Virus record (IMG/VR): IMGVR_UViG_3300048573_000051
Location: 15,996 to 79,995 of that record
Strand: one strand, 5' to 3'
Length of the DNA stretch: 64,000 nt
Origin: a virus
Taxonomy: Duplodnaviria; Heunggongvirae; Uroviricota; Caudoviricetes
The notes under the pieces are model-generated. The model saw only the letters and a program-made list of their open reading frames with translations, was not told where the DNA came from and ran no database searches. The position numbers were made by a program, and so were the translations under genes. Positions 1 through 64,000 of this stretch are shown one piece after another. Numbering within the stretch: the first letter of the stretch is position 1; each line of letters opens with the position of its first letter.

Positions 1-158
1 AGGCAATGTTTACGAAATTGTTGTAACAAGAACAGACCCAACCATTGCAGTAGATGCCCGTGCAGATGACAGCACTAATTCTATTGGTATTTTTGTTACA
101 GGTGTAGTTGGACAAACATACACTTGGCGAGCAGTAGTTAACACAATAGAGGTTTAAT

Positions 159-629
159 ATGACAAGACGAACAAGAGCCTTCCTTGTTGACAATACACTG
201 GGTAAAATATTCACTGGTGTTAAATCTGTTAGTGAAGCCAGCCCTGACAAGCTGATTGCTGGAACAAAATTATTAGTTAAAAGTTTAAGTGCAAATGCTA
301 GAGTACAAGTAGTGCCTACTAAAAATTTAGGAACTGGTTTAACGGGTATGTACTTATCACCAAGTGGTGCTCTAGTTACACGCATTGACTTATCCGTTTT
401 AACAGTCTGCTCAGGACAAAGTATTATTATCTCTGTACGCAAGGGTCTAACTTACGATCTATCTACCGAGATTTCAACTTACGAGTTACCTGTAGGTTTA
501 AATACAAGAGGTTATATTACTACGATGCAAGTAGATGCTAATGAAAGTTTATATTTTAGTGTCATCCAATCTGGAAGCATTAAAAGAGGTGCTGGTTTAT
601 CAGTACGAGTTAGTTATTACGCAGGATAA
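159..629 (+). CDS. hypothetical virion protein in tail-fibre gene block
   Basis: 156-aa ORF with ATG start and AGGT-type RBS; lies in the same operon as the fibre genes. Confidence 0.4.
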   Translation: MTRRTRAFLVDNTLGKIFTGVKSVSEASPDKLIAGTKLLVKSLSANARVQVVPTKNLGTGLTGMYLSPSGALVTRIDLSVLTVCSGQSIIISVRKGLTYDLSTEISTYELPVGLNTRGYITTMQVDANESLYFSVIQSGSIKRGAGLSVRVSYYAG

Positions 630-634
630 TATAA

Positions 635-841
635 ATGACAGAAGAACAAATCAGAAACTATTTTGGAAACTATTTAATATACGAATTTGATGCACAAGCA
701 GAAGAGTTATCATATCTGTTACCTGATAACAGTATAAATTATATTACTTCAGATTATAAAACGTATTTTATTTCTGACAAAATTGTTCCAGTTAATAGCA
801 GAATTAAGCTATTCGCTGATAATACACAAGGAGTTAAATAA
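635..841 (+). CDS. hypothetical protein
   Basis: 68-aa ORF tightly packed between neighbours; its stop overlaps the next start (ATGA). Confidence 0.35.
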   Translation: MTEEQIRNYFGNYLIYEFDAQAEELSYLLPDNSINYITSDYKTYFISDKIVPVNSRIKLFADNTQGVK

Positions 842-1896
842 TGTACGCAAAATTAGTAGTAGGTCCATCAATTATTAGTGCAGTTCGTGCAATGCGGGAT
901 ATCGGTAGGTTAATTACATCTGCAAATCCGAGCGTTGATTTACTTACAGCGTTTAATAAAACTTCATCCATAATTATTGACCCGACCCCGGCAGGTTGGA
1001 CATATGTAGGTGGTGTAAATGCAGCAGATCAGCCATCCATTGCCGCTGTAGATTCTACGGCAGCTACAACATCCCCTTACGGTTACACTAACGATACGCA
1101 TTACAATCTTGCATTTTCTGCTCCCTGTTTAAATAACCCATCTCGTTTAAAGTATGCACTGCTAAGTCTTGTTTGGAGAGGGACTACAACCAGTGGTTAT
1201 ACTTTTGCCTTAACTGCTGCCCAAAGTGTTACACCTCTTGGTATTGCAACAAATGAAGGTCCACGCCCATTCGCAGCCGCTGCTGAAGGTATTGGTGAAA
1301 CGAACAGTTTAGCAATTTGTACTGCAGCTAACTTTATCCTGCACGTTATTGCTTCACCACGCCATATCACAATTATCGTTGAAGGGTCAATTGCAGGTTT
1401 GAGTGCAGTTTGGGAAGCAACAAATACTGATGTACATGATTTTTATAATAAAGCTTCATTCATACAGTATTCACACGCACAATCTTCAGCAACCGCAAGA
1501 TTTCCCATTATTTCACCTACCGGCTACACTCTCACGCAAAGCCCCGGTTGGATGGCTATCGCCAGTGGTGTTACAAACGTAAACACAGGTACTTATTACG
1601 GAACATACGATATTAGTGAAGCAGGGACTGCTAACTTAGGTAACTTGGCACAAGCAAGTTCTAGTTACCGAAATAACTCTATAAATGCTGCAGGTTCTCC
1701 TAAATATCAAATTGGCCCAGTATATTTCCAAATCGGTGAATTAGGTTATCCTACACAGTTTGTAACAGGTATTGTTCCAATTTACTGGACACGGGGTAAT
1801 ATCGGCAGTACTGGTGACGAGCTTGAGGTGGGTGGTGATTCTTATATGTTTTTTAACTGTGGTTCTGGCTTCGGTGTAATTATGAAAACGGATTAA
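841..1896 (+). CDS. putative tail fibre / receptor-binding protein
   Basis: 351 aa, rich in Ser/Thr/Gly/Ala as in beta-rich fibre proteins; sits upstream of the tail fibre and tail-fibre assembly genes. Confidence 0.4.
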   Translation: MYAKLVVGPSIISAVRAMRDIGRLITSANPSVDLLTAFNKTSSIIIDPTPAGWTYVGGVNAADQPSIAAVDSTAATTSPYGYTNDTHYNLAFSAPCLNNPSRLKYALLSLVWRGTTTSGYTFALTAAQSVTPLGIATNEGPRPFAAAAEGIGETNSLAICTAANFILHVIASPRHITIIVEGSIAGLSAVWEATNTDVHDFYNKASFIQYSHAQSSATARFPIISPTGYTLTQSPGWMAIASGVTNVNTGTYYGTYDISEAGTANLGNLAQASSSYRNNSINAAGSPKYQIGPVYFQIGELGYPTQFVTGIVPIYWTRGNIGSTGDELEVGGDSYMFFNCGSGFGVIMKTD

Positions 1897-2083
1897 ATAT
1901 GTTACTAGCATTTCAGGTTTTATCTAAGGATCAAACAAATTGGCAGAATCTTGAGACAATTAAACAACTCTTGAGTGCCGAGACAATCAAAAGATTAAAA
2001 ATTTCTTATGATCCACTTATTGATCCGGGTGTTAATAATCCACAAGAGACTTACTCGTTCAATTAATATAATAGGAGTGTCAA

Positions 2084-2716
2084 ATGACAGTACTAAATTT
2101 TCCAACATCTCCTACACTTAACCAAATCTACGTTTCATCTGCTGGTCGTAGTTGGAGGTGGGACGGTTTAAGTTGGATTCCTGTAGGTTCTAATATACCG
2201 TGGGATAAAATATCAGATACTCCTACAACCTTAACTGGTTTTGGGATTACAAATGCACAACCTTTGGACGCAGATTTAACCGCGATTGCAAGTTTGACAG
2301 GTACAAACGGACTATTAAGAAAAACAGCAGTAGATACTTGGAGCTTAGATACTAATTCATATGCGACAAGTTCTGGTGCTGTACTTACAGTGCCGACCCT
2401 TACGGGAACCCGTGAGTCTCGTGTGGCGCTGTCTACTGGCGCGATTGACCTGACATCAGCTAACTACTTCACCCGCACGATCTCAGGCGCTTTGACGTTC
2501 TCGGTATTGAACGTGCCAGCGAACGGTACTGCGATCTCGTTCATCTTAGATTTGACGAACGGTGGTAGCGCAGTGATCACTTGGTGGTCAGGTGTGAAGT
2601 GGGCTGGCGGCACTGCGCCAATCCTCACGGCATCTGGTCGCGATGTGCTTGGGTTCTTTACATACGATGGCGGAGTTACTTGGACTGGCCTTGTGCTTGG
2701 AAAGGACGTGAAATGA
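2084..2716 (+). CDS. tail fibre protein
   Basis: N-terminus LNFPTSPTLNQIYVSSAGRSWRWDGLSWIPV matches the conserved phage tail-fibre N-terminal motif; GC-rich gene followed by a fibre-assembly chaperone. Confidence 0.55.
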   Translation: MTVLNFPTSPTLNQIYVSSAGRSWRWDGLSWIPVGSNIPWDKISDTPTTLTGFGITNAQPLDADLTAIASLTGTNGLLRKTAVDTWSLDTNSYATSSGAVLTVPTLTGTRESRVALSTGAIDLTSANYFTRTISGALTFSVLNVPANGTAISFILDLTNGGSAVITWWSGVKWAGGTAPILTASGRDVLGFFTYDGGVTWTGLVLGKDVK

Positions 2717-3354
2717 CAGCGCGTGATATTATCATGGCTGCTGCAGGTGCAAGCACGGCAAAGGTGTCGCCAGTGCGCAAGGGTGTTTATGCAGGTGATC
2801 TTGTAAACGGATCACTCAGCTTTGTTGCAAGCGCAGGTGACATCGTTATTGCTTTTGCGACTCCTGACTCAAAGGAAGGTCTACTTAACTGGGGCGCTGA
2901 TGCTGGCTGGACACGTATTTCAAATAACCCGTCTGAGAGCGTGGCGCTTTACCGAGTGCAGCAAGCAGGAGATCAAAGTACCGTGACTTTCTATTACGGG
3001 TACGGAAATTTCCGTTTGGATTGGGGGAGAGGCGTTGCTGTTGTCTACGGTGGGGCTGCGTATGACACGGCTGCTCAACACGAGTACGTCTACTCCACTC
3101 CGGTCACAGTCACAGGCCCAACGGCAACAGCGGATAACTCTGTGTTGTTAGGTTTCGTGAGCAGGGGTGATACTAGTGGGGATAGCGTTACTTTGGGGTC
3201 AACTGATCTCACGCAGTTAGCCATCTCGACACTACCAAACTGCGCTCAGTATGCAGGGGAAAAACCAGTGAGTGCAGGGGCAACATCCGCCACTTTTACA
3301 GCCACACAGTCAGACTACGTGTGTGCCATTTTGTTGACTCTTAAACCTGCGTAA
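2714..3354 (+). CDS. tail fibre / host specificity protein (start revised to the ATG at 2714)
   Basis: The track ORF 2581..3354 overlaps the upstream gene; the internal ATG at 2714 has an AAGGACG RBS and an ATGA overlap with the preceding stop; Gly/Thr-rich. Confidence 0.4.
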
Positions 3355-3363
3355 GGATTAAAT

Positions 3364-3792
3364 ATGCTCCTGAAACTATCAGACCAATCTCGTGTAAGCG
3401 AACAAGAATTTCGCCGATCAAACCCTGACTCATCGTTTCCAATGGTGTTAACAGACGGCATCATTGCAGAATACGGGTACGCCATTTTGTACGAAACAGA
3501 CAAGCCTGTAGCCCCAACTGGTTATAAGGTTGTAATTGATGGCGTTGAATTTGTTGACTCACAGTGGCGCACTAAATATGTCATTGAGCCACTCAATGAA
3601 TATGAGATTGAGAGACTCGCAATTCAAGTCAAGTCAATCAGGAATTCACTTCTACTCGACTGTGATTGGACTCAACTCCCAGATACCGATGTTGACAAGC
3701 ATGCGTGGGCGACTTACCGCCAAGCGTTGCGTAACCTGACGAAAAACCCAAATTGGCCTTTCATCGTTTGGCCTGAACAGCCGTCAACTTAA
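3364..3792 (+). CDS. tail fibre assembly protein (Tfa-like chaperone)
   Basis: C-terminal region LLLDCDWTQLPDTDVDKHAWATYRQALRNL resembles the conserved Tfa/Caudo_TAP motif; immediately follows the fibre genes. Confidence 0.5.
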   Translation: MLLKLSDQSRVSEQEFRRSNPDSSFPMVLTDGIIAEYGYAILYETDKPVAPTGYKVVIDGVEFVDSQWRTKYVIEPLNEYEIERLAIQVKSIRNSLLLDCDWTQLPDTDVDKHAWATYRQALRNLTKNPNWPFIVWPEQPST

Positions 3793-3846
3793 TTGGGCAA
3801 GTGATTTATAACGCAAACTGTTTGTCGTTACAATTGAAGTTTAATC

Positions 3847-3875
3847 TTGACACATCTCTTTAGAAGTGTTATAAT
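3847..3875 (+). promoter_or_regulatory. perfect consensus sigma70 promoter TTGACA-17-TATAAT
   Basis: TTGACA at 3847-3852, a 17-nt spacer, TATAAT at 3870-3875. Confidence 0.6.
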
Positions 3876-3943
3876 AAATTTGATTGACAAATGATACCTT
3901 AAGTGCGATCAAAAAGATAAAGTACAAGACTAATATAAGAAAA

Positions 3944-3973
3944 GGCTACCTCGTGTAGCCCTTTCTGTTTATT
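3944..3973 (+). terminator. rho-independent terminator
   Basis: GGCTAC-ctcgt-GTAGCC hairpin followed by CTTTCTGTTTATT. Confidence 0.55.
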
Positions 3974-3977
3974 ATAC

Positions 3978-4006
3978 TTGATTTTCTAATAAAATTATGA
4001 TATAAT
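3978..4006 (+). promoter_or_regulatory. sigma70-like promoter for the head gene operon (TTGATT-17-TATAAT, extended -10 TG)
   Basis: TTGATT at 3978-3983, TGATATAAT ending at 4006, 17-nt spacer; the same architecture recurs at 11329 and 20887. Confidence 0.55.
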
Positions 4007-4018
4007 AATGTTTATATT

Positions 4019-4831
4019 GTGCTAAATGGGAAGAATATGGAAACAATTAATAAAGCTAAAAGTTATGCTCCCACAGAAGCAATGCGAAATAATGCACGAA
4101 GAGGTTTAGCACTACGAGAGAAATATAATCGTGGTGGACTAGACGCTTCGCAAGCTAAATCAGAAGGTGTAGGTTCCGGTGTAGCAAGAGCAAGAGATAT
4201 CATTAATGGTAATCTTAGCTTGGCTACAGTCAAACGTATGTACGCTTTCTTTAGCAGACACGAAAAGAATTATAACCCTAAGAAGAAAATGCCTGATGGT
4301 GGACCTACTGCTGGTACTATCGCTTGGTTACTTTGGGGTGGCTCTGCAGGTTTAGCTTTTGCTAGGCGTGTACTGAAACAAGAAGATATTCTTAAAAGTT
4401 ACATCAAAGAGATTACAGACACTGAAGTTAACTCAGAGGATGTTTTACCTAATGTTAAACTTCCAATTACAAAAGCAGTTGACGAAGAATTAAAGCAAGC
4501 TACTTTTATCGTTATGGTTCCTGAAGAAGTTGATGCTCACGGTGATGTAACCAGTGAAGCTGAAGTTCGTAAAGCCTGTCATAACTTTAATAAATACTCT
4601 ATGAAAGCTAATCTATTTCATTTAGTTGAAACAGATACTTTTGAGTTTTGTGAAAGCTACTGCTGTCCTAGCGATTTTGTGCTAGGTGACAAATTTGTAA
4701 AAAAAGGCACTTGGTTAGCAACTATTCAATCCTTAGATGATAATCTTTGGGAATTAATCAAGTCTGGTGAAATCAATGGTTTGAGTATCGGTGCGTTAGC
4801 ATCTGTCGAATCAATCGAAGAGGATGAATAA
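4019..4831 (+). CDS. prohead maturation protease (HK97/S78-like) with N-terminal extension
   Basis: The C-terminal half carries VPEEVDAHGDV and GLSIG motifs like the HK97-family prohead protease; the gene sits directly upstream of scaffold and capsid genes; an alternative start at 4037 is possible. Confidence 0.45.
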   Translation: MLNGKNMETINKAKSYAPTEAMRNNARRGLALREKYNRGGLDASQAKSEGVGSGVARARDIINGNLSLATVKRMYAFFSRHEKNYNPKKKMPDGGPTAGTIAWLLWGGSAGLAFARRVLKQEDILKSYIKEITDTEVNSEDVLPNVKLPITKAVDEELKQATFIVMVPEEVDAHGDVTSEAEVRKACHNFNKYSMKANLFHLVETDTFEFCESYCCPSDFVLGDKFVKKGTWLATIQSLDDNLWELIKSGEINGLSIGALASVESIEEDE

Positions 4832-5823
4832 TGGCAACACAACGTAAAGCTAAAAGAAAGCTATCCGATATTAGTTTTGAGAAAGAAGGTGCTCACGTAG
4901 CTCTTACATCTAAGTCTCAAGGTGGTCCTGCTAATACACACGATTATGCACTAGTATTAAAATCAAATAAGTTTAGCGAAGAGTTTGTACAAAAGATGCA
5001 ACAAGTTCGTGTAACTATGGAACTACCTGATTTTCTACGTAAGTTCTTCTCAGTATATTACGAAGATGCAGAAGTTCTAGCTCGTATGATGGGTTATGAG
5101 AAACCTGAAGTAGAAGAATCCAAGGTTGAAGAATCTAAAGATTACTACGAAGATTATATCCAATCTAAACTAGAAGCTTTTGAAGTTTTAAAGTCTGCCA
5201 ATGATGCAGAGGCTCTATCTGAAGTACTATCTGAATTAGATGAAAACGAATATTTAGCTATGCTCAATGATCAAGCTTTAATTGAAAAAGCATTTGAAGC
5301 TATTGAGAAAGCTACACAAGAATCTGCACCTGCTGCTCTTGCAGACGGTAATGATACCTCAACAAACGCTGGCGTTGAGAATATTGAAGGGGTGTCTACC
5401 TCTGTTAACAAAGAAGAATTGGAGAAATCTAAGATGGAAGACGAAGTAAAAGTCGAAACCGTTGAAAAAGCTCAATTTGAACTTGTGCAAAAAGCTCTAG
5501 ACGAGCAAAAGGTACAACTACAAAAAGCTATGGAAACAATCGCTGCATTTGAAGCTGATAAAAAAGAAGCTATCAATAAAGCGAAAACTGAAAAAGTTAA
5601 AGCTATCGTGAAAGACGAAAGCAAAGTAGAAGCAATCGCTAAGGCTGCTCTATCACTAGAATCCGAAGATGATTTTACTGCATTCCTCGCTGCTATGGAA
5701 GCAATGATGACCACTGTAGAAACATCCGAGATGTTCGTAGAAAAAGGTGCTTCAACTCAAGAAGAAACCGTTGTAAAAGAATCTGCTGTGGCAAAGCTAT
5801 TAAAAGCCAAGCAAGTTAAGTAA
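4831..5823 (+). CDS. capsid scaffolding protein
   Basis: 330 aa, highly acidic, Glu/Lys/Ala-rich with predicted coiled coils; positioned between protease and capsid gene; ATGA overlap with the protease stop. Confidence 0.55.
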   Translation: MATQRKAKRKLSDISFEKEGAHVALTSKSQGGPANTHDYALVLKSNKFSEEFVQKMQQVRVTMELPDFLRKFFSVYYEDAEVLARMMGYEKPEVEESKVEESKDYYEDYIQSKLEAFEVLKSANDAEALSEVLSELDENEYLAMLNDQALIEKAFEAIEKATQESAPAALADGNDTSTNAGVENIEGVSTSVNKEELEKSKMEDEVKVETVEKAQFELVQKALDEQKVQLQKAMETIAAFEADKKEAINKAKTEKVKAIVKDESKVEAIAKAALSLESEDDFTAFLAAMEAMMTTVETSEMFVEKGASTQEETVVKESAVAKLLKAKQVK

Positions 5824-5841
5824 TCTTAAAAGGAAAATAAA

Positions 5842-6156
5842 ATGACTCTAATTGCCACTGAAGCAAAACGTCTTTCTAACGTTGTTAAACAAGAACTCTT
5901 CCCTGAATCTGGCTACTGCCGTGATGTTCTAACCGCTACTGGTACTTTCGTTCCCGGTACTGTTATTGCTGATGCAGAAGACAACGTGCTAGGTGTTGCT
6001 ATGGAAGAAAAATCAGGTACTGGTGCTAAAGTATTAGCTCTAGTTCGTGGTCCTGCTATCGTATCTAAAGATGGTCTATTCGTAGGCACTCTAGTTGCTG
6101 CTGATGTATACGCTGCCCTAGAAGCTAAAGGTATTCTCTGCAACGATGCAGTTTAA
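5842..6156 (+). CDS. small virion protein in the head-decoration position
   Basis: 104 aa, Gly/Ala/Val-rich, immediately upstream of the major capsid protein; same position as lambda gpD in the protease-scaffold-D-E arrangement. Confidence 0.35.
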   Translation: MTLIATEAKRLSNVVKQELFPESGYCRDVLTATGTFVPGTVIADAEDNVLGVAMEEKSGTGAKVLALVRGPAIVSKDGLFVGTLVAADVYAALEAKGILCNDAV

Positions 6157-6193
6157 TATCTAAATTACCGAACAATAAAATAAGGAAATTATA

Positions 6194-7207
6194 ATGCAAA
6201 CTCGTAGTTTTGAAAAACCATTTGAGCTAGTCGATTACACTGAAGAACTACTCTTAGTTCCTAATAAGTGGGGTCTAATTAACGAATTAGGTCTTTTCGG
6301 CGAAGAAGGCGTTGCTCAACACAGCGTTACCGTTGAATCCAGCGAAGGTACTCTCGGTCTAGTTACCGACCAAGTACGTGGCGCTCGTAACACCGTAGGT
6401 AAGAGTGATACTCGTGCTCTACGTTCATTCGCTATTCCGCACTTCCCAATGGACGATGCTGTTAAGCCAGAAGACGTTCAAGGTAAACGCGCTTACGGTT
6501 CCGCTGATCAAGCTGAAACTGAAGCTGCCGTTATCGCTCGTAAGCTAGAGCGTATCCGCATGAACCACTCCGTAACTCTAGAAGCTGCTCGTGCTTACGC
6601 TATTACTGCTGGTGCTATCTACGCTCCTAACGGTACTGTAGCTGGTAACTTCTACACTGACTTTGGCGTAACCCGCAAGTCAATCGACTTCGTACTCGGT
6701 ACTTCAACTACCGACCTAAACGCTAAGTCTGAAGAAGGTATCGCTCACATTCAAGACAACATCCTAAGCGGTGAAGTCGTTAGCAACATTATCGTACTAT
6801 GCTCACCTGCTTTCTTCGGCAAGTTGATCAACCACGCTACTGTTAAAGAAGCTTACAAGTACTACACAAGCACTCAAGAGCCACTACGTAACCGTCTAGG
6901 TTCTGGTGTCTATCGCCGTTTCGTACACGGTGGTGTTGAGTACATTGAATACCGTGGTGCTTACAATGGTACTGCTCTAATCCCTGCTGGTGAAGCTTAC
7001 ATGCTACCACAAGGTACTGCTGACATGTTCAAAACCTACTTTAGCCCTGCTAACAAGTTCTCACACGTTAACACCATTGGTGAGCAAGCGTATGTCTTTA
7101 CCTACAAAGACCCTAAAGACAGCGAAATCCAAATTCAATCCGAAGCTAACTTCTTGAACTTGATTCGCCGCCCACAAGCTGTTATTAAGTTAACAACTTC
7201 TAACTGA
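6194..7207 (+). CDS. major capsid protein
   Basis: 337 aa, strong RBS AAGGAAAT, follows protease, scaffold and decoration genes, and is followed by terminator hairpins; size and position fit a lambda-E-like capsid protein. Confidence 0.6.
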   Translation: MQTRSFEKPFELVDYTEELLLVPNKWGLINELGLFGEEGVAQHSVTVESSEGTLGLVTDQVRGARNTVGKSDTRALRSFAIPHFPMDDAVKPEDVQGKRAYGSADQAETEAAVIARKLERIRMNHSVTLEAARAYAITAGAIYAPNGTVAGNFYTDFGVTRKSIDFVLGTSTTDLNAKSEEGIAHIQDNILSGEVVSNIIVLCSPAFFGKLINHATVKEAYKYYTSTQEPLRNRLGSGVYRRFVHGGVEYIEYRGAYNGTALIPAGEAYMLPQGTADMFKTYFSPANKFSHVNTIGEQAYVFTYKDPKDSEIQIQSEANFLNLIRRPQAVIKLTTSN

Positions 7208-7212
7208 TGATT

Positions 7213-7262
7213 GCCCTTCGGGGCTTTCTGATGTAAACTTAGATTGCCTCTTCGCGGAGGCA
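7213..7262 (+). terminator. tandem stem-loops after the capsid gene (weak terminators)
   Basis: GCCC-TTCG-GGGC followed by TTTCT, then GCCTC-ttcgcg-GAGGC. Confidence 0.35.
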
Positions 7263-7275
7263 TCTAACATTAGTC

Positions 7276-7304
7276 TTGCGTTGTAACAAATCTTATGTTA
7301 TAAT
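7276..7304 (+). promoter_or_regulatory. sigma70-like promoter (TTGCGT-17-TGTTATAAT)
   Basis: -35-like TTGCGT at 7276, extended -10 TGTTATAAT ending at 7304. Confidence 0.45.
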
Positions 7305-7434
7305 TCAAGATTAATGTTAGATAAAACTTGCAGTCGCATTGCAGTGCGATACTTACATTCCGAAAAGAGTCTGCAAGCTCTGTTATGCCGGTTCATAACT
7401 AGGAATACCTATTCAAATCCAACCGAGGGATTAA

Positions 7435-8235
7435 ATGTACAACAATTATTGTGTATACGTATACAAAGACTCACAAAATATCATAAGATATGTAGGTCAA
7501 GGTAGACCTGACCGTGTAAAAAGTAAATCAGGTAGATCACCTGAATTTTTAGAGTTTATTAATAGTCAAGATTTTACTATTGAAATATTGTATGAAAACT
7601 TAACGAAAGACCAAGCTCTTTCTATAGAATCTAAGTTAATACAAAACTCAGATAATTTACTGAATAAAAACTCAACAGCTTATGTTAACGATCTGACATA
7701 TGATTTTTGTAGAGAGTATTTTTATTTTGACATAAGTTCTCCCACTTTATTAAGATGGAATAAAACAATATATTCAGGTGAACATAGAAATATTCAATCA
7801 ACGATTAAAGATTCACCTGCTGGTAACTTAATGTCAAAAGGTTATAACAGGGTAAATTTAAATCGTAAAACATTTTATGTTCATAGGATATTATGGGTTC
7901 TTTATTACGGTAAGGATATACCAAATGATAAAGTAATAAATCATATCGATGGTGATAGACTTAACAATAGTATTGAAAATTTAGAACTTTGTACACAGCA
8001 ACAAAATTGTGCTCGTACAATAAGAAAACCCACTGGTATTTCTGGTATAGTTGGTGTATCAATTAAAACATCAATTTTAGGTATTAAAAGTTCCTATGCT
8101 ACTATAAGATTTCATGGTAAACTCTATGAAAAAGGTTTCAGCCAAAAGAAATATGGTGAAGAAATTGCACTATTAAATGCGATAAAATGGCGTGAAGATA
8201 AAATTAAAGAATTGAACAATATAGGTGAAAAATGA
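7435..8235 (+). CDS. free-standing homing endonuclease (GIY-YIG-like N-terminus plus HNH-like motif)
   Basis: N-terminal CVYVYKDSQNIIRYVGQG matches the GIY-YIG pattern; NHIDGDRLNNSIENLELC is an HNH-like core; AT-rich; inserted between capsid and connector genes. Confidence 0.55.
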   Translation: MYNNYCVYVYKDSQNIIRYVGQGRPDRVKSKSGRSPEFLEFINSQDFTIEILYENLTKDQALSIESKLIQNSDNLLNKNSTAYVNDLTYDFCREYFYFDISSPTLLRWNKTIYSGEHRNIQSTIKDSPAGNLMSKGYNRVNLNRKTFYVHRILWVLYYGKDIPNDKVINHIDGDRLNNSIENLELCTQQQNCARTIRKPTGISGIVGVSIKTSILGIKSSYATIRFHGKLYEKGFSQKKYGEEIALLNAIKWREDKIKELNNIGEK

Positions 8236-8633
8236 CAATACATGCCGTTAGAATTGAATTAGGTGATACGTCAGAGTTACCTGTGATGAGTGATGAAGAG
8301 ATTAATTATTTCTTGTCCAAGAATGATTGGAACATTAGGCGCACTTGTCTAGATGTAGCCAAATCAATGTTGTTAAAACTATCAATGGCTACAGACAGCA
8401 CAGTCGATATTTTTTCCATCAAGGGTTCTTCTGCTGCAAAACAGTATATGCAAGCTTTGAAAATGTATATTTCAGACCCTAATCTTAACCAAACATTACA
8501 GACTTTACAAGGTTATGCAGGAGGGGTATCTAGAAGTGATATGCAAGCCAACGATGCTAACTTAGATAATAACATCGTTAAGCAACCTAACGCTGAAACA
8601 TTTACTTATCGTCCAAGTTCATTTGGTATTTAA
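8232..8633 (+). CDS. putative head-tail connector / head completion protein
   Basis: 133-aa ORF in the head-to-tail gene block; overlapping start and stop codons. Confidence 0.3.
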   Translation: MTIHAVRIELGDTSELPVMSDEEINYFLSKNDWNIRRTCLDVAKSMLLKLSMATDSTVDIFSIKGSSAAKQYMQALKMYISDPNLNQTLQTLQGYAGGVSRSDMQANDANLDNNIVKQPNAETFTYRPSSFGI

Positions 8634-8646
8634 CTGAAGGAATAAT

Positions 8647-9003
8647 ATGGACAGACATCTTGCTATAACACTAAAAGCAATTAATCAGCACGGCAAAAAC
8701 TGCACATATTCTATCGTTACTGAAGGTGAATATGATGTTGAAACAGGTGCTACAACTAACACTGAAACTGTTTATTCAGTAAAGATGTATAAAAAGCATA
8801 TTCGTGCTAGTCAGTATAACTTTCCAAATATGATCGGCAGAGATTCTGCACTGTTTTATTTAGCCAATAACAAACTGAGTTTTATTCCTGCACCTAAAGA
8901 TAAGATTACAATTGACACTACTACATATACAGTAGACTCTGTAACTGAACATGCTGCAGATGGTCTTGTTATTTTATACAAGATATTAACTGTAAAGGGT
9001 TAA
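8647..9003 (+). CDS. putative head-tail joining protein
   Basis: 118-aa ORF with a GAAGGAAT RBS; position only. Confidence 0.3.
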   Translation: MDRHLAITLKAINQHGKNCTYSIVTEGEYDVETGATTNTETVYSVKMYKKHIRASQYNFPNMIGRDSALFYLANNKLSFIPAPKDKITIDTTTYTVDSVTEHAADGLVILYKILTVKG

Positions 9004-9005
9004 TC

Positions 9006-9551
9006 ATGCAGATTACATGCGATACTTCAAAACTAGAACAAAGCCTTAAGAAGTTCCATGAAGAAGCTGTGCGTAAGATGGAAGGTATGGTTCAAATCTT
9101 TTCTTATAAGACAACTTTTGAAGCTATTGAAAATACACCATATGGTGATGATAAAGAATACGCTGCGCTTTATAATAACAATATTCGTAAGCGGGTTCTA
9201 AAAAATGCAAAAGCGGGTATGGCTAAAGGCGGTTGGATTATTGAGATGAACAAACCTTACACAAGTTGGTGGTTCATGCAAGCTGACAATGAAGCTGCAC
9301 TTAATGTAAAACAATCTGCAGACTATCGCTCTGAGAATTATAAACTTGGTGACACCGTTTACATTACTAACAATGTACCTTATGTATCAGGTGATGGTTG
9401 GCCTTACGATACTTATAAAAATGGTTCTCCTGTTAGATCACTTGAAGGTGGTGCATCTTCACAAGCACCTTACGGCATTATGGAACCAACATTACATGCT
9501 ATCTATGGTATTTATAGAGCAGAATTAAAATCATACTATGAGGCAAGCTAA
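9006..9551 (+). CDS. putative head-tail joining / tail completion protein
   Basis: 181-aa ORF; position only. Confidence 0.3.
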   Translation: MQITCDTSKLEQSLKKFHEEAVRKMEGMVQIFSYKTTFEAIENTPYGDDKEYAALYNNNIRKRVLKNAKAGMAKGGWIIEMNKPYTSWWFMQADNEAALNVKQSADYRSENYKLGDTVYITNNVPYVSGDGWPYDTYKNGSPVRSLEGGASSQAPYGIMEPTLHAIYGIYRAELKSYYEAS

Positions 9552-9958
9552 TGGCAATTATAGAAATTAAAAGAGCAGCCGAACGTAAACTAAACGCATT
9601 AACTCCTACTATTCCAACAGCTTGGGAAGGTATAAGTTTTGAACCTCCAAATGGTTTATACCAACGAGTTCAATTTACGATTCAAACTCCCGATGATCCT
9701 GTGCTTGGTACAGGTTTTCACAGAGAGCGCATGACACTGCAAGTATTTGTTGTTGGTGCTGCAAACAAAGGAACTTCTGAAGTAATTAACCGTGCAGAAT
9801 TAATCAGAGCGCATTTCGCCAAAGGTTTAGTACTGCAAGAAGGTAACGTAAAGATTCATGTGTTAAGAACACCACAAATTGCTGGTAACACTGTTGTATC
9901 TGAAAGAGTAATCTGTCCAGTTCTAATTGAATTAGTAGCTGAAGTTTATTCTTATTGA
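9551..9958 (+). CDS. putative tail completion / tail terminator protein
   Basis: 135-aa ORF directly upstream of the major tail protein. Confidence 0.3.
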   Translation: MAIIEIKRAAERKLNALTPTIPTAWEGISFEPPNGLYQRVQFTIQTPDDPVLGTGFHRERMTLQVFVVGAANKGTSEVINRAELIRAHFAKGLVLQEGNVKIHVLRTPQIAGNTVVSERVICPVLIELVAEVYSY

Positions 9959-10023
9959 ATCATGGTTGCTGAACCTAAATCAGTACATTTGCAAATGTGA
10001 TAATTTAAATTAAGGAAAATAAT

Positions 10024-11229
10024 ATGACAATTTCTAAAGGTACAGCTAAACAAGTTGCTTACAAAAAAGAATCTACCTTTGGTACTTTAGCAGGTAATAC
10101 ATCTGGTAAACTACTCCGCCGAGTTACAGCTAACTTTAACCTAATGAAAGAATCTTACGAGTCTAATGAAATTCGTGTAGATCGTCAAGTAGCTGACTTT
10201 CGCCACGGTGTTCGCTCTGCTGAAGGTTCATTAAACGGTGAACTATCTGCTGCATCATATGCTGATTTCATGGGTTCTATCGTTGGTAAAGATTTCGCAT
10301 CTGTTACTCTAGGCGCTGCTGCACAAGTTACCGTAACTATTACTGGTTCTACTTACACTCTAGTTCGTGCAACTGGATCATGGTTAACTGATGGTGTTAA
10401 AGTTGGTATGGTTGTACGAGCCTCTGGTTTGACTGCTACTGCTGATAATGCAAAGAACCTACTCGTTGCTTCACTAAGCGCAACAAACGCTGTTGTAGTG
10501 CCTTTAAACGGTTCTACAATGATTGCTCAAGCTGTTGCTTCAAGCGTAACTTTGACAGCTCCCGGTAAGCAATCATTTGTTCCTGCAACTGGTCACACCG
10601 ATGATTCCTACACTGTAGAAGAGTTTTATTCTGACATTGCGCAGTCTGAAGTTTACACAGGTATGAAGGTCAACAGTGTAGCTGTGCAATTACCTGCAAC
10701 TGGTTTAACTACCGTAGATGTTGGTTTTGCTGGTAAAGACCTAACACAAACTGGCACTACTCAGTATTTCACTTCCCCTGCTGCTCAAGGTACTACTGGT
10801 ATTTTCGCTGCTGTTAACGGTGTAATGCTTGTAGGTGGCGCTCCTGTCGCTCTAGTGACTTCCGCTGACTTTTCAGTTGAACGTGCTACCGAAAACGCTA
10901 CAGTTGTTGGTTCTAACTCTATTGCCGATATTTTCACTGGTCGTATCCGTGTAACTGGTAACTTGAGTGTTTACTTCCAAGATGCAGCTTTCCGTGATTA
11001 CTTTGACGATGAAACACCTGTATCAATTGTACTAACTGTAAATGCAGACAGTACCGCAACTTCTGATTTCGTAGCTTTTGCACTACCAAAAGTAAAACTA
11101 GGTAGCTTCACCAAAGATGATGGTGAACTTGGTTTGATTGCTTCTGCAAGTTTCCAAGCCCTATTGAACTCAGATACATCTGCTGGTCTACCAGCTACTA
11201 CAATTCAAATTCAAGACTCTGCTGCTTAA
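10024..11229 (+). CDS. major tail (tube) protein
   Basis: 401 aa, Thr/Ser/Val-rich beta-type protein with strong RBS AAGGAAAATAAT; immediately precedes the chaperone and tape-measure genes and is followed by a strong terminator. Confidence 0.55.
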   Translation: MTISKGTAKQVAYKKESTFGTLAGNTSGKLLRRVTANFNLMKESYESNEIRVDRQVADFRHGVRSAEGSLNGELSAASYADFMGSIVGKDFASVTLGAAAQVTVTITGSTYTLVRATGSWLTDGVKVGMVVRASGLTATADNAKNLLVASLSATNAVVVPLNGSTMIAQAVASSVTLTAPGKQSFVPATGHTDDSYTVEEFYSDIAQSEVYTGMKVNSVAVQLPATGLTTVDVGFAGKDLTQTGTTQYFTSPAAQGTTGIFAAVNGVMLVGGAPVALVTSADFSVERATENATVVGSNSIADIFTGRIRVTGNLSVYFQDAAFRDYFDDETPVSIVLTVNADSTATSDFVAFALPKVKLGSFTKDDGELGLIASASFQALLNSDTSAGLPATTIQIQDSAA

Positions 11230-11259
11230 TTAGTTAACCCTTAGTGGATATTGTGATAA

Positions 11260-11290
11260 ACCCCTTGGTCAAAAGCCGAGGGGTTTTTCT
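11260..11290 (+). terminator. rho-independent terminator after the major tail protein
   Basis: CCCCTTGG-tcaaaag-CCGAGGGG hairpin then TTTTTC. Confidence 0.6.
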
Positions 11291-11328
11291 TTATTTGTAC
11301 CTACCCTTATTTCATTTGCTTACACCTC

Positions 11329-11357
11329 TTGATTTATCTTGAATTTTATGTTATAAT
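11329..11357 (+). promoter_or_regulatory. sigma70-like promoter TTGATT-17-TGTTATAAT
   Basis: TTGATT at 11329-11334, TATAAT at 11352-11357 preceded by TG. Confidence 0.5.
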
Positions 11358-11392
11358 CAGTACTTCATTAACAATAACAGAAAGGAACTATT

Positions 11393-11800
11393 ATGATTTT
11401 TGATCTAGCAAAACATAATTACACAGAGATTGCTGAAGTAGGCTACAAGTTTGAGCTAAAACTTCCCGGTACTGGTGAAGGTACTGGAGTATTTATTACA
11501 GTACGTGGCGATCAATCTAAAACAGTAAAAGCTTTCGCTCGTAAAAAATATAGCGAATTCAAACTCCGTGAGCAACAAGCTAAACGTAGAGGTAAAGATG
11601 TTGAAGACATGACACTGGAAGAAGCAGAAGAGCTAGGTATTGAGTCTGCTGTTGTTCGTGTTATCTCTTGGGAAAACATTACAGAGGGTGGTAAGGAAAT
11701 CCCGTTCACAAAAGAAAACGCAGAGCGTATCTTTAAAGAGTATTCTTGGATTAAAGAGGCAGTGATGGAGGAAGCGGGTCAACTGCTCAATTTTCGATAA
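11393..11800 (+). CDS. tail assembly chaperone (gpG analogue)
   Basis: 135-aa acidic protein between the major tail protein and the tape measure; followed by an overlapping start-codon-less ORF. Confidence 0.55.
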   Translation: MIFDLAKHNYTEIAEVGYKFELKLPGTGEGTGVFITVRGDQSKTVKAFARKKYSEFKLREQQAKRRGKDVEDMTLEEAEELGIESAVVRVISWENITEGGKEIPFTKENAERIFKEYSWIKEAVMEEAGQLLNFR

Positions 11801-12185
11801 TCAAGAAATCGAACAAACTGTAGCTTTTGCAAAGCAAGAATTTGGTTTAGGTAGGAAGTCAAAAGACGGTTCTACCTTACGAGATCAGCTAAACTCTGTA
11901 TGGAGACAAACAGGTAAAAAACCTAAAGAACTTGATGAACTACTTGAGTTACCTCAAGATTGTCTGTCAGTTTGGAAGTGGTTTATTGACCTTCACAATG
12001 CAAGAGGTTCTAATGGTTTTGGAATCAACCCGATCACATATACTGAGATTAAATCATACTTTGATTTGATTGATTTGCAACCCGAAGAATGGGAAGTGAC
12101 GTTGATTAAACTGCTGGACAATGAAGCATTAACAGCGTATGCAAAAGAAGCAGAACTAGAGCGAAAGAAAGCCTCTAAGAAATAA
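11766..12185 (+). CDS. frameshift extension of the tail assembly chaperone (gpGT analogue), +1 frame, no start codon
   Basis: A 140-codon open frame from 11766 to TAA at 12183-12185 contains no ATG, GTG or TTG start and overlaps the end of 11393..11800 in the +1 frame; candidate slip at UUU-CGA-UAA (11792-11800). Confidence 0.45.
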   Translation, partial: WRKRVNCSIFDNQEIEQTVAFAKQEFGLGRKSKDGSTLRDQLNSVWRQTGKKPKELDELLELPQDCLSVWKWFIDLHNARGSNGFGINPITYTEIKSYFDLIDLQPEEWEVTLIKLLDNEALTAYAKEAELERKKASKK

Positions 12186-12190
12186 TAGTT

Positions 12191-12220
12191 GCCCTCTAAC
12201 GAGGGCTTCTATATTTGTAT
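12191..12220 (+). terminator. stem-loop with U-tract between chaperone and tape measure (attenuator-like)
   Basis: GCCCTC-taac-GAGGGC followed by TTCTATATTT. Confidence 0.35.
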
Positions 12221-12270
12221 ATCTGCATGGTATATAAATATAGAATTCCGTTATAACAGGAGAAAGTGCT

Positions 12271-15200
12271 ATGGATTTAGCCGAACTTAAATTTGTCGTT
12301 TTAACTGACGACTTAGAAAAAGCAGCAACAAGAATTAAAGAGTTAGGAACAGAGGTTTCCAAACTAAACAAACCAATGCAGGACTTGACAAAAGAATCTG
12401 CAAAGAGTAATAAAGAATTATCCAAAGCTGAAGAAGCCGCTGCTAAAGCTGCACTTGCTCAACTCAAGTTAGAACAGGCTCAAACAAAGAGTGCAGATTC
12501 TACAGGTAAATCTACAAGTGTACTAGAGCGTCAGACAATGATTCTCGGCTACATGGCAACTGGTCTATCAAAAGGTCAAGCATCCTACATGGCTACAGCT
12601 AAGGCTGCTGGTGCATTAGATGAAGAACTCGGGCAGTTAGAGACAACATTAAAAACTCAACGAAGTTTAATTGGTGGTGATGCGTTTGATAAAAGCATTG
12701 GTTTGATGCAAAAGCTTAGTAACGAAACTAAGGTTACTTCAGAAGTAAATAAACTATTCAATCAAAGTCTCGGTTTAACTGAAAAACAAATGATCGAACT
12801 TGCTCGTGAAAAAGAGCGATTAATTGCTTTATATAACCACGAGAAAAGAAGCTTAGATGGGTTAGATGCTGAGTACCAACAGATCATTAACAAGAGCGTA
12901 GAACTTAATCGTTTAAACGATGCTCGTACTAATAGTATGCGTCAGCAAGTTAAAGCGCAGAATGATGCCACTAAAGCTAATAATTATATTTCATCCGAAA
13001 TGGAACGACTCAATCGTTTAACAGAATCTAATGGTACAATTACTAGTGCAACAAATAATAAGCAAATCAAATTTGAACAGGCTTTAAAAGCATCCGGTAA
13101 AACTGCAAAAGAACAAGCCGATTTATTAAAATTATTTAATGAACAGATGTTATCTACGCAAAAAGCCGCTGGTAATCGTCAAGTTGACTATCTATCTCGG
13201 GCATTAGGTCCACAGATTACTGATATCGGTGTTGGTTTAGCTACTGGTCAAGCACCGTTAACTATCCTACTCCAACAAGGTGGTCAGTTACGAGATCAAT
13301 TTGCTCTGGCTGGTGTAGCTGGTGCAGACATGGGTAAAATGCTGGTTCAAGCTAGTAAGGCAATGGTTGTTAGTGTTAAAGATATTGGACTTGCTGTTGG
13401 TCAACTAGTTACTGGTGCGATTACTGGAACAGGTAAAGCTATTGCCGATAGTATTATCGCCCCATTTACCAGAATGTCGGAAGCTAAGGCTGCGTTAAAA
13501 CAGTTAGATGATGGTTTAATTTCAAGCTTACGTTATGCAAGATTAATGGAAGTTGCTAATGGTAGAATGATTCAATCTTTCATTTCACTTAGTAAGGTTG
13601 CAGGTACGGTTGCTGTAGTAGGTCTTGTAATGCTCAGTAAAGGTTTATCCGATGTAATCAAAGAACAAGACGCATTGGCTACACAATTAGTACTAACTGG
13701 TGCTTCATTAGGTGTTAATACAACTGCAGCAATCTCCTACGCAAATTCTTTAAATTCTGTAGGTGTCACAACAGCTTCAGCCTTAAAGGTCATTCAAGCA
13801 ATGGCAAAAGAAGGTGGCTTCTTAGCTGGTGAGATTAACACGATTGTTGTTGCAGCTAATAACTTGAAATTTGCTGGCGTTGCAATTGAAGACACCGTTA
13901 AGCAATTTGCTAAATTAAAAGAGAAACCAGTTGAAGCACTACTTGAGATTGCAAGAGCAACTGGAATGGTAGCTCCTGAGATTACAAAATTAGTTTACGA
14001 ACTTACACAACAAGGTAAAACAAGTGAAGCGGCTGCTGTTGCAATGAAAGCTTATGCTGATGTAACTATCCAACAAAAAGATAGGTTAAAATCTGAACTT
14101 AGTGGTTTTGCAGTTTTTATTAAAAGTTTATCATCTAATGTTGGTGAATTCTTTGATGATGTTTTTAGAAGCCTGTGGAGAAAAGCGTCCCCAACTGAAG
14201 CTATTAAAAAAGAAATAGCAGATGTTGAAAATACCATTAAAATGGGTACTGGTGCTTCAGATACAACTAAAGCTTCAAATAATGCTAAACTACTCGCACT
14301 TAAAGAGCAATTAAAGTTGACACAACAAGCTAGTGATGCAGATCAAACCAGACTTTCAGATCAAGCTAGAAGTGCAAAAGCTTACGAAGGTTTTATTAAA
14401 GATTCAGAGCAGTTTGCTTCGAACGAAATGAAACGTAAGAAAGAACTCGCAGAAGCTGAAACTAAGTATCAAGGTCTAGTTAAGAGTGGTCAAATTTCAC
14501 AAGTTCAATATGAGCAGTTAATTGCAAATATTCAAGATAAATATAAAACACCTAAAACAGATAGTCAGAAAGAATCTGATAAACTTTTCAAATCTTATCT
14601 TACAGATTTAGCGAAAATTTCTAACTTAACTAATGGTGCTATTAAAGAACAAGAGAATTATACTAAAGCTCAGAAGTTAGCTTTAGATATTTTCGCTAGT
14701 CCTGCGTTTAAAAAGTATCCTGAACAACAGCGAATTGAAATTGCAAATGCTATTGAACGTGCTCACGCTGAAGAACTAATCGCTAATGAATTAGAACGTC
14801 AACAGAAAATCAACGAACAAGTGGTCAAAACCAGAAACGAGTTGGTTGAAGCTGGTGCTAAACAATTGGACGCTTCTAAACAAACAACTCAAGCTTTAAT
14901 CGATGAATCTGCTCTATACGACTATAAGTTAACATTAGTAGGTAAAGAAGAAAAGGAAGCTGAGAAGTTACTTGCACTAAAGAAGATTCAAATTGAATAC
15001 GAAAAAGAGATTGCTCGTATCAAATCTTTGAACTTACTTTCAGGTACAAAAGAAGATTTAGAATTAGAAGCGTATAAGCAGTTCATCTTAAAGCGTGAAA
15101 ACCTAGATAAAGATGCTAACCTTAAAGCTGCACTAGATTTTCAGAAACAATTTGATAATCTCAAAACAGGTATCTCTGATAGTATTGTAACTGCTTTATT

Positions 15201-16701
15201 TGAAGGTGGTAAATCAGGTAGTAAAAAACTTCGTGATGTCTTAGTTGCTGAGTTGAAGAAACCTGTCACTGTTATCGTAAATGCCCTTGTCAACGCTGCA
15301 CTAGGTGGTTCATCTGGTGGAGGTGGTTCAGGTTCTTCACTGGTTGGTAATTTCATCAGTAATGCAGCAAGTAAATCCTTGGGTAACATTACAATTGGTG
15401 GTAGTACACTAGCAGCAGCAGGAGAATCTTTTGCTACAGGTTTTATGACTACCGTTGGTGGTGGTTCTGTCGAAGCAGCCTCTGCCGCCTACAGTGCAGC
15501 AGGAATGCAAGGTGTAAGTACAGGTTTATCTGCAGGTGCTGCTGTAGCCAGTGCTATCCCTTATGTAGCTGGTGCTTTACTGGTGGCAAATGCTCTTGGT
15601 CTATTTAAAACTACAAAACAAGTTGGTAGTGGTATTGAAGGTACGTTAGGTTCGGGTGACATTAACAGTTACACTACAATGCGTAAATCTGGTAGTCTCT
15701 TCAGTGGACCAAAATACTGGAGAGAAAACCGTGGTGAGTTCTCTGGTTCTGATGCACTACAAGCTACTTTTGCTGATCTAAAGAATTCAACTAGTATGAT
15801 GGCAGAAGCCATTGGTAAATCTTCAGATGACATTGCAGGTTACACTAAGAAAATTGAAATTAGTTTTGATGGTTTAACTAACGAACAGATTCAAGATAAG
15901 ATTGCTACGACTTTTAAAGATGTAGGTAATGAACTTGCTGCATTGGTACTAGGTGCTGGTGCTACTGCTGAACAGTTGAGTTCTTTATACAATAACGTAA
16001 TGCAACAACGTTATGATCTAGAGGCTCAACTACTTGAGTTACAAGGTGATACTGTTGCACTCCGTGAAAGAGAACGCGCTAAAATCTATGATACCAATAA
16101 AGCGTTGTACGATCAGATCAATGCATTAAAAGACAAGCAAGAAGCTGATGCTGCTGCTGCTGAATCATTGCAGAAACTAACTGCTGCGACTACTACAATC
16201 GTTGATGAAATTAACCGTCTACGTGGTGTTAATACATCTAGTACTGCATTGGAATCTCAATTTGCTATTCTAACTGCACAAGCTCGGTCTGGTGACTTAA
16301 CTGCATTAGCTCAACTACCTGAAGTTACTAAAGGTCTTGAACAAATTGCAGCTTCTAGTGCAGTTAATGCAACTGATATTATCGTTGCCCGTGCAAGACT
16401 AGCGCAATCGTTGCAAGACACATTAGGTTATGTCGGTGCTAACGGTCTGTTAAGTTCTTCAGCTACAACCTCTGTTCCTACGGTATCTTCTGTATCAGCA
16501 ACTGGTGCGCCAACTTCTGTAAATTCATCCTCTAGTAATCAAGAGTTATTATCTGCGTTGGTAACTGAAGTTCAAGGTCTACGTGCTGAAGTTAGAGCCG
16601 ATGTTTCACACAACGCTAAAACAGCTAAGATTCTAGAACGTGCTAACCAAGATGGTGAAACACTTAGTGTATCAGCTACTATTGATGGAGGTGTCGTTTG
16701 A
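12271..16701 (+). CDS. tail tape measure protein
   Basis: 1476 aa, long alpha-helical/coiled-coil regions, Gly-rich putative membrane-interacting segment (residues about 1010-1100), canonical position after the chaperone pair. Confidence 0.85.
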   Translation: MDLAELKFVVLTDDLEKAATRIKELGTEVSKLNKPMQDLTKESAKSNKELSKAEEAAAKAALAQLKLEQAQTKSADSTGKSTSVLERQTMILGYMATGLSKGQASYMATAKAAGALDEELGQLETTLKTQRSLIGGDAFDKSIGLMQKLSNETKVTSEVNKLFNQSLGLTEKQMIELAREKERLIALYNHEKRSLDGLDAEYQQIINKSVELNRLNDARTNSMRQQVKAQNDATKANNYISSEMERLNRLTESNGTITSATNNKQIKFEQALKASGKTAKEQADLLKLFNEQMLSTQKAAGNRQVDYLSRALGPQITDIGVGLATGQAPLTILLQQGGQLRDQFALAGVAGADMGKMLVQASKAMVVSVKDIGLAVGQLVTGAITGTGKAIADSIIAPFTRMSEAKAALKQLDDGLISSLRYARLMEVANGRMIQSFISLSKVAGTVAVVGLVMLSKGLSDVIKEQDALATQLVLTGASLGVNTTAAISYANSLNSVGVTTASALKVIQAMAKEGGFLAGEINTIVVAANNLKFAGVAIEDTVKQFAKLKEKPVEALLEIARATGMVAPEITKLVYELTQQGKTSEAAAVAMKAYADVTIQQKDRLKSELSGFAVFIKSLSSNVGEFFDDVFRSLWRKASPTEAIKKEIADVENTIKMGTGASDTTKASNNAKLLALKEQLKLTQQASDADQTRLSDQARSAKAYEGFIKDSEQFASNEMKRKKELAEAETKYQGLVKSGQISQVQYEQLIANIQDKYKTPKTDSQKESDKLFKSYLTDLAKISNLTNGAIKEQENYTKAQKLALDIFASPAFKKYPEQQRIEIANAIERAHAEELIANELERQQKINEQVVKTRNELVEAGAKQLDASKQTTQALIDESALYDYKLTLVGKEEKEAEKLLALKKIQIEYEKEIARIKSLNLLSGTKEDLELEAYKQFILKRENLDKDANLKAALDFQKQFDNLKTGISDSIVTALFEGGKSGSKKLRDVLVAELKKPVTVIVNALVNAALGGSSGGGGSGSSLVGNFISNAASKSLGNITIGGSTLAAAGESFATGFMTTVGGGSVEAASAAYSAAGMQGVSTGLSAGAAVASAIPYVAGALLVANALGLFKTTKQVGSGIEGTLGSGDINSYTTMRKSGSLFSGPKYWRENRGEFSGSDALQATFADLKNSTSMMAEAIGKSSDDIAGYTKKIEISFDGLTNEQIQDKIATTFKDVGNELAALVLGAGATAEQLSSLYNNVMQQRYDLEAQLLELQGDTVALRERERAKIYDTNKALYDQINALKDKQEADAAAAESLQKLTAATTTIVDEINRLRGVNTSSTALESQFAILTAQARSGDLTALAQLPEVTKGLEQIAASSAVNATDIIVARARLAQSLQDTLGYVGANGLLSSSATTSVPTVSSVSATGAPTSVNSSSSNQELLSALVTEVQGLRAEVRADVSHNAKTAKILERANQDGETLSVSATIDGGVV

Positions 16702-17267
16702 CAACAACGATTCAATTAAAACGAGGTACTAGAGCTAAGATAGATGCTCTAGCTTCTACAGGGGGTTTGCTAGAAGGTGAACCCCTTTTTATTACCGATG
16801 AAAATAGATTCGCTGTAGCCACTTCTACGACTGCTTACAGAGCTAAAACTCTAGGTGGTGAATGGGCTGCTAAGATCGGTCAAACTAGTTGGATATCTGA
16901 TTATAAATTTAGATATAATAGTGGAAAAGGAAATGGTTCGAGTTTAGATTGGGTATCATCTACCGATGGTATTTATGTTCTAAAGTCTGGATTATATTTA
17001 TGCAGAGCTACTGCTCGTTCTATTGGTACTGATATGTATATTGGTATAGGTATAAACGGATCAAGAGATGCTTTGGAGAATAGAACAACTGGTGCATGGG
17101 AACATGATCATTCTGGTTATAATAATAAATTTAGCGAATCGTCTTACTGGGGTTATCTAAATGCTGGAGAATTAATCACTGCTGGTACTCCTTCTCCTCT
17201 GCAATCTTATGTACTTTATTCGGCTGCTGGTTACGCAGGTTGTCTACGTATCATGAGGATCGACTGA
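16698..17267 (+). CDS. putative distal tail protein
   Basis: 189-aa ORF immediately after the tape measure; overlapping stop and start. Confidence 0.4.
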   Translation: MTTTIQLKRGTRAKIDALASTGGLLEGEPLFITDENRFAVATSTTAYRAKTLGGEWAAKIGQTSWISDYKFRYNSGKGNGSSLDWVSSTDGIYVLKSGLYLCRATARSIGTDMYIGIGINGSRDALENRTTGAWEHDHSGYNNKFSESSYWGYLNAGELITAGTPSPLQSYVLYSAAGYAGCLRIMRID

Positions 17268-17599
17268 TGCCTAAATATTATTTAAAAGATAAAGAGCGTT
17301 TTGCTATTCCTAATGTAGATATATTAGATAATTTCATTGCTATTTCAGATATTGAATATTCTGCACTAATTAAAGGTGTTGAACAAGGTAATAGAGTCGA
17401 GTGCATTGATGATGTACTAGTTCTTATACCAAATGAAATTCCAGATAATTCAGCAATTGAATATCAATCGTTACGTGCTCAAGAATATCCTCCTATTACT
17501 GAATACATAGATGGTGTAGTAAAAGGCGATCAAAATCAAATTGATGAATACATCAGAAAATGCTCAGAAATAAAAGCTAAGTATCCGAAACCAGTATAA
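17240..17599 (+). CDS. hypothetical tail protein
   Basis: 119-aa ORF; position only. Confidence 0.3.
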   Translation: MSTYHEDRLMPKYYLKDKERFAIPNVDILDNFIAISDIEYSALIKGVEQGNRVECIDDVLVLIPNEIPDNSAIEYQSLRAQEYPPITEYIDGVVKGDQNQIDEYIRKCSEIKAKYPKPV

Positions 17600-17611
17600 G
17601 AAAGATAAATT

Positions 17612-18964
17612 ATGAATTTAGTAAAACCAGAAACAATTAATAGCACTGGTTCTATTACTAGGAGTACGATAGGTACTTATTTCGATAGTACAGGCACAAT
17701 GCAAACTGCAGCAATTAATGCTGTTCGTATTGACTATGAACCCATCACAAGGGAGTTTAGAGGTGTATTAGTTGAAGCAGCTAGTACAAACATTCTCTTA
17801 AATTCAACTACTCTTGTTACGCAAAGTGCTACCGTAACAGCATCACAATATACTTTATCTTTCTATGGTACAGGTACTGTGGTTTTATCTGGTGTTCACT
17901 CTACTACCGTTATTGGTACAGGTACTTATCCGGTAAGAACAAGCTATACGTTTACACCAACAGCAGGAAGTTTAACGTTAACCGTAACAGGCACTGTTCA
18001 AAAAGCACAATTAGAGTTAGGTTCTAATGCTACAAGCTGGATTTCAACCAACGGCTCTCCTGCAACTAGAGCAGCAGACGTTATTACAGGCTCTGGTTTA
18101 GTTTACACTACGCTAACTGAAAGTAATCCAACATGGTCTAGTGCAACTACTTATGCATTAGGTGCAAAAGTTGTATATGGTGCTTATGGAACTTACGAAA
18201 GTCTACAAGCTGGTAACTTAAATCATACACCACCGATTGTATCGCCATACACTGACGCTTATTGGGTCCGTACAGGGCCAACAAATAAGATGGCAATGTT
18301 TGATGAACAAATCAGTAGCGTATCATCTGCTAACTCAGATATCATATTTGCAATTACATCTAGTTCAGTGGATACTGTATCACTTCTAAATATAGTTGCA
18401 GATAGAACTTCTATTTCAGTTACAGACGTTAGCACACATCAGCCCGTATATCACAACTCACAGCAATTATCTGGTGAGGAATCATTAGATTGGTTTAGTT
18501 ACTTCTTCTACGATGAAGACACTCTACGAACTAGTAGTTTATACCTAGATGTTCCGAAGGTATCTAATGGTTTGATTTCTATTAAAGTCTCTGGTCTAGG
18601 TACACTATCAGTTGGTACATTTATTTCAGGACAGTTAAAATATTTAGGTACTACACAGTATGGCGTGAACTCAGGGATTATTGATTACTCTAGAAAAGAC
18701 GTAGATGAGTTTGGTAATACCAGCTTTGTAAAAAGAAACTTCAGCAAACGCATGAATGCTACGATATCTCTAACAAATGCTAACTTAAATAAAGTTCAAC
18801 GTATTTTATATCAGTTTAGGGCTACACCTGTTCTTTGGCTTGCAAGTACCGATGTTCAATTTGAAGAGCCGCTAATCATCTACGGGTTTTATAAGGATTT
18901 CTCAACAGAGATTTCCTATCCAATGCACTCTATCTGTAATTTGCAGATCGAAGGTTTAATTTAA
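17612..18964 (+). CDS. putative tail tip / baseplate protein
   Basis: 450 aa, Thr/Ser-rich; position after the distal tail protein. Confidence 0.4.
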   Translation: MNLVKPETINSTGSITRSTIGTYFDSTGTMQTAAINAVRIDYEPITREFRGVLVEAASTNILLNSTTLVTQSATVTASQYTLSFYGTGTVVLSGVHSTTVIGTGTYPVRTSYTFTPTAGSLTLTVTGTVQKAQLELGSNATSWISTNGSPATRAADVITGSGLVYTTLTESNPTWSSATTYALGAKVVYGAYGTYESLQAGNLNHTPPIVSPYTDAYWVRTGPTNKMAMFDEQISSVSSANSDIIFAITSSSVDTVSLLNIVADRTSISVTDVSTHQPVYHNSQQLSGEESLDWFSYFFYDEDTLRTSSLYLDVPKVSNGLISIKVSGLGTLSVGTFISGQLKYLGTTQYGVNSGIIDYSRKDVDEFGNTSFVKRNFSKRMNATISLTNANLNKVQRILYQFRATPVLWLASTDVQFEEPLIIYGFYKDFSTEISYPMHSICNLQIEGLI

Positions 18965-18976
18965 TAAGGAATAAGA

Positions 18977-19876
18977 ATGTCTATTACAGCATTACCAACC
19001 CCACCAAGTAGGCAAGACCCTACAAATTTCAACGACAGGGCAGACACTTTCTTAAGTGCTTTACCTTTATTTCAAACCGAAGCAAATGCACTACAAGAGA
19101 ACGTAAACCAAAAAGAAGAAAGTGCTGTTGCTGCTTCTGCCTCTGCACTGTCTGTTGTTAACATTGTCAAATGGGTTAGCGGTACAACATATGAAAATGG
19201 TGCTGCGGTTTGGAGCCCCATTAACGGTTTAGCTTATCGTAGAATTGCGGCAAGTGGTTCTGGTACTACAGACCCAAGCTCAGATACAACAAATTACAAA
19301 CAAATCTCAGGAACAGGTGATGTTTCAACCTCTGGTAATCAAACTATTACAGGAACTAAAACTTTTACAAGTACGATTAGTGGTAATATCTCTGGTAATG
19401 CAGCTACAGCTACCAATGCAACTAATGCAACTAATGCATCGGTATCTTCTCAAGTTGTTGTAAATTATAACAACGATTCAAATGGCACTTATGCACTGCT
19501 TTGGGGCTCTGGAAATAGTATATATGCTACAGGAGGTATTTTTTGTAATCCCGGTTTAGATACTATTTATGCATCTGAAGTTCAAGCAACATCTGATGAA
19601 CGTTTAAAGACAAATTGGAGAGAGTTACCTGTTGACTTCGTAGAAAAACTATCTAAAGTAAAATCAGGTATTTACGATAGAACAGATATTCCGATGACTC
19701 AAGCAGGGTCATCTGCCCAAGACTGGCAGAAGTTACTTCCTGAAGTTGTCTCTGAAAATGAAAATGGAATGTTATCTCTTGCATATGCTAATGCAGCATT
19801 AGTTTCTGCAATTGCGTTGGCAAAGGAAGTTGAAATGTTAAAAGAAAAAATTAAACAATTGGAGAATCAATTATGA
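18977..19876 (+). CDS. tail fibre protein with C-terminal intramolecular chaperone (peptidase S74-like) domain
   Basis: The C-terminus SDERLKTNWRELPVDF...LAYANAALVSAIALAKEVEML matches the auto-cleaving intramolecular chaperone domain of phage fibres and endosialidases; the N-terminal region carries Gly-repeat collagen-like segments. Confidence 0.6.
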   Translation: MSITALPTPPSRQDPTNFNDRADTFLSALPLFQTEANALQENVNQKEESAVAASASALSVVNIVKWVSGTTYENGAAVWSPINGLAYRRIAASGSGTTDPSSDTTNYKQISGTGDVSTSGNQTITGTKTFTSTISGNISGNAATATNATNATNASVSSQVVVNYNNDSNGTYALLWGSGNSIYATGGIFCNPGLDTIYASEVQATSDERLKTNWRELPVDFVEKLSKVKSGIYDRTDIPMTQAGSSAQDWQKLLPEVVSENENGMLSLAYANAALVSAIALAKEVEMLKEKIKQLENQL

Positions 19877-20241
19877 CAGTAAGAGTTAGAGGTGGTGATA
19901 TTGTATTCAATGATGGTAGTACGCAGAGTACTGCTGCAGCAACCCCTAGCACAGACTTTGGTGTCGTTGGTACTTACGCAATTTTAATGCATGCAGTCAA
20001 TTCAGATTTGGCCCAAGGTGCCACAATAGCGGGATCAAGTTTGCGGCATTCATTAACTGGTATTACTCCTTTTGGCGCTGTTACTAGAAACATCTACGGC
20101 ACCTACCCCGGAGGCGGTATAGCACCATCTGGAACTTGGAGAAAGATGTCATACGGATTTAGTTATCAGACTTCACCATATGACTCCTATGGTAATTTAA
20201 TATACTATTGGCTCCCAAGTTTGTTCGTAAGAATTTCTTAA
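19873..20241 (+). CDS. hypothetical tail-associated protein
   Basis: 122-aa ORF overlapping the fibre gene stop. Confidence 0.3.
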   Translation: MTVRVRGGDIVFNDGSTQSTAAATPSTDFGVVGTYAILMHAVNSDLAQGATIAGSSLRHSLTGITPFGAVTRNIYGTYPGGGIAPSGTWRKMSYGFSYQTSPYDSYGNLIYYWLPSLFVRIS

Positions 20242-20257
20242 TAAAAGGATTTGCAAA

Positions 20258-20530
20258 ATGAAAATTGAATACGCAAAAGACCTGCGATGGTCAAACGAGT
20301 CCCAAGACACAATTGATTTAATTGTAAAATGGGAGCATTTTAGTGAAGAGCACCCGTTTACAGCTTCTTTAAGCGACCCGGAAAACCACGGTAAAAAACT
20401 TTTTCAGGACGCAGTCGCAGGTAAATACGGGGAAATCAAAGAGTTTATCTTGGTAACTGAAAATCCCGTTACTACTTCACCATTCCCAACACCCCCTTCT
20501 GCTGAAATTCCTGTGGTGAACATCCTATGA
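20258..20530 (+). CDS. hypothetical protein
   Basis: 90-aa ORF with an AAAGGAT RBS. Confidence 0.3.
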   Translation: MKIEYAKDLRWSNESQDTIDLIVKWEHFSEEHPFTASLSDPENHGKKLFQDAVAGKYGEIKEFILVTENPVTTSPFPTPPSAEIPVVNIL

Positions 20531-20880
20531 GTACCCCTAATGTATCCATTGGTTGTGTAGCTAATTTATTCTCCCGCATGATGCACTTTGTAAAAGCGGG
20601 AGATATCGAGCACGGGCACACGCACCAGTTCGACCATTTGACCTTATTAGCCAAAGGTAAACTTAAAGTTACCGTAGATGGCGTATCATCTGAGTTCACA
20701 GCCCCACACATGATCTATATCCACAAAGATAAAGTGCATGAGTTAGAGGCTTTGACAGATGAAACAGTAGCTTACTGTATTCATGCTTTACGTGATAAAG
20801 ATAATAATGAAATTTTAGACCCAACAATGATACCCGAAGGTGTTAAACCTCTGTCATTAGCTGGTCCTATTTGTTCATAA
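20527..20880 (+). CDS. hypothetical protein
   Basis: 117-aa ORF; overlapping stop and start. Confidence 0.3.
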   Translation: MSTPNVSIGCVANLFSRMMHFVKAGDIEHGHTHQFDHLTLLAKGKLKVTVDGVSSEFTAPHMIYIHKDKVHELEALTDETVAYCIHALRDKDNNEILDPTMIPEGVKPLSLAGPICS

Positions 20881-20886
20881 TCACCC

Positions 20887-20915
20887 TTGATTTAACCAAC
20901 TAGTTATGATATAAT
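20887..20915 (+). promoter_or_regulatory. sigma70-like promoter TTGATT-17-TGATATAAT upstream of the lysis cassette
   Basis: TTGATT at 20887-20892, TATAAT at 20910-20915 with upstream TG. Confidence 0.5.
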
Positions 20916-20928
20916 AGTCTTAACTTTC

Positions 20929-20977
20929 GCCTGAAAGCTTTCTGTTAATTCAGACGGTTTTCAGGCTTTATTTTTAT
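20929..20977 (+). terminator. hairpin with U-tract immediately downstream of a promoter (leader terminator/attenuator)
   Basis: GCCTGAAA ... TTTCAGGC 8-bp stem followed by TTTATTTTTATT. Confidence 0.5.
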
Positions 20978-21028
20978 TACAGATCATAACTAACGTTATA
21001 CAGCAAACTAGCAGTCAAAGGTATTACT

Positions 21029-21256
21029 ATGTCAGAACAAATTGAACACCGTGTTATTAAACTAGAGTTAAAAGTAGAAGATCACGCAGAAGAACTAAAG
21101 AAACTGCAAGATATCTCTACAGATTTACGCAATTCTTTATCTGGTATTGAAAAGACGTTAAATCAGATTAAATACTTGGCAATCGGTGCAGTGTTAGTTG
21201 TACTAACTCAATCAATGGGTATTACTAACGTACTCAAATTAATAGTAGGATTATAA
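21029..21256 (+). CDS. XhlA-like holin / lysis-associated membrane protein
   Basis: 75 aa with an N-terminal coiled coil and a single C-terminal transmembrane segment (YLAIGAVLVVLTQSMGI), the XhlA-family architecture; first gene of the lysis block. Confidence 0.4.
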   Translation: MSEQIEHRVIKLELKVEDHAEELKKLQDISTDLRNSLSGIEKTLNQIKYLAIGAVLVVLTQSMGITNVLKLIVGL

Positions 21257-21257
21257 C

Positions 21258-21749
21258 ATGTTACCATTAATATCGGGAATAGTAAGTTCATTAATCTCTG
21301 CGGGATTACCAAAGCTTGCACAAGTTGTAGTTGACAAGGGTTTAGATTATGTGGAAGAGAAAACAGGTATAAAGCTGGAACCTGAAATGTCTGCTGAAAA
21401 GATCGCAGAATTAAAACTAGCAGCTTCTAAGCACGAAGAATTCCAAGAAGAACAGCACAATAAAAATACTGCAAGTGCTCGTGATATGAATGCTCGTGTG
21501 CAAGAATCCAGCGTTGCTTCTACACTAGCTAAAAACGCAGCTTATATCCTAGATTTCATTATCGTCAGTGCTGCAGTGATTGTATCTTGGCTTGCATTCT
21601 TTAAAGGTGTGCCTGTTGAGAATAAAGAAATTGTTTATATGGCATTAGGTTCCTTGTGGACACTTACAGGTACTATCATTAACTTTCATCGTGGGTCTTC
21701 TCGCAATTCTCAATTAAAAGATGACACCATAAGTAAATTAACCAAGTAA
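21258..21749 (+). CDS. putative holin (multi-TM membrane protein)
   Basis: 163 aa with an N-terminal TM and two C-terminal TM segments; adjacent to the endolysin. Confidence 0.4.
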   Translation: MLPLISGIVSSLISAGLPKLAQVVVDKGLDYVEEKTGIKLEPEMSAEKIAELKLAASKHEEFQEEQHNKNTASARDMNARVQESSVASTLAKNAAYILDFIIVSAAVIVSWLAFFKGVPVENKEIVYMALGSLWTLTGTIINFHRGSSRNSQLKDDTISKLTK

Positions 21750-21757
21750 GGTGTAAC

Positions 21758-22204
21758 ATGAAATTATCTCAAAATTTTACATTGGATGAATTCACACAAT
21801 CAGCGTCTGCTAAAAGACTTGGTATCTCTAACGAACCAACACCAGAAGTCATTGCTAATCTACAACTACTTGTAACAAACGTCCTGCAACCGCTTAGAAC
21901 AGCCCTAGGGCGCTCAATTAAGGTTACTAGCGGCTACCGTAGCCTTGCAGTGAATAAAGCCGTTGGTGGTGTTAAAACAAGCCAGCACAGCGAAGGTATG
22001 GCAGTGGATATTGTTGTAGACGGTATGACACCTTACGATGTTGTGCAGTTCTTACTTGATATGAACATTGAGTTTGATCAAGTTATTAACGAGTTTAACG
22101 AATGGACACATCTTAGTTTTAACCAAGGTAGTAACCGCAAGCAAGTATTAACCGCTAAAAAGACAGATGGCAAGACTAGATTTATTTCTGGTCTTTTCAA
22201 ATAA
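21758..22204 (+). CDS. endolysin, zinc peptidase M15 family (L-alanyl-D-glutamate / D-Ala-D-Ala peptidase type)
   Basis: SGYRSLAVNKAVGGVKTSQHSEGMAVDI matches the M15 (VanY-like) SxHxxGxAxD zinc motif; last gene of the + strand module, followed by a strong terminator. Confidence 0.7.
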   Translation: MKLSQNFTLDEFTQSASAKRLGISNEPTPEVIANLQLLVTNVLQPLRTALGRSIKVTSGYRSLAVNKAVGGVKTSQHSEGMAVDIVVDGMTPYDVVQFLLDMNIEFDQVINEFNEWTHLSFNQGSNRKQVLTAKKTDGKTRFISGLFK

Positions 22205-22207
22205 AAG

Positions 22208-22250
22208 AAACCCCTAGAGGAAACCTTACGGAATCTTCTAGGGGTTTTTC
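22208..22250. terminator. bidirectional rho-independent terminator between convergent modules
   Basis: AAACCCCTAGAGG ... CCTCTAGGGGTTTTT long perfect stem with A-run before and T-run after. Confidence 0.7.
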
Positions 22251-22261
22251 TACGTCTGTAG

Positions 22262-22504
22262 TTATCCTACAAACTCTTCTAGTTGTTTAGCTGTCATTGA
22301 ACCTGTGTGACGTTTAACTACTTGTGTTCCTTCCATTAGCAATACCGTAGGTACTCCACGAATATTGAATTCAGTTGTAGCTGTAGGGTCAGCGTCAATA
22401 TCAATTATATTGATCGGAACGCCGAGGTCAATATCTTGAAGTTTTTTCTTCAGTTGTTGACAAGGGCCGCACCAGTGGGCGCTAAATACTACTAGATTTT
22501 TCAT
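22262..22504 (-). CDS. thioredoxin/glutaredoxin-like (NrdH/NrdC-type) redoxin
   Basis: 80 aa with a WCGPCQ active-site motif; downstream of nrdAB in the same operon. Confidence 0.7.
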   Translation of the reverse strand: MKNLVVFSAHWCGPCQQLKKKLQDIDLGVPINIIDIDADPTATTEFNIRGVPTVLLMEGTQVVKRHTGSMTAKQLEEFVG

Positions 22505-22943
22505 TTGTTTCCTTTAAATAGTTGATAGCGTTTTCTAAAATAACAGGATTATCTTTAGCCATACCGAGCATTGAATTGCACGAGCGATATAATAACCCTC
22601 TTACTACGCCAGTTGAATGACAGTGGTCAACGTAGAGATATTTATGCGTGTTATTATCTTGATGTGTTCCGCATATTTTGCAGTTGTAATTCTGTTTTTC
22701 TAATAACTCCAAGTATTGTTCTTTTGTCAGATTGTATTTATTTTCGATCATCCACCAACGATTAGAATCTGCTTTCTTATCTCGATTTTTCTCAAACCAT
22801 TTGTCATTGTAAACTTTTTGACAAGATTTACAAGCAGCTTTCTTACCGTCTTTAGAGTGTTTGTAATTTGAGAACTCACTGTAGAGTTTTAATTCTCCAC
22901 AGCGAGAACAGACCTTATTTAGCCCACACATCTTGCCAATCAC
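22482..22943 (-). CDS. HNH homing endonuclease with N-terminal zinc finger
   Basis: CxxC...CxxC N-terminus and YVDHCHSTGVVRGLLYRSCNSMLG HNH core; overlaps the nrdB 3-prime end and the trx start; paralogous to 27657..28184. Confidence 0.7.
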   Translation of the reverse strand: MIGKMCGLNKVCSRCGELKLYSEFSNYKHSKDGKKAACKSCQKVYNDKWFEKNRDKKADSNRWWMIENKYNLTKEQYLELLEKQNYNCKICGTHQDNNTHKYLYVDHCHSTGVVRGLLYRSCNSMLGMAKDNPVILENAINYLKETNEKSSSI

Positions 22944-23886
22944 CTGTTAAAGCACCTTTGGCATAATCAGTTACTCGTTGCTCAAAGAAGTTGCTATGTG
23001 TAGTACCAAGCATACCATCAACCCAAGGTAAAGGATTCTTTTTGATTTTAAAGATACCTTTCAAACCAAGAGCAATCAACCTGCGATCTGCAATGTAACG
23101 AATATAAAGTTTAACTTCTTCTTTAGTCAGCCCTTGCATTTCATTTACACCAAAAGCTAAGTCAATGAATTTATCTTCAAGATCAACCATTTTTTGTGCA
23201 ATGGTATACAACTGAGATTTTAGTTCATCAGTCCAAATATGTTTATTTTCTTTAACAAATTCTCTGAATAATTTGATCATGCTTTCAGTGTGTAGAGATT
23301 CATCAACTTGTGACCAAGCAATGATTTGACCCATCCCTTTCATCTTACCGAAACGAGCAAAGTTTAAAAGCATTACGAAAGAACTGAATAGTTGCATACC
23401 TTCTGTGAATGCACTAAATACAGCAACTTGTTGTGCCACTGAATTTTCATCTTGATTAATAAAAGATTCAATGTAATCGTGCTTGTCCTTCATCTCTTCA
23501 TACTGTAGAAATTCATTGTATGTAGTCTCTGGCATACCCAATGTTTCAATCAGGTGTGAATAAGCTGCAACGTGAATTGCTTCTCGTGCTGCAAAGCTTG
23601 ATAACATCATTCGTACTTCAGGTGCAGGAAAGTTTGGAAGGTAATTTGTTACATATGCACCAGCTACATCAATATCACCTTGTGTGAAGAATCGAAAGAT
23701 GTGTGTAAGAAACTGCTTTTCACTTTCTGTGAGCTTGTTCTTCCAATCATTAACATCTTCAATCATTGGTACTTCAGTATGCAACCAATGCATCTTTTCA
23801 GACATTAAGAAAGCATCGTATGCCCAAGGGTAGCTAAAGGGTTTAAAGTAACTGCGTTTATCTGTAAGTTTCAATTTTGTTTTCAT
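22915..23886 (-). CDS. nrdB: ribonucleotide reductase small (beta) subunit
   Basis: Di-iron/tyrosyl-radical motifs including FAAREAIHVAAYSH; adjacent to nrdA. Confidence 0.8.
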   Translation of the reverse strand: MKTKLKLTDKRSYFKPFSYPWAYDAFLMSEKMHWLHTEVPMIEDVNDWKNKLTESEKQFLTHIFRFFTQGDIDVAGAYVTNYLPNFPAPEVRMMLSSFAAREAIHVAAYSHLIETLGMPETTYNEFLQYEEMKDKHDYIESFINQDENSVAQQVAVFSAFTEGMQLFSSFVMLLNFARFGKMKGMGQIIAWSQVDESLHTESMIKLFREFVKENKHIWTDELKSQLYTIAQKMVDLEDKFIDLAFGVNEMQGLTKEEVKLYIRYIADRRLIALGLKGIFKIKKNPLPWVDGMLGTTHSNFFEQRVTDYAKGALTGDWQDVWAK

Positions 23887-23935
23887 TTATATCCTTAAAA
23901 TAGAAAGAGACTGCCGAAGCAGCCCCTATTATACA

Positions 23936-25726
23936 TCAACCTTCACAAGCTAGACAAGTGTCGTTGTTTACTAATGATGACATGTCGATTTCATCCTCAA
24001 TTCTTCTTCGTTCAACCTTCTGACCAACCTTATCAGCTTTACGCAATTTAGAACTACGAACATAGTATAAAGATTTTAACCCTTGCTTCCAAGCTTGAAA
24101 GTGAACAGCGTGTAAGTATTTTACACTAACATCAGGTCTAAAGAACAGATTTGTACTGATTGCTTGATCAACAAACTGTTGTCTATCAGATGTTTGCTCA
24201 ACAATCCAACGTTGATCAATTTCGGCAGCAGTTTTAAACACATCTCTGGTGTACTGATCCATCCATTCTAGATTCTGTACTGAACCATCATCTGCAATAA
24301 TACTCGCCCACGTATCATCATACCAAGAATCTTCATGTTTCAAAGCTTCTTCTTTAATGATCTTATCTAAAAACCTGTTCTTATTCAAGAATGCACCAGA
24401 AGTAGTATCTTGACGATATGCATTTGCTGAGTAGGGCTCAATACTTGGTGAAGTGTTTCCCATGATAATTGAACTAGACGCATTCGGTGCAACAGCCATA
24501 ACATGACTACACCGCTTCATCACATTCATAGTTGCTGCATCTGGACAAGGACCACGTAAGATTGCTAACTTTTCATTTGCAGCATCAAGTTGTGTTCTAA
24601 TGTGTTTAAACATTCGCATGTTAGTACTCTTAGCCAATGCGCCCTCAAATACAATATTATTCTTTTGCAGATAAGCATGATAACCTAATGCACCAACTCC
24701 TACGCTTCTCTCTTGAATTGCACTGAATCTTGCTCTTGCAATCTCATTAGGAGCATTCTGAATAAAATACTCAATAACGTTATCAAGCATTTCTAATATA
24801 TCAGGAATGAACTGAGAATCGTTTTTCCAAGTATCAAAGTATTCCAAATTGACTGAACTCAAGCAACAAACTGCAGTACGCTCTGCTGACGTAGCTAGTG
24901 AAATTTCACTGCACAAATTAGAACCATGATTTTTTAATCCTAGTTTCTTTTGGTATTCAGGTAGTCCTTCATTTGCACGATCAATAAACCAAAGGTATGG
25001 TTCACCAGTTTGCATACGTAATTCTAGCAGTTTCATCCAAAGAGCTTTAGCAGAAACAACTTCAGTTACTTTACCGCTGTGTGGTTGCACCAATTCCCAC
25101 GAATCATCTGCTGTTGGGTCAATCATGCATTTTTCAATAATCTGCATAAATTTGTCACTGATATTTACACCGTGATTCAAATTCAGTGTACGCATGTTTT
25201 GATCACCAGTTGGTTTACGCATTTCCAAGAACTGCGTAATATCTGGATGACTAATGTCCAAGTAAGCAGCATAAGAGCCTCTGCGAGTTGTACCTTGCTT
25301 GTATGCCAAACTAGATGCATCGTATACTTTTAAATGCGGCATTACACCTGCAGATTTTTCATCACAACCACGGATACCTACGTGTATTCCTACGCCACCA
25401 CCCATCATAGATAACCAGTTTGTTTCAGATAGGTTATTAACCAAACCTTCAGAAGTATCGTCCAAGAAATTTAAGTAGCAGCTAATTGGTAAACCACGTT
25501 TATTCCGTCCAAAAGATAGAATTGGGGTAGAGTAAGATAACCAGTGCTTTGATGCGTAGTCATAAAGACGTTGAGCATGTGCTTCATCTGTAGCGAAAGA
25601 TTGTGATACGAAAGCAAATCTATCTTGAGGTGACTGTTCATCATCTCGCATGTACGACTCTTTTAATCGTTTTAAACCAAGTTCATCAAACAATGAATCT
25701 CGGGTGTAATCTTTCTTAATTTGCAT
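23936..25726 (-). CDS. nrdA: ribonucleotide reductase large (alpha) subunit, class I
   Basis: 596 aa with catalytic-region motifs NLCSEI and a C-terminal Cys pair (CLACEG); upstream of nrdB. Confidence 0.85.
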   Translation of the reverse strand: MQIKKDYTRDSLFDELGLKRLKESYMRDDEQSPQDRFAFVSQSFATDEAHAQRLYDYASKHWLSYSTPILSFGRNKRGLPISCYLNFLDDTSEGLVNNLSETNWLSMMGGGVGIHVGIRGCDEKSAGVMPHLKVYDASSLAYKQGTTRRGSYAAYLDISHPDITQFLEMRKPTGDQNMRTLNLNHGVNISDKFMQIIEKCMIDPTADDSWELVQPHSGKVTEVVSAKALWMKLLELRMQTGEPYLWFIDRANEGLPEYQKKLGLKNHGSNLCSEISLATSAERTAVCCLSSVNLEYFDTWKNDSQFIPDILEMLDNVIEYFIQNAPNEIARARFSAIQERSVGVGALGYHAYLQKNNIVFEGALAKSTNMRMFKHIRTQLDAANEKLAILRGPCPDAATMNVMKRCSHVMAVAPNASSSIIMGNTSPSIEPYSANAYRQDTTSGAFLNKNRFLDKIIKEEALKHEDSWYDDTWASIIADDGSVQNLEWMDQYTRDVFKTAAEIDQRWIVEQTSDRQQFVDQAISTNLFFRPDVSVKYLHAVHFQAWKQGLKSLYYVRSSKLRKADKVGQKVERRRIEDEIDMSSLVNNDTCLACEG

Positions 25727-26146
25727 TTATTCATCCTCTGTGATTGTTGTATATTTATCTCGTGCTTCAAGCATAGCTTGCGCATCTTCTGTCTCATATC
25801 TTGAACGGTAAACATCTTCTGTTAACTTGCTTCCACTCGCTTTGTCAATGGCTGGTTTACTAGCGTAACCACTGTAAATCCAAGCTTCATCTGTGCGCTC
25901 TGCACCAACCCACCTACTACACATTACAATTTCATTGAATCTATTGCGATGTGTCAACCCATCTTGACGCTCAAAAGGTTTATCAACATCCATACCTAAC
26001 GAATGCAGAAAACTTTTGAACTTAATCTCTTCATTTTCAAACTCTGCTGAGTAATTGGGCATTACTTTTACAATCTCAGATTCTGAAACAATGCACAATG
26101 CTACGATTGCATTTGGACGAGGAGGAAATGTTAATTTTTTATTCAT
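25727..26146 (-). CDS. hypothetical protein co-transcribed with nrdA
   Basis: 139-aa ORF whose stop abuts the nrdA start. Confidence 0.35.
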   Translation of the reverse strand: MNKKLTFPPRPNAIVALCIVSESEIVKVMPNYSAEFENEEIKFKSFLHSLGMDVDKPFERQDGLTHRNRFNEIVMCSRWVGAERTDEAWIYSGYASKPAIDKASGSKLTEDVYRSRYETEDAQAMLEARDKYTTITEDE

Positions 26147-26325
26147 GTACTACCTTTAAAAATTAAGAGAATAGTGATTATATCACAGGGATTTGGGTAA
26201 AGCAAGGTCTTCATCCGTATCTACAGAATGTAGTTCCTTGTGGTCTTGAATTAGCTTATGCGTAGCAGCATAAAGTACTACTACGATTGCTACCGTAATG
26301 ATAGCACATAAAATCAACAGAAAGT

Positions 26326-26880
26326 TCATTGTTTACCTTTCAATTCAGGATTGTACATAAATTCAAGCAAGAACATTGCATTAACGGCTACAGCAGACAT
26401 ATGACTGATAGTTGGGTCACTACTATCTACATCATAGATTTCACCCCTCCTAATAGCCTCAAAATGCCTCATAAGAGCATCCATGTAGCGTTGTTCAGCA
26501 CCTTCTACCTTCTGCCAGTTATTACGCTCTTTATACTTCTTTAAACCTTCAGTTAAATTACGTGCAACTTCCTGTAATGCATACGGAGGTACTAATGTAT
26601 ATTGAAACTTACCTTGATCGTACTTAGTACCGGGAGTTTGCGGTTTATGGTTAGCTTCAAAGCCTTTCCAATCTTGCATTTGATGTGTATTAGACCGTAA
26701 ATCTACTGTTGAAACTGGTACAAAATACACATCATCTCTGGCACAATCTACAAACTTATTTGCAGATGTACACTCGTTACTACCGTTACGGAATGCACAT
26801 AGATTACACCCCTTACTGCTCTCTCTGTCAAAGATAGGTGTATAAACCTCACCGTTAACCGTAATATTGTCCAAACTCAT
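26326..26880 (-). CDS. hypothetical Cys-rich (zinc-binding?) protein, possible nucleotide-hydrolase partner
   Basis: 184 aa; N-terminal Cys cluster CNLCAF...ECTS...VDCA and a conserved-looking C-terminal helical half; directly downstream of the MazG-like gene. Confidence 0.3.
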   Translation of the reverse strand: MSLDNITVNGEVYTPIFDRESSKGCNLCAFRNGSNECTSANKFVDCARDDVYFVPVSTVDLRSNTHQMQDWKGFEANHKPQTPGTKYDQGKFQYTLVPPYALQEVARNLTEGLKKYKERNNWQKVEGAEQRYMDALMRHFEAIRRGEIYDVDSSDPTISHMSAVAVNAMFLLEFMYNPELKGKQ

Positions 26881-26882
26881 AA

Positions 26883-27386
26883 TTAATCCCCCTTAAAACC
26901 ATTCAATAACAAACTTGCAGGAATGCAGCTAGATAGGTCGTTTGATTCAAAATCAATTGGCTTCATAACTTTGTCATTCCAGTTTTTAATAACAAACAGT
27001 TCATACTCAGAGTTAAACTCTACTTGAACCGGGATACCATCTTCTTCATACTTTTGTGCAGTTTGAATTACAATTAGTTCTTTTGAAGGATACTTTGTTA
27101 AGTTATTATATGCTGTATCTCTCATGGCTTTATTTACGTCTACGCCTAGATACTCCAACTTCTGTAATAGACCTAGTGCAGTAACCATTACATCGATTAC
27201 ACCGTCAAGTGTTTCTTTCACGTTGTTCTGGTCAATACCTTTTTCTTTAATCTCTTTGGTTTCTTCAGCAATAAGTTTGTATTGAAACTCAATGTCTTTG
27301 AGTGTAGTGAGATTGTGCTTACCTGCGATTTCATTGAATGTCCAACAGTCTACTTGGAAATCTGAAATGTTGTATGTATCTTGCAT
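26883..27386 (-). CDS. MazG-like nucleoside triphosphate pyrophosphohydrolase
   Basis: IAEETKEIKEK...LDGVIDVMVTALG resembles the all-alpha MazG EExxE/D motif region. Confidence 0.4.
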   Translation of the reverse strand: MQDTYNISDFQVDCWTFNEIAGKHNLTTLKDIEFQYKLIAEETKEIKEKGIDQNNVKETLDGVIDVMVTALGLLQKLEYLGVDVNKAMRDTAYNNLTKYPSKELIVIQTAQKYEEDGIPVQVEFNSEYELFVIKNWNDKVMKPIDFESNDLSSCIPASLLLNGFKGD

Positions 27387-27656
27387 GTTTATACCTTTTT
27401 AAAATTGTGAATAGCCTTTAAAGCTACGTGTGCATCTTCCATTGCGTCTTCAATATAGCCCAATAGAAATAACGGAAGGATCAGCAACCATACGATATAA
27501 ACAATAAACTTCATGTTGTGGTTTGTTAACCAAATTACCCAAGGTTGCATTTTAATATCCTTTCAAAGTTGTTTAAGTCTCAATTGTACCATAATTCTTG
27601 GCTACTGCGACAAATTAGATGAAAAAATACCCTAGGAGTTAACCTAGGGTTTGTAC

Positions 27657-28184
27657 TTAGTTTTCTAACAGCTTATTTGATTTACTTAGATTTTCTTTTG
27701 CAAGAATAACTTGTAGATTCCACGGTACATGAAGACCACGAACATTTTTACCTCGAAGCGGTACTATGTGGTCTACATGATAATCTTGCCCTGTATAGAG
27801 CCTAAACATCTGGGCACAAGTGTAAAGTTCTCTCATTTGTTCAAGTTCTCCAGCAGTTAACCAAGTAGGTGTAGCCTGAAGTTTAGCTGCCCTGCGTTTG
27901 GAATGTTTAGCATTAATCTTATCCCTGTTTATTACACCATACTTTGCATCATACGCTGCAATCTTCTTTTTGTTATCTCGACGGTATTCCGCTTTCCGTG
28001 TTAAAATTTGATCTTTATTTTCTGCTCTATATCTGAAATTTCGATCTGAAATTTTATTTTTGTTGTCTTCGTAATAGCTCTTAATACAAGTTTTACATTT
28101 TCCATGATAACCATCTTTTTGATTCTTATGTTTATAAAACTCAGTGAATAATTTAACCTCTTTGCACTTAATGCATGTTTTCAT
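27657..28184 (-). CDS. HNH homing endonuclease with N-terminal zinc finger
   Basis: CIKCKEVK...CKTC zinc finger plus YHVDHIVPLRGKNVRGLHVPWNLQVILAKEN HNH core; flanked by intergenic gaps on both sides. Confidence 0.65.
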   Translation of the reverse strand: MKTCIKCKEVKLFTEFYKHKNQKDGYHGKCKTCIKSYYEDNKNKISDRNFRYRAENKDQILTRKAEYRRDNKKKIAAYDAKYGVINRDKINAKHSKRRAAKLQATPTWLTAGELEQMRELYTCAQMFRLYTGQDYHVDHIVPLRGKNVRGLHVPWNLQVILAKENLSKSNKLLEN

Positions 28185-28338
28185 AATTGATCCCCGTCAA
28201 ACATCCGTAAAATATAGAGCAAAAAGTAGTTACGGGAAACTACTCTTATCATTAAAGATCATGACTTCTTTAACTATTGCTTTATAACTATAACAGATAC
28301 TATTTAGGAAATCAAGTTAAATTATGGCATAAATTGCG

Positions 28339-29289
28339 TTAAACAATCAAGCTTTTTCGTTTTTCTTTTGAAGCTGTTGTTGTCCGTGTACGATGCACAG
28401 CACCACAATCATTGCAACGAACCTCTTCAAAGATGCTAACAGAAGTTGTTACGTTACGACCTGTAGGATCAACATTTTCACTGCCGCATACACGGCAACG
28501 AGTTTTATCGTCATCGTAATACAAAGCTGCATTGAAGTCTGAACCTGCACGACCTAACTGCCGAGTACGCAAGTAGATATCATACAGCAAATCTACGTCC
28601 TGTTCGCAGTATGTCACCATATCTTTCATAGCTTGCACGTCACCTTCTTGTACCTTACGCCACAGTGAGATACCACCAGTGCTAACTTTGCGACCTAATC
28701 CAAAGAACTCACCAATTGCATCCAACCGATTACTTGGTAGCTTTAGATACTTACGTGCTAACTGCAGTGTATCTAGCACTTTAACTTGTGGTAGCGGTGG
28801 AAAGTTATTAAAGATCGCTCTTGCTTGTACGACTTTGTGATCGAAACCTAATGAATTGTGCGCCAGTACAGCGTCAGCTTCTTCGTATAGTTCAAACAAC
28901 TTTGCAACAATACGGCTATCATCTTTAGCTAGAACTTCTTTTGGTGTAAGGTAGATACTTTGTGTTTCACTCTGACCTAACCAGCGCCAGCTAGAGCACA
29001 AAATCCAACCGCCGTTATCTAAGATATTATCCTGCGATAAGTTAACTTTGAAACGTCCAAATGTAAGCGCAGTAGCTGCTGCAGTTTCAGTATCAAAGAT
29101 TAGAATCTTAGGGCCATCATTGCGCTTAAATGCAACATCACGAGGGTCATATTGCAAAGGTACTCCACGTTGAAACAAGTCGTTTACACCGGACTTACTG
29201 ATACCTAAAGATTGTGCAATTGTTCGTGAAGAGTAACCTGCGAGTTTCATATTGCAGATTTTCTCAATTGTTTCATGTGTATATTTCAT
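28339..29289 (-). CDS. DEDD-family 3-prime to 5-prime exonuclease with N-terminal HTH and C-terminal zinc ribbon
   Basis: Exo I ILIFDTETAA, Exo II VLAHNSLGFD, Exo III YCEQDVDLLYDIY; N-terminal RTIAQSLGISKSGVNDL helix-turn-helix; C-terminal CRVCG...CNDCG. Confidence 0.55.
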   Translation of the reverse strand: MKYTHETIEKICNMKLAGYSSRTIAQSLGISKSGVNDLFQRGVPLQYDPRDVAFKRNDGPKILIFDTETAAATALTFGRFKVNLSQDNILDNGGWILCSSWRWLGQSETQSIYLTPKEVLAKDDSRIVAKLFELYEEADAVLAHNSLGFDHKVVQARAIFNNFPPLPQVKVLDTLQLARKYLKLPSNRLDAIGEFFGLGRKVSTGGISLWRKVQEGDVQAMKDMVTYCEQDVDLLYDIYLRTRQLGRAGSDFNAALYYDDDKTRCRVCGSENVDPTGRNVTTSVSIFEEVRCNDCGAVHRTRTTTASKEKRKSLIV

Positions 29290-29468
29290 TCTACATTACC
29301 TTCCGTAATTGTTGCATCTTCTTTTTTAATCCAATTCAGTGCATTGAATTGTCCACCTTCTCTTGCCCAATACGCTTTGTCTTCGATGAACTCTACTTTG
29401 AATTCTTCGCCGATTCTTTTAGCATACCAAAGCAAACCATCGTTGCAGTCGATTACTTTAATTTTCAT
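29286..29468 (-). CDS. hypothetical small protein
   Basis: 60-aa ORF fitting exactly between two genes, with 4- and 11-nt overlaps typical of phage operons. Confidence 0.3.
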   Translation of the reverse strand: MKIKVIDCNDGLLWYAKRIGEEFKVEFIEDKAYWAREGGQFNALNWIKKEDATITEGNVE

Positions 29469-29856
29469 ACTTATCGTAAGCTAGACTTACGCTCTCTGAG
29501 TAATAACCGTTTGATGAACCGTACCAGCGAATGTCAACCCAACCTTTGACTGTAGCTAACTTATAGAAAGTCCACGTACCAGATTCAGATGTATTTTCAT
29601 CGTTGTTTGAAGATTCCTCTGCAAATAAGATAGGTGAACCAACCAAATCAGTCAAGTCACCTGTGATATCTTCAATTGATACACTCTCACAACAGTCTTG
29701 TTCATGATAAAACTTAAAATATTCTTTATCGTTTTTAAGGATAAGTTGGTCACCAGTTTCGATTACTTCTGTAAACACTCGTCCAATTAAATCAGACATT
29801 TTTGGATAATAAGAATCACCCCAACCACTTTTTTGTACTTCGGTTACTTCCATCAC
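29458..29856 (-). CDS. hypothetical acidic protein
   Basis: 132-aa ORF; operon context. Confidence 0.35.
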   Translation of the reverse strand: MMEVTEVQKSGWGDSYYPKMSDLIGRVFTEVIETGDQLILKNDKEYFKFYHEQDCCESVSIEDITGDLTDLVGSPILFAEESSNNDENTSESGTWTFYKLATVKGWVDIRWYGSSNGYYSESVSLAYDKYEN

Positions 29857-30374
29857 ACATCCTTCTCTTTGTTGATAATGTCTCGCAGTGTATCATAGCT
29901 GAACTGCTTTGTCAACACTGCAGATTGAAATAATTTCTTGCGTTCAACAGCATTCTTACCTGCAGTTTTACCTAAAGCAACTAACACTGAATCTTTTTGT
30001 GCTTCTTTTAGCTTATTAAATGCAGTGTTAATCTTCTTTATCCACATGTTATGTCTGTAGCGTGTGTCAGGTTCTTTCTCAAGATAGTCTGCACACTCTC
30101 TGAGCAAAGTGGGTAGATCATTAGGATACCACCAAGCGATCAAACGTGTAAAAGCATTTTCACTTTTACCTAAGAAAGCATTAACCTGACGATGTAATAC
30201 ACCACGAACTAACTGAGTTTCATCGTGAACGTGATCTAAAACATGTTGCTTAACCGGAATATCTAAGCCAGTTACTGCACATGTGTTGAATTGCTCTTTT
30301 GTAAGCAGTTCTCGTACTTTCTTAACGTCTGCTGTGTTATAAAGATCAGTTGTGCTATTTGATTTAGTTGACAT
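29853..30374 (-). CDS. recombination endonuclease VII-like Holliday junction resolvase
   Basis: CAVTGLDIPVKQHVLDHVHDETQLVRGVLHRQVNAFLGK matches the T4 endo VII-type CxxC...HxDH...N motif; start moved to the ATG at 30374, which has a GAAAGAGGTG RBS. Confidence 0.5.
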   Translation of the reverse strand: MSTKSNSTTDLYNTADVKKVRELLTKEQFNTCAVTGLDIPVKQHVLDHVHDETQLVRGVLHRQVNAFLGKSENAFTRLIAWWYPNDLPTLLRECADYLEKEPDTRYRHNMWIKKINTAFNKLKEAQKDSVLVALGKTAGKNAVERKKLFQSAVLTKQFSYDTLRDIINKEKDV

Positions 30375-31341
30375 ACACACCTCTTTCCGCTGCAAACTGA
30401 ATAAAACTACTATCATCATCTGCACTGCGCTTCATGTAAGCTAACGTCCAGTACATCTGAAGCATGTCAAACCAAGTAACTTCTGTGTGATCTTCACCAT
30501 GACAGTCTGTGTAATCAAAAGGTTCTGGATATAAGTGTTTAAACTCGCTGATAACAACTTCAAGAATTTCTTTTTCAGTGTTTGCTTTCTCCAGTGCTTT
30601 CATAGCTTTAGCTGGACCGTAAGCTACATTAGACAACTGATAACCTTTGTAAGTATCTGCACTATCTCCTGAAAGTACTTGCAATGCTAGAAACTTTAGA
30701 CCTTCACCTTTGTAACTTGTCTTTTCTTTCCACAGTGCCCCTACATCGGGAATAACCTTGCCTTGCCACTCTTCTTGTCCAAAGTTTAGCACCTCTACGC
30801 CTTGAGACTGTTGTGCGTCTTTATCTGCAGAAGCAATGATAGGATAATTACCTTTAGCTAACTCTTCGTAGGCTCTAATTGTAATCATGTCGTCAGTTTC
30901 AATACCTTTGATCAACTGCGCTTTGTGCTTAACTTGTAAGTATCTTCGTACATCTACAAGTTGCAAAGGTTTGATTAGGTCATCACGATTGTTCTTATAC
31001 GGTGTAGGAAGGGCTAGAGCGTGTCTAAACGTCTTACCAGTACCAAGGTATAGCTCTACGCGATCAGCCCACGTATGGTCCGTTAAACGCTGAATAACGC
31101 TCTTTACGTTACGTAGAGCAAATCGAATAGAAGCTGCTGTTTGTACATCTTCAATTTCATAGTCTTCAGGTTTAAACTCCATGTTCTTTTCTTTGAGTAA
31201 CGTCTTTAGCTCTGTACGAGTTTTAAAGATTTTTTCTCTGCCTGATTTTAGGTGCTTTGCTACAATACTGCGCTTTTCATTCGCTGCAGCGTACTGATAT
31301 GCAATCAGGTCAGCATCAATGATAAGTACTCTTTCTGTCAT
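30364..31341 (-). CDS. 5-prime to 3-prime exonuclease / flap endonuclease (RNase H-like, T4 rnh / T7 gp6 type)
   Basis: N-terminal VLIIDADLIAYQ acidic motif and IETDDMI motif typical of the FEN/5-prime-nuclease family; replication module context. Confidence 0.55.
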   Translation of the reverse strand: MTERVLIIDADLIAYQYAAANEKRSIVAKHLKSGREKIFKTRTELKTLLKEKNMEFKPEDYEIEDVQTAASIRFALRNVKSVIQRLTDHTWADRVELYLGTGKTFRHALALPTPYKNNRDDLIKPLQLVDVRRYLQVKHKAQLIKGIETDDMITIRAYEELAKGNYPIIASADKDAQQSQGVEVLNFGQEEWQGKVIPDVGALWKEKTSYKGEGLKFLALQVLSGDSADTYKGYQLSNVAYGPAKAMKALEKANTEKEILEVVISEFKHLYPEPFDYTDCHGEDHTEVTWFDMLQMYWTLAYMKRSADDDSSFIQFAAERGVYVN

Positions 31342-31395
31342 CTACAGATTCTCCTTAAAGAAAAACCCCAAGGGATTAACCTCGGGGTCTTATTA

Positions 31396-31614
31396 TCAGC
31401 TACGAGCAGCTTGGATGGCTTCTAGTGTTAGCTCTGATTTTTCTACTAGCTTTTGGACACCATCTTTTACGATAGCTTTAGCTACATTGCACAATACTGA
31501 AGGGTCAAGACCTGCCGCTTTAGCTTCATCTTTAATCTCTTTGATTTCTTCGCCAAGAGACTGTTCTTGTGTGTATAGTCGTACTAGTTTAGCGATTGCT
31601 TCTTTACTTTGCAT
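31396..31614 (-). CDS. GapR-like (DUF2312-like) small DNA-binding protein
   Basis: 72 aa; LGEEIKEIKDEAKAAGLDPSVLCNVAKAIVKD resembles the GapR/DUF2312 pattern EExKxxxxDxKxxxxEAKxxGFD. Confidence 0.35.
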   Translation of the reverse strand: MQSKEAIAKLVRLYTQEQSLGEEIKEIKDEAKAAGLDPSVLCNVAKAIVKDGVQKLVEKSELTLEAIQAARS

Positions 31615-31615
31615 A

Positions 31616-31822
31616 TTAGGCCTTTTTAAGATTTGGTTTGTACATCCATGTGAAATTCATTACAACTACAGCTAACCAGCTATAGAATGTATATGGAATA
31701 CTCAGGATTGGAAACAACGTATTGAGCGACCAGATTGTAGCCAACGGCACAAAAATGATAGCTAAAATAGCCAATGTAAGAACAGATACAATCGTTAGAA
31801 TGTCTTTAGTTTGCTTTGTCAT
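31616..31822 (-). CDS. small membrane protein
   Basis: 68 aa with two predicted TM helices. Confidence 0.35.
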   Translation of the reverse strand: MTKQTKDILTIVSVLTLAILAIIFVPLATIWSLNTLFPILSIPYTFYSWLAVVVMNFTWMYKPNLKKA

Positions 31823-31878
31823 AATTCTCCTTGTGTTATTGAATATTAAAGGTAGGGACCGAAGCCCCTACTATATGA

Positions 31879-32520
31879 TTAGAACGGAATATCGTCATCC
31901 GTGTCATCAACCGCTGGTTTAGCTTTAGCTTTTGCAGCAGGTTTAGCGGCAGGTTTCTCTGCTTTTGGTGCAGGAGTATCATCACCGAATTCATCACCGG
32001 GATTGTAATCACTTGCTGAACCTTCTTCTGGCACATATTCGATCATTTCGGTAACAAGAATGTTCTTTAGGTAAAGAGAACTTGTACCGTTGTTGCGAGT
32101 AAACACATCAATACTGATTGAACCAATAGAACCATTACCGGGTAGCTTAGTGTTGGTTACATCAACTAGTGTATTCTTAACCTTCTCAAAGACTTTCGGC
32201 TTATATAGATCAGGTACAGGCTTACCAGTTTTACCTAGCTCTGTAGATTTACGGAAAGTGACAACCCAAATATTCTTACCTGCGCCTTCTGGTGGTGCGG
32301 TTTTATATACGGCTTCAAACTCTGCAGTTTTGACTTTCTTGACTGATACTTTTGCGTCAATGCTTTTAGCATAATCTTCAAATTCATCGATAGTGTCTTC
32401 ATCTACAATAGCTACAGATGCTTTCCATTCGTCAGCTTTAGGTGCATCGCCAGCTTTGACATAAGCTTTAACAGGCTTGTTGAGTTGGACGTAGAGTAGA
32501 GTTCCAGTTAATTTATTCAT
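31879..32520 (-). CDS. ssb: single-stranded DNA-binding protein with host-SSB-like acidic C-terminal tail
   Basis: The C-terminus ...DDTDDDIPF is identical to the bacterial SSB DDDIPF protein-interaction tip; preceded by a Pro/Ala/Lys-rich linker; replication module. Confidence 0.6.
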   Translation of the reverse strand: MNKLTGTLLYVQLNKPVKAYVKAGDAPKADEWKASVAIVDEDTIDEFEDYAKSIDAKVSVKKVKTAEFEAVYKTAPPEGAGKNIWVVTFRKSTELGKTGKPVPDLYKPKVFEKVKNTLVDVTNTKLPGNGSIGSISIDVFTRNNGTSSLYLKNILVTEMIEYVPEEGSASDYNPGDEFGDDTPAPKAEKPAAKPAAKAKAKPAVDDTDDDIPF

Positions 32521-32649
32521 ATATTTCCTTTCGAGGACTAATTATGTTACAGACTAAAATGTGCAGGACTAAATGCACGACTAATGCAGCTTTTGCCACA
32601 AACCAGATTATAACAAAGCTTGTTAGTCAAGTCAAGCTTTATTTTTTTG

Positions 32650-32988
32650 TTATTCGTAGACAATGACAGTCTTTTGTTTAGGTGTTACAAACTTGTAACC
32701 TTGGTAATCTGTACCGTAGTGTGATGCGTAATAACCGTAGACTTTAACAAAGCACTCTTCACCGTCTTTGCTAAACTTCCATACGCACCAGTAGTGAGAA
32801 CCTTGGTCTTCACCGCCGTAACTATCTACCGATTCATAAGCGATTGATTGATTGTCAAGTGCAGTAGCAATTTCACCGTAACAGTTATCTTCATTCATCA
32901 TATCTTCTAGTGAACTATCAGTTACACTACTAAACATACTTTTTAAAGTTTCTTTAAGACTCATATTAAACTCCTTATTTCTTTTCAA
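32650..32988 (-). CDS. hypothetical protein, member of a tandem paralogue pair
   Basis: Shares YGGEDQGSHYWCVWKF...YYASHYG motifs with the adjacent 32975..33331 gene. Confidence 0.4.
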   Translation of the reverse strand: MKRNKEFNMSLKETLKSMFSSVTDSSLEDMMNEDNCYGEIATALDNQSIAYESVDSYGGEDQGSHYWCVWKFSKDGEECFVKVYGYYASHYGTDYQGYKFVTPKQKTVIVYE

Positions 32989-33331
32989 ACACAGTAATAG
33001 TTTTCTCTACAGCTTGCACTTCGTAGAATTCTTCGTAGGTTGAATCATCATATGATGCATAGTAGCCATCAAACTTAATGAATACAACTTGCATTCCATC
33101 TGAGAATGAATACACACTCCAGTAGTCCGATCCTTGGTCTTCACCGCCGTAGCGATCTACAAGTTCAAAGTTGATGTTAGCTTCAGTAAGCTGTTTTCTA
33201 AAGTCTTTTACACTTGGGTAATCCCAATTATCTTCTTTAGATGAAAACACACCATTATGCAATTCATATTTAACTTCATTAGCAGTTTCCGCAAGTAGTG
33301 TACTAATTCTGTCAATTAAACGCTCAGTCAT
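32975..33331 (-). CDS. hypothetical protein, member of a tandem paralogue pair
   Basis: RYGGEDQGSDYWSVYSF...GYYASY motif shared with 32650..32988. Confidence 0.4.
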   Translation of the reverse strand: MTERLIDRISTLLAETANEVKYELHNGVFSSKEDNWDYPSVKDFRKQLTEANINFELVDRYGGEDQGSDYWSVYSFSDGMQVVFIKFDGYYASYDDSTYEEFYEVQAVEKTITVFEKK

Positions 33332-33332
33332 A

Positions 33333-34145
33333 TTACTCCTTTAGTAAAATTTGTTTAACATTCTCAAACTTAGCAGCATCAAACATATCCAAGATATCTG
33401 TATAGTTATCAATTGCATAGTTTCTAAACCAGCCTGAACACAGTGTAGTACAAATCTTGTTGACTGATTTGTAAAACGCTAGTTTAGCTGGTGTATTCCA
33501 ATCGCTAGGCACTAAGAACCTTTCAGTTGAAATAACATAAGCTTCTTCTGCAATGCATCTAAGTTTGTCTGCATGACTTAGATTGTACCACAAATTTTTA
33601 TCGCACCACGCTAACTTTGAATCTTTTTGTAATTTTTTATACAAAGGTTGATCGTAATAGGCAAACAACTCGTGCAAGTAATCGTGATTGTACTTCTTAG
33701 TTACAGCATCATCAAAGAAATCTTCTACTGTTTGCATCAAGTTTGGATTACCTTGTGGGTATGCTGACATTGTAAGTTTGGTGCGTTTGTTTAGTACATC
33801 TTCATCTTTGTCAGTAAAGAAAGGACGAAATACTTTTAAGTACAGATTGTAGTGCGTCATATGTTTTTCAAACTTCCGATCACGCCACAAGTGACTGCGC
33901 TTTACAATAGCAAGGCCAACAGGATTAACTACGTAAACTCTTTGACCTGCAATCTCAATGTAGTGCGTACTTGCATAGTTTAGTAGATCGTAATTACCGA
34001 CTTGATCAAATGTATGCCATTCAATGCGCTTATTGTCATCTTGAATTTTATGTTCGCTGATAACATCCCAATCTGAATCTGGCTTTGCTTTAAACGTAGC
34101 ACTCCAGTATTGCAATGCTTGTGAACCGATCAGAAGATTTTTCAT
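33333..34145 (-). CDS. hypothetical protein (start revised to the ATG at 34145)
   Basis: The track ORF extends to 34277 and overlaps a tRNA; the internal ATG at 34145 has an AAGGAG RBS at 34151-34156. Confidence 0.45.
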   Translation of the reverse strand: MKNLLIGSQALQYWSATFKAKPDSDWDVISEHKIQDDNKRIEWHTFDQVGNYDLLNYASTHYIEIAGQRVYVVNPVGLAIVKRSHLWRDRKFEKHMTHYNLYLKVFRPFFTDKDEDVLNKRTKLTMSAYPQGNPNLMQTVEDFFDDAVTKKYNHDYLHELFAYYDQPLYKKLQKDSKLAWCDKNLWYNLSHADKLRCIAEEAYVISTERFLVPSDWNTPAKLAFYKSVNKICTTLCSGWFRNYAIDNYTDILDMFDAAKFENVKQILLKE

Positions 34146-34160
34146 GTTAACTCCTTTATT

Positions 34161-34238
34161 TGGTGGACAGTGGCAGAGTCGAACTGCCGCCATGCTTGAG
34201 TTACAAACACCTGTTAGCCGTTTACACAGTAACTGCCC
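34161..34238 (-). tRNA. tRNA-like gene with a non-canonical anticodon arm (anticodon ambiguous)
   Basis: 78 nt with a CCA end; acceptor stem GGGCAGT/ACTGTCC (one G-U); D arm CTGT/ACAG; T arm GGCAG-TTCGACT-CTGCC; anticodon region GTGTTTGTAACTCAAGC folds only with a 5-nt loop or with G32/U37, both atypical. Confidence 0.5.
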
Positions 34239-34700
34239 ATGTTTGGTGTGAGCGACAGGTAACGCTCCTGCTTCCAACGACTTATGAGGTCGCTGCCTGA
34301 CTTCTCGGCTTCACTCACGGTTATAGTAAAATATACATAAATACACTTTACTATAAACTCTGGTCCCTAAACCAGTATTATAGTGTCTTTCGCTCCCGTA
34401 GAAGATTTCTCTCCTATTATTCGTTACACTATTGGACGACAATCCGCATGCTGGAAATCCTGCAGTACAGCGCAACTTGTACTTGCATTTTTAATGACGG
34501 GACTTACACCCGCCTCGCTGGAAGTTTGCCGCTAACTCTAGGGATTTGAGCAACAGGCATCAGCGGGACTATTTATGAATTTAAACTTACGAATCCTTTG
34601 ATTTCCGACTATCGCAGCTTAGATATATCTAGAATCATCTACGAGTAAGTACAAAGGCATCGAGGCTGGCAACCTTTCGGTTCATTCGTAAGTTTAAAAC

Positions 34701-34802
34701 TGGTGTAACTGGATGGATTCGAACCATCGGCTTGGTTTACCCTCTGGCATTTGGTCCTTCACCGTGAAGAGGTTCCTGCTCTACCAACTGAGCTACAGTT
34801 AC
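34701..34802 (-). tRNA. aberrant 102-nt tRNA-like gene with a 49-nt central region lacking a canonical anticodon arm
   Basis: Perfect acceptor stem GTAACTG/CAGTTAC with ACCA end; consensus D arm TAGCTCAGTTGGTAGAGC; T arm GATGG-TTCGAAT-CCATC. No 5-bp/7-nt anticodon stem-loop can be drawn between them; there is an internal hairpin CTTCA-cgg-TGAAG flanked by CCTCT/AGAGG. Confidence 0.45.
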
Positions 34803-34808
34803 ATTGTT

Positions 34809-34885
34809 TGGTGCGAGTGGAGGGATTCGAACCCACGACCAATGGTGTAGAAGACCAGTGCTCTATCCAACTGAGCTACACTCGC
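34809..34885 (-). tRNA. tRNA-Arg (anticodon UCU)
   Basis: 77 nt: GCGAGTG acceptor stem, GCTCAGTTGGATAGAGC D arm, anticodon loop CTTCTAC (U33, UCU, A37) resembling E. coli argU, T arm GTGGG-TTCGAAT-CCCTC, encoded CCA end. Confidence 0.8.
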
Positions 34886-35189
34886 TTAATCTCAATTATA
34901 CATCAGTTTTTAACTTTGTGTCAACAACTCGTAAAATATTTACTCTAATATTCAGCCTAGTCAATTCGTTAAGATCAGATTGTGGCATTGACATACAAGC
35001 TCGTAGTATACCGTTTTTATCATACTGCTCCAACGTTTGATACTCTTTATTGTACTTATACGTGTAACTCATAGTATAACCTTTATGATATAATCGTGTT
35101 TAATACCTGAAGATAAAAATGCAAGTTTAGCTTCATGTTTGTTTTGTGCAGTAATTATAAAGTGCCCAAGCTTAGGTTGCTTGTATTCT

Positions 35190-35411
35190 TTATAAACCAC
35201 ATAGTACTCTTTCATGATTCCATCCTCCAACAGCGTGTGTTTTAAACGTAGCTTTTGATATGCTGATTACATGCTCAGGTAACTGCTTATGTGTACCAGC
35301 AAACCATTCATCTTCAAAACAGCATTGCATCTTAGCAAGGTCATGTTCGTATGCTACTTCCCACACCCAAAACGGTAAAGCACCCCAACTCATGTGTTCT
35401 CCTTCAACCAT
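35190..35411 (-). CDS. hypothetical protein
   Basis: 73-aa ORF downstream of the DNA polymerase operon. Confidence 0.3.
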   Translation of the reverse strand: MVEGEHMSWGALPFWVWEVAYEHDLAKMQCCFEDEWFAGTHKQLPEHVISISKATFKTHAVGGWNHERVLCGL

Positions 35412-35656
35412 TTTTCACGTTCACTTTCGTGTTTTAAATCAATATATGCTGAGTCCAGTAGTAATTGATATGCTAACTTTTCTAGATTTGAAGGAGGATC
35501 ACCTACGTGTGCCCGTAATGTAATGTTTTCTAGATCGTCAATGCATTTTGAAACAAAGTTGCTATCAAAAATTCCACAACCTGCTATACGTAATTGAACA
35601 ACAGGGGCAGTCCCTCTCGGTTGTAAATTATTTCTCAATCGTTCAATGATATCCAT
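35390..35656 (-). CDS. hypothetical protein
   Basis: 88-aa ORF; stop is 14 nt from the polymerase gene end. Confidence 0.3.
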   Translation of the reverse strand: MDIIERLRNNLQPRGTAPVVQLRIAGCGIFDSNFVSKCIDDLENITLRAHVGDPPSNLEKLAYQLLLDSAYIDLKHESEREKWLKENT

Positions 35657-35669
35657 AATCTTCCTTTCA

Positions 35670-37967
35670 TTAATGGCACTGACCCCAATTCATACCGGGA
35701 ATGTACTCAAAGCCTAAGTCTACACGAAGTTTCAACTCTTGGCAAGCTTTTTTGATACCTTCTTCGATGCATTCTACAGGTACAGTCTTCATACCAACAT
35801 ACGCACCCTTCGAACCGTGACCAATAGCACTACAACCGGGATTAGCTTGAACGAATTCTTTTGCTTCTTCTTCAGTTGCAAACGATTTAATCTGCAGCAA
35901 ACTAGGATGACAAGCCATCTGTTGTTCATCATGCATGTGAATCAACCACCAGACTTTAACATCTTTCTTGGTATCTTTGAAAGGATCGCCAAGGATTCCA
36001 CGCTCTTCCATAGCCTGAGCTAAACGAACAGCAGACCACTTAGCAGCAATAGCACCACCAGACTGGAATAGAACGTTAATAAGGCTGTGTTTACTACGAG
36101 TTGATAGCAACCTACCATCAAGGCCCGGAATGCTCTTCTTGCCGCTTGCTTCCCATCGTTGCTCTACACGTTCTTTTAATTCTTTAAGTGCAGGTACAGC
36201 GTCCCAATATTCGTTAAACAAGCGTTGACCTTCAGCTTCACTAATGCCAAGCATCTTAGATAGCTTTTTAGGTTGTGCACCATAAATCGCAGCATAGGAA
36301 AAGGACTTTGCAGAGCTACGGTCAATTCCAAGTTTACGTGCGTTAATACTGTGAATGTCATTAGGCTTTTCTGCAACCAACGCTGCAGCTAAGTTTACAC
36401 CGTCAGTATAAGGCAGCACATAGTGACCCATTACTCGTGCCTCCAGTGAAGCAAAGTCGTAACCCAACTGCCATAGTCCCTTTCCGCTACCAAACAGTGT
36501 ACGCATTTGTTCACCGTACAGCGAAGTTACGCGAGGTACGTTACACACAATCTTATGGCGATAGCGTCCAGTGTTAGCACCTAAAGTATCTGCAGGAGTA
36601 GGCACACGACCATCTTCACGTACAGCACTTAGAAAACCTGTCATTGGTTCACCATCTTCATCCAAAGCACCACCAGCAATAGAATTCTTTCGGTGACGAT
36701 ATGTGTAGTAATGCACAACATCTTTTACGAACTCTGCTTTTTGACCTAGTGAGATAAGGTTAGGACAGATTTCTTTTTCTACACCTACAGTAAGCTTAGG
36801 AGTAGTAGGCAGGTAAATAGGTTTTGTACCGTTGATTTTCTTAATCAAGAATGCACGTAAGTTTTCCATACGAACATCCAGCAATTCTAAACGCAAGTCA
36901 CGAAACACTGAAGTTTCAGTTTGCTTGACATAGCGGTCAATAGCTTCAATGATGCCATCGTAATCTCTTACGCTCTTATCGGTCTTCTTAACGATATCGC
37001 GCTCTTTAACTTCAGATGGAACCCAACCCAAGGAAATCAGATAGCCTTTGACAACATCGATATCTTCAATGTCTGCCTCCTCTTCATTCTTTAGAGGCTC
37101 GTCTGTAGTAATAGGAAATACCTTACCTTCAAAGGTAATTGTCTTTTGGTCTTCTGAGATAACTGCAGAAGTTTTCTCGCAGAACTTCAGAAGGTTAGCT
37201 GACACTTCGCCGTTCTTTTTAAAACGAATCTTTGGCAACTGATAGAAACTTGCATTGGCTTGTGTCATGCGCTTTTTAGGCAGCAGTGGGTCTACAGTCT
37301 TCGCAATGTCTTGCATCAATGTAGTTAGTTCTGCAATGTTCTTATGTGCAAGCTCTACGTTAAAATCAAAACCGAATAGTTCTTGACGTAAGGTAAGATC
37401 AGTCAGCTTAACTTCCATGCTGTAAGGTGTATTCCAATCGTGCTTACCTTGCTCTTTGATAAGCTCGCTTAGAACTGAAGCATTAACGCTTGTATCTTGA
37501 ATACAGTAGTCTAGCATTTCTTGTGAGAAACGGTCCCACTCTGCAAAGTGAATCTTGTTGTTGCCCAAACGCTTACCCCAAGCATCAAGGCTGTGACCAC
37601 CAAGACGATCAGCATTCAGTAGTTTAGACCACAAAAGTGTATCTGTAATTTGAACAGGTTTACCAAACAGTGTACTAGGTTGACCGGGATAGCCTACAGT
37701 GTAGTCCAAGGCATCATACAGCATCAGTACAGGTAAGTCGAAAGCTACAATGTTATGTCCAATCAGTTCGGTGCAATCACTCAAAATACGACTGAGATTC
37801 TTCTTTGTGATCTCTTCTTTGACTAGTGATACTACAGCTTTGGTGTCTAGGTTACGCACGACCACGCACCAGACTTTGTAGTCAGGCTTTAACTGAAAAG
37901 GCATAGAGGTGTAATCCAAACCGTTTTGCAGCAAGTTCGTAGATTCGATGTCGATGATGTAACGCAT
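35670..37967 (-). CDS. DNA polymerase, family A (Pol I-like) with N-terminal 3-prime to 5-prime exonuclease
   Basis: 765 aa; N-terminal MRYIIDIESTNL exo motif; palm motif A LGYDFASLEARVMGHY and motif C HMHDEQQM typical of family A polymerases. Confidence 0.85.
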   Translation of the reverse strand: MRYIIDIESTNLLQNGLDYTSMPFQLKPDYKVWCVVVRNLDTKAVVSLVKEEITKKNLSRILSDCTELIGHNIVAFDLPVLMLYDALDYTVGYPGQPSTLFGKPVQITDTLLWSKLLNADRLGGHSLDAWGKRLGNNKIHFAEWDRFSQEMLDYCIQDTSVNASVLSELIKEQGKHDWNTPYSMEVKLTDLTLRQELFGFDFNVELAHKNIAELTTLMQDIAKTVDPLLPKKRMTQANASFYQLPKIRFKKNGEVSANLLKFCEKTSAVISEDQKTITFEGKVFPITTDEPLKNEEEADIEDIDVVKGYLISLGWVPSEVKERDIVKKTDKSVRDYDGIIEAIDRYVKQTETSVFRDLRLELLDVRMENLRAFLIKKINGTKPIYLPTTPKLTVGVEKEICPNLISLGQKAEFVKDVVHYYTYRHRKNSIAGGALDEDGEPMTGFLSAVREDGRVPTPADTLGANTGRYRHKIVCNVPRVTSLYGEQMRTLFGSGKGLWQLGYDFASLEARVMGHYVLPYTDGVNLAAALVAEKPNDIHSINARKLGIDRSSAKSFSYAAIYGAQPKKLSKMLGISEAEGQRLFNEYWDAVPALKELKERVEQRWEASGKKSIPGLDGRLLSTRSKHSLINVLFQSGGAIAAKWSAVRLAQAMEERGILGDPFKDTKKDVKVWWLIHMHDEQQMACHPSLLQIKSFATEEEAKEFVQANPGCSAIGHGSKGAYVGMKTVPVECIEEGIKKACQELKLRVDLGFEYIPGMNWGQCH

Positions 37968-38026
37968 GTCTTCCTTCCAAATAAATAAGCCCCAAGTCTA
38001 TCACAACTTGAGGCCCATGTCAACTA

Positions 38027-39745
38027 TCAATGATTGTTTAACCAGTCATCCAAGCTATGCAGTGTATGAGTGGCATTGTCGTAGTAGATAGAACCAGCAG
38101 GTCCAGTCAAACCGCATACACGATTCTTAGTTACGCTGATTTCAGTACTGTTACGTGTGATCTCACTTTCAGCCATCTTATCACGTTTTAGCAAGATATT
38201 AGCAGAAGCAGATTTGATAATCGTACTAGAACCCATGATGTTCTGTTCGCTATCAGCACCGTTTTGACCTGCAGGTGTCTTACGCATGTGGTTAATAAAG
38301 ATGAAAGTAATGCCGTGACTCTTAATAAAGCCTTTAGCCCACTTCATAAATTCCGCTTGCTCTTCGTTAGATAGACCATCCAAAATATCTTGCAGTGGGT
38401 CCAGTACGATTACTTTCGCACCACAAGCAGAAACTAACTCTTCAACAGTGTCTTGAATTTCTTCAATTGAACCATCGCGGTTATCTAGCAGATAGAAACG
38501 AGAATCACCATCTTCTTTAATGGTAAGTTCTTTTGCTTTTTCTACTACACGGTCTGTACTCAAGTAAGCCATCTTCTCGTCTTGGCTTTCGATTAGTGCA
38601 AGCTTCTTTTCAAGGTGTCGTGACAATAGCACTTCACCATATTGACCTGCATCTAATTCCATTGACACAATACCTACAGTGTGTGGAGAGTTAAAAATCC
38701 AGTAGTAAATCAATTCGTTTACCAGTGTAGTTTTACCAATGCCTGTATCTGCAGCAATGTTTACAATGTGACCTAGTGGCATACCACCAACGAACAACTC
38801 GTTAAGCTTTTGCATGAAAGGTGGAAACGGAATCTTGGCAACCGCAGTTTGACCCATGATTCGGTCATACAGTTTACTAGAAGCTAATACACCTACAGGA
38901 ACTTGCTTTTTAGCATCATAAAAATCATGAATGAACTCCTTTGCTTTGTCTTTTTCAAGATATTCGTTTGCGTCTTTATAACGCATTGGCATAATCTTGA
39001 CCTTACCTTTTGGTAGTACTTTAAGTAGTTGCTCTGTAGCAGTTTGACCAGCCTTATCATTGTCATATGAAATAACAATATTCTCAAACGAATCAAAGAA
39101 CCTGAATTGTCCTGCAATTTGTTTGTGCGAGTTAGCACCTGTAGTTGGAGACACTACAGCAGTTTCAAATACACCGCCTTTGGCTTCAGCATACTCAGAC
39201 AGCATTTGATATGCAGATAGTGCGTCAATTTCACCTTCGGTAATGATCACATATTTACCACCACGGTTAAATCGAAACTGCATGAACAACTCGCAGTCAG
39301 CCCCTGTTCGACCTTTGGAATAGAAATTCTTAGGTACTTCACGGACCTTGTAGCCTACCAATTGACCTTCTTGTGTGCAAGGGTAGTACTGCTCAATAAC
39401 TTCGCCTGTATCCTCTGCAAAAGCATGTCGTACACCAAACTTAGTGTAAACAGCATCATCAATACCACGAAAGCCTTTAGCCTTAACAGAAGTTTCAGAT
39501 TTAATCTCTGAATTCTCTTCTGGTGTAAGTGCAGGTTTTGTACTTGGTTTAACTTCCATGTTCTCTACTTCCTTTTTAACGCTAGAGCGAACTCTAGATG
39601 GTTTCTTTTGATTTGCTTCTTTGAACTCTTCAGATGGTATTGTATGCTCACAAACAAAACAGTGACTTGATTCGTCTTGATACACTGCTCTACCATCTGA
39701 ACTGCCGCATTTATCACAACTTGTATGCCTGATAAAATTCGCCAT
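38027..39745 (-). CDS. primase-helicase (zinc finger + TOPRIM + DnaB/gp4-like helicase)
   Basis: N-terminal CDKCGSSDG...CFVCEH zinc ribbon; TOPRIM-like ITEGEIDALS; Walker A GMPLGHIVNIAADTGIGKTT and helicase motifs. Confidence 0.85.
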   Translation of the reverse strand: MANFIRHTSCDKCGSSDGRAVYQDESSHCFVCEHTIPSEEFKEANQKKPSRVRSSVKKEVENMEVKPSTKPALTPEENSEIKSETSVKAKGFRGIDDAVYTKFGVRHAFAEDTGEVIEQYYPCTQEGQLVGYKVREVPKNFYSKGRTGADCELFMQFRFNRGGKYVIITEGEIDALSAYQMLSEYAEAKGGVFETAVVSPTTGANSHKQIAGQFRFFDSFENIVISYDNDKAGQTATEQLLKVLPKGKVKIMPMRYKDANEYLEKDKAKEFIHDFYDAKKQVPVGVLASSKLYDRIMGQTAVAKIPFPPFMQKLNELFVGGMPLGHIVNIAADTGIGKTTLVNELIYYWIFNSPHTVGIVSMELDAGQYGEVLLSRHLEKKLALIESQDEKMAYLSTDRVVEKAKELTIKEDGDSRFYLLDNRDGSIEEIQDTVEELVSACGAKVIVLDPLQDILDGLSNEEQAEFMKWAKGFIKSHGITFIFINHMRKTPAGQNGADSEQNIMGSSTIIKSASANILLKRDKMAESEITRNSTEISVTKNRVCGLTGPAGSIYYDNATHTLHSLDDWLNNH

Positions 39746-39753
39746 TTTACTCC

Positions 39754-40785
39754 TTATTCGTTTTTAAGTAACCATTTGTTGTTAATTGCCTTAAAGCTGC
39801 AATCATGCACAGTGTTACTCTTAAACACCAAACCTTCACGTTCACTGCCATTTAACAAAGACTTACCTTCAGCATGTTCTAATAGAATCTGAATAGTACA
39901 GTCTTTAATATTGGCAGTTTCTCTGATGATAGGCACATGCTTTAACCCAAGCTTTTCACACGCCGCTTTAAGCTGTACAGGTAAGATATATTGTCCTGTG
40001 TGGGTATTGTACATGTCGTAAACGTAGAAGTCAAGCTGTACTTTGTACTGATTTCCTTGGATACCTTCACCGATCATTTCACCTTGAATTGCCATACCCT
40101 TCATAAAATTACGGCGCATGATATCTTCAATATTAAACTTACGTGCTACTTTCCAGAATGAATTTGCTTCGTCTTCTTTCAAGTCTAAGTTACGTGAGCA
40201 TACATGGAATACACCTTCATCATCAAGATAGAATGTGGAAGAGGAGCCATCAAGCTTTTCCGTGATTGACCAAGTATCTTTTTGGTACTCTTCAAACTGT
40301 CGTGTCAAGTTTTGAATACGCTCTTGATCAGTCTTTGGTACTAGCGCAGGGAAATTACCTCGTGCCATACCAGCAAGTTGAGCGTTCATGGGGCGTTCCC
40401 ATTTGATAATACCAAGAATATCACTTACATCTGATCCTTCGAATTCATCAGGAGTTAGCCAATCTTCTTTTTGTACTTTCGTTAGTACATTTAATGGTAG
40501 CAACAAACCTTGTGAAATTTGACCACGTAGTTTTACTGTACGTAGGCGCTCACCCTTTACACCTTCAAATTCACGAGGCTCTTTACCTTTAGATAGGAAT
40601 GGTGCAATATCGTGACCTACCCACGAGTCAATTTCGATATACACGGCAAGTGAATCAACTGCAAATTCACCCTTCTTTACTACAACTTTCCAACCATCGA
40701 CTACAGCGACTTCAATAGCATCTGCACCTTCGATGGGTTCAATTGCTGCAATCTTACGAATAGTTGCTAATTTACGTTCTGTCAT
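39754..40785 (-). CDS. RNA ligase-like nucleotidyltransferase (Rnl5-like: N-terminal OB-type domain plus central KxDG motif)
   Basis: Motif I ITEKLDGSS in mid-protein; N-terminal MTERKLATIRKIAAIEPIEGADAIEVA resembles the N-terminal domain of the DraRnl-type RNA ligase family. Confidence 0.45.
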   Translation of the reverse strand: MTERKLATIRKIAAIEPIEGADAIEVAVVDGWKVVVKKGEFAVDSLAVYIEIDSWVGHDIAPFLSKGKEPREFEGVKGERLRTVKLRGQISQGLLLPLNVLTKVQKEDWLTPDEFEGSDVSDILGIIKWERPMNAQLAGMARGNFPALVPKTDQERIQNLTRQFEEYQKDTWSITEKLDGSSSTFYLDDEGVFHVCSRNLDLKEDEANSFWKVARKFNIEDIMRRNFMKGMAIQGEMIGEGIQGNQYKVQLDFYVYDMYNTHTGQYILPVQLKAACEKLGLKHVPIIRETANIKDCTIQILLEHAEGKSLLNGSEREGLVFKSNTVHDCSFKAINNKWLLKNE

Positions 40786-40796
40786 TTGTTTCTCCT

Positions 40797-41711
40797 TTAC
40801 ATGTCATCTTTATGTCGAATACCAACTAAAACCGGAAATCTAGGTACGGAGTATCCTGTGCCAACGTCAAAGTACTTAACCTTTGCAAGTTGACCCATCA
40901 GTGATTCTCTGCGTTCCCACAAGTCTTCTCGGATAGCATCAGTCATACCACTGCCACAACTGAATGTATCGCCTTTAGAGGTACGTAGAAGCAACGATCC
41001 CATTGTATCTAAGGCTACCATACCGTCTTTAGCTGTAGAGCGTTCTGTGCGGCCTAATTCATTGGTCTTTGCTTCATTGGTGTTGGTGTACTTAGGCTCC
41101 CAACCGATGATTTCAAATTCATTGTCTACAAAGCGTTTGACTTTCTGCAATTCTGGATTCTTAGTTCCAGATCGACCGCACTTATATTTAGCATCGGTAT
41201 CACGAATCATAACACCTTCTGCACCTTGAGCCAGCATTTCAGCTTCAAATTCATCAAGCTGTTCATCGCATGATATGGAATAGTGCGGCAATACTTCTAC
41301 TCGCAATGGTAAACGATCATCACGATCTATCTTAACCAAATGAGCGTAACGCTCTAACCAAGTAGATGTAGGATGAAAGCGGTCAAATACCCAAAAAGTA
41401 AAATCTGGTTCACCCTCAATACGCATAACTCCAGAAGTACTTTGGTTAAATACATCAGGTGCATTCTTATCACCAATGATTAGTTCACCATCTAGACCCT
41501 CCAGTAACCCACCTGTCCACTGGTTCTTAAAATAAGCTTGAATAAACTTATTTGGAATCGATTTAAGACTACGTGAATAAGCTACACCACCAAATACAAT
41601 GCAGCGAATACCGTCAAGCTTTTCAGACATATATCGGTTTGCTGGTTGTGTCTTAACCTTGGTTTGCTCGATTGCAAGTTGTGGCTTAAAGCCCTCTGGA
41701 ATTGTCATCAT
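40797..41711 (-). CDS. ATP-dependent DNA ligase (T7-like, minimal)
   Basis: Motif I SEKLDGIRC near the N-terminus; 304-aa size typical of phage ATP-dependent DNA ligases; replication module. Confidence 0.6.
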   Translation of the reverse strand: MMTIPEGFKPQLAIEQTKVKTQPANRYMSEKLDGIRCIVFGGVAYSRSLKSIPNKFIQAYFKNQWTGGLLEGLDGELIIGDKNAPDVFNQSTSGVMRIEGEPDFTFWVFDRFHPTSTWLERYAHLVKIDRDDRLPLRVEVLPHYSISCDEQLDEFEAEMLAQGAEGVMIRDTDAKYKCGRSGTKNPELQKVKRFVDNEFEIIGWEPKYTNTNEAKTNELGRTERSTAKDGMVALDTMGSLLLRTSKGDTFSCGSGMTDAIREDLWERRESLMGQLAKVKYFDVGTGYSVPRFPVLVGIRHKDDM

Positions 41712-42283
41712 CGTTCTCCATGTTGATCTGTATATTTTTGAAAATAGTCTCGATTTAAAATTTCAATAGCTGTTTTTCGAGCCTCATATGCTTTATTAAA
41801 AGCAACAGCATCTCCGTATTTTACTGCAGAAAACGAAAGGTTCATCTGTTCACCATTAATATTTTTCCAAGTTGCTCTCCAACTTTTATTTTTGGAGTCA
41901 TACGAAACACCTGTAATTCCTGAGCTATTGTTAGAATTTTTACTTCTATTTTGTAAATTTTCTCTGAAAGATTTTACACAAAGATTTTTTAAATTGTTAT
42001 TGTGTGCATTTCTGTCCATATGATCAATAACACAAGATTTATCAAAAATATCAAAATCAGGGTTAAACAGTTTCCAAATAATTCGATGTACAGCATAAGA
42101 TTTATTATCAAATGTAACTCGCCAACTCTGCGGTTTACCTGTTTTTCTAAATATTCTGTGTCCGGCAATATCATTAAAATGAGCAACTGTTTGTCTACCT
42201 TTTTGAGTAAGTTTGTTACATTTCCAACGTAGGCAACTTTCACTTGTCTCATCGTAATAAAAATAATCTTCAAATCTGATCAA
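41708..42283 (-). CDS. HNH-AP2 homing endonuclease
   Basis: VIDHMDRNAHNNNLKNLC HNH core followed by an AP2-like GITGVSYD...WRATW domain; paralogous to 53720..54301. Confidence 0.6.
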   Translation of the reverse strand: MIRFEDYFYYDETSESCLRWKCNKLTQKGRQTVAHFNDIAGHRIFRKTGKPQSWRVTFDNKSYAVHRIIWKLFNPDFDIFDKSCVIDHMDRNAHNNNLKNLCVKSFRENLQNRSKNSNNSSGITGVSYDSKNKSWRATWKNINGEQMNLSFSAVKYGDAVAFNKAYEARKTAIEILNRDYFQKYTDQHGER

Positions 42284-42392
42284 AACTAATCTCTCCCAGC
42301 TTTAAAAATGCGATACCGTTTGTTACCAATCTTCAAGTATAGACCAGCATGGTAGAAAATCTTAGGTGATTGCCAAATAAATTTAGGAAAAT

Positions 42393-42614
42393 TCATGCTT
42401 CGATCTCCTTAACTATTTTTCCGTTCGGTTTGTTCTTATGAACACTAGCTATTCTTAATTTACGTTCAAGCAACTTCTCTGCACTTCTGGCATCAGTAAG
42501 TCCGGTGTAAACGTTCTTCCAGAAAAACCAAACCTTTTGTTGTACGGAAAATGTCATTTCGTACTCACCACTCCAATTTTCAAAACGAGGTACTTCAATA
42601 ATACGAAATTTCAT
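42393..42614 (-). CDS. hypothetical protein
   Basis: 73-aa ORF; ATGA overlap with the upstream gene. Confidence 0.3.
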   Translation of the reverse strand: MKFRIIEVPRFENWSGEYEMTFSVQQKVWFFWKNVYTGLTDARSAEKLLERKLRIASVHKNKPNGKIVKEIEA

Positions 42615-42976
42615 TTAGTTTTCTCCTTGACTTTACTTTTGATAGCATCAAGCTCTTCTGCAAGCTTAAATTCAATAAGCTCTAATGTCTGCTTACCGAT
42701 TGTGCTTTCCATTACTTTTTCACCTGTGTACGCACCAGCCATCATCCACATTGTGCGTTCGCTTGGCAGAAATGCTCCGATTGTACCACAAGCTAGAATT
42801 ACAGCAATAGGCCATGAATAAAATTTACCTCTTTTATGCCAGTAGTCCGCATTGGCTAGTAAATAACCAACGACATATGCAGCGTAAAAAACAATCGTTG
42901 AGCCAACGATAAAACTTAGAAATTTTACAATGCTGGTAATAACACCAGCCAAATAAATTAGAAATACTAAACTCAT
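42611..42976 (-). CDS. membrane protein (3-4 TM)
   Basis: 121 aa, hydrophobic helices throughout. Confidence 0.35.
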   Translation of the reverse strand: MSLVFLIYLAGVITSIVKFLSFIVGSTIVFYAAYVVGYLLANADYWHKRGKFYSWPIAVILACGTIGAFLPSERTMWMMAGAYTGEKVMESTIGKQTLELIEFKLAEELDAIKSKVKEKTK

Positions 42977-43111
42977 TGTGCCACCACCTGTAAAATCATG
43001 TTAATACCTTGGATGATCATCTGTTGCTCCATTGGGTTCAACTGATGCCATGTACGTTTGTCGCCAAACTTTGTAGCTACTGTAGACCAAAACTGCTCTA
43101 CATCTGATTGA

Positions 43112-43543
43112 TTACTCATTATTTTCCCCTAAAGTTACAGTTCCTGTTCTATACACAAGTTCTTTCTTGAATAGCATCTCAACGTAAGTACCTCTGATCT
43201 GCGTTTGAGTCTCAAGTATAGCACGAATATGGTCAATAGCCATCTCGCACAAGTAAATATAAACACCGTGTGGGATATGCTCACCGTTCTTACCATAAGA
43301 CTTCCACACAAAGTTCCTACGAATAGTCTCAAAAGGATCACTCAGGTACACATCCATTGCTGTAGCAGGTGTTGTATTTACGCTACGGCGCAAGTAATCA
43401 TTGCCACCGTCTACAATGTAGACTTCACCAGATACTTTATCTAAGTGCTCTTTGTAGTCATGTCGGTTATAGCTACGCAGGTATGTACCATCGGGTGTCA
43501 TGATAGCGTTGCAAATGATAGTTTCAGTAGTCATCTTCGTCAC
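43112..43543 (-). CDS. hypothetical protein
   Basis: 143-aa ORF. Confidence 0.35.
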   Translation of the reverse strand: MTKMTTETIICNAIMTPDGTYLRSYNRHDYKEHLDKVSGEVYIVDGGNDYLRRSVNTTPATAMDVYLSDPFETIRRNFVWKSYGKNGEHIPHGVYIYLCEMAIDHIRAILETQTQIRGTYVEMLFKKELVYRTGTVTLGENNE

Positions 43544-43730
43544 TCCATGTTTCTACAACTTCAGGGTCATGTGCTGTTGGATCAAAGAATTGTAATGCAT
43601 CTTTGATAGCTTCAGCTTCATTGCACACATCATCAATCACCAGTGTTTCTTCAACTTTAATAGTTACAAAATATCTCATAGTTCCTCCAAACTTTAAAAC
43701 AATAAAAGGGGAGCCGAAGCCCTCCCTGTA

Positions 43731-44531
43731 TTACTTACCGATCGAAACCATTCCCTTGAAATCCATCGGTACAACAATTGTATTTACACGCCCTGCTGCA
43801 ATGCCTTCTGCAATCTTCATTTGTGCTTGCGCTTGCATATAAGCAATAGACTGACCAGAGTTAGAACTTAGTGCAGCCATACGCTCGGATTCTTTCTTAG
43901 CAATATCAACTTCAGTTTGCTTAATCTTTAGTTCATTCTGCGCACGAACATAGTTGGTAGCAGACTGCAAAATTTCAGCATTGGGTAGAATGTTACGCAC
44001 TTGCACAACTGTTAGTGATACAGCGTTGTCCAACTTTTCAGCTTTCAGTTGCTCATTTACAGTATCACGGATTTGCTCTTCAATCTTAGCACGATTGTCT
44101 GCAACCTCAAGTGACTTATAACCACGGATTACTTTATATGCAGCATTATTAGTCAATGTAGACATATAATTGTACATCAAGAAAATATCACCTTTACTTT
44201 CAGCATGAAATGATCGACTCTTAGTTGAGTACAGTTCAGATACAGACGTTGAATTTAGACCGTACACAATTGTAATATCAAAGTCAGCGAGAGCACTATT
44301 ATCTGCAGTCATTGGTGTTTTATTGTCTAGGTTAATTGAGATATCTTTTGTTGGAAATGTCAAAATAGAGCCAACTAAAGTTTGATTCCAAGTTCCCGGT
44401 TGCAGTTCTGTACCTTCAATTTGCTTTGATGCATTGACCCGTACACCGACTTCGCCAGTCTCAATGCGAGTGCAACCCACAGAAGCCAAAGCAACTGCAA
44501 CAGCAAGAATAACACTTTTAATAAATTTCAT
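43731..44531 (-). CDS. SPFH/band-7 (stomatin/prohibitin-like) lipoprotein
   Basis: Start revised to MKFIKSVILAVAVALASVGC (signal peptide with lipobox LASVGC; AGGAG RBS); the body has an SPFH-like beta-rich then long coiled-coil architecture ending in a Gln/Ala-rich helix. Confidence 0.5.
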   Translation of the reverse strand: MKFIKSVILAVAVALASVGCTRIETGEVGVRVNASKQIEGTELQPGTWNQTLVGSILTFPTKDISINLDNKTPMTADNSALADFDITIVYGLNSTSVSELYSTKSRSFHAESKGDIFLMYNYMSTLTNNAAYKVIRGYKSLEVADNRAKIEEQIRDTVNEQLKAEKLDNAVSLTVVQVRNILPNAEILQSATNYVRAQNELKIKQTEVDIAKKESERMAALSSNSGQSIAYMQAQAQMKIAEGIAAGRVNTIVVPMDFKGMVSIGK

Positions 44532-44545
44532 AAATACTCCTTTAA

Positions 44546-44722
44546 TTAAAACAAAATAACAATGCCAGCCAGAATTGACACAGCAATGAATCCGAAGAAT
44601 AGCAAGTATAGCACAGTTTTTACTGCTTTCCACTTTGCAGATGCATCTGATTCTTTAAAAAAGAAAAATACTCCTGCTACGATCAGCGTTACCAATGCTA
44701 GTACAAAAATTAGTTTGATCAT
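44546..44722 (-). CDS. small 2-TM membrane peptide translationally coupled upstream of the SPFH gene
   Basis: 58-codon ORF MIKLIFVLALVTLIVAGVFFFFK...; its ATG overlaps the stop of 44719..44964 (ATGA); it ends 15 nt before the SPFH start; not in the ORF track (under 60 aa). Confidence 0.35.
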   Translation of the reverse strand: MIKLIFVLALVTLIVAGVFFFFKESDASAKWKAVKTVLYLLFFGFIAVSILAGIVILF

Positions 44723-44964
44723 TCGTTAGTCTCCTTAAATAATTTCAGAACTTCCCTTACTGCAGGTACATACATGTCAGCTTTTTCATTCCATGACCAA
44801 CCTTCATTAAGAAAGATATTTTCGATTTGCTCGTCTGTAAGGTCAACAAAGGATTTTAACTCAGCTTTAGCTTTGCCGTATGCTTTACCACCAGCAAATG
44901 CAACATCTAAACAGATTTGAAACTGCTGGATAGTTTTTGGTAAACTTGTTGCTTTAACTTTCAT
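44719..44964 (-). CDS. hypothetical protein
   Basis: 81-aa ORF. Confidence 0.35.
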   Translation of the reverse strand: MKVKATSLPKTIQQFQICLDVAFAGGKAYGKAKAELKSFVDLTDEQIENIFLNEGWSWNEKADMYVPAVREVLKLFKETNE

Positions 44965-45482
44965 ACATTCTTCTCCTTGAGTTTGGCTTCAATGGCTTTA
45001 ACAAAGGCCTTGGTCTCTGGAAAACTAACAAGCACACCACTACGAACAACAAGTGTCGGCATCTCACCATCCGTCAGTCCAACCCATTGACGCTGTGCTG
45101 CGGGTGGGGTGGTGAGCGCAGCGTACAAATCACGAAGCACAAGTCTAAGATCGGCTTGCTGAGGTGAGTTTAGGCACTTCAGCGTTCGCTCAACTGCATT
45201 TCGATGAATGTGCAGCACATCTAATGGATGAGGCTCCTGCACAGGTGATGTATGTTTTGCAATCACTGCAACAAGTTCAGCTTTATCCTCTGCACTCCAA
45301 TTTGCCATTTCCGCTGTAATTGGTCCTGCACTGAGAACTGGTGCTGCTTGCATAACATCTAACAAGGCAAGCCTACGCATTTCACCTTCTCGCTCTAGTC
45401 TTTCATTACGCGCACGTAACAGACGATTTTCTTGCTCTAGTTCGTCAATTTCATTTTGCATACGTTCTTCTGCTGTACTCAT
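44961..45482 (-). CDS. hypothetical coiled-coil protein, compositionally atypical (about 50% GC)
   Basis: 173 aa; N-terminal heptad-rich ELEQENRLLRARNERLERE; markedly higher GC than its neighbours. Confidence 0.4.
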   Translation of the reverse strand: MSTAEERMQNEIDELEQENRLLRARNERLEREGEMRRLALLDVMQAAPVLSAGPITAEMANWSAEDKAELVAVIAKHTSPVQEPHPLDVLHIHRNAVERTLKCLNSPQQADLRLVLRDLYAALTTPPAAQRQWVGLTDGEMPTLVVRSGVLVSFPETKAFVKAIEAKLKEKNV

Positions 45483-45484
45483 AA

Positions 45485-45706
45485 TTATCCTTTAATCTGA
45501 GGTTTCCATGTACAAGTTGCTTCACTTGCGTACCATCCAAGGTGTTCTTTGTGATCTTGTATCTCTTGTTGATCAGGCCAACCAAGGGCATATTGCCAAG
45601 CATGATGTTCATTCATAGCAAGACCAAGCCATCTTAGACCATCAGGTGCAACAATCACCCACGGAAACATTGGTTTATCGTGTTTGAAGTTTGATTGTTT
45701 GTTCAT
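45485..45706 (-). CDS. hypothetical protein
   Basis: 73-aa Trp-rich ORF. Confidence 0.3.
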   Translation of the reverse strand: MNKQSNFKHDKPMFPWVIVAPDGLRWLGLAMNEHHAWQYALGWPDQQEIQDHKEHLGWYASEATCTWKPQIKG

Positions 45707-45872
45707 AGTTTCTCCATTTTAATGCTACGAAGTGAAGGACTCTTACGCATTTGCATCAGATGCCAGCTTGCACTTTTATCATCACAAGCATAAGAACGAT
45801 TTGAGATTGTACCATCGTTTTTGACTTCCTGCCATGTCAAGCGAACATTTTTAACATCTTTTGATTTTAACT

Positions 45873-46094
45873 TCATGAACCCATCCCTTCAGATGCAAGT
45901 GGTTTGTACATTGTGTTACGAGTTTCAAAACTACCGTCAAAGAACTTCTGTAGAACTGTAGAAGTGCGAACATTACTGCACTTACCAAGCACAGGATGAT
46001 TGATAACAAAGAGCAAACTTGCAACTTCACTATTTTCGTTCCACATCCAGAACTCAGGTTGACCCATGTAATATGCTACTGGTTTTTCATTCAT
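45873..46094 (-). CDS. hypothetical protein
   Basis: 73-aa ORF. Confidence 0.3.
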   Translation of the reverse strand: MNEKPVAYYMGQPEFWMWNENSEVASLLFVINHPVLGKCSNVRTSTVLQKFFDGSFETRNTMYKPLASEGMGS

Positions 46095-46097
46095 AAT

Positions 46098-46361
46098 TTA
46101 CTCCTTAGACATTTGGTTTGTAATGTACGCTTCAACTTTAGCATCATCGACAGCTTCTTGTAAAAGCTGATCAGCTACTGAGTATATCGCATCTTCAATC
46201 TCTGTAGACCACTCGTTACTCATTAAATCTGTGATATCAACTTCAGGATGTTCATACAAGTATACCTTAAGTGTCTCCCAATCTATGTCACGATCTGAAT
46301 CTAACGTAAAGTTTACCACAACTGTTGTACCTGTGTAACCAATCTTTGTTTGTATCTGCAT
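46098..46361 (-). CDS. hypothetical acidic early protein (first gene of the minus-strand early operon)
   Basis: 87-aa, very acidic ORF directly adjacent to the divergent promoter region. Confidence 0.35.
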   Translation of the reverse strand: MQIQTKIGYTGTTVVVNFTLDSDRDIDWETLKVYLYEHPEVDITDLMSNEWSTEIEDAIYSVADQLLQEAVDDAKVEAYITNQMSKE

Positions 46362-46540
46362 ATATCCTTTATGTTGTAACTTAAGTTAATAACTTCAGTA
46401 TATAACTGAAGGAAGATTCTGAAGTTGAGTTCCTTGTCGAGTTCCCTGCCGTACCCTCCGTCCCTCGTCCCGTTTTGGATTGTAGCTTAACTTCAATTCT
46501 TGTCAAGTACTTTGTGTAAAATTTATTTGTGCAAAAAGTA

Positions 46541-46568
46541 GTTGCAAAGCTAAATTGTTGTGCTATGA
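46541..46568 (+). promoter_or_regulatory. early promoter TTGCAA-16-TGcTATGAT
   Basis: -35 TTGCAA at 46541, extended -10 TGCTATGAT ending at 46568; followed by the conserved GGCTTCAAC leader motif. Confidence 0.5.
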
Positions 46569-46603
46569 TCATGGCTTCAACTTAACAACCGAAAGGAACT
46601 TAC

Positions 46604-47047
46604 ATGATCTTGAAACCTGAATTTGCACACATGGTAGACCGTATGGGTCTTGAAGATGCAGAACTTGCACTAGCAGAAATCGTATGGGAGAAAGCTGAAC
46701 GTGCTATGCAAGGCAAACCAGTGCAAGAACCTGTGCTAACTAACAATAAACTGCAAGATTTTCTTAAGTCTTACTCGCATACACATCGTGCAGTATCTCT
46801 TACCACAGAAGAATTGCAGTCGCTTACCAAAGGTCTTTCTGAAGTTCTAGCTGCAGACGAAGAGGCACTGAGTTTCATCAAAGGTCGAATTGATGCTTGC
46901 TGGCAAAAGAGTAACCCTGACGATGCAACCACTGAAGCTTACTTTAACACGATGAACTTCTATCGTAACGAACAACGTAAGCTTAAAAAGAAACACAAGG
47001 TACTTGCTACTATTCAACACAAACTCAAACAAGCTAAGAAACTGTAA
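46604..47047 (+). CDS. hypothetical early protein with basic C-terminus
   Basis: 147-aa ORF with a GAAAGGAAC RBS; first gene after the early promoter. Confidence 0.4.
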   Translation: MILKPEFAHMVDRMGLEDAELALAEIVWEKAERAMQGKPVQEPVLTNNKLQDFLKSYSHTHRAVSLTTEELQSLTKGLSEVLAADEEALSFIKGRIDACWQKSNPDDATTEAYFNTMNFYRNEQRKLKKKHKVLATIQHKLKQAKKL

Positions 47048-47391
47048 TGACACGTAAACGCTATGAAATTGTTGCAACAGCCTTCGATAAGAAAGGTCGT
47101 GTGCTAGGAACTGGAGTTAACGATTACAACCGTAGTCATCCACTCATGAAGCACTTTGCTGTACAAGCTGGAGAGTCAGAACAAAAGGATAAAATCCATG
47201 CTGAACTTTCTGCTGTACTGGCATCGGGTCGCAAGAATATTCATAGCGTTTTTGTTCAACGGTTTCACAATGATGGTACAATGGCTACTGCTAAACCTTG
47301 TCCAACTTGCCAAGCTATGCTCAAAGGCTTTGGTGTTAAAGTTGTGAGTTATACATCTGAAGAAGGAATTAAAGAATATGAAGTTTCCTAA
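47047..47391 (+). CDS. cytidine/deoxycytidylate deaminase-fold protein (second deaminase, substrate unknown)
   Basis: HAE (IHAELSAV) and PCxxC (KPCPTCQAML) zinc-binding motifs of the CDA fold in a 114-aa protein. Confidence 0.45.
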   Translation: MTRKRYEIVATAFDKKGRVLGTGVNDYNRSHPLMKHFAVQAGESEQKDKIHAELSAVLASGRKNIHSVFVQRFHNDGTMATAKPCPTCQAMLKGFGVKVVSYTSEEGIKEYEVS

Positions 47392-47647
47392 ATTTTACAA
47401 TCCGTTTAAACCGCACATTGTTTCATTTGGTGATAAGTACCTTGTACGTAGATGGTATGGATTGTGTTGGTCGTACAAAGAAACATTTACATTCCGAAAC
47501 GATGAACCGCTATGGTGGTGTCTATGGGAATGTGTCAATAAGTACTGCGTGTGCAACTCATTAGCACAAGCTATTGCACTACGAGATAAAGTGTGGATTG
47601 ATCCTATGAAAAAACCTAAAGTTAAGATGAAAGTGATTCATGGCTAA
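47378..47647 (+). CDS. hypothetical Cys/Trp-rich small protein
   Basis: 89-aa ORF between the two deaminase genes. Confidence 0.3.
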   Translation: MKFPKFYNPFKPHIVSFGDKYLVRRWYGLCWSYKETFTFRNDEPLWWCLWECVNKYCVCNSLAQAIALRDKVWIDPMKKPKVKMKVIHG

Positions 47648-48083
47648 TCAAAAAGACCTTGATGAAACCTACATGGGTACTGCCATATTGCACAGCAAAC
47701 TATCCAAAGCCCGTAGAGCGCAGGTAGGAGCGATTTTAGTAACTAGGCAAGGTGTTACCCTCAGCGGATACAATGGCACTGCTGTAGGCCGTCCTAACGA
47801 ATGCGAGACATTTGACACTGTAGTTATCAACATGCCAGTGTACATAACAAAACCAGAAGTTATCCATGCCGAGAAAAACGCAATTTTAAAAGCTGCTCGT
47901 GAAGGTGTAAGTTGTGTAGATGCTACAATGTATGTTACACTAGCACCCTGTGTACAATGCGCTGCTATGATGCTACAAGCTGGAATTAAGCGTGTGGTGT
48001 ATTTGCAACAGTACCGAGATAATTCTGGTGTTGAACTCCTACAAGAATCAAATGTAGTGGTACAATTGTATGATCAACTTTAA
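47640..48083 (+). CDS. dCMP deaminase
   Basis: HAEKNAI ... TLAPCVQCAAMMLQAGIKRVVY is the canonical dCMP deaminase zinc motif; 147 aa. Confidence 0.7.
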   Translation: MANQKDLDETYMGTAILHSKLSKARRAQVGAILVTRQGVTLSGYNGTAVGRPNECETFDTVVINMPVYITKPEVIHAEKNAILKAAREGVSCVDATMYVTLAPCVQCAAMMLQAGIKRVVYLQQYRDNSGVELLQESNVVVQLYDQL

Positions 48084-48095
48084 GGAGAAACTAAC

Positions 48096-48401
48096 ATGGC
48101 ATTGAAAGATCAAAAAGACGTATTGATTGCTTGGATCAATGGTGAAGATATTCAATTTAAAGTTGGGGATGCATGGCACAACTGTAGTAAGTTTGCTAAA
48201 TGTGATTCAATTGATATTTCTGATGGTCAATACCGCATCAAACCAAAAGAAATTGTAACTACTACGTGTATTCAACGTGATATTTACTTTTCAAAGACAG
48301 GTCTTCATGTAACTTATAGTAGTACAGGGGTAAAGATTCACAACCTTCGTCTAACATGGTCAGAAGATGGTGAAACACTCTTGAAAGCAGAGGTGATCTG
48401 A
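48096..48401 (+). CDS. hypothetical protein
   Basis: 101-aa ORF with an AAGGAGAAAC RBS. Confidence 0.3.
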   Translation: MALKDQKDVLIAWINGEDIQFKVGDAWHNCSKFAKCDSIDISDGQYRIKPKEIVTTTCIQRDIYFSKTGLHVTYSSTGVKIHNLRLTWSEDGETLLKAEVI

Positions 48402-48703
48402 TGACTCAACAAGTAAATTTACTAGTTACAATCGAAACAGAAGTAGCTGTCAAAATTAACCCTAGTATCGCTTACAGTACTTTACTAAAAGAATTTAGTG
48501 AGTGCATTTTCAAGATTGAAACCTTCACTGAACTTTTTCAATTTATTGCAAAGAGAATTGCTGTAGGTGATCGCAATTTTATTGAAGGCATTGGCAAAAT
48601 TGAGTATAACTACGGTCAGGATTTTGCGGAAGATGTAGTAGTAATATATTCTACATCCGTGAGTGGCACTGATGTTATAGCTTTCGGAACTGAGTACGTT
48701 TAA
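48401..48703 (+). CDS. hypothetical protein
   Basis: 100-aa ORF. Confidence 0.3.
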   Translation: MTQQVNLLVTIETEVAVKINPSIAYSTLLKEFSECIFKIETFTELFQFIAKRIAVGDRNFIEGIGKIEYNYGQDFAEDVVVIYSTSVSGTDVIAFGTEYV

Positions 48704-48912
48704 TGCTACGTTGGTCTGGTACAATCTTCTACATGATCGGGATGCTGCTGACTGCACTAAATATTTTTCCTTTGAATCTGATATTTGGTGCAATCGGCGG
48801 TATACTTTGGTGTATCGTAGGCTTTAACTACAAAGACAAAGCTTTGATTTTAGTGGAAGCTGCTTCTGCAGCTATCTATTTGTTTGGACTATTACATTGG
48901 GGGATAAAATGA
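48703..48912 (+). CDS. small membrane protein
   Basis: 69 aa with two TM helices. Confidence 0.3.
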   Translation: MLRWSGTIFYMIGMLLTALNIFPLNLIFGAIGGILWCIVGFNYKDKALILVEAASAAIYLFGLLHWGIK

Positions 48913-49139
48913 ACGAACGAATTAAAGAACTTGCAAACAAAGCAGGATGTGACTATCTTTATGATTACTCAGAAGACGGTCATGCTGTGGTCTGTAACTT
49001 GAGTGATATTGAAAAGTTCGCCAAGTCGATTATTCAGGAATGTTTGAAAATTATTGAACCCACAGAAGATAGTGGTGATGAGTGGTGCGTAACCCTTAAA
49101 GGGGCTGCTGAAGAGATTAAAGAACATTTTGGAGTATAA
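48897..49139 (+). CDS. hypothetical protein, paralogue of 54850..55059
   Basis: Begins MNERIKELANKAG and ends EEIKEHFGV; the paralogue begins MNERIEELMFEAG and ends EILEHFGV. Confidence 0.35.
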   Translation: MGDKMNERIKELANKAGCDYLYDYSEDGHAVVCNLSDIEKFAKSIIQECLKIIEPTEDSGDEWCVTLKGAAEEIKEHFGV

Positions 49140-49566
49140 AATGAACAAACAAAAACCTACGCTACTCCTAATCAGAGGCGTACCGGGCAGCGGTAAATCA
49201 ACGTTTGCAAACCTACTTAATCAATATGCACTGACTATGATTAACTTGGAAGCTGATGATTTCTTTACAAAGTACAATGCTGAGACTAACTCCTTTGATT
49301 ATGAGTTTGATCCAACAAAACTAAAAGATGCACATCAGTGGTGTCAATCTACTGCTTTGCATTTTCTAGAGCAAGGGTTTAACGTTTCGGTGTCCAACAC
49401 TAGCGTTACAGAGTGGGAAGTTGCTACGTATATGGATATTGCAAATCTTGCTGGTGCTAATTTTGTAAGTCTTATCGTAGAGAATTATCACGGTAACAAA
49501 AACATTCACGGTTGTCCTGACGAAAAGGTACAGCAGATGAAACGTAAATTTCACACGCAACTCTAA
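49129..49566 (+). CDS. P-loop polynucleotide 5-prime-kinase-like protein (Pnk kinase domain only)
   Basis: Walker A LLLIRGVPGSGKSTFANLL closely resembles the T4 Pnk N-terminus GCPGSGKSTWAREF; 145 aa. Confidence 0.5.
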   Translation: MEYKMNKQKPTLLLIRGVPGSGKSTFANLLNQYALTMINLEADDFFTKYNAETNSFDYEFDPTKLKDAHQWCQSTALHFLEQGFNVSVSNTSVTEWEVATYMDIANLAGANFVSLIVENYHGNKNIHGCPDEKVQQMKRKFHTQL

Positions 49567-49574
49567 AGGAATAT

Positions 49575-50465
49575 ATGCTGTTAACATACGATCAACAAAT
49601 GAACTTGGTTAATCGTGGTCTAGCTACCATGAAAAATGATGGGAAATACACTACGTTCAAATACCATCGTAGAGCCATGTATGATTATCTCTGGTATGAA
49701 GTACCTGAATTGTTGGAATCGCGTGGACACGTATACCACAATAGCACAAAAGAACTAGTACAAGCTGCTCCACGTAAAAGCTTCAATTATCTTGAACGTG
49801 GCTACTGGAGTGAAGTACCACTAGATACTCCAGTTGAAATGTACAAGAAAATCAATGGTTTTATGGCTTGTGCTACACTACACAATGGTGAATTGATTGT
49901 ATCTACTACAGGTACAACCACAAGTGAATACGCTCAGTGGGCTAAAGATTTAATCGTTCGTGATATGAAACTTTGGGATATTATGCTTGATGATAAAACT
50001 ACAGTTCTATTTGAAGTTGTAGTACCACAAGACCCACACATTGTACAAGAGCGTCAAGGTTTGCACTTACTTGGTGTACGTGAGAAGGATACAGGAGATT
50101 TTTACCCTTTAGGTTTTAATACTCGTTGTTCTTTAGAGCAAGCATTGGAAATCGCAAAGTGCGCCCGTGGTGAAGGTTTTATGGTATATCCTTTAATTGC
50201 TGATGCAGGTAATCCATTTGGATACCACAATTACAATCACTGCTGTAAACTAAAGACTCCATACTACGTTGGCAAGAAAAAGTTGATGCGTATGACAGCA
50301 AAGAACGTTGAATTGATGTACAATAATCTTCCGCACACGATCAGTACGTTACCTGAGATGTGGCATGAGGTTCCTGAACAGATTGTACAGAGCGTTCATA
50401 AAGACACATGGTTAGCTATGAACGATCAACAACGCAGGGTAATTCTTGAAGATTTTAAAGGATAA
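49575..50465 (+). CDS. putative RNA ligase (Rnl2-like nucleotidyltransferase)
   Basis: Candidate motif I KINGF resembling the Rnl2 KIHG; 296 aa; located between the kinase and phosphoesterase genes. Confidence 0.35.
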   Translation: MLLTYDQQMNLVNRGLATMKNDGKYTTFKYHRRAMYDYLWYEVPELLESRGHVYHNSTKELVQAAPRKSFNYLERGYWSEVPLDTPVEMYKKINGFMACATLHNGELIVSTTGTTTSEYAQWAKDLIVRDMKLWDIMLDDKTTVLFEVVVPQDPHIVQERQGLHLLGVREKDTGDFYPLGFNTRCSLEQALEIAKCARGEGFMVYPLIADAGNPFGYHNYNHCCKLKTPYYVGKKKLMRMTAKNVELMYNNLPHTISTLPEMWHEVPEQIVQSVHKDTWLAMNDQQRRVILEDFKG

Positions 50466-50470
50466 TAATT

Positions 50471-50656
50471 ATGCAAGGTCACAATTTTAACCGTACATTA
50501 CATGCCAAAGGTCTGTTTGTGTATAATAACTGTGGCCTTATTCGTTTGAATAATCGTGCTACTGAAAAGCAGGTCAATAAGCCTTGCGTTGGACTACGAG
50601 AGCTAGAAGACGAAGAGTGTTTGAAACTCAAAGGACAAATGAAAGGTAAACGATGA
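50471..50656 (+). CDS. hypothetical protein
   Basis: 61-aa ORF; an unlisted 53-codon ORF follows at 50653..50814. Confidence 0.25.
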   Translation: MQGHNFNRTLHAKGLFVYNNCGLIRLNNRATEKQVNKPCVGLRELEDEECLKLKGQMKGKR

Positions 50657-50813
50657 AAGAAATTAAACTACCAATTGAAGTTCAGCTTGTGGTTCGAAGT
50701 AAAGACCTACCAGATACATGTGAACTGTTATTACATCTTCAAGATATTGTAGATGAATGGTACCGGAGTAAAGTTCCTACAATTCCTTGTGCATTTATTA
50801 GAAAGAACAGATA

Positions 50814-51386
50814 ATGAAAATATTCACAAGTGATTTGCACTTTGGACATAAACGAATTGTAGAATTTACAAACCGTGCTGTTGATTGCACCTCACAAGAA
50901 AATCACACAGAGTGGTTAATCGATGTTTGGAACACAGAGGTATCTGCAGGTGATATTGTGTATCATCTAGGGGATTTCTCATTCTTTAAAAAGTACAGTG
51001 AAGTAGCTGATGTTGTTTCACAGCTTAAGGGTTCTAAGATTTTCATCAAGGGTAATCACGATAAACGAGAGCATCTAGATGAACTGGTAGAAGACCAACT
51101 AATCGCAGCATGGTATGACTACAAAGAGATTAAACTAGGTGATACTCCTGTAGTACTATTTCACTATCCTATCGCGTCTTGGCATCGTCAGGGTCATGGT
51201 GCATATCATCTGCACGGTCACTGTCATGGAAACTTTAAAGATAGTAAAGGTAAAATGCTTGACGTAGGTATTGATTCAGTGTATAATCTGTATGGTAAGC
51301 ATGGGTTTTTAAACGAACAACAGATTAGTGAATTCATGAAAGAAAAAGAAATCTACATTGCAGATCATCACAAGGAGTATAAATGA
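50814..51386 (+). CDS. calcineurin-like metallophosphoesterase (candidate 3-prime-phosphatase / 2-prime,3-prime-cyclic phosphoesterase)
   Basis: DLHFGH ... HLGDF ... GNHD ... metal-binding motifs of the metallophosphatase superfamily; 190 aa. Confidence 0.6.
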   Translation: MKIFTSDLHFGHKRIVEFTNRAVDCTSQENHTEWLIDVWNTEVSAGDIVYHLGDFSFFKKYSEVADVVSQLKGSKIFIKGNHDKREHLDELVEDQLIAAWYDYKEIKLGDTPVVLFHYPIASWHRQGHGAYHLHGHCHGNFKDSKGKMLDVGIDSVYNLYGKHGFLNEQQISEFMKEKEIYIADHHKEYK

Positions 51387-51895
51387 AAGATATCCACCCG
51401 AAGCTAAAACTGAAGCTTGACACAATCAAGAAAGATTATCAAAAAGTGACAGCATTTGCTGAACTCCTATCATTATTTGCAGGTCGTATCATTGATCGTG
51501 AGTTTACAGGAGATCGTTATTGTGAACTAGCTGATTATTATAAGCAGATTCCTTTTAATTGGGGTATTAACTGGGGTGTCAACTCACCAACTAACTTTCC
51601 AGATGATAAATATCACCAAGGTTTAGTCAATGTATATATCAACTGCATGAGTCTATTTCATGATGATGTTTATCATATTGCACAAAAAGAATTGTGGGAA
51701 GCAATGAAGGATGTTCCATGCTATTATACTGATGTTCTAAATTCTACGTTTTATTTTAAACCTGATGAAATTGAAGTTGGACTAGAAGCTTTAAATAATT
51801 GGTATGTCAAAGTTAAAGATAGCACTCAAGATTATCTGAAAGAACAAAAACGCAAGCAATTACAAGCACAACTACAGGAGTTAGATAATAAATGA
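51383..51895 (+). CDS. hypothetical protein
   Basis: 170-aa ORF; ATGA overlaps on both sides. Confidence 0.35.
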   Translation: MKDIHPKLKLKLDTIKKDYQKVTAFAELLSLFAGRIIDREFTGDRYCELADYYKQIPFNWGINWGVNSPTNFPDDKYHQGLVNVYINCMSLFHDDVYHIAQKELWEAMKDVPCYYTDVLNSTFYFKPDEIEVGLEALNNWYVKVKDSTQDYLKEQKRKQLQAQLQELDNK

Positions 51896-52803
51896 TTGAA
51901 GTAAAAATTATCAAAGACAGTTATAACAAAGATTTAAAGTCTCGTTTAACTACATTCGAGTTAGTGTATCCGCGATTTATTCACGGTGAACTAATGACAC
52001 ATCGGATGTTTAGCCGCAATGCAGCAAGCTCTCGTGCTATTCCGATTGATAGGGTTATTGAACTGCTTAAGACAAATCCAGCGATGCCTGTGCATTGGGG
52101 TAAGAACCAAGCAGGTATGCAAGCTAACACTGAGATTGATAATATCGAAGGTGCAAAGCAATTATGGTTAGCTGCCCGTGATAGCGCCATTAGCCATGCT
52201 ATTGTTATGCGCGATATGGGATTGCACAAGCAGATCGTTAATCGCGTATTAGAGCCATTTCAATTGATTAAGACGATTGTCACCGCTACGGAACTAAACA
52301 ACTGGTTTTGGCTGCGCGATCACCTTGACGCACAACCAGAGATTAAAGAACTTGCAAAGAAAATGCTAGAGGCTTATGATAAATCAACACCAGAGCAACT
52401 ATTTGAAGGCGAATGGCATGTGCCTTATGTAGAGACATATAGAGCCAATGAGTCCGAGAATTTCCACTATCTAGACGAAAACGATAAGTACATCACTGCA
52501 GATGAAGCACGTATGATCAGTGCAAGTTGCTGCGCTCAAGTATCGTACCGTAAGAACGATGGAAGCTTAGAGAAAGCTGCAGTAGTATTTGATCGTTTGA
52601 TTAACTCTGTACCTGTTCATGCAAGCCCTGTAGAACACATTGCAACACCTATCACGAATAAAATGATGCTAGGTCTATGCGATGAAAACAGGTTAATTCA
52701 GGGCATGACGCACGTAAGTGAAAATGGTCAACCTTGGTCTGGTAATCTACGTGGTTGGGTGCAATATCGTCAACTAATTGCTAACAATGTAAAGGAAGGT
52801 TGA
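51892..52803 (+). CDS. thyX: flavin-dependent thymidylate synthase ThyX
   Basis: ThyX signature ELMTHRMFSRNAASSRAIP (RHR ... SxR) and overall size of 303 aa. Confidence 0.8.
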   Translation: MIEVKIIKDSYNKDLKSRLTTFELVYPRFIHGELMTHRMFSRNAASSRAIPIDRVIELLKTNPAMPVHWGKNQAGMQANTEIDNIEGAKQLWLAARDSAISHAIVMRDMGLHKQIVNRVLEPFQLIKTIVTATELNNWFWLRDHLDAQPEIKELAKKMLEAYDKSTPEQLFEGEWHVPYVETYRANESENFHYLDENDKYITADEARMISASCCAQVSYRKNDGSLEKAAVVFDRLINSVPVHASPVEHIATPITNKMMLGLCDENRLIQGMTHVSENGQPWSGNLRGWVQYRQLIANNVKEG

Positions 52804-52804
52804 T

Positions 52805-53032
52805 ATGATTAATGAACACGATGTTAAAGACTGGCAGATGCTAACTACACCTTTGAAACTGGAGAAGTTAAAAGAAGGTGCATTCTTTAGTGTTCCGGGT
52901 AGTGAAAAGGTATTTAAATTAATTGCAGTAGCAAATGATATTGCTTTCGCTGAAACTGCAGAGGTTTTTAATGCTTTTGCACTCCCTCGGTTTATGGAAG
53001 TATTCGAATGGAGCAAAAATGCAAAGTCGTAA
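52805..53032 (+). CDS. hypothetical protein
   Basis: 75-aa ORF. Confidence 0.3.
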   Translation: MINEHDVKDWQMLTTPLKLEKLKEGAFFSVPGSEKVFKLIAVANDIAFAETAEVFNAFALPRFMEVFEWSKNAKS

Positions 53033-53336
53033 AGCAGTAAGTTTTAAAAAGCTCATTGAAGCTGTAGCAGAGTCCTGTAAGTACCATAAGTATGAAGTTG
53101 AAGATGTACTTGTGCATCTAAGTAAAGTACTACAAAAGATTCTTGTTGAAGAAAAATCTGTACGTCTAACAGGTCTAGGTAAAATTAACATGAAAAAGTT
53201 AAAGACCCGATCTACAAAAGACAAAGACCTGTGGTATGATACGTTCAGGTTGTCAGTACAACAAGACACCTACATGAAAGAATACCTAAAGGAGAATTAT
53301 GTTGAAGCAGTGGAACAAGTCGATGCATCCAAATGA
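53010..53336 (+). CDS. hypothetical basic protein, possibly HU/IHF-like DNA-binding
   Basis: Start chosen at the ATG at 53010 (MQSRKAVSFKKLIEAV...); KSVRLTGLGKINMKK weakly resembles the HU arm region. Confidence 0.25.
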   Translation, partial: GAKMQSRKAVSFKKLIEAVAESCKYHKYEVEDVLVHLSKVLQKILVEEKSVRLTGLGKINMKKLKTRSTKDKDLWYDTFRLSVQQDTYMKEYLKENYVEAVEQVDASK

Positions 53337-53719
53337 CAACTTGCCAGTTAAATGGCCCTTTCCAACGTACAATAACCAACGTACAAAAGAAAGCCAAGAG
53401 TTGCTAGATAAGAAAAATCACAGCAAGACTAAAGATAATTTCTCAGACATCCCGGAGGCTTTGCTTTGAACGATAAAGTTGATGTACAATCCATTTTTGA
53501 CGAACAGTGTATAGAGTTCAATTCATATGAAGATGAAAAAGAAGCTATTGCAAGTTTAATGTATAACAGGGAATTGGAGATTTATGACGATAGATGATTT
53601 TGAAGTAGCTCTTCAGCGGTTATTTTCAGAAGCTAACCGTGAAGAACTTGATATTGGTGATATCTACCATGTCTTGCACGGTCAGACAATTATTGCAGAA
53701 ACAATCTTAAAGCTTAGTA

Positions 53720-54301
53720 TTGAAAAAGCTTATAAAGAACGCTGGTTTTAAATTGGAATACGCTGACTATTTTGAATATACCAGTGAAAGTCCTAGCGGA
53801 TTAAAGTGGAAATTTTCTCATGGTTGGAATGGAAGATATTTTATTAATAAAGAAAATAGTGTAGTTGGTACGATAGTTTATCAAAGAAAGACAGGTAAAC
53901 CTCAAAAATGGGTTGTAAAGTTTGATGGCAAGTATTTAGCAGTACACAGAATAATTTATATTATGTTCCATTCCAACATAAATGAGAATATGGTGGTTGA
54001 TCACATAGACAGAAATCCGTTAAACAATAGTATCGAAAATTTGAGAATTGTGCCAAAATTGATCAATAATCGGAACTACTCGAAATATGCAAACAATACA
54101 TCTGGTAAAACTGGTGTACAATTAACAAGAGATAACAGATTTAGAGTTACATGGAAAGAATTTGGTAAACATTGCACAAAATCTTTCAGTATTTCTAAAT
54201 ATGGCTATGATACAGCTAAGAAATTGGCGTATTCTTTTAGGGATAATGTTTTAGAACGTTTGAAACAAACCCACAACTTTTCATCAAATCATGGAGAATA
54301 A
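53720..54301 (+). CDS. HNH-AP2 homing endonuclease
   Basis: VVDHIDRNPLNNSIENLRIV HNH core plus an AP2-like TGVQLTRDNRFRVTW domain; AT-rich. Confidence 0.65.
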   Translation: MKKLIKNAGFKLEYADYFEYTSESPSGLKWKFSHGWNGRYFINKENSVVGTIVYQRKTGKPQKWVVKFDGKYLAVHRIIYIMFHSNINENMVVDHIDRNPLNNSIENLRIVPKLINNRNYSKYANNTSGKTGVQLTRDNRFRVTWKEFGKHCTKSFSISKYGYDTAKKLAYSFRDNVLERLKQTHNFSSNHGE

Positions 54302-54451
54302 AATGCGTTACATTACAAAATGGAATAACGGTTATCATAAAGTCTTTGACACCTTACAATATACCGATGTACAATTGTGCGGCTTGCTGACAGAAGCAAA
54401 AAACGTAGCTCAACGGCTAAATAACCGAGTCTAACTCAGGTATAATCTAGG

Positions 54452-54492
54452 TAGTGCCTTCACAGGTGCTACCTTTCTTTTTATTTTAGGAG
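54452..54492 (+). terminator. rho-independent terminator
   Basis: GGTAGTGCC-ttcaca-GGTGCTACC hairpin followed by TTTCTTTTTATTTT. Confidence 0.5.
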
Positions 54493-54849
54493 TCAATATG
54501 TCAGAAGTAGCAGAAACAGTCATTGTTCGTAGTAAACTATCAAATACATTGTTTGATGTGGTAGAGATTGATATGGAAGGTGATGTTGTTAATTACATTG
54601 CACGTTCAGCTACGTTTGAACAAGCACAAAATATTTTAGAAAGTTTGTTCGAACCTATCGCAACAGTGCTATAATTTAACCATCGTAACAACACAACCAA
54701 GGAAACCAAATGCACAGCTCTTACCTTCAAAACAACAAAGCCAAGAAAAAACGCTTTGATGATGCAGGTTATGAAGAAACTCCATCTAAGAATGACAAGA
54801 AGAAAAAGAAAGATTTCTCTCAAGATCGTCAACGCAAGCGAGGTGAAGT

Positions 54850-55059
54850 ATGAACGAACGAATCGAAGAACTAATGTTTGAGGCTGGTAGGTTCGCTGAT
54901 GAAAATACCGGGAGTTCAGACCGAAGTGGTATGTGGGTATACCAATACAGTGAAAAGTTCGCCGAGTTGATTGTGCGGGAATGTGCTCGATTAGCAGATA
55001 ACTCACCTCAATATATCGACGGTCGTGAGATTTTAGAACATTTTGGAGTTAAAGAATGA
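54850..55059 (+). CDS. hypothetical protein, paralogue of 48897..49139
   Basis: Shared N- and C-terminal motifs (MNERIxEL ... EHFGV). Confidence 0.35.
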   Translation: MNERIEELMFEAGRFADENTGSSDRSGMWVYQYSEKFAELIVRECARLADNSPQYIDGREILEHFGVKE

Positions 55060-55241
55060 CTACTGTAACAAAAGACACTCTAATCTATGGTGGTAAGTAT
55101 AATTGGAAATGGCAGTCTGAAAGGTTAGAATATATAGGCAAAGAAGGTGTATGGTATCAGTTTGCATTAACTTCGAATCTTAGAAAAGTTTGGTGTGAAG
55201 TTCTTGCAGAAGACTTGAGTAGGCTTGAGGAGACAAAATGA
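55056..55241 (+). CDS. hypothetical protein
   Basis: 61-aa ORF. Confidence 0.3.
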   Translation: MTTVTKDTLIYGGKYNWKWQSERLEYIGKEGVWYQFALTSNLRKVWCEVLAEDLSRLEETK

Positions 55242-55795
55242 ACGAGCATTTTAAACAACTGCTAAAGCACCTGTTGTATTACATCATTGTACTAATTGTA
55301 GCTTCATTCTTGGTAATGGAATACCAGAACTACACTGCGATTAAACAACAAGAAGCTGCACACCGCATTGAGCAACAACGCTTTAAAGCTAAAGAAGCTA
55401 ACTGTCTAAAGAATGCTCTATGGTATGAGGCAGGTAATCAGTCGTTGCATGGTGTAATGGCTGTAGCTTCTGTGATTGACAACCGCAAGAACCACGAGAA
55501 TTACCCTGATACTTATTGTGGTGTTATTCATCAACATAAACAATTCAGTTATACCTTACTGAAGAAACCTGACGTAGAGCAGGTAATGCATAAGTTTCAA
55601 CCTATGGAAACAGTAGCATATCAAAAAGTTGAGTATGTAGCTGATGAAATGATCTACGGTAAGTTTGAGCCTGTTCTAGACCGTTCTGTGCGATTCTATG
55701 CAACACGGGCAGTTAAGAACTACTGGACAAAGACTAAGGTTGTAGCTGCACGTATTGGAGCGCATGTTTTCTATAAAGACAAAGAAAAGAAATAA
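55238..55795 (+). CDS. SleB-like cell wall hydrolase with N-terminal transmembrane anchor
   Basis: NALWYEAGNQSLHGVMAVASVIDNRKNHENYPDTYCGVIHQHKQFSY matches the SleB/Hydrolase_2 family core; N-terminal TM LLYYIIVLIVASFLVM. Confidence 0.6.
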   Translation: MNEHFKQLLKHLLYYIIVLIVASFLVMEYQNYTAIKQQEAAHRIEQQRFKAKEANCLKNALWYEAGNQSLHGVMAVASVIDNRKNHENYPDTYCGVIHQHKQFSYTLLKKPDVEQVMHKFQPMETVAYQKVEYVADEMIYGKFEPVLDRSVRFYATRAVKNYWTKTKVVAARIGAHVFYKDKEKK

Positions 55796-55803
55796 CCTTT
55801 ATT

Positions 55804-55838
55804 TCCCTGTGGGTATATCCTGCAGGGATTTTTTTATT
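55804..55838 (+). terminator. rho-independent terminator
   Basis: TCCCTG-tgggtatatc-CTGCAGGGA hairpin followed by TTTTTTTATT. Confidence 0.65.
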
Positions 55839-55881
55839 GTATAATTCACTCCAGACGTTAACTACTCAAAGGATTTCAAAC

Positions 55882-56046
55882 ATGCGAAAATTCACCGATG
55901 TACTTGAAGAGTATCTTGATCTACGTGAACAATTAAATAGTGATTACTATGATAACCGTTCGATTTGTTCCAGAAGTGATGCTCGGGAATCTATTGAAAA
56001 ACTTAAGATTGAACTTGATGAATTTTTCAAAGGTGTTGAACAATGA
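55882..56046 (+). CDS. hypothetical small protein
   Basis: Start set at the ATG at 55882, downstream of the TTGTATAAT promoter at 55837-55845. Confidence 0.3.
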   Translation: MRKFTDVLEEYLDLREQLNSDYYDNRSICSRSDARESIEKLKIELDEFFKGVEQ

Positions 56047-56348
56047 AGACATACAAATTCTACCTAGACCCTTCTCACGGTTGGCTTGCGGTTAAGATCA
56101 CTGAGCTGATGGAACTTGGTATCATCACACAGATTAGCACATACAGTTACATGCGTGGTGCTACGGCATACCTTGAAGAAGACTGCGATGCATCTTTGTT
56201 CTTTGAAGCTTATAAAGCTAAGACTGGTTACTATCCTGAACATACTTACAAGCATACAAATAACCGTAGTCCTATTCGTAACTACGATGGTTACAATGCA
56301 AATAAAGCTGTAGACTACACTTTGAGTAAACTTGGAGAAAAGAAATGA
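56043..56348 (+). CDS. hypothetical protein
   Basis: 101-aa ORF. Confidence 0.3.
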   Translation: MKTYKFYLDPSHGWLAVKITELMELGIITQISTYSYMRGATAYLEEDCDASLFFEAYKAKTGYYPEHTYKHTNNRSPIRNYDGYNANKAVDYTLSKLGEKK

Positions 56349-56505
56349 AAGTCTGGATCGGATATGATGTCTATTACGATTACTGTAATGAGTGGCGCTC
56401 GGCAGTCAAGGTATTCGATGAGGAAGTCAAAGCCTTAATTTGGAAAGCAGAATTTGAAGCTACATCCCTTGAATGGCGAACTTATGAACAATTTGAGGTA
56501 GAATA

Positions 56506-56769
56506 ATGAACAAAAATATGACGCTGACTGACCTTGCGAATCTACTTAACTACATTCACATGTATCATTCACCATTAGCTGCACGTTCAGGACGCAGGGT
56601 AGTAAAGTACGTAGACCCGCACATTGACATGCGTGACGGTATGTGCTTTAGTATTATGTTTCGTACATATGGCGGTGAATTCAGCTTTTATACGACAAAT
56701 GAAGAGCGCGATAACCCTGAAAATTTGTTCACACGTTGTATGCTTTGGTTAAATTCTGATACAATCTAA
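56506..56769 (+). CDS. hypothetical protein
   Basis: 87-aa ORF; an unlisted 54-codon ORF at 56345..56508 precedes it. Confidence 0.3.
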   Translation: MNKNMTLTDLANLLNYIHMYHSPLAARSGRRVVKYVDPHIDMRDGMCFSIMFRTYGGEFSFYTTNEERDNPENLFTRCMLWLNSDTI

Positions 56770-56791
56770 GCTTCAACAACCGGAGAATCTT

Positions 56792-57049
56792 ATGATGACA
56801 TTTCGAGAACTCAACATTGGAGAATTCCAAGAGTGCGACTACGAGCATTACTTCACCTACCGTAAGACTGATAACCTATGGGCTATTGAACATGGTTTCA
56901 TGCATGAAGTTGACGTAGGAGATTGTCAGGTACGCTTTGCACGAGTGCTTAAAACTGTAGCTTATATCTGCACAGATGAAGATGCTGAGTGCAAACCTGT
57001 GTATGAAATCTGGAAGATTAAGAAACACAATTTGTATAACAAGGAGTAA
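56792..57049 (+). CDS. hypothetical protein
   Basis: 85-aa ORF downstream of the TGATACAAT promoter/leader element. Confidence 0.3.
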   Translation: MMTFRELNIGEFQECDYEHYFTYRKTDNLWAIEHGFMHEVDVGDCQVRFARVLKTVAYICTDEDAECKPVYEIWKIKKHNLYNKE

Positions 57050-57151
57050 TATGCTTGCTTTATTCGGATGGTTTGTTTGTATGGTTTTAGATGCCCCTTG
57101 GTGGTTATTTGTAATCGGATTTTTGTGCTTAATTATTGATTCAAACGGAGG

Positions 57152-57484
57152 TTGGAAATGAACAAAACTAAAGTAATAGTCAAACGTGTTTTTATTGGTA
57201 TTGGTTGGTTTAATGGTAAAACAATCCAAGAAGTTAAAGAACACCTTGATCTGATTAGTAATAATCACATCGACATGCTCTACCAAGGTTGTACTGCTAA
57301 ATTTGAAATAGATTTCAATACTTTTGATGATCAACCTGATCTTTATCTTGTCTTTGATCGAATGGAGACAGATAAAGAATACCAATTCAGAATGGAGACT
57401 CGTAGTAAAGAAATCCAAAGAGCTATGGATAGAAAGTACGAAGAATATCTGAAGCTAAAAGAAGAGTTCGATAAGTCTGAGTAA
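57152..57484 (+). CDS. hypothetical protein
   Basis: 110-aa ORF; preceded by an unlisted 36-codon TM peptide ORF at 57050..57160. Confidence 0.3.
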   Translation: MEMNKTKVIVKRVFIGIGWFNGKTIQEVKEHLDLISNNHIDMLYQGCTAKFEIDFNTFDDQPDLYLVFDRMETDKEYQFRMETRSKEIQRAMDRKYEEYLKLKEEFDKSE

Positions 57485-57556
57485 AGTGTAGGGTTATTCT
57501 CAAAGCTTAAAAATCTCTGCTACAATCTTTGCATACCAACACACAATGGAGTTTAT

Positions 57557-58000
57557 ATGAAGACAATCCAATCTTTTACTCGTGGTGCTACTGCAGGTGG
57601 TCTGGAGAACAACGACTGCACAGTTCGTGCATTGGCTAACGCAGGTGGCATTGATTATGCAGACGCTCATATCCTGCTGAAAAAGCACGGACGTAAAAAT
57701 CACTGCGGTGCAACGTTCAGTACAATGCACAAAGCTTACGATGAAGCTGGTTTTGTACTTAACTCTGTGCATGGTACTACAGGTCAAGCTCGTTATGTAG
57801 CACGTATTACCAAACGTGAAGCTCAAGAAGGTATTACACTGGCTAAGATGCTGCCTAAGCTTGCCTTTGGTGAATACATTGTTAACGTCACTGGTCACGC
57901 TGTGGCTGTAGTTAACGGTAAGGTCATTGATACTTTTAATAATCCTGCAGGTAAACGAGTCATTGCAGTGTTTAAAAAAGTTGAAAAGTTTGGCGAATAA
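57557..58000 (+). CDS. hypothetical protein with possible Cys/His hydrolase-like motifs
   Basis: 147 aa; ENNDCTVRALA (Cys) and TGHAVAVVNGKVID (His) in the order of papain-like/CHAP-type folds; weak. Confidence 0.25.
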   Translation: MKTIQSFTRGATAGGLENNDCTVRALANAGGIDYADAHILLKKHGRKNHCGATFSTMHKAYDEAGFVLNSVHGTTGQARYVARITKREAQEGITLAKMLPKLAFGEYIVNVTGHAVAVVNGKVIDTFNNPAGKRVIAVFKKVEKFGE

Positions 58001-58051
58001 CTCAAAATCTACTGTATAATCTAATCTTCTAAACCTTGAAAGGAAATCAAC

Positions 58052-58318
58052 ATGTCTTCTTCTAAATTTCTCGCTTCTTTGATTGACCAGTCCAATGGTA
58101 AAATGATCACCGTAAGCTTTGTAAAGAAAGACGGTTCAACTCGTGTTCTCAATGGTCGCCTTGGTGTTAAAAAGTACATTAAAGGTTCAACCCTTAACAA
58201 AACCTCCAATGCATACATTACAGTGTATGATGTGCAAAATAAAGGATATCGCAGCGTAAGTCGTGATACAATTGTTGCTGTACGTTGCAACGGCGTTGAA
58301 GCTGTAGCTGTACAATAA
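58052..58318 (+). CDS. hypothetical protein
   Basis: 88-aa ORF with a GAAAGGAAAT RBS. Confidence 0.3.
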   Translation: MSSSKFLASLIDQSNGKMITVSFVKKDGSTRVLNGRLGVKKYIKGSTLNKTSNAYITVYDVQNKGYRSVSRDTIVAVRCNGVEAVAVQ

Positions 58319-58341
58319 TTTAGCAATTCAAAAGGAATACC

Positions 58342-58974
58342 ATGTCTTATCCTTATCCTGACCCTCTTACACAAGAACAGCGTATTGACCTGAAAGAAAA
58401 GCTGCAGCTTATTGCTGAGTGGTATTTCACAGAAGAAAAACCTGTACAAACCAGTTGTGGTATTTGTAATGCGTTGTCTACTACGTTTGACGACAGCAGT
58501 TATTACGAAAAAATGGAATCATTGCTTTGGGAACTATACGGTGATTTGCATTTAGCATCCTATACAGATTCTTACGAAGAGTGGGAAGATCGTGCATACA
58601 TGTGTTTGTTTTTGGTGGAATACCTTGACACTACTATTGATTTGAAGAGCAGTGAAATCTTGCGTAAGGCTTCTGTTTTGCTTGTAGATAGTCTATATGA
58701 TTACGATATAGATGATTGGAGTTGCTATATTTGTGATTGTATTCGTATAATCGAACGCGATATAGGTTCTACAGTGTCTACTATGGCAAAAGGTAGACAG
58801 CTTCGACAACATATTTCAGAAATGCTCGGAGGAGACTTTAGCCTTGGAAATTGGCTTGTCAATAACGGACATGCAACTTTGCAAGAAATCCGAGATCACC
58901 CGCAAAAGATGCAGCAAACACGGTATAATATGCTTAGTTCAATGATTGAATACTACGAATCTAAAGGAGATTGA
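58342..58974 (+). CDS. hypothetical acidic protein
   Basis: 210-aa ORF. Confidence 0.35.
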   Translation: MSYPYPDPLTQEQRIDLKEKLQLIAEWYFTEEKPVQTSCGICNALSTTFDDSSYYEKMESLLWELYGDLHLASYTDSYEEWEDRAYMCLFLVEYLDTTIDLKSSEILRKASVLLVDSLYDYDIDDWSCYICDCIRIIERDIGSTVSTMAKGRQLRQHISEMLGGDFSLGNWLVNNGHATLQEIRDHPQKMQQTRYNMLSSMIEYYESKGD

Positions 58975-59217
58975 TATGAAAAATTATACTATCGCTGACA
59001 TCTTGCATCATGCTGCTACAATGGCAGAAGAACAAGGTGTATAATATGCAAAGATTTATCACAGAATATGTAGTGCGTATTCTTGTTGCAGATTTACCAC
59101 AGGAGTATCACTACTACAGTCAAACGCAAGTTGTAAAGATTTTAAAAAATCTACGTCAGCTTAAGAAACCGTATGTATATGAAGTTCATGTACATGAATT
59201 ACATTAAGGAGAATATC

Positions 59218-59439
59218 ATGCAAGTCCAAATTAAAGAGATCGAACAAGAGAAAGTGTTTAAGCCGGTAATGGTAGCTTTAAACTTTGAAAATAAAGCAGA
59301 TTTTGATATGTTTTTTCATATGGTCAGCTACAATGAAAGTATTCCCGAACTGGTTGCAAAAGGTTCACCAAAAGATTATAATCATTGTCAAAAACTCTTG
59401 ACAGCTATCCACAAATCAATGCGAGAATATCTTGACTAA
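59218..59439 (+). CDS. hypothetical protein
   Basis: 73-aa ORF with a TAAGGAGAAT RBS (start at 59218); an unlisted 53-codon ORF at 59047..59207 precedes it. Confidence 0.3.
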   Translation: MQVQIKEIEQEKVFKPVMVALNFENKADFDMFFHMVSYNESIPELVAKGSPKDYNHCQKLLTAIHKSMREYLD

Positions 59440-59706
59440 GAAGCTTAAGAAACTAAAGATTAAACAAAGGAATCATCTTGTAGCTATCGTCATGCGTAAA
59501 GCTGTACAAAAGCACAAAGATAAAAAGCGCGAACTTAAAAACAAAGGATATGACGATGAAAATGTTTCATGTAGTTTTGGCTGTAATGTATGGTGTTAAT
59601 ATTGGTATCCAGATTATGACAGGAAATGTAGCAGGTATTTGTGGATGGCTTGCTGCATTGATTGCACAGATTCAAATTATCAATTCAGATTGGGAGTAAA
59701 AAAAAC

Positions 59707-59922
59707 ATGCTAACACAAGAAGCACTAGACGAACTGAACTATCTACTATTGATCAAAACGGTTGAGTTGATCGATAAAGCTGCAGCAGAGTATATGCAAG
59801 GCCCAATGCGAGAGATTGAAGGCTTTGAACCTTCTGGTGATCTTTGGGGTGTAGTCATTTGGGAGTACACAAAGCAAGGCACAGATTATTGGTTTGATAT
59901 TGCAGGTAAGATTGGTCAGTGA
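59707..59922 (+). CDS. hypothetical protein
   Basis: Start at the ATG at 59707; an unlisted 48-codon TM peptide ORF at 59554..59700 precedes it. Confidence 0.3.
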   Translation: MLTQEALDELNYLLLIKTVELIDKAAAEYMQGPMREIEGFEPSGDLWGVVIWEYTKQGTDYWFDIAGKIGQ

Positions 59923-59931
59923 TCAAAAATC

Positions 59932-59958
59932 TGTGATACAATAGAGGCTTCAACAACT
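59932..59958 (+). promoter_or_regulatory. conserved promoter/leader element copy 1 (TGTGATACAATAGAGGCTTCAACAACT)
   Basis: Extended -10 TGATACAAT followed by GGCTTCAACAAC; identical 27-mer at 60159..60185; related copies at 56757..56780 and 46570..46590. Confidence 0.5.
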
Positions 59959-59968
59959 GGAGTAAAGA

Positions 59969-60163
59969 ATGAACGATTTCACAGTCGAAATGCTGGCGCT
60001 GCTTAAAAAGTACAATGTCACTATCAGTTGGGGTTGCCATTCCTCTTCTGATTTGCATGGTGTTCATGGTGAGTACATGGAAGCTGTAGATCGAGAAGGT
60101 AAAGTCGTAATGTATCTTGATGGAAATAGCATCAGCACTTACGAAATCAACGATCAATTGTGA
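59969..60163 (+). CDS. hypothetical protein
   Basis: 64-aa ORF downstream of element copy 1. Confidence 0.3.
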   Translation: MNDFTVEMLALLKKYNVTISWGCHSSSDLHGVHGEYMEAVDREGKVVMYLDGNSISTYEINDQL

Positions 60164-60185
60164 TACAATAGAGGCTTCAACAACT
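60159..60185 (+). promoter_or_regulatory. conserved promoter/leader element copy 2 (identical 27-mer)
   Basis: Exact repeat of 59932..59958. Confidence 0.5.
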
Positions 60186-60365
60186 AAAAGACTAACATGA
60201 AATATTATCTGATCTATCTGCAATCTGGTACAGTGATTGATATCTGTTCATATGATGACCAAGAAACTCGTGATACAGTGTACCGTTCATGGGTCTATCG
60301 TGATCAAAACGTCTGTAATGATTCAGTGTTTGATCAACTACAATGCTTTAATCAGGTGGTATAAT

Positions 60366-60551
60366 ATGATGGACAACTTTAACGATTTCATTAAACTGCA
60401 TGCTATTTGTAAGTATTTGCAAAGCTTTGGTTATAAAGCTATGGTACACGACAACAGCATGTCTGTGCATTTGAAAGAAGATGCTACAATCCTTGTGCTT
60501 ACTACATGGGAAGCTGCAAGAGAATTTATCAAAGTTCGTTCACAAGATTGA
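60366..60551 (+). CDS. hypothetical protein
   Basis: Start at the ATG at 60366; an unlisted 55-codon ORF at 60198..60365 precedes it. Confidence 0.3.
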   Translation: MMDNFNDFIKLHAICKYLQSFGYKAMVHDNSMSVHLKEDATILVLTTWEAAREFIKVRSQD

Positions 60552-60591
60552 ATTTAGGTTATAATTCAGTCATAGCAACACTGGAGTATTT

Positions 60592-60822
60592 ATGAGCAAT
60601 CTTCGCCTTCAATATGAAATCCAACTTGATACAGCAATTCGAACTGCACGGTTTAAACTTATTGAGTTGGACCTTGTTATGGTTACACACCCTATCCGCG
60701 AAACTCGCATTAGTATCTTGGGCAATGCAATTAGTCGTGCAATGTTTGAAGTATGGAAACAAAAAGGTAGCAACGTAAGAAAATTGTGCGTTGTTGATAA
60801 AACGGGTAAAGTTGTGGTATAA
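60592..60822 (+). CDS. hypothetical protein
   Basis: 76-aa ORF downstream of a GGTTATAAT promoter. Confidence 0.3.
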   Translation: MSNLRLQYEIQLDTAIRTARFKLIELDLVMVTHPIRETRISILGNAISRAMFEVWKQKGSNVRKLCVVDKTGKVVV

Positions 60823-60853
60823 TTAACCTACAGTAACAAAACAGGAGTTTCAA

Positions 60854-61264
60854 ATGCAAGTTAAAACAAATAAACTGACAGGAGCTGCACTTGATTGGGC
60901 GGTGGCGATAGCTGAAGGGTTCAAGCCTACGCAGTTGTATATCAGCAAGTATCCACATTCTCCGGCTTCAATCTATACACTCACCTTTGACGATGACGGC
61001 AAACCAGACGGGTATATGACTGGACCCAATAGGCTATATAGCCGCAAATGGGAAGCTGGCGGGCCGATCATTGAGCGTACATGCGCTTCTTTGTTTGTTG
61101 ACCAAAAACATGCCGCTTATGAAGGTCACCCGGAAGAATTTTGGTTTTGTGAGATTGCTGAAGGGGGTTTGTGGTTTGGCCCCACACCTCTAATTGCCGC
61201 TATGCGGTGCTACGTAGCAAATAAATTTGGAGATATCGTAGAAATTCCTGAAGAACTTGTATAA
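60854..61264 (+). CDS. hypothetical protein
   Basis: 136-aa ORF with an AACAGGAG RBS; N-terminal LTGAALDWAVAIAEG motif. Confidence 0.35.
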   Translation: MQVKTNKLTGAALDWAVAIAEGFKPTQLYISKYPHSPASIYTLTFDDDGKPDGYMTGPNRLYSRKWEAGGPIIERTCASLFVDQKHAAYEGHPEEFWFCEIAEGGLWFGPTPLIAAMRCYVANKFGDIVEIPEELV

Positions 61265-61306
61265 GTCTGCTATAATCTAATCATCGTAAACAAACAGGAG
61301 TTTCAA

Positions 61307-61729
61307 ATGGCATACGTTACACAAGAAGTTATCAACAAGGCTCGTGCTGCACTTAAAGCACTCAACAAAGAATACGGTGTAAAAGCTACATTTAGTGGGA
61401 AAGGTGATAGCACCTTGTATTTGACTATTGCAGAGGGTAAAATTGATTTCATCGCTAATTATTGCGAGAATGTAGCAGCTAAACGTATCCAGCATGATAC
61501 TCAGCAGGTTATTGATTGGGTTACAAAAGAACAGCATGCCTGTGTTAATCAGTATTATCTGGATAGCTCATTCTCAGGTATTGCACTGGAATATCTGGAG
61601 AAAGCTAAAGCTATCATGTATGCTGATCATTGGGATAAATCTGATATTCAGACCGACTACTTTAATTGCGCTTATTATGTAAATATTAATGTAGGTCGTT
61701 GGAATAAACCATATAAACTTGTCAAATAA
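61307..61729 (+). CDS. hypothetical protein
   Basis: 140-aa ORF with an AACAGGAG RBS and a TGCTATAAT promoter at 61268-61276. Confidence 0.35.
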   Translation: MAYVTQEVINKARAALKALNKEYGVKATFSGKGDSTLYLTIAEGKIDFIANYCENVAAKRIQHDTQQVIDWVTKEQHACVNQYYLDSSFSGIALEYLEKAKAIMYADHWDKSDIQTDYFNCAYYVNINVGRWNKPYKLVK

Positions 61730-61745
61730 CTTTAAGGAGAATTAA

Positions 61746-61994
61746 ATGAAAACTAACCACACATTTACTACACAAACCGTAACTAAAGAGCTTCCTGCAC
61801 TTCAAATCACATTGTCTGTTGAAGATGCACAAGCACTACGGGCATTAGGAGCTACATCACAATATGATCGTTGTGAGATGCTGGCTGCTAGTGATCCAAC
61901 TAATCACTATGAACATCATGATTTGTGTGCCCGGTTGCTTGGTAATCTTTTTCTTGCAGCAGATTATTTCTTGCAAGAACAAGGTTTACGTTAA
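61746..61994 (+). CDS. hypothetical protein
   Basis: 82-aa ORF with a TAAGGAGAAT RBS; last gene before a strong terminator. Confidence 0.35.
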   Translation: MKTNHTFTTQTVTKELPALQITLSVEDAQALRALGATSQYDRCEMLAASDPTNHYEHHDLCARLLGNLFLAADYFLQEQGLR

Positions 61995-62004
61995 AAATCC
62001 ATGT

Positions 62005-62047
62005 ACCCATTACGGTTTCAAAAAGCCGTGATGGGTTATTTTTATTT
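62005..62047 (+). terminator. strong rho-independent terminator ending the + strand early/middle region
   Basis: ACCCATTACGG ... CCGTGATGGGT 11-bp stem followed by TATTTTTATTT. Confidence 0.65.
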
Positions 62048-62143
62048 GAAAAAGCCGTTTGCCTAAATTTTTTGAAAAGCCGCTTACCTATTTGCGAAAT
62101 GAAGACGGCTAAATGTAATAAGGGTGGCGAATATCCGTCAATC

Positions 62144-62215
62144 CTTATATAAGCATATAAGCATATAAGCATATAAGCATATAAGCATATAAGCATATAA
62201 GCATATAAGCATATA
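62144..62215. repeat. 9 tandem copies of the octamer GCATATAA (AT-rich unwinding-element-like)
   Basis: Exact 8-bp periodicity over 72 bp. Confidence 0.9.
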
Positions 62216-62283
62216 AGCATATTCAACTATCACGCAAACCTTACAAGAATCTTACAGTGTAGCGTAAAAACAACACGGCAAAG

Positions 62284-62412
62284 TTATCCACAGGTTATCA
62301 ACAGGTTATACATTATCCACAGGTGGGCAAGTATCATGCCTGAGTTATCCACAGGTTATCAGTCTTATATAAGAGTCAAATTGTGGATAAGTAGCACTAC
62401 TGGTGTGGATAA
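62284..62412. promoter_or_regulatory. cluster of six consensus DnaA boxes (4x TTATCCACA forward, 2x TGTGGATAA reverse) plus degenerate boxes
   Basis: TTATCCACA at 62284, 62313, 62345; TTATCAACA at 62295; TGTGGATAA at 62382 and 62404; the 12-mer GTTATCCACAGG occurs 3 times. Confidence 0.7.
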
Positions 62413-62935
62413 CTATTTTGCATGGGGTAGTAGCTTGGACGATGAAAACGGCTCAAAACGCGTTTAAACGCTTGGCATGATTTTTGATTGGCATGAATTT
62501 TGCTACGTGTGCGCGTGCGCGTTATTTATAAGATAGTAAAATGAACACTAAATTCTACTTAGGGTTTATCCTATAAAAATAATTTGAGCATGGCACAAAA
62601 ACCGGGTTTTATGTCATACAATAGAGCCATGCCAAGCAATAACGCAAGGCAACAAACGAAAGCCCGAAAATGTTTAAACTTGAAAATGTAATCGCAGTTG
62701 TTCTTTTTGCACCACTTACCGCCTATACGGTTGTTCTTTTTTGCGTGCAGTTTAAGATCATCTAAGGAAATCAACGTGAAAAACGATGCAATTCTGATCA
62801 CAATCAACGTCATTCTTTGGGTCATAATCTGCCCACTTGTCGCCCATTTGTTCTAAATTGTCAGTCTATAAGCCCGTTAAATGTCGGGCTTATAGGCGGG
62901 TAATTTCACCCGGTCTTCCACAATGGATTTTTATC

Positions 62936-63172
62936 ATGCAAAATACCCTATTCACCTCGACTAAATTTGTCACACTGCAACAACTGGAGAACAACCCGCC
63001 GAAAGTGGGCCAGTGGGTTTTGATCGATGGCGCTACCCGTGGGCAATATCTGGGCAGAACCCGTGCAGGGGTTGTTGTGATGCGCTATCAAAATGGGAAA
63101 TTCGGTAGCAAAGCCGATACTGAATCTAATCATTATCTGAGGCAGTTTGCCAAAGTTAACGGCGCAAAATAA
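62936..63172 (+). CDS. hypothetical protein (about 50% GC, compositionally distinct)
   Basis: Start chosen at the ATG at 62936 (MQNTLFTSTK...), inside track ORF 62837..63172; codon usage differs from the phage body. Confidence 0.35.
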   Translation: MQNTLFTSTKFVTLQQLENNPPKVGQWVLIDGATRGQYLGRTRAGVVVMRYQNGKFGSKADTESNHYLRQFAKVNGAK

Positions 63173-63199
63173 ATTAACGATTAACCCGAGATTATCATT

Positions 63200-63412
63200 A
63201 TGTCAAAATTTAAATCAAACCCTCGAATCATCGTCACAGTGTCAGATAATGGCGTTTCTTGTAAGGGCGTTTATATTGACTCGAAAGAAAGCACATATTC
63301 ATTTAATCGGACATTTACTGAAGAAAATCAAGCGTTAGATTATCTCAATAATATGCGAGAGAATAACGCTGAATTTTCGATTCAAGTAAACCGCATTAAC
63401 TGGAAGGCATAA
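63200..63412 (+). CDS. hypothetical protein
   Basis: 70-aa ORF. Confidence 0.3.
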   Translation: MSKFKSNPRIIVTVSDNGVSCKGVYIDSKESTYSFNRTFTEENQALDYLNNMRENNAEFSIQVNRINWKA

Positions 63413-63416
63413 CATC

Positions 63417-63770
63417 ATGTCGGCATTCATTTTGTCAGATAAGCATTTTTCAGTAATCGCGTATTATATCGGGAATCTGACCGATATTGACCCGCAAATT
63501 ATCGCCGATAAATTGAAAGCAATTAACATTGAATCCGTGAATTATCGGTATAAAGAAAAGACACCGAAAAGAAAATGCAAGTTAATGCACACGGGTGATA
63601 ATTACTCTACCGCTGACATTATCCGGCTAATACGATGCTGGTCATATCAAAGTTGTGAGAATGGATTATCTCTTGATTATCAAACGATGGATGTTTTCTT
63701 ATTGTCGTTTTTTGAAACGGACGATATTCTAGATTCCCGCTTGCACTCTGACAAATGGTCCATTGATTAA
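63417..63770 (+). CDS. hypothetical protein
   Basis: 117-aa ORF. Confidence 0.3.
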   Translation: MSAFILSDKHFSVIAYYIGNLTDIDPQIIADKLKAINIESVNYRYKEKTPKRKCKLMHTGDNYSTADIIRLIRCWSYQSCENGLSLDYQTMDVFLLSFFETDDILDSRLHSDKWSID

Positions 63771-64000
63771 GTAGTGTTCAAATAAGCTAACGCTTATATA
63801 AGCTTGCACTTATATAATACGCACGTTCAAATAAGCTAACGCTTATATAAGCTTGCACTTATATAATACGCACGTTCAAATAAGCTAACGCTTATATAAG
63901 CTTGCACTTATATAATACGCACGTTCAAATAAGCTAACGCTTATATAAGCTTGCACTTATATAATACGCACGTTCAAATAAGCTAACGCTTATATAAGCT
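63771..64000. repeat. 49-bp tandem direct repeats (at least 4.7 copies, truncated by the window end), each containing two short palindromes
   Basis: Unit CACGTTCAAATAAGCTAACGCTTATATAAGCTTGCACTTATATAATACG with palindromes ATAAGC-taac-GCTTAT and ATAAG-cttgc-ACTTAT; period 49. Confidence 0.9.

What the first reader, a model, noticed from the sequence alone, without database searches (positions are those of the whole stretch)
49129..51386. Split Pnkp-like RNA end-healing and sealing cassette (kinase, ligase, metallophosphoesterase)
A 145-aa P-loop protein with a T4-Pnk-like Walker A motif (GVPGSGKSTF), a 296-aa putative ligase (candidate motif I KINGF) and a calcineurin-like metallophosphoesterase (DLHFGH/GDF/GNHD) are encoded within 2.3 kb. 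Together they supply the three activities of bacterial Pnkp (kinase, phosphoesterase, ligase), but as separate polypeptides and with a metallophosphoesterase rather than the T4 HAD-type phosphatase. With the Rnl5-like ligase at 39754..40785 and the tRNA genes, this looks like a counter-defence toolkit against host tRNA/RNA nucleases, arranged differently from the T4 pnk/rnl paradigm.
Basis: partly seen in the sequence, partly recalled or inferred. Interest (0 to 1): 0.6.

Follow-up and report, generated by a model that had tools for sequence, protein, structure and literature searches.

The report
Phage three-gene RNA break-repair cassette
This uncultured phage carries three neighbouring genes (an RNA 5'-kinase, a T4-type RNA ligase and a metal-dependent phosphoesterase) that most likely repair cut RNAs such as tRNAs; the trio is real and coherent but occurs in hundreds of sequenced phages and some bacteria, so it is an untested member of a known kind of system, not a new one.

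Summary
Three co-directional ORFs lie at 49141-49566 (kinase; the real start is the ATG at 49141, giving 141 aa, not 145), 49575-50465 (ligase) and 50814-51386 (metallophosphoesterase, MPE). All quoted motifs are present.

Functional coupling is well supported:
- All 18 unfused phage loci examined carry all three genes within about 3 kb, in several different orders.
- Kinase-ligase, ligase-kinase and kinase-MPE-ligase fusion proteins exist.
- In Neisseria, Campylobacter and Moraxella, a kinase-ligase fusion gene sits next to the same MPE subfamily.

The RNA heal-and-seal reading is therefore supported, by inference only. "Pnkp-like" applies to the logic, not the ancestry. The cassette occurs in at least 620 GenBank phages and matches published comparative-genomic predictions. 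A link to the Rnl5-type ligase at 39754-40785 is untested. Verdict: new member of a known kind, moderate interest.

The parts
49141..49566 (+). Standalone P-loop polynucleotide/RNA 5'-OH kinase candidate (141 aa; Walker A GVPGSGKST, putative general base Asp39, His-rich lid ENYHGNKNIHGCP)
49575..50465 (+). Rnl1-type ATP-dependent RNA ligase candidate (296 aa; motif I K92-I-N-G-F, motif III E147, motif IV E200-G201, motif V K225/K227; short helical C-terminal region 229-296)
50471..50656 (+). Small ORF (61 aa) between ligase and MPE; clade-specific filler, not a core partner
   Evidence: Found between ligase and MPE in 8 of 12 close relatives, absent from distant lineages. In L003, L006 and L010 the MPE ORF follows the ligase ORF directly. 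Weak phrog_7020 hit only.
50653..50814 (+). Small ORF (53 aa), no homologs in any fetched locus; not a core partner
   Evidence: No family hits; no matches in related loci.
50814..51386 (+). Binuclear metallophosphoesterase of the aq_1665 subfamily (190 aa; D7-x-H9, G53-D54, G80-N81-H82-D83, H117, G135-H136-x-H138); proposed 2',3'-cyclic phosphodiesterase / 3'-phosphatase
   Evidence: phrog_547 3.6e-48; Metallophos_2 3.2e-5, just below gathering; aq_1665 (1xm7) 1e-6 single sequence and 7.5e-20 profile; motif conservation. Adjacency to kinase/ligase in 18/18 phage loci and 26/80 bacterial loci.

Best explanation
The three genes encode a split RNA end-healing and end-sealing pathway. When an RNA is cut by a metal-independent ribonuclease, the break carries a 2',3'-cyclic phosphate and a 5'-OH. 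The most plausible target is a tRNA nicked in its anticodon loop by a host defence nuclease. The metallophosphoesterase is proposed to open and remove the cyclic or 3'-phosphate to give a 3'-OH. The P-loop kinase transfers a phosphate from NTP to the 5'-OH. The Rnl1-type ligase adenylylates itself on Lys92, transfers AMP to the 5'-phosphate and joins the ends.

Shown here: the folds and families of the kinase and ligase; the completeness of all three active sites; and the conserved physical linkage and fusion of the three gene families.

Inferred: the enzymatic activities, the order of steps, the RNA substrate, and the counter-defence role.

For: MPE: all five metal-binding motifs are conserved.

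Linkage:
- Ligase in 640 and kinase in 628 GenBank phage records, with near-identical genus counts.
- All three genes within about 3 kb in 18/18 unfused loci from seven lineages, in four different orders.
- Fusion proteins: kinase-ligase (P0349), ligase-kinase (P0316, P0325) and kinase-MPE-ligase (P0344, P0355, P0388, Lb338-1 gp41).
- In bacteria, 26 of 80 loci of this same MPE subfamily have the ligase upstream on the same strand. In 24 of them one ~500-aa ORF also matches the kinase.
- The Moraxella locus also carries RlaP, named for RNA repair.

Established knowledge: binuclear MPEs such as the CthPnkp phosphatase and lambda phosphatase hydrolyse 2',3'-cyclic phosphates (PMC2190708, PMC3675462). 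Phage ATP-dependent RNA ligases are predicted to work with kinases and phosphoesterases, including calcineurin-like ones (PMC7824862).
Against: No activity has been measured for any member of this triad, and I found no functional study.

The MPE subfamily has no characterised member. It occurs without the ligase in many genomes: 1628 vs 640 phage records; no ligase or kinase annotated within 5 kb in Kayvirus, Gilsonvirus or Schiekvirus; and 54 of 80 bacterial loci. No fusion contains this MPE subfamily.

The kinase lacks the arginines that T4 Pnk uses (Arg38, Arg126) and has a His-rich lid instead.

The ligase C-terminal region is about 65 aa, against roughly 120 aa in T4 Rnl1 (size from my own knowledge), so tRNA specificity cannot be assumed.

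In this phage the genes lie in a long, tightly packed operon with nucleotide-metabolism genes. Adjacency within this one genome is therefore weak evidence by itself.
Confidence: 0.7

Rival explanations
1. Only the kinase and ligase form an RNA repair pair. The metallophosphoesterase has a separate job, such as hydrolysing cyclic or linear nucleotide signals, acting as a nucleotidase, or dephosphorylating proteins. It merely tends to sit in the same early-gene neighbourhood.
For: The MPE family is 2.5 times more widespread in phages than the ligase (vs 17). It stands alone in Kayvirus, Gilsonvirus and Schiekvirus and in 54/80 bacterial loci. No fusion includes this subfamily. Its only solved relative is uncharacterised. 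There is weak similarity to the DNA endonuclease PdeM.
Against: The MPE lies within about 3 kb of the ligase in 18/18 phage loci despite four different gene orders. It lies next to the ligase, in most cases a kinase-ligase fusion gene, in 26 bacterial loci from at least five genera, one of which is clearly not a prophage. Trifunctional fusions show that an MPE-type phosphatase is the natural third partner of this ligase clade.
Confidence: 0.14
2. The cassette belongs to nucleotide metabolism. The kinase is a nucleoside or dNMP kinase and the MPE a nucleotidase, working with the flanking dCMP deaminase and ThyX. The 'ligase' is unrelated.
For: The genes lie between dCMP deaminase (47640-48083) and ThyX (51892-52803) in one operon. 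Some metagenome pipelines named kinase homologs 'uridine kinase'.
Confidence: 0.04
3. The trio processes DNA ends rather than RNA. It would heal 5'-OH/3'-phosphate nicks or single-strand breaks in phage DNA and join single-stranded DNA.
For: From my own knowledge, T4 Pnk acts on DNA as well as RNA, and some Rnl1-family ligases join ssDNA. There is weak MPE similarity to the ligase-associated DNA endonuclease PdeM. A UvrD-like helicase lies beside the Moraxella locus.
Against: The phage already has a dedicated ATP-dependent DNA ligase at 40797-41711. The ligase's closest relatives, T4 Rnl1 and Trl1, are tRNA/RNA enzymes. The Moraxella locus carries RlaP, an RNA-repair marker. The PdeM match is far below its cutoff (19.7 vs 150 bits).
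Confidence: 0.06
4. The cassette matures the phage's own RNAs rather than repairing host-inflicted damage. For example, it could rejoin a phage tRNA-like transcript after an insertion is excised.
For: The window encodes a tRNA-like gene (34704-34802) with about 26 extra nt in the anticodon arm. A compensatory change supports a structured insertion. The Rnl1 clade includes the eukaryotic tRNA-splicing ligase Trl1.
Against: The cultured relative DC31 has the cassette but not this tRNA. The cassette occurs in hundreds of phages and in bacteria, where I saw no such gene in the few loci I examined. No splicing endonuclease was identified. No excision giving a canonical anticodon arm was found.
Confidence: 0.04

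Closest known systems
Phage T4 tRNA repair pathway (Pnkp + Rnl1), which counters the PrrC anticodon nuclease
   Different: In T4 the kinase is fused to a HAD-type (DxDxT) phosphatase. Here the kinase stands alone, no HAD domain is detectable in the window, and the phosphatase candidate is a binuclear metallophosphoesterase. The ligase lacks most of the T4 Rnl1 C-terminal domain. Motif I is KxNG rather than KxDG.
Bacterial Pnkp-Hen1 (Clostridium thermocellum Pnkp) and Pnkp1-Rnl-Hen1 RNA repair systems
Fungal/plant tRNA ligase Trl1, and the split standalone LIG and KIN enzymes of Mucorales
   Different: Trl1 uses a 2H cyclic phosphodiesterase that leaves a 2'-phosphate, and the pathway needs Tpt1. 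Here the phosphoesterase is a metalloenzyme, and no 2H or Tpt1 gene was seen among the ORFs scanned.
Uncharacterised trifunctional phage proteins of the Lactobacillus phage Lb338-1 gp41 type (AAA_33 + Metallophos + RNA_lig_T4_1, about 750 aa)
   Same: They carry the same three enzyme classes with the same Rnl1-type ligase clade. Their kinase and ligase domains are detectably homologous to the window proteins.
   Different: They are fused into one chain. Their MPE domain is the PF00149 type and shows no specific similarity to the window MPE. Their N-terminal half resembles bacterial Pnkp (TIGR04075, 5e-20).
Uncharacterised bacterial operon: kinase-ligase fusion gene plus aq_1665-type MPE (Neisseria, Campylobacter, Moraxella, Cardiobacterium, Conchiformibius)
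   Same: It has the same three families, including the same MPE subfamily, adjacent on the same strand.
   Different: The kinase and ligase are fused. The context is cellular rather than phage, and in Moraxella the locus includes RlaP, UvrD-like and TerD-vWA genes.

Membership tests
Rnl1-type ATP-dependent RNA ligase (T4 Rnl1 / Trl1-LIG clade, PF09511) | Sequence membership: Pfam RNA_lig_T4_1 at or above the gathering score | tested here: met
   38.1 bits vs cutoff 28.3; family profile vs T4 Rnl1 3.3e-19.
Rnl1-type ATP-dependent RNA ligase (T4 Rnl1 / Trl1-LIG clade, PF09511) | Nucleotidyltransferase motifs I, III, IV and V, with the adenylylated lysine | tested here: met
   K92 aligns with T4 Lys99. 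E147, E200-G201 and K225/K227 align with Glu159, Glu227-Gly228 and Lys240/242, and are invariant across eight divergent homologs. Motif I reads KxNG, not KxDG (128 of 150 representatives have NGF).
Rnl1-type ATP-dependent RNA ligase (T4 Rnl1 / Trl1-LIG clade, PF09511) | Fold closest to Rnl1 rather than to Rnl2/3/5, DNA ligases or the Pnkp ligase domain | tested here: met
Rnl1-type ATP-dependent RNA ligase (T4 Rnl1 / Trl1-LIG clade, PF09511) | T4 Rnl1-like C-terminal domain that confers tRNA specificity | tested here: not met
Rnl1-type ATP-dependent RNA ligase (T4 Rnl1 / Trl1-LIG clade, PF09511) | ATP-dependent sealing of 3'-OH/5'-PO4 RNA ends | not testable with these tools
   Needs biochemistry.
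Polynucleotide 5'-OH kinase (T4 Pnk / CthPnk clade of P-loop kinases) | Walker A GxxGxGK[ST] plus the general-base Asp (T4 Asp35 / CthPnk Asp38) | tested here: met
   GVPGSGKST is present. The Asp of 'EADDF' aligns with T4 Asp35 and is invariant in 49 homologs.
Polynucleotide 5'-OH kinase (T4 Pnk / CthPnk clade of P-loop kinases) | Closest structures and profiles are polynucleotide kinases rather than NMP or nucleoside kinases | tested here: met
Polynucleotide 5'-OH kinase (T4 Pnk / CthPnk clade of P-loop kinases) | Arginines that contact the phosphoacceptor and the transferred phosphate (T4 Arg38, Arg126) | tested here: not met
   There is no Arg three residues after the Asp. The lid region carries a conserved E-N-x-H-G-x-x-N-x-H-x-x-P motif instead. 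The essentiality of the T4 residues is from my own knowledge.
Polynucleotide 5'-OH kinase (T4 Pnk / CthPnk clade of P-loop kinases) | Phosphorylation of 5'-OH RNA or DNA | not testable with these tools
   Needs biochemistry. Fusion to RNA ligase domains is contextual support only.
Binuclear metallophosphoesterase superfamily, aq_1665 subfamily | Five metal-binding motifs (DxH, GD, GNH[DE], H, GHxH) | tested here: met
   D7/H9, G53-D54, G80-N81-H82-D83, H117 and G135-H136-x-H138 are conserved across lineages.
Binuclear metallophosphoesterase superfamily, aq_1665 subfamily | Pfam Metallophos/Metallophos_2 at the gathering score | tested here: not met
   24.4 bits vs 27 for the window protein. 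Homologs in RSP15 and ITTPL pass with 38.0 and 33.9. Profile vs aq_1665 is 7.5e-20. Superfamily membership is secure despite the marginal single-sequence score.
Bacterial Pnkp (TIGR04075; kinase-phosphatase-ligase partnered with Hen1) | Single trifunctional polypeptide | tested here: not met
   Three separate ORFs.
Bacterial Pnkp (TIGR04075; kinase-phosphatase-ligase partnered with Hen1) | Pnkp-type ligase domain and lambda-phosphatase-type phosphatase domain | tested here: not met
Bacterial Pnkp (TIGR04075; kinase-phosphatase-ligase partnered with Hen1) | Adjacent Hen1 2'-O-methyltransferase | not tested
   No methyltransferase hit appeared among the cassette neighbours scanned, but the whole window was not screened for Hen1.
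T4-type Pnkp (kinase fused to HAD DxDxT 3'-phosphatase) | HAD phosphatase domain | tested here: not met

The most novel reading that the evidence does not exclude
In this phage the heal-and-seal trio may not only repair host-inflicted damage. It may also serve protein-dependent maturation (cut and rejoin) of the phage's own tRNA-like transcript at 34704-34802, which carries a structured insertion of about 26 nt where the anticodon arm should be. That would be a Trl1-like tRNA splicing pathway in a bacteriophage. A less exotic and far more probable novelty (about 0.55) is that the aq_1665-type metallophosphoesterase is a previously unassigned RNA 3'-end healing enzyme, and that the trio is a third, very widespread type of phage and bacterial RNA repair system.
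Probability: 0.04. Interest if true: 0.85.

Novelty: new member of a known kind. Interest (0 to 1): 0.38.

Why it matters
RNA-cutting defences are being found in bacteria at a fast pace: anticodon nucleases, HEPN RNases, and PARIS-, OLD- and Schlafen-type tRNases. Yet the only phage RNA repair pathway studied experimentally is still T4 Pnkp/Rnl1 (PMC12445682, PMC10264068).

The trio described here is far more common than the T4 arrangement among non-T4 virulent phages of Pseudomonas, Escherichia, Klebsiella, Vibrio, Acinetobacter and Aeromonas. These include groups used in phage therapy. It also occurs as a cellular operon in Neisseria, Campylobacter and Moraxella.

Showing that it works would do three things:
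- assign a function to the orphan aq_1665 metallophosphoesterase family;
- define the substrate range of a short Rnl1-type ligase;
- help predict which phages can escape tRNA-targeting immunity.

For this particular window, it is one more instance of that widespread module.

Tried and rejected
- The search for related loci with a diverse ligase alignment failed because no stretch was conserved enough. I used GenBank loci and single-protein scans instead.
- Unlisted hits of the first homolog search cannot be retrieved.
- A mirror-tree comparison of kinase, ligase and MPE divergence across eight lineages was uninformative. Identities saturate at 30-45%, with Spearman 0.13, 0.56 and 0.01 once the one close pair is removed.
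- PADLOC gave only a weak P-loop match for the kinase and a trivial MPE match, so the trio is not a known defence system.
- RlaP is absent from the window and from every fetched locus except Moraxella.
- The small ORFs inside and beside the cassette (61, 53 and 170 aa) are clade-specific or positionally variable, so I rejected them as core partners.
- The key comparative-genomics paper on RNA repair systems (Burroughs and Aravind 2016) is not held in the library. I cannot say whether it already describes this exact trio.
- Promoter-like sites around the cassette are not enriched over shuffles: 39 vs 32.9 +/- 5.8.
- Searches for more copies of the insertion-bearing tRNA found only two near-identical ones, and DC31 lacks it. 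ARAGORN models of it are unstable: Arg(ACG) in default mode and His(GTG) with a 7-nt intron in intron mode.
Full report
**What is in the sequence**

The window is a tailed-phage genome fragment. It carries a major head protein, a tape measure protein, ribonucleotide reductase, a family A DNA polymerase, a primase-helicase, an ATP-dependent DNA ligase, and a tRNA cluster that ARAGORN called as three genes.

Exactly the same ligase protein occurs on uncultured-phage contigs of up to 80 kb in JGI and Logan metagenome assemblies. The only cultured relative with DNA-level similarity is Limnohabitans phage DC31, where the whole region is annotated 'hypothetical'.

The three ORFs of the finding exist as described, and the quoted motifs are present.

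One correction concerns the kinase start. It is the ATG at 49141 (141 aa), not the TTG at 49129. The TTG overlaps a GGAG ribosome-binding site 6 nt upstream of the ATG, and homologs and public gene calls are 141 aa.

The genes sit in a tightly packed co-directional block running from 46604 to at least 53032, with gaps of -16 to +12 nt. No terminator-like site lies inside the cassette, and the first strong hairpin with a T-run on this strand is at 54449.

**The ligase**

- It passes the Pfam RNA_lig_T4_1 threshold and matches the PHROG that contains T4 RnlA.
- Alone it aligns to T4 Rnl1, with the adenylylated Lys99 placed on Lys92 of 'KINGF'.
- A profile of eight divergent homologs hits T4 Rnl1 at 3e-19 across motifs I to V, followed by fungal Trl1 ligase domains.
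- The invariant residues in that alignment are R50, K68, K92, N94, G95, E147, E200, G201, K225 and K227. From my own knowledge of the T4 Rnl1 mutational literature, these are the counterparts of the essential Arg54, Lys75, Lys99, Asp101 (Asn here), Gly102, Glu159, Glu227, Gly228, Lys240 and Lys242.

It is therefore an Rnl1-type ligase, not a Pnkp-type one. Only about 65 helical residues follow motif V, so the T4 Rnl1 C-terminal domain associated with tRNA specificity is largely missing.

**The kinase**

- It passes Pfam AAA_33.
- A 49-sequence profile finds only polynucleotide or RNA 5'-kinases at the top of the PDB: the Mucorales tRNA-splicing RNA kinase, T4 Pnk, Pnkp1 and the C. thermocellum Pnkp kinase domain.
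- The Asp aligned with the T4 Pnk general base Asp35 is invariant.
- The arginines used by T4 Pnk are not conserved. The family has a characteristic His-rich lid, E-N-x-H-G-x-x-N-x-H-x-x-P. This is a real difference whose consequence is unknown.

**The phosphoesterase**

All five metal-binding motifs of the binuclear metallophosphoesterase superfamily are conserved. The only solved relative detectable by sequence is the structural-genomics protein aq_1665 (1xm7): 1e-6 for the single sequence and 7.5e-20 for the profile.

There is no specific similarity to the Pnkp phosphatase or to lambda phosphatase. Its substrate therefore has to be inferred from context.

**Evidence that the three genes work together**

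1. In GenBank phages the ligase is found in 640 records and the kinase in 628. The genus counts are almost identical: Escherichia 201/198, Pseudomonas 175/173, Klebsiella 36/36, Acinetobacter 24/24, Campylobacter 23/23.

2. All 18 unfused loci I fetched have all three genes within about 3 kb. These are 12 close relatives, including DC31, plus Ralstonia RSP15, Pakpunavirus ITTPL, Vequintavirus rV5, Phapecoctavirus ESCO5, Vibrio JSF10 and an Acinetobacter Saclayvirus. The gene order differs between lineages: K-L-M, M-L-K, L-K-M, and a divergent arrangement. Proximity that survives rearrangement is the classic signature of functional linkage.

3. Fusion proteins exist. An exhaustive search of 1.84 billion representatives found 1343 relatives of the ligase. 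Among the best 150:
   - P0349 is kinase-ligase.
   - P0316 and P0325 are ligase-kinase. These three carry this very kinase family (E 1e-46 to 1e-50).
   - P0344, P0355 and P0388 are kinase-MPE-ligase by Pfam. Four more proteins of about 750 aa (P0364, P0380, P0382, P0386) have an N-terminal kinase match and a C-terminal ligase but were not scanned with Pfam.
   - P0368 is MPE-ligase.
   
   Lactobacillus phage Lb338-1 gp41 is an annotated example of the trifunctional type, and its N-terminal half resembles bacterial Pnkp.

4. The MPE is the weakest link, because its family is much broader. It occurs in 1628 phage records and has no ligase or kinase annotated within 5 kb in Kayvirus, Gilsonvirus and Schiekvirus. 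I therefore searched bacterial and archaeal genomes starting from the MPE.
   - Among the best 80 loci, 26 have the Rnl1-like ligase upstream of the MPE on the same strand, from a few nt to about 1.4 kb away.
   - In 24 of these, one ORF of about 500 aa matches both the kinase and the ligase profiles. Pfam confirmed the AAA_33 + RNA_lig_T4_1 architecture in two of them.
   - The loci come from Campylobacter, Neisseria (including N. meningitidis), Cardiobacterium, Conchiformibius and Moraxella.
   - In C. concisus the flanking genes are housekeeping genes, so the unit is cellular rather than prophage.
   - In Moraxella osloensis an RlaP gene lies about 2.8 kb downstream on the opposite strand. 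Pfam names this family for its place in an RNA repair pathway.

**Interpretation**

The best explanation is a split RNA heal-and-seal pathway. The MPE removes the 2',3'-cyclic or 3'-phosphate. The kinase phosphorylates the 5'-OH. The Rnl1-type ligase seals the break.

That binuclear metallophosphoesterases can do the first step is established for the CthPnkp phosphatase and lambda phosphatase (PMC2190708, PMC3675462).

A counter-defence role against host RNA nucleases is the accepted rationale for such genes in phages (PMC7824862, PMC9503650, PMC12445682). Here it is an inference.

The rivals are all less well supported, but none is excluded without biochemistry: an MPE with an unrelated function, a nucleotide-metabolism role, DNA-end processing, and maturation of phage RNAs.

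**Comparison with what is known, and novelty**

The trio works like T4 Pnkp/Rnl1 and like bacterial Pnkp, but it is a member of neither.
- It lacks the HAD phosphatase of T4 Pnkp.
- It lacks the single-chain architecture, the Pnkp-type ligase and the lambda-type phosphatase of bacterial Pnkp.

A eukaryotic parallel for a split system exists in Mucorales fungi (PMC11571804, PMC10946426).

In public phage genomes the genes are already labelled 'RNA ligase', 'ATPase' or 'polynucleotide kinase', and 'phosphoesterase', though sometimes wrongly.

I found no functional study of this trio. I could not read the 2016 survey of RNA repair systems.

I therefore class the window's cassette as a new member of a known kind. 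The uncharacterised MPE subfamily, the His-rich kinase lid and the short ligase C-terminus are the features worth experimental follow-up.

**The wider 'toolkit' claim**

The ORF at 39754-40785 is a genuine DraRnl/Rnl5-type ligase. However, it lies on the other strand between the primase-helicase and the DNA ligase, and I tested nothing that links it to the cassette.

The tRNA cluster lies about 15 kb away. Rfam supports two tRNA-Arg genes, plus a third tRNA at 34247-34318.

One of the tRNA-Arg genes (34704-34802) has about 26 extra nt in place of a normal anticodon arm. A compensatory U-A to G-C change in a relative supports a structured insertion. Its nature is unresolved. It is the basis of the low-probability 'novel case'.

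Noticed in passing
window 34704-34802 (-): A tRNA-like gene with canonical acceptor, D and T arms and an encoded CCA, but 41 nt where the tRNA model has a 15-nt anticodon-arm core (about 26 nt extra). The MFE fold has a CCUCU/AGAGG stem (positions 31-35/58-62) enclosing a 22-nt loop. In IMG/VR relative L026 the only three differences are U33G plus A60C (compensatory in that stem) and C39U, which would change ARAGORN's 'ACG' anticodon. ARAGORN's identity call is unstable: Arg(ACG) in default mode and His(GTG) with a 7-nt intron in intron mode.
   Followed up: partly
window 34164-34318 (-), and ORF 33333-34277 (-): Rfam's sensitive mode finds a further tRNA (CAU anticodon, 40.8 bits) at 34247-34318 that ARAGORN and the whole-window gathering run both missed. 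The ARAGORN tRNA-Val at 34161-34238 is sub-threshold in Rfam (27.3 vs 29 bits). Both overlap the TTG-start reading of the DUF7275 ORF, whose true start is probably downstream of them.
   Followed up: partly
window 39754-40785 (-): A DraRnl/Rnl5-type RNA ligase (TIGR02306 195 bits vs cutoff 151; N-terminal PHA02142 OB domain plus PF09414). It lies between the primase-helicase (38027-39745) and an ATP-dependent DNA ligase (40797-41711), that is, in the replication module rather than with the repair cassette.
   Followed up: partly
window 26326-26880 (-): An ORF with the N-terminal domain of dATP/dGTP diphosphohydrolase (PF18909, 2e-26). From my own knowledge, this domain is associated with MazZ of phages that modify their purines. 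No PurZ-like gene was seen among the ORFs scanned.
   Followed up: no
window 47047-47391 and 47640-48083 (+): Two paralogous cytidine/dCMP deaminase-family genes lie close together upstream of the cassette. The shorter one (114 aa) is more divergent.
   Followed up: no
window 7435-8235 (+), 41708-42283 (-), 53720-54301 (+): Three HNH endonuclease genes are scattered through the structural, replication and nucleotide-metabolism modules, and two of them have an AP2 DNA-binding domain. They are likely homing endonucleases.
   Followed up: no
L015 (Pseudomonas phage ITTPL), L018 (Vibrio phage JSF10), L020 (Staphylococcus phage Stab21): In several other phages, nicotinamide phosphoribosyltransferase and a ribose-phosphate pyrophosphokinase-like gene (NAD salvage) lie next to the kinase-ligase-MPE cassette, or close to the MPE homolog. 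No such genes were seen near the cassette in this window.
   Followed up: no
L013 (Ralstonia phage RSP15), L016 (Escherichia phage rV5_ev147): Some public annotations of cassette genes are wrong. The RSP15 ligase is labelled 'metallophosphoesterase' and its kinase 'NEDD4-binding protein'. The rV5_ev147 kinase is labelled 'RNA ligase 1 and tail attachment protein', while the real ligase is labelled 'hypothetical'.
   Followed up: yes
L063 (Moraxella osloensis chromosome) 2660-10587: A cellular locus combines a TerD-vWA protein, a kinase-Rnl1 ligase fusion, an aq_1665-type MPE, a UvrD-like helicase and an RlaP nucleotidyltransferase. It looks like a larger bacterial RNA repair island built around the same core.
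   Followed up: partly
L028 (Limnohabitans phage DC31) 6885-6960: An unannotated tRNA-Arg(UCU)-like gene (Rfam 44 bits) in which the D-arm positions are missing and 17 extra nt lie in the variable region. Atypical tRNA genes may be a feature of this phage clade.
   Followed up: no
window 43731-44633 (-): An SPFH/Band 7 (prohibitin-like) gene. An SPFH gene also sits directly beside the RNA ligase in Pseudomonas phage PHB09 (PMC8622976), and a prohibitin-family gene lies near the MPE homolog in Enterococcus phage A2 (L022).
   Followed up: no

What the first reader, a model, noticed from the sequence alone, without database searches (positions are those of the whole stretch)
62000..62560. Non-coding locus combining tandem AT-rich octamers, a dense DnaA-box array and GAAAAAGCCG repeats
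A strong terminator at 62005..62047 is followed by three spaced copies of GAAAAAGCCG, then 9 exact tandem copies of GCATATAA (62144..62215), then six consensus DnaA boxes within 130 bp (62284..62412; four TTATCCACA and two inverted TGTGGATAA, with the 12-mer GTTATCCACAGG three times). A GC-rich palindromic segment (GCGTTTAAACGC, GTGCGCGTGCGCG) follows. An AT-rich unwinding element next to a DnaA-box array is the hallmark of DnaA-dependent origins such as oriC and plasmid oriV/oriR. In a virulent phage this could be a replication origin that recruits host DnaA, a DnaA-titrating sink, or an injection-stop/first-step-transfer-type repeat region as described for T5-like phages. None of this is coding. 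It is the most distinctive unexplained structure in the window.
Basis: partly seen in the sequence, partly recalled or inferred. Interest (0 to 1): 0.75.

Follow-up and report, generated by a model that had tools for sequence, protein, structure and literature searches.

The report
DnaA-box, sigma-54 phage control module
A 0.7-kb non-coding stretch of a lytic freshwater phage carries a conserved, fixed-geometry set of host DnaA binding sites interleaved with two outward-facing sigma-54-type promoters and phage-specific tandem repeats, most likely a host-dependent replication-origin or control region of a kind not yet described.

Summary
There are five exact TTATCCACA boxes plus one near-consensus box, not six. 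The octamer array has 9.5 exact copies at 62147-62222. GAAAAAGCCG is exact only once.

The window is a virulent siphovirus related to Limnohabitans phage DC31. The DnaA-box core recurs with fixed spacing in 47 distinct viral-contig variants from two unrelated phage groups. It is found in only one of 185,579 bacterial genomes, on what looks like a mis-binned phage contig.

In boxes 1-4, every change among nine relatives falls on the degenerate position of TTATNCACA. That pattern argues for selection on DnaA binding.

- **P_left** (62340-62325, minus strand) lies between boxes 2 and 3, with box 2 over its predicted start site.
- **P_right** (62489-62504) precedes the GC-rich tract.

Each fires into a low-stability zone.

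The octamer array sits where relatives carry unrelated 16-20-bp repeats of ordinary base composition. It therefore behaves like iterons, not a conserved AT-rich unwinding element. Two relatives lack the whole DnaA cassette, so it is accessory.

Best reading (about 0.4): a transcription-activated, DnaA-assisted origin serving a T7-like replisome. Main rival (about 0.3): a purely transcriptional host-state switch. GC skew gives no support for an origin here.

The parts
62005..62046 (+). Intrinsic terminator that closes the upstream block of small early genes (14-bp stem plus T-run)
   Evidence: -20.8 kcal/mol, z = -5.3. It is weaker on the minus strand (-13.1 kcal/mol). The same element is present in DC31 and other relatives.
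62016..62090 (+). Three direct repeats of about 27 bp containing AAAAAGCCG (or a variant). The first forms the terminator loop. Role unknown.
   Evidence: families D7, D11. Relatives keep 3-4 repeats at this position with a different core: CCCAAAAACCTAC in DC31 and AAAAACCC in L006/L008.
62147..62222 (.). 9.5 perfect tandem copies of ATATAAGC. This iteron-like array is a half-site of the CTTATATAAG palindrome and forms the left low-stability zone (62130-62229).
   Evidence: Relatives carry 16-, 18- or 20-bp tandem repeats at this position.
62284..62292 (+). DnaA box 1, TTATCCACA
62295..62303 (+). Near-consensus DnaA box 1b, TTATCAACA, 2 bp after box 1
62313..62321 (+). DnaA box 2, TTATCCACA. 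It covers about -6 to +3 of P_left, the predicted start site.
   Evidence: In 10 Group-2 variants this position holds a LexA-like CTGTA-N6-TACAG instead.
62325..62340 (-). P_left, a sigma-54-type -24/-12 element. It reads AGGCATGATACTTGCC on the minus strand and CTGGCATGATACTTGCT in most relatives. It fires leftward into boxes 2 and 1 and the octamer array. Predicted start is near 62315.
   Evidence: GG-N10-GC is in a fixed register in 37 of 44 variants, with a variable spacer.
62345..62353 (+). DnaA box 3, TTATCCACA, at about -29 to -37 of P_left
62362..62375 (.). Palindrome GTCTTATATAAGAG (core CTTATATAAG) on which the direct and inverted boxes converge. It is unchanged in 8 of the 9 aligned sequences, with a single-base change in L003.
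   Evidence: It is also present in L007 and L009.
62382..62390 (-). DnaA box 4, inverted (TGTGGATAA on the + strand)
   Evidence: It is often TGTGGACAA in Group 2.
62404..62412 (-). DnaA box 5, inverted, 22 bp after box 4
62473..62488 (+). Degenerate copy of the -24/-12 motif (TGGCATGATTTTTGAT, with GA in place of GC). Its GGCATG is invariant in relatives.
62489..62504 (+). P_right, a sigma-54-type -24/-12 element (TGGCATGAATTTTGCT). It fires rightward. Predicted start is near 62515.
   Evidence: It is present in 10 of 11 Group-1 variants (the 11th is truncated), in the cassette-less L006/L008, and in L013 at 51% protein identity.
62505..62522 (.). GC-rich tract of alternating purine and pyrimidine (ACGTGTGCGCGTGCGCGT). 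It acts as a GC clamp at the P_right start and is not a stable hairpin.
   Evidence: z = +1.3
62523..62590 (.). Right low-stability AT-rich zone just downstream of P_right and the GC clamp
   Evidence: 98th-99th percentile of 40-bp windows. TTATTTAT is conserved.
62617..62639 (+). Sigma-70-like -10 element (TACAAT, 62617-62622) and the conserved leader AGCCATGCCAAGCAA, for the downstream small genes
   Evidence: Read directly. The consensus scanner did not call it.
62670..62856 (+). Two tiny hydrophobic ORFs (31 aa at 62670-62765, 26 aa at 62776-62856) that mark the end of the non-coding locus
   Evidence: A homologue of the second ORF is visible in DC31.

Best explanation
The locus is a conserved cis-acting module. 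It places host DnaA and host sigma-54 RNA polymerase next to phage-specific tandem repeats. I think it is most likely the phage's replication origin or replication-control region, of the transcription-activated type.

**Proposed working (all steps inferred)**
1. The upstream terminator insulates the module from early transcription.
2. Two divergent -24/-12 promoters fire outward. P_left runs through boxes 2 and 1 into the octamer/iteron array. P_right runs across a GC clamp into an AT-rich tract. These two targets are the two least stable duplex zones of the locus.
3. Transcription, R-loop formation and the negative supercoiling left behind two diverging polymerases open the DNA.
4. DnaA binds a helically phased array. 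The boxes start at -61, -32, 0, +37 and +59 relative to box 3, and three direct boxes converge with two inverted boxes on an invariant AT-rich palindrome. DnaA helps melting. Because box 2 covers the P_left start site and box 3 abuts its -24 element, DnaA also gates that promoter according to the host's DnaA state.
5. The T7-like primase-helicase and PolA then load on the opened DNA. No phage initiator or helicase loader was found.

**Shown directly**
- The sequence elements, their conservation and their geometry.
- The substitution pattern within the boxes.
- The distribution of the cassette across two phage groups.

**Inferred**
- Binding by DnaA and sigma-54.
- The direction and start of transcription.
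- Any role in replication.

The DnaA cassette is an accessory add-on to a backbone of iterons, P_right and the GC clamp, because some relatives lack it.
For: **DnaA boxes are specific to the locus**
- 5 of the 6 exact boxes in 64 kb lie within 129 bp.
- In the complete 76-kb DC31 genome, all 5 exact boxes and both strict sigma-54 matches occur only at this locus.

**Selection for DnaA binding**
- In boxes 1-4 of 9 relatives, all 8 substitutions fall at position 5, the N of TTATNCACA.
- Box spacing is fixed in 47 variants.

**Conservation of the cassette**
- Columns 62284-62522 are 0.80-0.99 conserved, against 0.50-0.54 in the flanks.

**Sigma-54 elements**
- P_left keeps GG-N10-GC in register in 37 of 44 variants. 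Information is high at GGC and TTGC and low across the spacer.
- The strict pattern GGCAY-N5-TTGCW occurs 49 times inside the cassette zone and 3 times in about 1 Mb of flanking phage DNA.
- P_right is present in every complete Group-1 locus, including a relative at 51% protein identity.

**Promoters aimed at non-coding DNA**
- P_left always points into iterons, never directly into a gene. Group 1 has no minus-strand genes for 15 kb. In Group 2 there are about 800 bp of CAGTCACAA iterons before the putative small-terminase gene.
- Two low-stability zones flank the cassette.

**Iteron-like repeats**
- The tandem repeats differ between lineages, as iterons do.

**Replisome**
- It is T7-like: gp4-type primase-helicase, PolA, exonuclease, endonuclease VII and ligase. 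No recognisable initiator or loader was found. From established knowledge, T7 and T4 origins are promoters followed by an unwinding element.

**Not host DNA**
- The core is found in 1 of 185,579 genomes, on a phage-like contig.
Against: - There is no direct evidence of replication initiation.
- Cumulative GC skew does not turn at the locus. Its minimum is at 47.1 kb in the window and 35.1 kb in DC31, the divergent early-promoter region. A classical reading would place an origin there, although skew here follows the coding strand.
- The DnaA cassette is absent from L006 and L008 and decayed in L007.
- No protein that binds the iterons or the palindrome was identified. Neighbouring proteins do not co-vary with iteron type and show no DNA-binding domains.
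- No enhancer-binding protein (GAFTGA motif) is encoded in the window or in DC31 1-40 kb, so what activates the sigma-54 promoters is unknown.
- Operator-like sites over a start site are equally typical of an ordinary regulated promoter.
- The low-stability zones are only in the top 1-3% of windows, which is not extreme.
Confidence: 0.4

Rival explanations
1. The locus is a purely transcriptional host-state switch with no role in replication. Sigma-54 promoters are silent until activated, and they are further gated by DnaA (or by LexA in some relatives). P_right together with the sigma-70 promoter would control the downstream block of small genes. P_left would make a non-coding or antisense RNA in Group 1, or the leader of the terminase-portal operon in Group 2. 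The tandem repeats would be sites for a phage regulator.
For: - The promoter motifs are the best-conserved parts.
- Host-factor sites lie exactly over the P_left start site: box 2, or a LexA-like CTGTA-N6-TACAG in 10 variants.
- In Group 2, P_left points toward the 123-aa gene, TerL and portal.
- P_right is followed by a sigma-70-like promoter and genes.
- GC skew gives no origin signal here.
Against: - Group 1 has no gene for P_left to express, yet P_left is conserved in 10 of 11 variants.
- In Group 2, about 800 bp of repeats separate P_left from the first gene.
- Five to nine phased DnaA boxes converging on a palindrome is more than simple repression needs.
- Lineage-specific perfect tandem arrays and a GC clamp beside an AT tract are origin-like features.
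Confidence: 0.3
2. The locus is a DnaA sink or modulator, similar to datA or DARS. As the phage genome multiplies, the box array titrates DnaA or changes its nucleotide state, blocking or re-timing host chromosome initiation.
For: - A high-affinity consensus box cluster, unique in the genome, that would be amplified with phage copy number.
- The cassette is dispensable in some relatives, as expected of an accessory host-takeover device.
Against: - It does not explain the embedded sigma-54 promoters, the palindrome, the fixed geometry or the iterons.
- The box arrangement was not matched to datA or DARS. That comparison rests on memory only.
- A virulent phage that encodes its own nucleotide-metabolism enzymes gains little from fine control of host initiation.
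Confidence: 0.08
3. The locus is a T5-type injection-stop or terminal-repeat boundary. The repeat-rich DnaA-box region would hold the entering DNA, for example on membrane-bound DnaA, after a first block of early genes has entered.
For: [quoted passage not shown]
- In the window, about 15 kb of small early genes and a terminator precede the locus.
- Paired boxes occur here too: TTATCCACA-GG-TTATCAACA.
Against: - There is no sequence homology to T5.
- The T5 geometry, pairs 3 bp apart flanking a 52-bp spacer, is not met.
- The early block has no ORF over 303 aa, so there is no full-length A1-like gene.
- The left edge of the early block, at 46.4-46.6 kb, is a divergent promoter region next to the replication genes and does not look like a genome end.
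- In Group 2 the cassette sits between the terminase genes and the early genes instead.
- The DnaA role in T5 is itself only a hypothesis from a preprint.
Confidence: 0.07
4. The locus is a packaging recognition site (pac or cos) or the region of the physical genome ends.
For: - In Group 2 the cassette lies about 0.9 kb upstream of a 123-aa gene followed by TerL and portal, where cos or pac sites and genome ends often sit.
- Tandem repeats are common near phage ends.
- Several contigs break near the locus.
Against: - In Group 1 the locus is about 8 kb from the putative TerL, with genes and tRNAs in between.
- Contig break points are not consistent and coincide with tandem repeats.
- DnaA boxes and sigma-54 promoters have no known role in packaging.
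Confidence: 0.05

Closest known systems
Phage T5 injection-stop / Repeat Region 3 of the left terminal repeat (Davison, bioRxiv 10.1101/866236)
   Same: - A virulent siphovirus.
- A long untranslated, repeat-rich region downstream of early genes.
- It contains several consensus and near-consensus DnaA boxes (often adjacent pairs), palindromes and arrays of direct repeats.
- It is conserved across relatives more strongly than the neighbouring ORFs.
   Different: - No sequence homology.
- T5 boxes all point one way, in pairs 3 bp apart around a 52-bp spacer. Here three direct boxes and two inverted boxes converge on a palindrome.
- T5 has no conserved sigma-54 motif. The look-alike TGGCTAGGATTTTGTC is not conserved in T5-like phages.
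- No terminal repeat or A1/A2 genes have been shown here.
- The function of the T5 boxes is itself untested.
Transcription-primed phage origins: T7 primary origin (promoters phi1.1A/B plus an AT-rich region) and T4 oriF/oriG (middle promoter plus a downstream unwinding element)
   Same: - Promoter(s) followed by an easily melted segment.
- No dedicated initiator protein.
- The same kind of replisome: gp4-type primase-helicase and PolA.
   Different: - The promoters here are of the host sigma-54 type, not phage-RNAP or MotA-dependent promoters.
- They are divergent and interleaved with DnaA boxes.
- Iteron arrays are present.
- Primer or R-loop formation has not been shown.
Lambda ori with DnaA-modulated transcriptional activation from pR
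   Same: - A phage origin whose firing depends on nearby transcription.
- Host DnaA acts through boxes near the promoter rather than as the unwinding initiator.
   Different: - Lambda has its own initiator (O) and loader (P), and the origin lies inside the O gene.
- Its promoter is sigma-70.
- It has far fewer and weaker DnaA boxes.
Iteron-type origins of plasmids and plasmid-prophages (P1 oriR, RK2 oriV, F oriS)
   Same: - Tandem iterons.
- A cluster of accessory DnaA boxes.
- An AT-rich segment beside a GC-rich segment.
- DnaA boxes that are dispensable in some settings.
   Different: - No Rep gene next to the iterons, and none recognisable in the genome.
- The iterons are perfect, head-to-tail and 8-20 bp long, not about 20-bp units with 22-bp phasing.
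- The phage is virulent.
- No match in 72,556 plasmids.
Bacterial oriC
   Same: - A cluster of consensus DnaA boxes in two opposed sub-arrays with helical phasing.
- Flanking promoters, as with gidA and mioC in E. coli.
- A low-stability segment nearby.
   Different: - The sub-arrays converge rather than diverge relative to the E. coli layout.
- No unwinding element or DnaA-trio abuts the outermost box. About 60 bp separate box 1 from the octamer array on the left, and about 110 bp separate box 5 from the AT-rich tract on the right.
- No GC-skew switch.
- Essentially absent from bacterial genomes.

Membership tests
DnaA-dependent origin (oriC type) | Cluster of DnaA boxes matching TTATNCACA, more than chance, under selection | tested here: met
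   - 5 exact boxes and 1 near-consensus box in 129 bp, against 0.54 exact per 64 kb expected.
- All 8 substitutions in boxes 1-4 fall at the N position.
- Spacing is fixed in 47 variants.
DnaA-dependent origin (oriC type) | DNA-unwinding element directly adjoining the box array, conserved as AT-rich | tested here: inconclusive
   - Two low-stability zones exist, at 62130-62229 and 62520-62589.
- The left zone starts about 60 bp from box 1, and relatives replace it with repeats of average AT content.
- The right zone starts about 110 bp from box 5.
DnaA-dependent origin (oriC type) | Cumulative GC-skew switch at the origin | tested here: not met
   The extremes are at 22.7 and 47.1 kb in the window and at 35.1 and about 56 kb in DC31. 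Neither genome has one at the locus. Skew here follows gene orientation, so this test is weak.
DnaA-dependent origin (oriC type) | Initiation of replication at the site and DnaA binding in vitro or in vivo | not testable with these tools
   This needs marker-frequency analysis, 2D gels, and EMSA or ChIP.
Iteron-type origin (P1 oriR / RK2 oriV kind) | Array of direct repeats with lineage-specific sequence | tested here: met
   - 9.5 copies of an 8-mer in the window.
- 16-, 18- and 20-bp arrays at the same position in relatives. DC31 and L020 carry two types.
Iteron-type origin (P1 oriR / RK2 oriV kind) | Cognate Rep/initiator gene, usually adjacent | tested here: not met
   - No Rep, O-like or wHTH family was found among the neighbouring or replication-cluster proteins.
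- p140 and p78 do not co-vary with iteron type.
- Many small ORFs remain uncharacterised.
Sigma-54 (RpoN) dependent promoter | TGGCAC-N5-TTGCW with invariant GG and GC exactly 10 nt apart | tested here: met
   - P_right is TGGCATGAATTTTGCT in the window and CTGGCACGGATTTTGCT in relatives.
- P_left is CTGGCATGATACTTGCT in relatives and AGGCATGATACTTGCC in the window.
- The elements are conserved while the spacer varies.
- 49 matches in the cassette zone against 3 elsewhere in about 1 Mb.
Sigma-54 (RpoN) dependent promoter | Enhancer-binding AAA+ activator with upstream binding sites | tested here: inconclusive
   - No GAFTGA-type protein is encoded in the window or in DC31 1-40 kb.
- Conserved sequence lies where an enhancer would be (boxes 3-5, the palindrome, AAGGGGTAG), but no known activator site was recognised.
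- A host activator cannot be excluded.
Sigma-54 (RpoN) dependent promoter | Transcription start about 12 nt downstream of GC, dependent on rpoN | not testable with these tools
   This needs 5'-end RNA mapping and an rpoN mutant host.
T5-type injection-stop signal | Location inside a long terminal direct repeat at the end of the first-step-transfer DNA | not testable with these tools
   No read or terminus data are available. DC31 is reported as circular after assembly.
T5-type injection-stop signal | DnaA boxes in pairs 3 bp apart, flanking a 52-bp spacer inside inverted repeats IRD'/IRC' | tested here: not met
   The geometry differs and there is no homology.
T5-type injection-stop signal | Pre-early genes A1 and A2 upstream | tested here: inconclusive
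   The 47-62 kb block has no ORF over 303 aa, so a full-length A1 (556 aa, figure from memory) is unlikely. No direct homology search was run.
Transcription-primed phage origin (T7 / T4 oriF-G kind) | Promoter followed by an unwinding element, and a replisome that can load without an initiator | tested here: met
   - Both -24/-12 elements face low-stability zones.
- A gp4-type primase-helicase and PolA are present.
- This is sequence-level evidence only.
Transcription-primed phage origin (T7 / T4 oriF-G kind) | Persistent R-loop or primer RNA used for leading-strand synthesis | not testable with these tools
   This needs RNA-DNA hybrid mapping in infected cells.

The most novel reading that the evidence does not exclude
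The cassette is a DnaA-gated sigma-54 switch in which DnaA stands in for the missing enhancer-binding protein. DnaA oligomers assemble on the phased boxes that abut and overlap P_left and melt the adjacent DNA. This lets a poised sigma-54 holoenzyme, already distorted at its -12 fork junction, start without a canonical activator. The resulting RNA primes the T7-like replisome. On this reading, two unrelated groups of lytic freshwater phages couple the start of their own replication to the host's DnaA-ATP state, or to its SOS state in the relatives that carry a LexA-like box at the same position. That would be activator-independent physiological use of sigma-54 and a new class of phage origin.
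Probability: 0.1. Interest if true: 0.9.

Novelty: new variant of a known kind. Interest (0 to 1): 0.65.

Why it matters
**For phage biology**
- Origins and early control regions of environmental lytic phages are almost unknown.
- This is a sharply defined module of about 240 bp, shared by two unrelated groups of abundant freshwater phages.
- Its sequence points to three host inputs: DnaA, sigma-54 RNA polymerase and, in some relatives, LexA.
- I found no paper describing sigma-54 promoters in phage genomes, or a sigma-54 promoter bracketed by DnaA boxes.

**If it is an origin**
- It would show how a phage with a T7-like replisome but no RNA polymerase or initiator of its own starts replication.

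**If it is a switch**
- It would show a lytic phage reading the host's replication or nutritional state.

**Testability**
- DC31 and its Limnohabitans host are in culture.
- Natural variants without the cassette exist for comparison.

**Relevance to T5**
- It gives an independent second case for the unexplained DnaA boxes of T5-like phages.

Tried and rejected
- **Known RNA family.** Rfam at E <= 1 over 61900-64000 gave only noise from the repeats, and at gathering thresholds over the whole window it found only tRNAs.
- **Plasmid origin or host fragment.** No match among 72,556 plasmids. One hit in 185,579 genomes, on a 7.5-kb metagenome-assembled contig that also encodes the phage p140 protein.
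- **T5 homology through a sigma-54-like motif.** T5's spacer has TGGCTAGGATTTTGTC, 13 of 16 identical to P_right, but neither the GG nor the motif is conserved in four other T5-like phages. Rejected as chance.
- **Other sigma-54 sites as general phage promoters.** The only other near-matches in the window are inside genes or lack GG. DC31 has none outside the locus.
- **Phage-encoded enhancer-binding protein.** No GAFTGA motif.
- **Iteron or palindrome binder among the neighbours.** Pfam, PHROGs and PDB sequence searches of p140, p82, p78, p70 and p117 were uninformative. p140 and p78 stay 80-89% identical across phages with different iteron types.
- **GC tract as a terminator.** It is not a stable hairpin.
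- **GCGTTTAAACGC as a functional palindrome.** It is not conserved.
- **Alternative origin at the divergent early-promoter region, 46362-46603.** It has promoters but no boxes or iterons. It is, however, where the cumulative GC skew is at its minimum.
- **Genome termini from contig ends.** The break points are inconsistent.
- **NtrC site between boxes 4 and 5.** The half-site spacing is wrong (by eye).
Full report
**What the window is.** The 64-kb window is most of a virulent siphovirus-type genome.
- Structural genes lie on the + strand at 1-22 kb (major head protein 6194-7207, tape measure 12271-16701).
- A replication and nucleotide-metabolism cluster lies on the minus strand at 22-47 kb. 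It includes PolA at 35670-37967, a T7 gp4-type primase-helicase at 38027-39745, an exonuclease, endonuclease VII, DNA and RNA ligases, and ribonucleotide reductase.
- A long block of small + strand genes follows from 46.6 kb.
- The only GenBank relative is Limnohabitans phage DC31, 76,209 bp, with about 78% nucleotide identity in patches. It is a lytic long-tailed phage of a 59% GC betaproteobacterium.
- The DC31 paper does not mention DnaA or an origin.

**Checking the observation.**

Confirmed:
- The terminator is real: 62005-62036 plus a T-run, -20.8 kcal/mol, z = -5.3.
- The octamer array is 9.5 perfect copies of ATATAAGC at 62147-62222.
- Exact TTATCCACA occurs six times in 64 kb against 0.54 expected. 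Five copies lie in 62284-62412: three direct (62284, 62313, 62345) and two inverted (62382, 62404).

Corrections:
- The 12-mer GTTATCCACAGG occurs twice, not three times.
- GAAAAAGCCG is exact only once.
- Coding resumes at 62670 with two tiny hydrophobic ORFs, so the non-coding locus is 61995-62669.

**Conservation.**
- DC31 has the same layout in a 930-bp gap: terminator, three short repeats of different sequence, tandem repeats, the box array at 88.7% identity, then a GC-rich tract.
- Seventeen IMG/VR loci found through the upstream 140-aa protein mostly carry it as well.
- In a 9-sequence alignment, columns 62284-62522 are 0.80-0.99 conserved against 0.50-0.54 in the flanks.
- All 8 substitutions in boxes 1-4 fall at position 5, the degenerate N of TTATNCACA. 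That is the signature expected if DnaA binding is what selection preserves.
- A degenerate pattern covering box 3 and the palindrome finds 47 viral stretches. Box starts are fixed at -61/-62, -32, 0, +37/38 and +59/60.
- It finds only one hit in 185,579 bacterial genomes, on a small contig that also encodes the phage p140 protein.
- In the whole DC31 genome the five exact boxes occur nowhere else.

*P_right.* Just right of the boxes lies TGGCATGAATTTTGCT (62489-62504).
- In relatives it reads CTGGCACGGATTTTGCT, a full match to the sigma-54 consensus YTGGCACGrNNNTTGCW (consensus from my own knowledge).
- GG and GC are invariant while the spacer varies.

*P_left.* A second element lies on the minus strand between boxes 2 and 3 (62340-62325).
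- It reads AGGCATGATACTTGCC here and CTGGCATGATACTTGCT in most relatives.
- This region was not part of the search pattern.
- Across 44 unique variants, information content is 1.2-1.6 bits at GGC and TTGC and about 0-0.8 bits across the seven positions between.
- GG-N10-GC is kept in register in 37 of 44, in both phage groups.

*Specificity and geometry.*
- The strict pattern occurs 49 times in the cassette zones and 3 times in about 1 Mb of flanking DNA.
- Box 2 lies at about -6 to +3 of P_left, and box 3 at about -29 to -37.
- In ten Group-2 variants, box 2 is replaced by CTGTA-N6-TACAG with a variable centre, which is a LexA-box pattern.
- P_left therefore looks like a real promoter whose start site is covered by a host repressor site.

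**Two phage groups and natural variants.**

*Group 1* (the window, DC31 and genomes of about 75-80 kb):
- The cassette lies between co-oriented small genes.
- P_right, the GC tract and a downstream sigma-70-like promoter are universal.

*Group 2* (contigs of about 34-41 kb):
- The cassette lies in a divergent non-coding region of about 1.2 kb.
- On one side is a leftward 123-aa gene followed by TerL and portal. On the other are rightward small genes.
- CAGTCACAA repeats sit to the left, and an ordinary sigma-70 promoter to the right.

*Natural variants:*
- In both groups P_left fires into repeats, not directly into a gene.
- L006 and L008 lack the whole DnaA cassette and P_left. Their 20-bp repeats join directly to P_right and the GC tract.
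- L007 has decayed boxes.
- L009 has nine tandem 11-bp boxes plus a separate box-box-palindrome-box core.
- The DnaA cassette is therefore an accessory module on a backbone of repeats, P_right and the GC clamp.

**The octamers.**
- Relatives carry 16-bp TTATATAAGC-type, 20-bp CAGTCAGAAACTAAACGGTT-type or 18-bp repeats at this position. Some arrays are perfect, and some phages have two types.
- The 20-mer is 60% AT, the genome average.
- The conserved property is therefore a lineage-specific tandem array, which is iteron-like.
- The window's unit is a half-site of the CTTATATAAG palindrome that sits at the centre of the box array.
- That palindrome also fills a 49-bp tandem array at 63776-64000.

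**Physical properties.**
- Nearest-neighbour stability shows two weak zones flanking the cassette: 62130-62229, and 62520-62589 just after the GC clamp. Each is downstream of one promoter.
- The GC tract alternates purine and pyrimidine and does not form a stable hairpin.

**Interpretation.**

For an origin:
- The replisome is T7-like, and I found no initiator, loader or enhancer-binding protein.
- From established knowledge, T7 and T4 origins are promoters followed by an unwinding element.
- I therefore favour a transcription-activated origin or replication-control region in which DnaA assists opening and gates P_left (confidence about 0.4).

Against an origin:
- Cumulative GC skew has no turn here. 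Its minimum is at the divergent early promoters, 47.1 kb in the window and 35.1 kb in DC31, although skew follows the coding strand.
- The cassette is dispensable in some relatives.
- No trans-acting binder was found.

Rivals:
- The main rival, at about 0.3, is a purely transcriptional host-state switch.
- A DnaA sink, a T5-type injection stop and a packaging site are less likely, for the reasons given under each.

**Comparison and novelty.**
- The T5 injection-stop region is the nearest described case of DnaA boxes in a lytic phage's untranslated repeats. Its geometry differs and there is no homology.
- Literature searches found no description of this cassette, or of sigma-54 promoters in phage genomes. 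The library is limited to open-access papers and preprints.
- I rate it a new variant of a known kind: a host-factor-dependent phage origin or control region with an unusual sigma-54 component.

Noticed in passing
window 63776-64000 (runs off the window end): At least 4.6 perfect copies of a 49-bp tandem repeat. Each unit holds CTTATATAAG and CTTATATAAT, the same palindrome that sits at the centre of the DnaA-box array. DC31 has a comparable cluster of TTATATAAG sites in a repeat-rich 820-bp gap about 3 kb downstream of its cassette (L001 8960-9030). The small-gene block is therefore bracketed by arrays of this motif.
   Followed up: partly
L027, L037, L040, L042, L045, L047, L049, L061, L068 (40 nt left of box 3); T5 L023 531-550: About ten Group-2 cassette variants carry CTGTA-N6-TACAG, a LexA-box pattern with a variable centre, exactly where box 2 sits in the window, over the P_left start. 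T5's 'palindrome D' (TACTGTATAAATATACAGTA) directly abuts T5's DnaA boxes and matches the E. coli LexA consensus. The Davison preprint contains no mention of LexA or SOS.
   Followed up: partly
window 34161-34885, minus strand: A tRNA cluster inside the replication gene block: Arg-TCT, an unusually long 102-nt Arg-ACG, and Val-AAC. Between Arg-ACG and Val there is an ORF-free spacer of about 460 nt (34239-34700) with no Rfam match. It could be an intron or an uncharacterised RNA.
   Followed up: partly
window 49129-51386, + strand: Adjacent genes for a polynucleotide-kinase-like ATPase (49129-49566), a T4 Rnl1-like RNA ligase (49575-50465) and a phosphoesterase (50814-51386). A second RNA ligase lies at 39754-40785. 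Together these look like a T4-style tRNA repair set against host anticodon nucleases.
   Followed up: no
L006 4570-5055 and L007 4571-5050: An extra ORF of about 160 aa sits between the p140 gene and the locus in two relatives. In L006 it shows an HNH-like motif (HVDHIVPL...N) by eye. It is probably a homing endonuclease, so this junction tolerates insertions.
   Followed up: no
window 62670-62765 and 62776-62856, + strand: Two very small hydrophobic ORFs (31 and 26 aa) are the first coding sequences after the locus. The second has a homologue in DC31. They could be membrane peptides expressed from P_right or the sigma-70 promoter.
   Followed up: no
window 62092-62119: TTGCGAAATGAAGACGGCTAAATGTAAT is conserved in position and partly in sequence in relatives (DC31 has TTGCAAAAATAAAACGCTTAAATGCAAT). 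It may be a weak rightward sigma-70 promoter facing the iterons or another binding site. The scanner did not call it.
   Followed up: no
L009 4634-4730: One relative at 74% protein identity has nine head-to-tail 11-bp DnaA boxes (GTTATCCACAG and variants), one per helical turn, in addition to the box-palindrome-box core 0.5 kb further on.
   Followed up: partly
window 46362-46603; DC31 about 35.1-35.4 kb: The cumulative GC-skew minimum of both genomes lies at the divergent early-promoter region between the replication cluster and the small-gene block. That region has sigma-70-like promoters and a C-rich 7-bp repeat but no DnaA boxes.
   Followed up: partly

What the first reader, a model, noticed from the sequence alone, without database searches (positions are those of the whole stretch)
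63771..64000. 49-bp palindrome-bearing tandem iterons running off the window end (plasmid-like replicon or centromere?)
At least 4.7 perfect copies of a 49-bp unit, each with two short inverted repeats (ATAAGC-n4-GCTTAT and ATAAG-n5-ACTTAT), resemble Rep-protein iterons or a ParB/ParR centromere array. They lie about 1.3 kb from the DnaA-box cluster, separated by three small genes of different composition. DnaA boxes plus an AT-rich element plus iterons is the architecture of theta-type plasmid origins (F oriS, P1 oriR, pSC101). This raises the possibility that the element is a phage-plasmid, or that a plasmid-type replicon/partition cassette was captured. The array is truncated by the window, so its length and any downstream rep or par gene cannot be seen.
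Basis: partly seen in the sequence, partly recalled or inferred. Interest (0 to 1): 0.6.

Follow-up and report, generated by a model that had tools for sequence, protein, structure and literature searches.

The report
Phased palindrome array in a lytic phage
The 49-bp repeats are real, but they sit in a lytic freshwater phage with no plasmid replication or partition genes, and look like a recently amplified cluster of binding sites for an unknown DNA-binding protein.

Summary
Observation confirmed: 63776-64000 holds 4.6 perfect copies of a 49-bp unit, and the array breaks every assembly of this phage.

Each unit is three 16/16/17-bp subunits built on the palindrome GCTTATATAAGC. The same core forms the 8-bp array at 62147-62222 and a single site in the middle of the DnaA-box cluster.

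I recovered the far side of the array from another assembly of the same phage. It ends 22 bp before a 256-aa DUF7227 gene. Next come ClpP-like, PhoH-like and terminase genes, and the map closes at about 80 kb. No Rep, ParA/ParB or integrase gene exists anywhere. The element is a DC31-like virulent Limnohabitans-type phage with its own PolA and primase-helicase.

At least eight relatives with the same upstream gene lack the array, so it is lineage-specific.

Arrays of RCTTATATAAGY at a strict 16-bp phase recur beside the DnaA-box region of DC31-like phages. They also occur in phage contigs that share no detectable homology in the flanks I hold.

Best reading: an amplified, cooperative protein-loading platform on double-stranded DNA. 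Binder and function are unknown. The plasmid, phage-plasmid and centromere readings are not supported.

The parts
63776..64000 (.). Left part of the 49-bp tandem array: 4.6 perfect copies, truncated by the window and contig end. The right end is seen in L031 1-190.
   Evidence: TRF; sequence. L022 shows 5.6 copies. The far side has 3.6 perfect copies by TRF, running into a terminal 33-bp copy.
63792..63803 (.). Perfect 12-bp palindrome GCTTATATAAGC (site b of each unit). Also at 63841, 63890, 63939 and 63988.
   Evidence: motif scan; family D5.
63808..63819 (.). Site c, ACTTATATAATA (left half perfect), centred 16 bp after site b. Repeated every 49 bp.
   Evidence: spacings 16, 33 = 16+17.
63776..63787 (.). 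Site a, GTTCAAATAAGC (right half perfect), centred 17 bp after the previous site c and 16 bp before site b. Repeated every 49 bp.
   Evidence: family D3: 16/33 spacing.
62147..62222 (.). Proximal array (ATATAAGC) x 9.5, perfect. It shares the half-site TATAAGC and starts with a near-complete site, CCTTATATAAGC, at 62143.
   Evidence: TRF.
62363..62374 (.). Single conserved site TCTTATATAAGA at the centre of the DnaA-box cluster, between inverted DnaA boxes.
   Evidence: Conserved in 8 of 9 aligned relatives.
62284..62412 (.). DnaA-box cluster: five perfect TTATCCACA boxes plus one TTATCAACA, in both orientations.
   Evidence: Window 62295-62469 is 88.7% identical at nucleotide level to Limnohabitans phage DC31. 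Alignment.
62489..62504 (+). Conserved sigma-54-like motif TGGCATGAATTTTGCT (GG-N10-GC). It is the only strict match in the window.
   Evidence: Conserved in relatives.
62327..62342 (-). Second sigma-54-like motif on the minus strand (AGGCATGATACTTGCC; CTGGCATGATACTTGCT in DC31 and L008). It points towards the 8-bp array.
62016..62090 (.). Three copies of AAAAAGCCGnTTGCCTA-like repeats after the terminator of the upstream operon. This is the conserved left edge of the non-coding control region.
   Evidence: D9, D15. Relatives.
62936..63172 (+). 78-aa conserved small gene between the two arrays.
63200..63412 (+). 70-aa conserved small gene between the two arrays.
63417..63770 (+). 117-aa gene directly upstream of the array. 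All-helical, no known fold relative, not Rep-like.
53019..53336 (+). Phage-encoded HU/IHF-family DNA-binding protein (105 aa). A candidate architectural partner or binder, untested.

Best explanation
The array is a recent, lineage-specific tandem amplification of a phage cis-element. That element is a cluster of 12-bp palindromic sites (consensus RCTTATATAAGY) held at a fixed 16-bp phase.

Each 49-bp unit carries one perfect site and two half-perfect sites (16+16+17 bp). The visible part of the array therefore offers about 14 sites, and the full array offers more.

I infer that the sites act on double-stranded DNA. They would form a high-capacity platform for cooperative binding of a sequence-specific, probably dimeric, protein that has not been identified. 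It could be phage- or host-encoded.

The same site occupies the centre of the conserved DnaA-box and promoter control region 1.4 kb upstream. In this phage and its relatives it also forms arrays beside that region. The 49-bp array is therefore a second, distal site cluster belonging to the same control system.

Its most likely effects are two. It may gate transcription running from the small-gene operon into the DUF7227 gene, whose start codon lies 22 bp beyond the array. It may also pair with the proximal cluster by looping, to modulate the DnaA-box origin-like or promoter region.

Shown: the anatomy, the motif sharing, the phasing, the phage-restricted distribution, and the absence of rep and par genes. 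Inferred: protein binding and cooperativity. Speculative: which process is controlled. It is not a plasmid replicon or a partition site.
For: Anatomy and motif
- Perfect 49-bp x 4.6 array, with a 16/16/17 substructure and a perfect palindrome.
- TATAAGC occurs 29 times in the window against 11.3 +/- 3.0 expected. Twenty-one of the 29 lie in 62148-64000.
- CTTATATAAG occurs only at 62144, at 62364 (the DnaA-cluster centre) and in the array.

Strict phasing
- Of 96 neighbouring site pairs in 27 loci, 84 are exactly 16 bp apart. The rest are at 32, 48, 33 (16+17) or 24 bp.
- The core is conserved while the 6-bp spacers differ between phages: GCGTTGA, GCATATTCA, GCGTTTA, GGAGAC, GCGGTGG.

Distribution
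- Arrays flank the DnaA cluster in DC31, L002, L004, L014, L017, L026, L050, L063 and L088.
- DC31 and L088 have a second 3-site cluster about 3 kb away.
- In the complete DC31 genome, 9 of 10 sites lie in one 5.5-kb segment.
- Arrays of at least 5 sites also occur in phage contigs with no detectable protein homology to this phage in the flanks I hold, at GC 38-59%.
- None appear among the 120 bacterial genome loci returned.

Lineage specificity
- At least eight relatives with the 117-aa gene lack the array.
- L042 has the same flanking genes, with a hairpin and a different palindrome in its place.

Growth by duplication
- The last copy is a 33-bp variant. It is followed by ATTCAAACAAAG, a degenerate copy of the unit start, then the gene's ATG.

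Double-stranded DNA rather than RNA or single-stranded DNA
- Three units fold no better than shuffles (z = -1.4). Rfam gives only spurious sub-threshold miRNA hits.
Against: - No binding protein is identified. No gene is shared by all array-bearing phage groups within the flanks available.
- Perfect copy identity and absence from close relatives fit a neutral, slippage-driven expansion equally well.
- The proximal 8-bp array contains only direct half-sites, so a simple 'dimer on a palindrome' model does not cover everything.
- Loci L049-L089 were found with a pattern that already required one 16-bp spacing. Part of the phasing statistic is therefore selected. The DC31-like loci L001-L026 were not selected that way and show the same spacing.
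- True copy number is unknown, because all contigs break in the array.
Confidence: 0.55

Rival explanations
1. Neutral minisatellite. A pre-existing pair of sites in the intergenic spacer was amplified by replication slippage or unequal recombination, and the array has no function of its own.
For: - Copies are 100% identical, so the expansion is very recent.
- The array is missing in at least eight relatives with the same upstream gene.
- The locus family is a general hot spot for lineage-specific arrays with unrelated units. Examples are 25-bp x 6.1 in L016, 20-bp CAGTCAGAAA repeats in DC31, L003 and L008, and an 11-bp DnaA-box array x 9 in L012.
- The boundary copy is degenerate.
Against: - The amplified unit preserves the 16-bp phase and the core of a motif that recurs in arrays across phage contigs with no detectable homology to each other.
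- The array was seen in at least 7 contigs from several samples without decay.
Confidence: 0.2
2. Packaging- or injection-related element near a physical genome end. It would be a terminase small-subunit recognition array, or a counterpart of the phage T5 injection-stop region, where DnaA boxes, direct repeats and palindromes fill a long untranslated region.
For: - T5-like phages carry paired DnaA boxes (including TTATCAACA) together with many direct repeats and palindromes. The region is non-coding and better conserved than its flanking ORFs (Davison, bioRxiv 10.1101/866236).
- In GC-rich contigs L049 and L083 the same site arrays lie about 0.5 kb upstream of the large terminase gene.
- Several ~95-kb contigs start within 400 bp of such arrays.
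- Phages with the nearest terminases package with short direct terminal repeats: PseuGes_254 has 628 bp (PMC11512268).
Against: - In this phage the array is 6.5 kb from the DUF5681 and terminase genes.
- Contig breaks are explained by the repeats themselves. L023 is bounded by two different arrays, and L049 breaks in an unrelated repeat.
- A relative without long arrays closes as a circle with the junction elsewhere.
- Termini cannot be mapped from assemblies.
Confidence: 0.12
3. Plasmid-type theta replicon or partition centromere, making the element a phage-plasmid. Rep or ParB-like proteins would bind the repeats for autonomous replication or segregation.
For: - Architectural resemblance only. 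There are two repeat sets flanking small genes next to DnaA boxes, as in P1 incC-repA-incA. There are also ~45-bp tandem units with internal palindromes, as in F sopC. Both comparisons rest on my own knowledge of those systems, set.
Against: - No Rep, ParA/ParB, TubZ or integrase is encoded in the ~80-kb genome.
- The genes between the arrays are 78, 70 and 117 aa. The 117-aa protein has no Rep or winged-helix fold.
- Phasing is 16 bp, not about 22 bp.
- There is no similarity to any plasmid.
- The phage carries its own PolA, primase-helicase, ligases and RNR.
- DC31 is lytic, with clear plaques.
Confidence: 0.04
4. RNA-level element. The array would be transcribed within the operon and act as a structured or protein-sponging RNA.
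For: - It lies between co-directional genes with no terminator.
- Neighbouring half-sites can pair as small hairpins.
Against: - Three units fold no better than shuffled sequence (z = -1.4).
- The related 8-bp array cannot form hairpins.
- Conservation across phages is in the palindromic core, not in compensatory stems.
- There is no Rfam family above threshold.
Confidence: 0.04

Closest known systems
Plasmid iteron origins with DnaA boxes (P1 oriR incC/incA, F oriS, pSC101)
   Same: Tandem direct repeats lie close to a DnaA-box cluster. Two repeat sets bracket a short coding segment. Repeat sets could in principle pair ('handcuff').
   Different: There is no Rep initiator gene. Sites are palindromic and phased at 16 bp (1.5 turns), not about 21-23 bp. 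There is no sequence match to plasmids. The host element is a virulent phage with its own replisome. Arrays vary in period (8, 16, 48, 49 bp) and in position among close relatives.
F plasmid sopC and other ParB/ParR centromere arrays
   Same: Perfect tandem units of about 45 bp, each carrying an inverted repeat. They are suited to loading many copies of one protein.
   Different: There is no partition ATPase or centromere-binding gene. A lytic phage has no need for partition. Each unit holds three phased sites, not one.
Phage lambda ori iterons (four dyad-symmetric O-protein sites)
   Same: Dyad-symmetric sites repeated in tandem in a phage genome. Cooperative loading of a dimeric protein is the natural model.
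   Different: Lambda's iterons lie inside the initiator gene O, next to an AT-rich region. Here the sites are intergenic, far more numerous, and not linked to any recognisable initiator.
Phage T5 untranslated Repeat Region 3 / injection stop signal
   Same: A virulent siphovirus-type phage with a long non-coding region. The region contains closely paired DnaA boxes (including the TTATCAACA variant), runs of direct repeats and palindromes. It is better conserved than the flanking small ORFs.
   Different: T5's region lies in a 10-kb terminal repeat, and its role is itself only hypothesised. There is no sequence similarity. The termini of this phage are unknown. The RCTTATATAAGY motif and the 16-bp phase are not T5 features.
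Tandem operator arrays of ribbon-helix-helix repressors (MetJ metboxes, omega heptads, ParR iterons)
   Same: Short, strictly phased repeats (7-20 bp) are bound side by side by dimers with dimer-dimer contacts. An 8-bp lattice (MetJ) parallels the 8-bp and 16-bp periods seen here.
   Different: No such protein is identified in this phage. The site sequence is unrelated.

Membership tests
Plasmid theta-type iteron replicon (P1/F/pSC101 type) | A Rep initiator gene adjacent to or between the iteron sets | tested here: not met
Plasmid theta-type iteron replicon (P1/F/pSC101 type) | Direct-repeat iterons phased at about two helical turns (about 21-23 bp) | tested here: not met
   Site centres are 16, 16 and 17 bp apart. 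84 of 96 neighbouring pairs in related arrays are at exactly 16 bp.
Plasmid theta-type iteron replicon (P1/F/pSC101 type) | DnaA boxes and an AT-rich unwinding element next to the iterons | tested here: inconclusive
   A DnaA-box cluster exists, but it lies 1364 bp from the 49-bp array. Only the 8-bp array is adjacent to it.
Plasmid theta-type iteron replicon (P1/F/pSC101 type) | Autonomous replication of the cloned region | not testable with these tools
   This needs cloning of 62.0-64.2 kb plus the array.
Plasmid theta-type iteron replicon (P1/F/pSC101 type) | Sequence relationship to known plasmid iterons or incompatibility groups | tested here: not met
   No megablast or blastn match in 72,556 PLSDB plasmids.
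ParABS / SopABC-type partition locus | Partition NTPase and centromere-binding protein genes next to the repeats | tested here: not met
   None appear in the Pfam listings over the whole ~80-kb genome.
ParABS / SopABC-type partition locus | Tandem units each holding an inverted repeat | tested here: met
Phage-plasmid | Temperate or plasmid lifestyle genes (rep, par, repressor, integrase or telomerase) | tested here: not met
   None found. The cultured relative DC31 gives clear plaques (PMC12195039).
Lambda-type origin iterons | Iterons embedded in or beside the initiator gene | tested here: not met
   The array is intergenic, between a 117-aa gene of unknown fold and a DUF7227 gene.
T5-like DnaA-box / repeat untranslated region | Long non-coding region with paired DnaA boxes, direct repeats and palindromes, more conserved than the flanking ORFs | tested here: met
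   62000-62670 fits this. The core is 88.7% identical at nucleotide level to DC31, while the flanking 140-aa protein is 68% identical.
T5-like DnaA-box / repeat untranslated region | Location inside a long terminal repeat, with two-step injection | not testable with these tools
   Physical termini cannot be read from metagenome assemblies.
CRISPR array | Identical repeats separated by unique spacers | tested here: not met
   Units are head-to-tail and fully identical, with no spacers.
RCTTATATAAGY arrays at 16-bp phase in aquatic phages (defined here) | Core CTTATATAAG (one mismatch or fewer) repeated at 16-bp centre spacing in non-coding phage DNA | tested here: met
   Sites b and c meet it directly. 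Site a keeps only the right half.

The most novel reading that the evidence does not exclude
RCTTATATAAGY arrays at a strict 16-bp phase are an undescribed cis-element shared by aquatic phage lineages with no detectable homology to each other. They would be loading platforms for one conserved factor, most simply a host protein of freshwater Betaproteobacteria. Phages would recruit it to non-coding hubs that combine DnaA boxes, sigma-54-like promoters and strong early promoters. The 49-bp array would then be an amplified dose of this phage-host interface. It might control origin firing or the early-to-middle transcription switch.
Probability: 0.25. Interest if true: 0.65.

Novelty: new variant of a known kind. 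Interest (0 to 1): 0.42.

Why it matters
Limnohabitans can make up about an eighth of freshwater bacterioplankton, and nothing is known about how its phages replicate or time their genes. This array points to a compact non-coding control hub. The hub combines a DnaA-box cluster, conserved at nucleotide level between phages whose proteins have diverged, with phased palindrome arrays and sigma-54-like motifs.

The same site at the same 16-bp phase appears in phage contigs with no detectable homology to each other. A single unknown DNA-binding factor may therefore be a common handle on several phage groups. DC31 and its host are in culture, so this is directly testable.

There is also a practical point. 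Arrays like this one break assemblies of these phages at a predictable place. That can mimic genome ends or suggest plasmid-like features.

Tried and rejected
- **Exact 49-mer and 31-mer searches.** Neither IMG/VR nor the JGI contig collection returned a match. The source contig was reached through exact-protein look-ups instead.
- **Walking across the array via the neighbour's downstream gene.** I used the GP88/DUF7227 gene that follows the 117-aa gene in L002. It turned out to be a different gene from the one in this phage. The search did show an 82-kb relative whose contig breaks in its own 16-bp array.
- **Rfam scan of 61.5-64 kb.** Only sub-threshold eukaryotic miRNA and snoRNA hits, which I dismissed as low-complexity artefacts.
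- **Sigma-70 promoter and terminator scan.** Nothing lies in the array, and counts do not exceed shuffles.
- **Single-strand folding.** Not better than shuffles.
- **BLAST of the array against plasmids and phages.** No match.
- **A bacterial counterpart of the arrays.** The 120 loci it returned hold only scattered clusters of 2-3 sites in diverse taxa, which look like chance.
- **A gene shared by all array-bearing phage groups.** Within the available flanks I found only a small two-transmembrane protein and terminases.
- **Rep-like nature of the 117-aa protein.** Rejected by structure prediction and two fold searches. Sequence searches of the three small proteins against the PDB gave nothing.
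- **Literature search for the motif.** Only unrelated primer sequences.
- **BLAST of the ~95-kb group's control region against cultured phages.** No match.
- **GC skew.** The cumulative curve has no inflection at 62.3 kb. It turns at about 20 kb and 46 kb, where transcription direction switches. Skew therefore neither supports nor excludes an origin at the DnaA cluster.

Full report
**1. The observation**

The window ends in a perfect tandem array. Tandem Repeats Finder gives 63776-64000, period 49, 4.6 copies, 100% matches, and the raw sequence agrees. The array begins 5 bp after the stop codon of a 117-aa gene (63417-63770).

The unit GTTCAAATAAGCTAACGCTTATATAAGCTTGCACTTATATAATACGCAC is itself composite. 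The repeat finder reports an internal 16/33-bp family (D3). A motif scan places a perfect 12-bp palindrome, GCTTATATAAGC, in every unit. Read this way, each unit has three sites:
- GTTCAAATAAGC (right half intact)
- GCTTATATAAGC (perfect)
- ACTTATATAATA (left half intact)

Their centres lie 16, 16 and 17 bp apart.

The stated 1.3 kb distance to the DnaA boxes is correct. The cluster spans 62284-62412 and holds five of the window's six perfect TTATCCACA boxes. The claim that the intervening genes differ in composition is not supported. GC there is 0.36-0.45, within the window's 0.355-0.459 range.

**2. What the element is**

The window is most of an ~80-kb virulent phage. It encodes a family A DNA polymerase, a Toprim-DnaB primase-helicase, DNA and RNA ligases, ribonucleotide reductase, thymidylate synthase, dCMP deaminase and several AP2-HNH endonucleases. 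It also has a tailed-phage structural module.

Its large terminase is 93% identical to that of Limnohabitans phage DC31. It is 46-50% identical to those of Curvibacter phage P26059A and of ~95-kb Pseudomonas phages. DC31 is a 76.2-kb long-tailed phage that forms clear plaques on Limnohabitans (PMC12195039).

Pfam hits listed for every called gene across the genome show no Rep initiator, ParA/ParB, integrase or repressor.

**3. What lies beyond the window**

Seven independent contigs carry the identical 117-aa protein, and none crosses the array. The best one ends after 5.6 copies. A short Logan contig runs exactly from the 8-bp array to the 49-bp array.

I walked round the genome from the window's first gene and reached a contig of the same phage that starts inside the array. 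TRF reads its first 176 bp as 3.6 perfect copies. That run leads into a terminal 33-bp copy lacking the middle 16-bp subunit, so the array occupies L031 1-190. Next comes ATTCAAACAAAGTCATCAA and the ATG of a 256-aa DUF7227 protein.

The order after that is:
- a small membrane ORF and about 650 bp of non-coding DNA
- on the other strand, ClpP-like, AP2-HNH and PhoH-like genes
- a DUF5681 protein, an endonuclease, the large terminase and the portal
- the genes at the start of the window

The map closes at about 80.06 kb. This matches the 79,995-bp longest contig on record. The array is the only gap.

**4. The array belongs to a motif family tied to the DnaA-box region**

The half-site TATAAGC occurs 29 times in the window against 11.3 expected, and 21 of those lie in the last 1.9 kb. 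The 10-bp palindrome CTTATATAAG occurs in only three places (D5):
- at the start of the perfect (ATATAAGC) x 9.5 array at 62147-62222
- at 62364, in the exact middle of the DnaA-box cluster
- in each 49-bp unit

The cluster region, window 62295-62469, is 88.7% identical in nucleotides to DC31. The neighbouring 140-aa protein is only 68% identical.

Nine relatives were aligned. They conserve the DnaA boxes, the central palindrome (8 of 9), a GC-rich hairpin and two sigma-54-like motifs.

Next to the cluster, relatives carry arrays of the same site at a 16-bp period:
- L002: 9.5 copies, with a 48-bp higher-order period
- L014: 7.8 copies
- L026 and L063: at least 7 copies, with the contig breaking there
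- DC31: 3.4 copies
- also L004, L017, L050 and L088

DC31 and L088 have a second 3-site cluster about 3 kb away, downstream of their DUF7227-type gene. In the complete DC31 genome, 9 of 10 sites fall in one 5.5-kb segment running from the DnaA cluster to the region upstream of the terminase genes. The window phage shows the same confinement.

**5. The array is lineage-specific and grew by duplication**

At least eight relatives have the 117-aa gene but no array after it. L042 has both flanking genes. In place of the array it has a hairpin and a different palindrome, GGATAATATTATCC.

The truncated last copy, and the degenerate unit start that merges into the 5' leader of the downstream gene, show tandem duplication in place.

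The whole non-coding region is a hot spot for such expansions in this clade, and the units are unrelated between lineages:
- 25 bp x 6.1 at the end of an 80-kb contig (L016)
- 20-bp CAGTCAGAAA repeats
- an 11-bp DnaA-box array x 9 (L012)

**6. The phase is strict and the motif crosses phage lineages**

Among 96 neighbouring site pairs in 27 loci, 84 are exactly 16 bp apart. The rest are at 32, 48, 33 (16+17) or 24 bp. The core is nearly invariant: C 105/125, TTATATAA at least 117/125, G 116/125. The 6-bp spacers differ freely.

A pattern scan found arrays of at least 5 sites in phage contigs with no detectable protein similarity to this phage in the flanks I hold:
- GC-rich contigs (53-59% GC), where the arrays lie about 0.5 kb upstream of the large terminase
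- a ~95-kb group, where they sit beside a strong sigma-70-type promoter and other repeats

The 120 loci it returned hold only scattered clusters of 2-3 sites.

Part of the phasing statistic is selected, because the scan pattern required one 16-bp spacing. The DC31-like loci were collected by protein similarity and show the same phase. I found no description of the motif in the searchable literature.

**7. How it most likely works**

A conserved core, free spacers, a fixed 1.5-turn phase and restriction to non-coding DNA are the signature of side-by-side cooperative binding of a sequence-specific protein to duplex DNA. An RNA or single-strand role is unlikely. Three units fold no better than shuffles, the related 8-bp array cannot form hairpins, and Rfam gives nothing credible.

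I therefore read the 49-bp array as an amplified, distal cluster of the same sites that mark the DnaA-box and promoter hub. It probably does one or both of two things. It may gate transcription into the DUF7227 gene 22 bp downstream. It may pair with the proximal cluster to modulate that hub. Both are inferences.

The binder is unknown. The phage encodes an HU/IHF-family protein. That protein is seen only in the DC31-like clade among the loci I hold. The spread of the motif across unrelated lineages makes a host factor at least as likely.

Whether the hub is a replication origin is open. Three readings are possible:
- DnaA boxes followed by a promoter, a GC hairpin and AT-rich DNA would suit a host-DnaA-assisted, transcription-primed origin.
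- One relative (L009) keeps the repeats and the sigma-54-like promoter but has lost the DnaA boxes.
- Phage T5 shows that paired DnaA boxes and repeat arrays occur in a virulent phage where they are thought to have nothing to do with replication.

**8. Comparison with known systems**

The resemblance to P1/F iteron origins and to F sopC is architectural only. The defining features fail: there is no Rep or Par gene, the phase is 16 bp rather than about 22 bp, and there is no plasmid similarity.

The closest described analogue of the wider region is the T5 untranslated DnaA-box and repeat region. The closest mechanistic analogues for the array itself are lambda's dyad-symmetric iterons and the tightly phased operator arrays of ribbon-helix-helix repressors. 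Membership in any of these is not established.

**9. Verdict**

The feature is real and non-random. It is ordinary in kind, being a protein-binding repeat array in a phage control region. It is new in its particulars: the motif, the strict 16-bp phase, the 49-bp higher-order unit and the distribution across lineages. The plasmid, phage-plasmid and centromere idea should be dropped. Interest is moderate. It would rise if a single host factor proves to bind these arrays in unrelated phages.

Noticed in passing
window 62489-62504 (+) and 62327-62342 (-); also L001, L006, L008, L009, L080, L085: Two divergent sigma-54-type promoter motifs (TGGCAY-N5-TTGCT, GG-N10-GC) bracket DnaA boxes R4-R6 and the central palindrome. 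They are conserved across DC31-like phages. One relative keeps the plus-strand motif although it has lost the DnaA boxes. Similar motifs lie about 50 bp from the site arrays in two ~95-kb phage contigs. Within the window alone the match count is not above chance, so the evidence is conservation.
   Followed up: partly
window 62295-62469 versus Limnohabitans phage DC31 (PQ492658 20176-20351): The DnaA-box cluster of a virulent phage is 88.7% identical at nucleotide level between phages whose flanking proteins are 50-70% identical. It is the only megablast hit of the 3-kb query in 50,697 phage records. It is unannotated in the DC31 record.
   Followed up: partly
window 62147-62222: A perfect 8-bp microsatellite, (ATATAAGC) x 9.5, lies directly upstream of the DnaA boxes. 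Relatives have 16-bp-period arrays of the full site at the same place.
   Followed up: yes
window 62016-62090 and 62505-62522: Two conserved flanking elements of the control region. The first is three AAAAAGCCGnTTGCCTA-like repeats after the upstream terminator. The second is an alternating GC hairpin (GTGCGCGTGCGCG) followed by T-rich sequence, just downstream of the sigma-54-like motif.
   Followed up: no
L024-L026, L012 (relatives); window 62653-62672; L031 181-205: Many small genes in this clade are preceded by a conserved leader, such as TTGAAAACGAAAGTTCACAC-ATG or AAACAAAG-N9-ATG, instead of an obvious Shine-Dalgarno sequence. The start of the 49-bp unit (TTCAAATAAGC) looks like a mutated copy of this leader.
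   Followed up: no
L016 11461-11612; L012 10634-10730; L001 4824-4926: The same non-coding locus carries unrelated lineage-specific arrays in other relatives. Examples are a perfect 25-bp x 6.1 array that ends an 80-kb contig, an 11-bp DnaA-box array x 9, and 20-bp CAGTCAGAAA repeats. The locus is a general hot spot for tandem expansion and for assembly breaks.
   Followed up: partly
window 62855-62906: A 22-bp-arm inverted repeat (82% complementary) after the tiny membrane ORF contains TATAAGC half-sites in inverted orientation (TATAAGCCCG-N8-CGGGCTTATA). It may be a terminator or another site. It is not conserved in L002.
   Followed up: no
window 53019-53336 (+): The phage encodes an HU/IHF-family DNA-binding protein that scores above the Pfam thresholds. 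It is conserved in the DC31-like clade. A weak GapR-like 72-aa protein and a WYL_2 protein (58052-58318) are also present.
   Followed up: partly
L002 10350-10440 and L042 3900-3996 (relatives): Where the window has the array, relatives have a hairpin plus the palindrome GGATAATATTATCC, which resembles a Fur-box core without its central base. The gene downstream differs between relatives (GP88 type versus DUF7227 type), so this junction is also a mosaic boundary.
   Followed up: no
window ~46000-46600: The cumulative GC-skew minimum and the divergent switch of transcription lie here, with short repeats at 46377-46471. The skew shows no inflection at the DnaA-box cluster.
   Followed up: no
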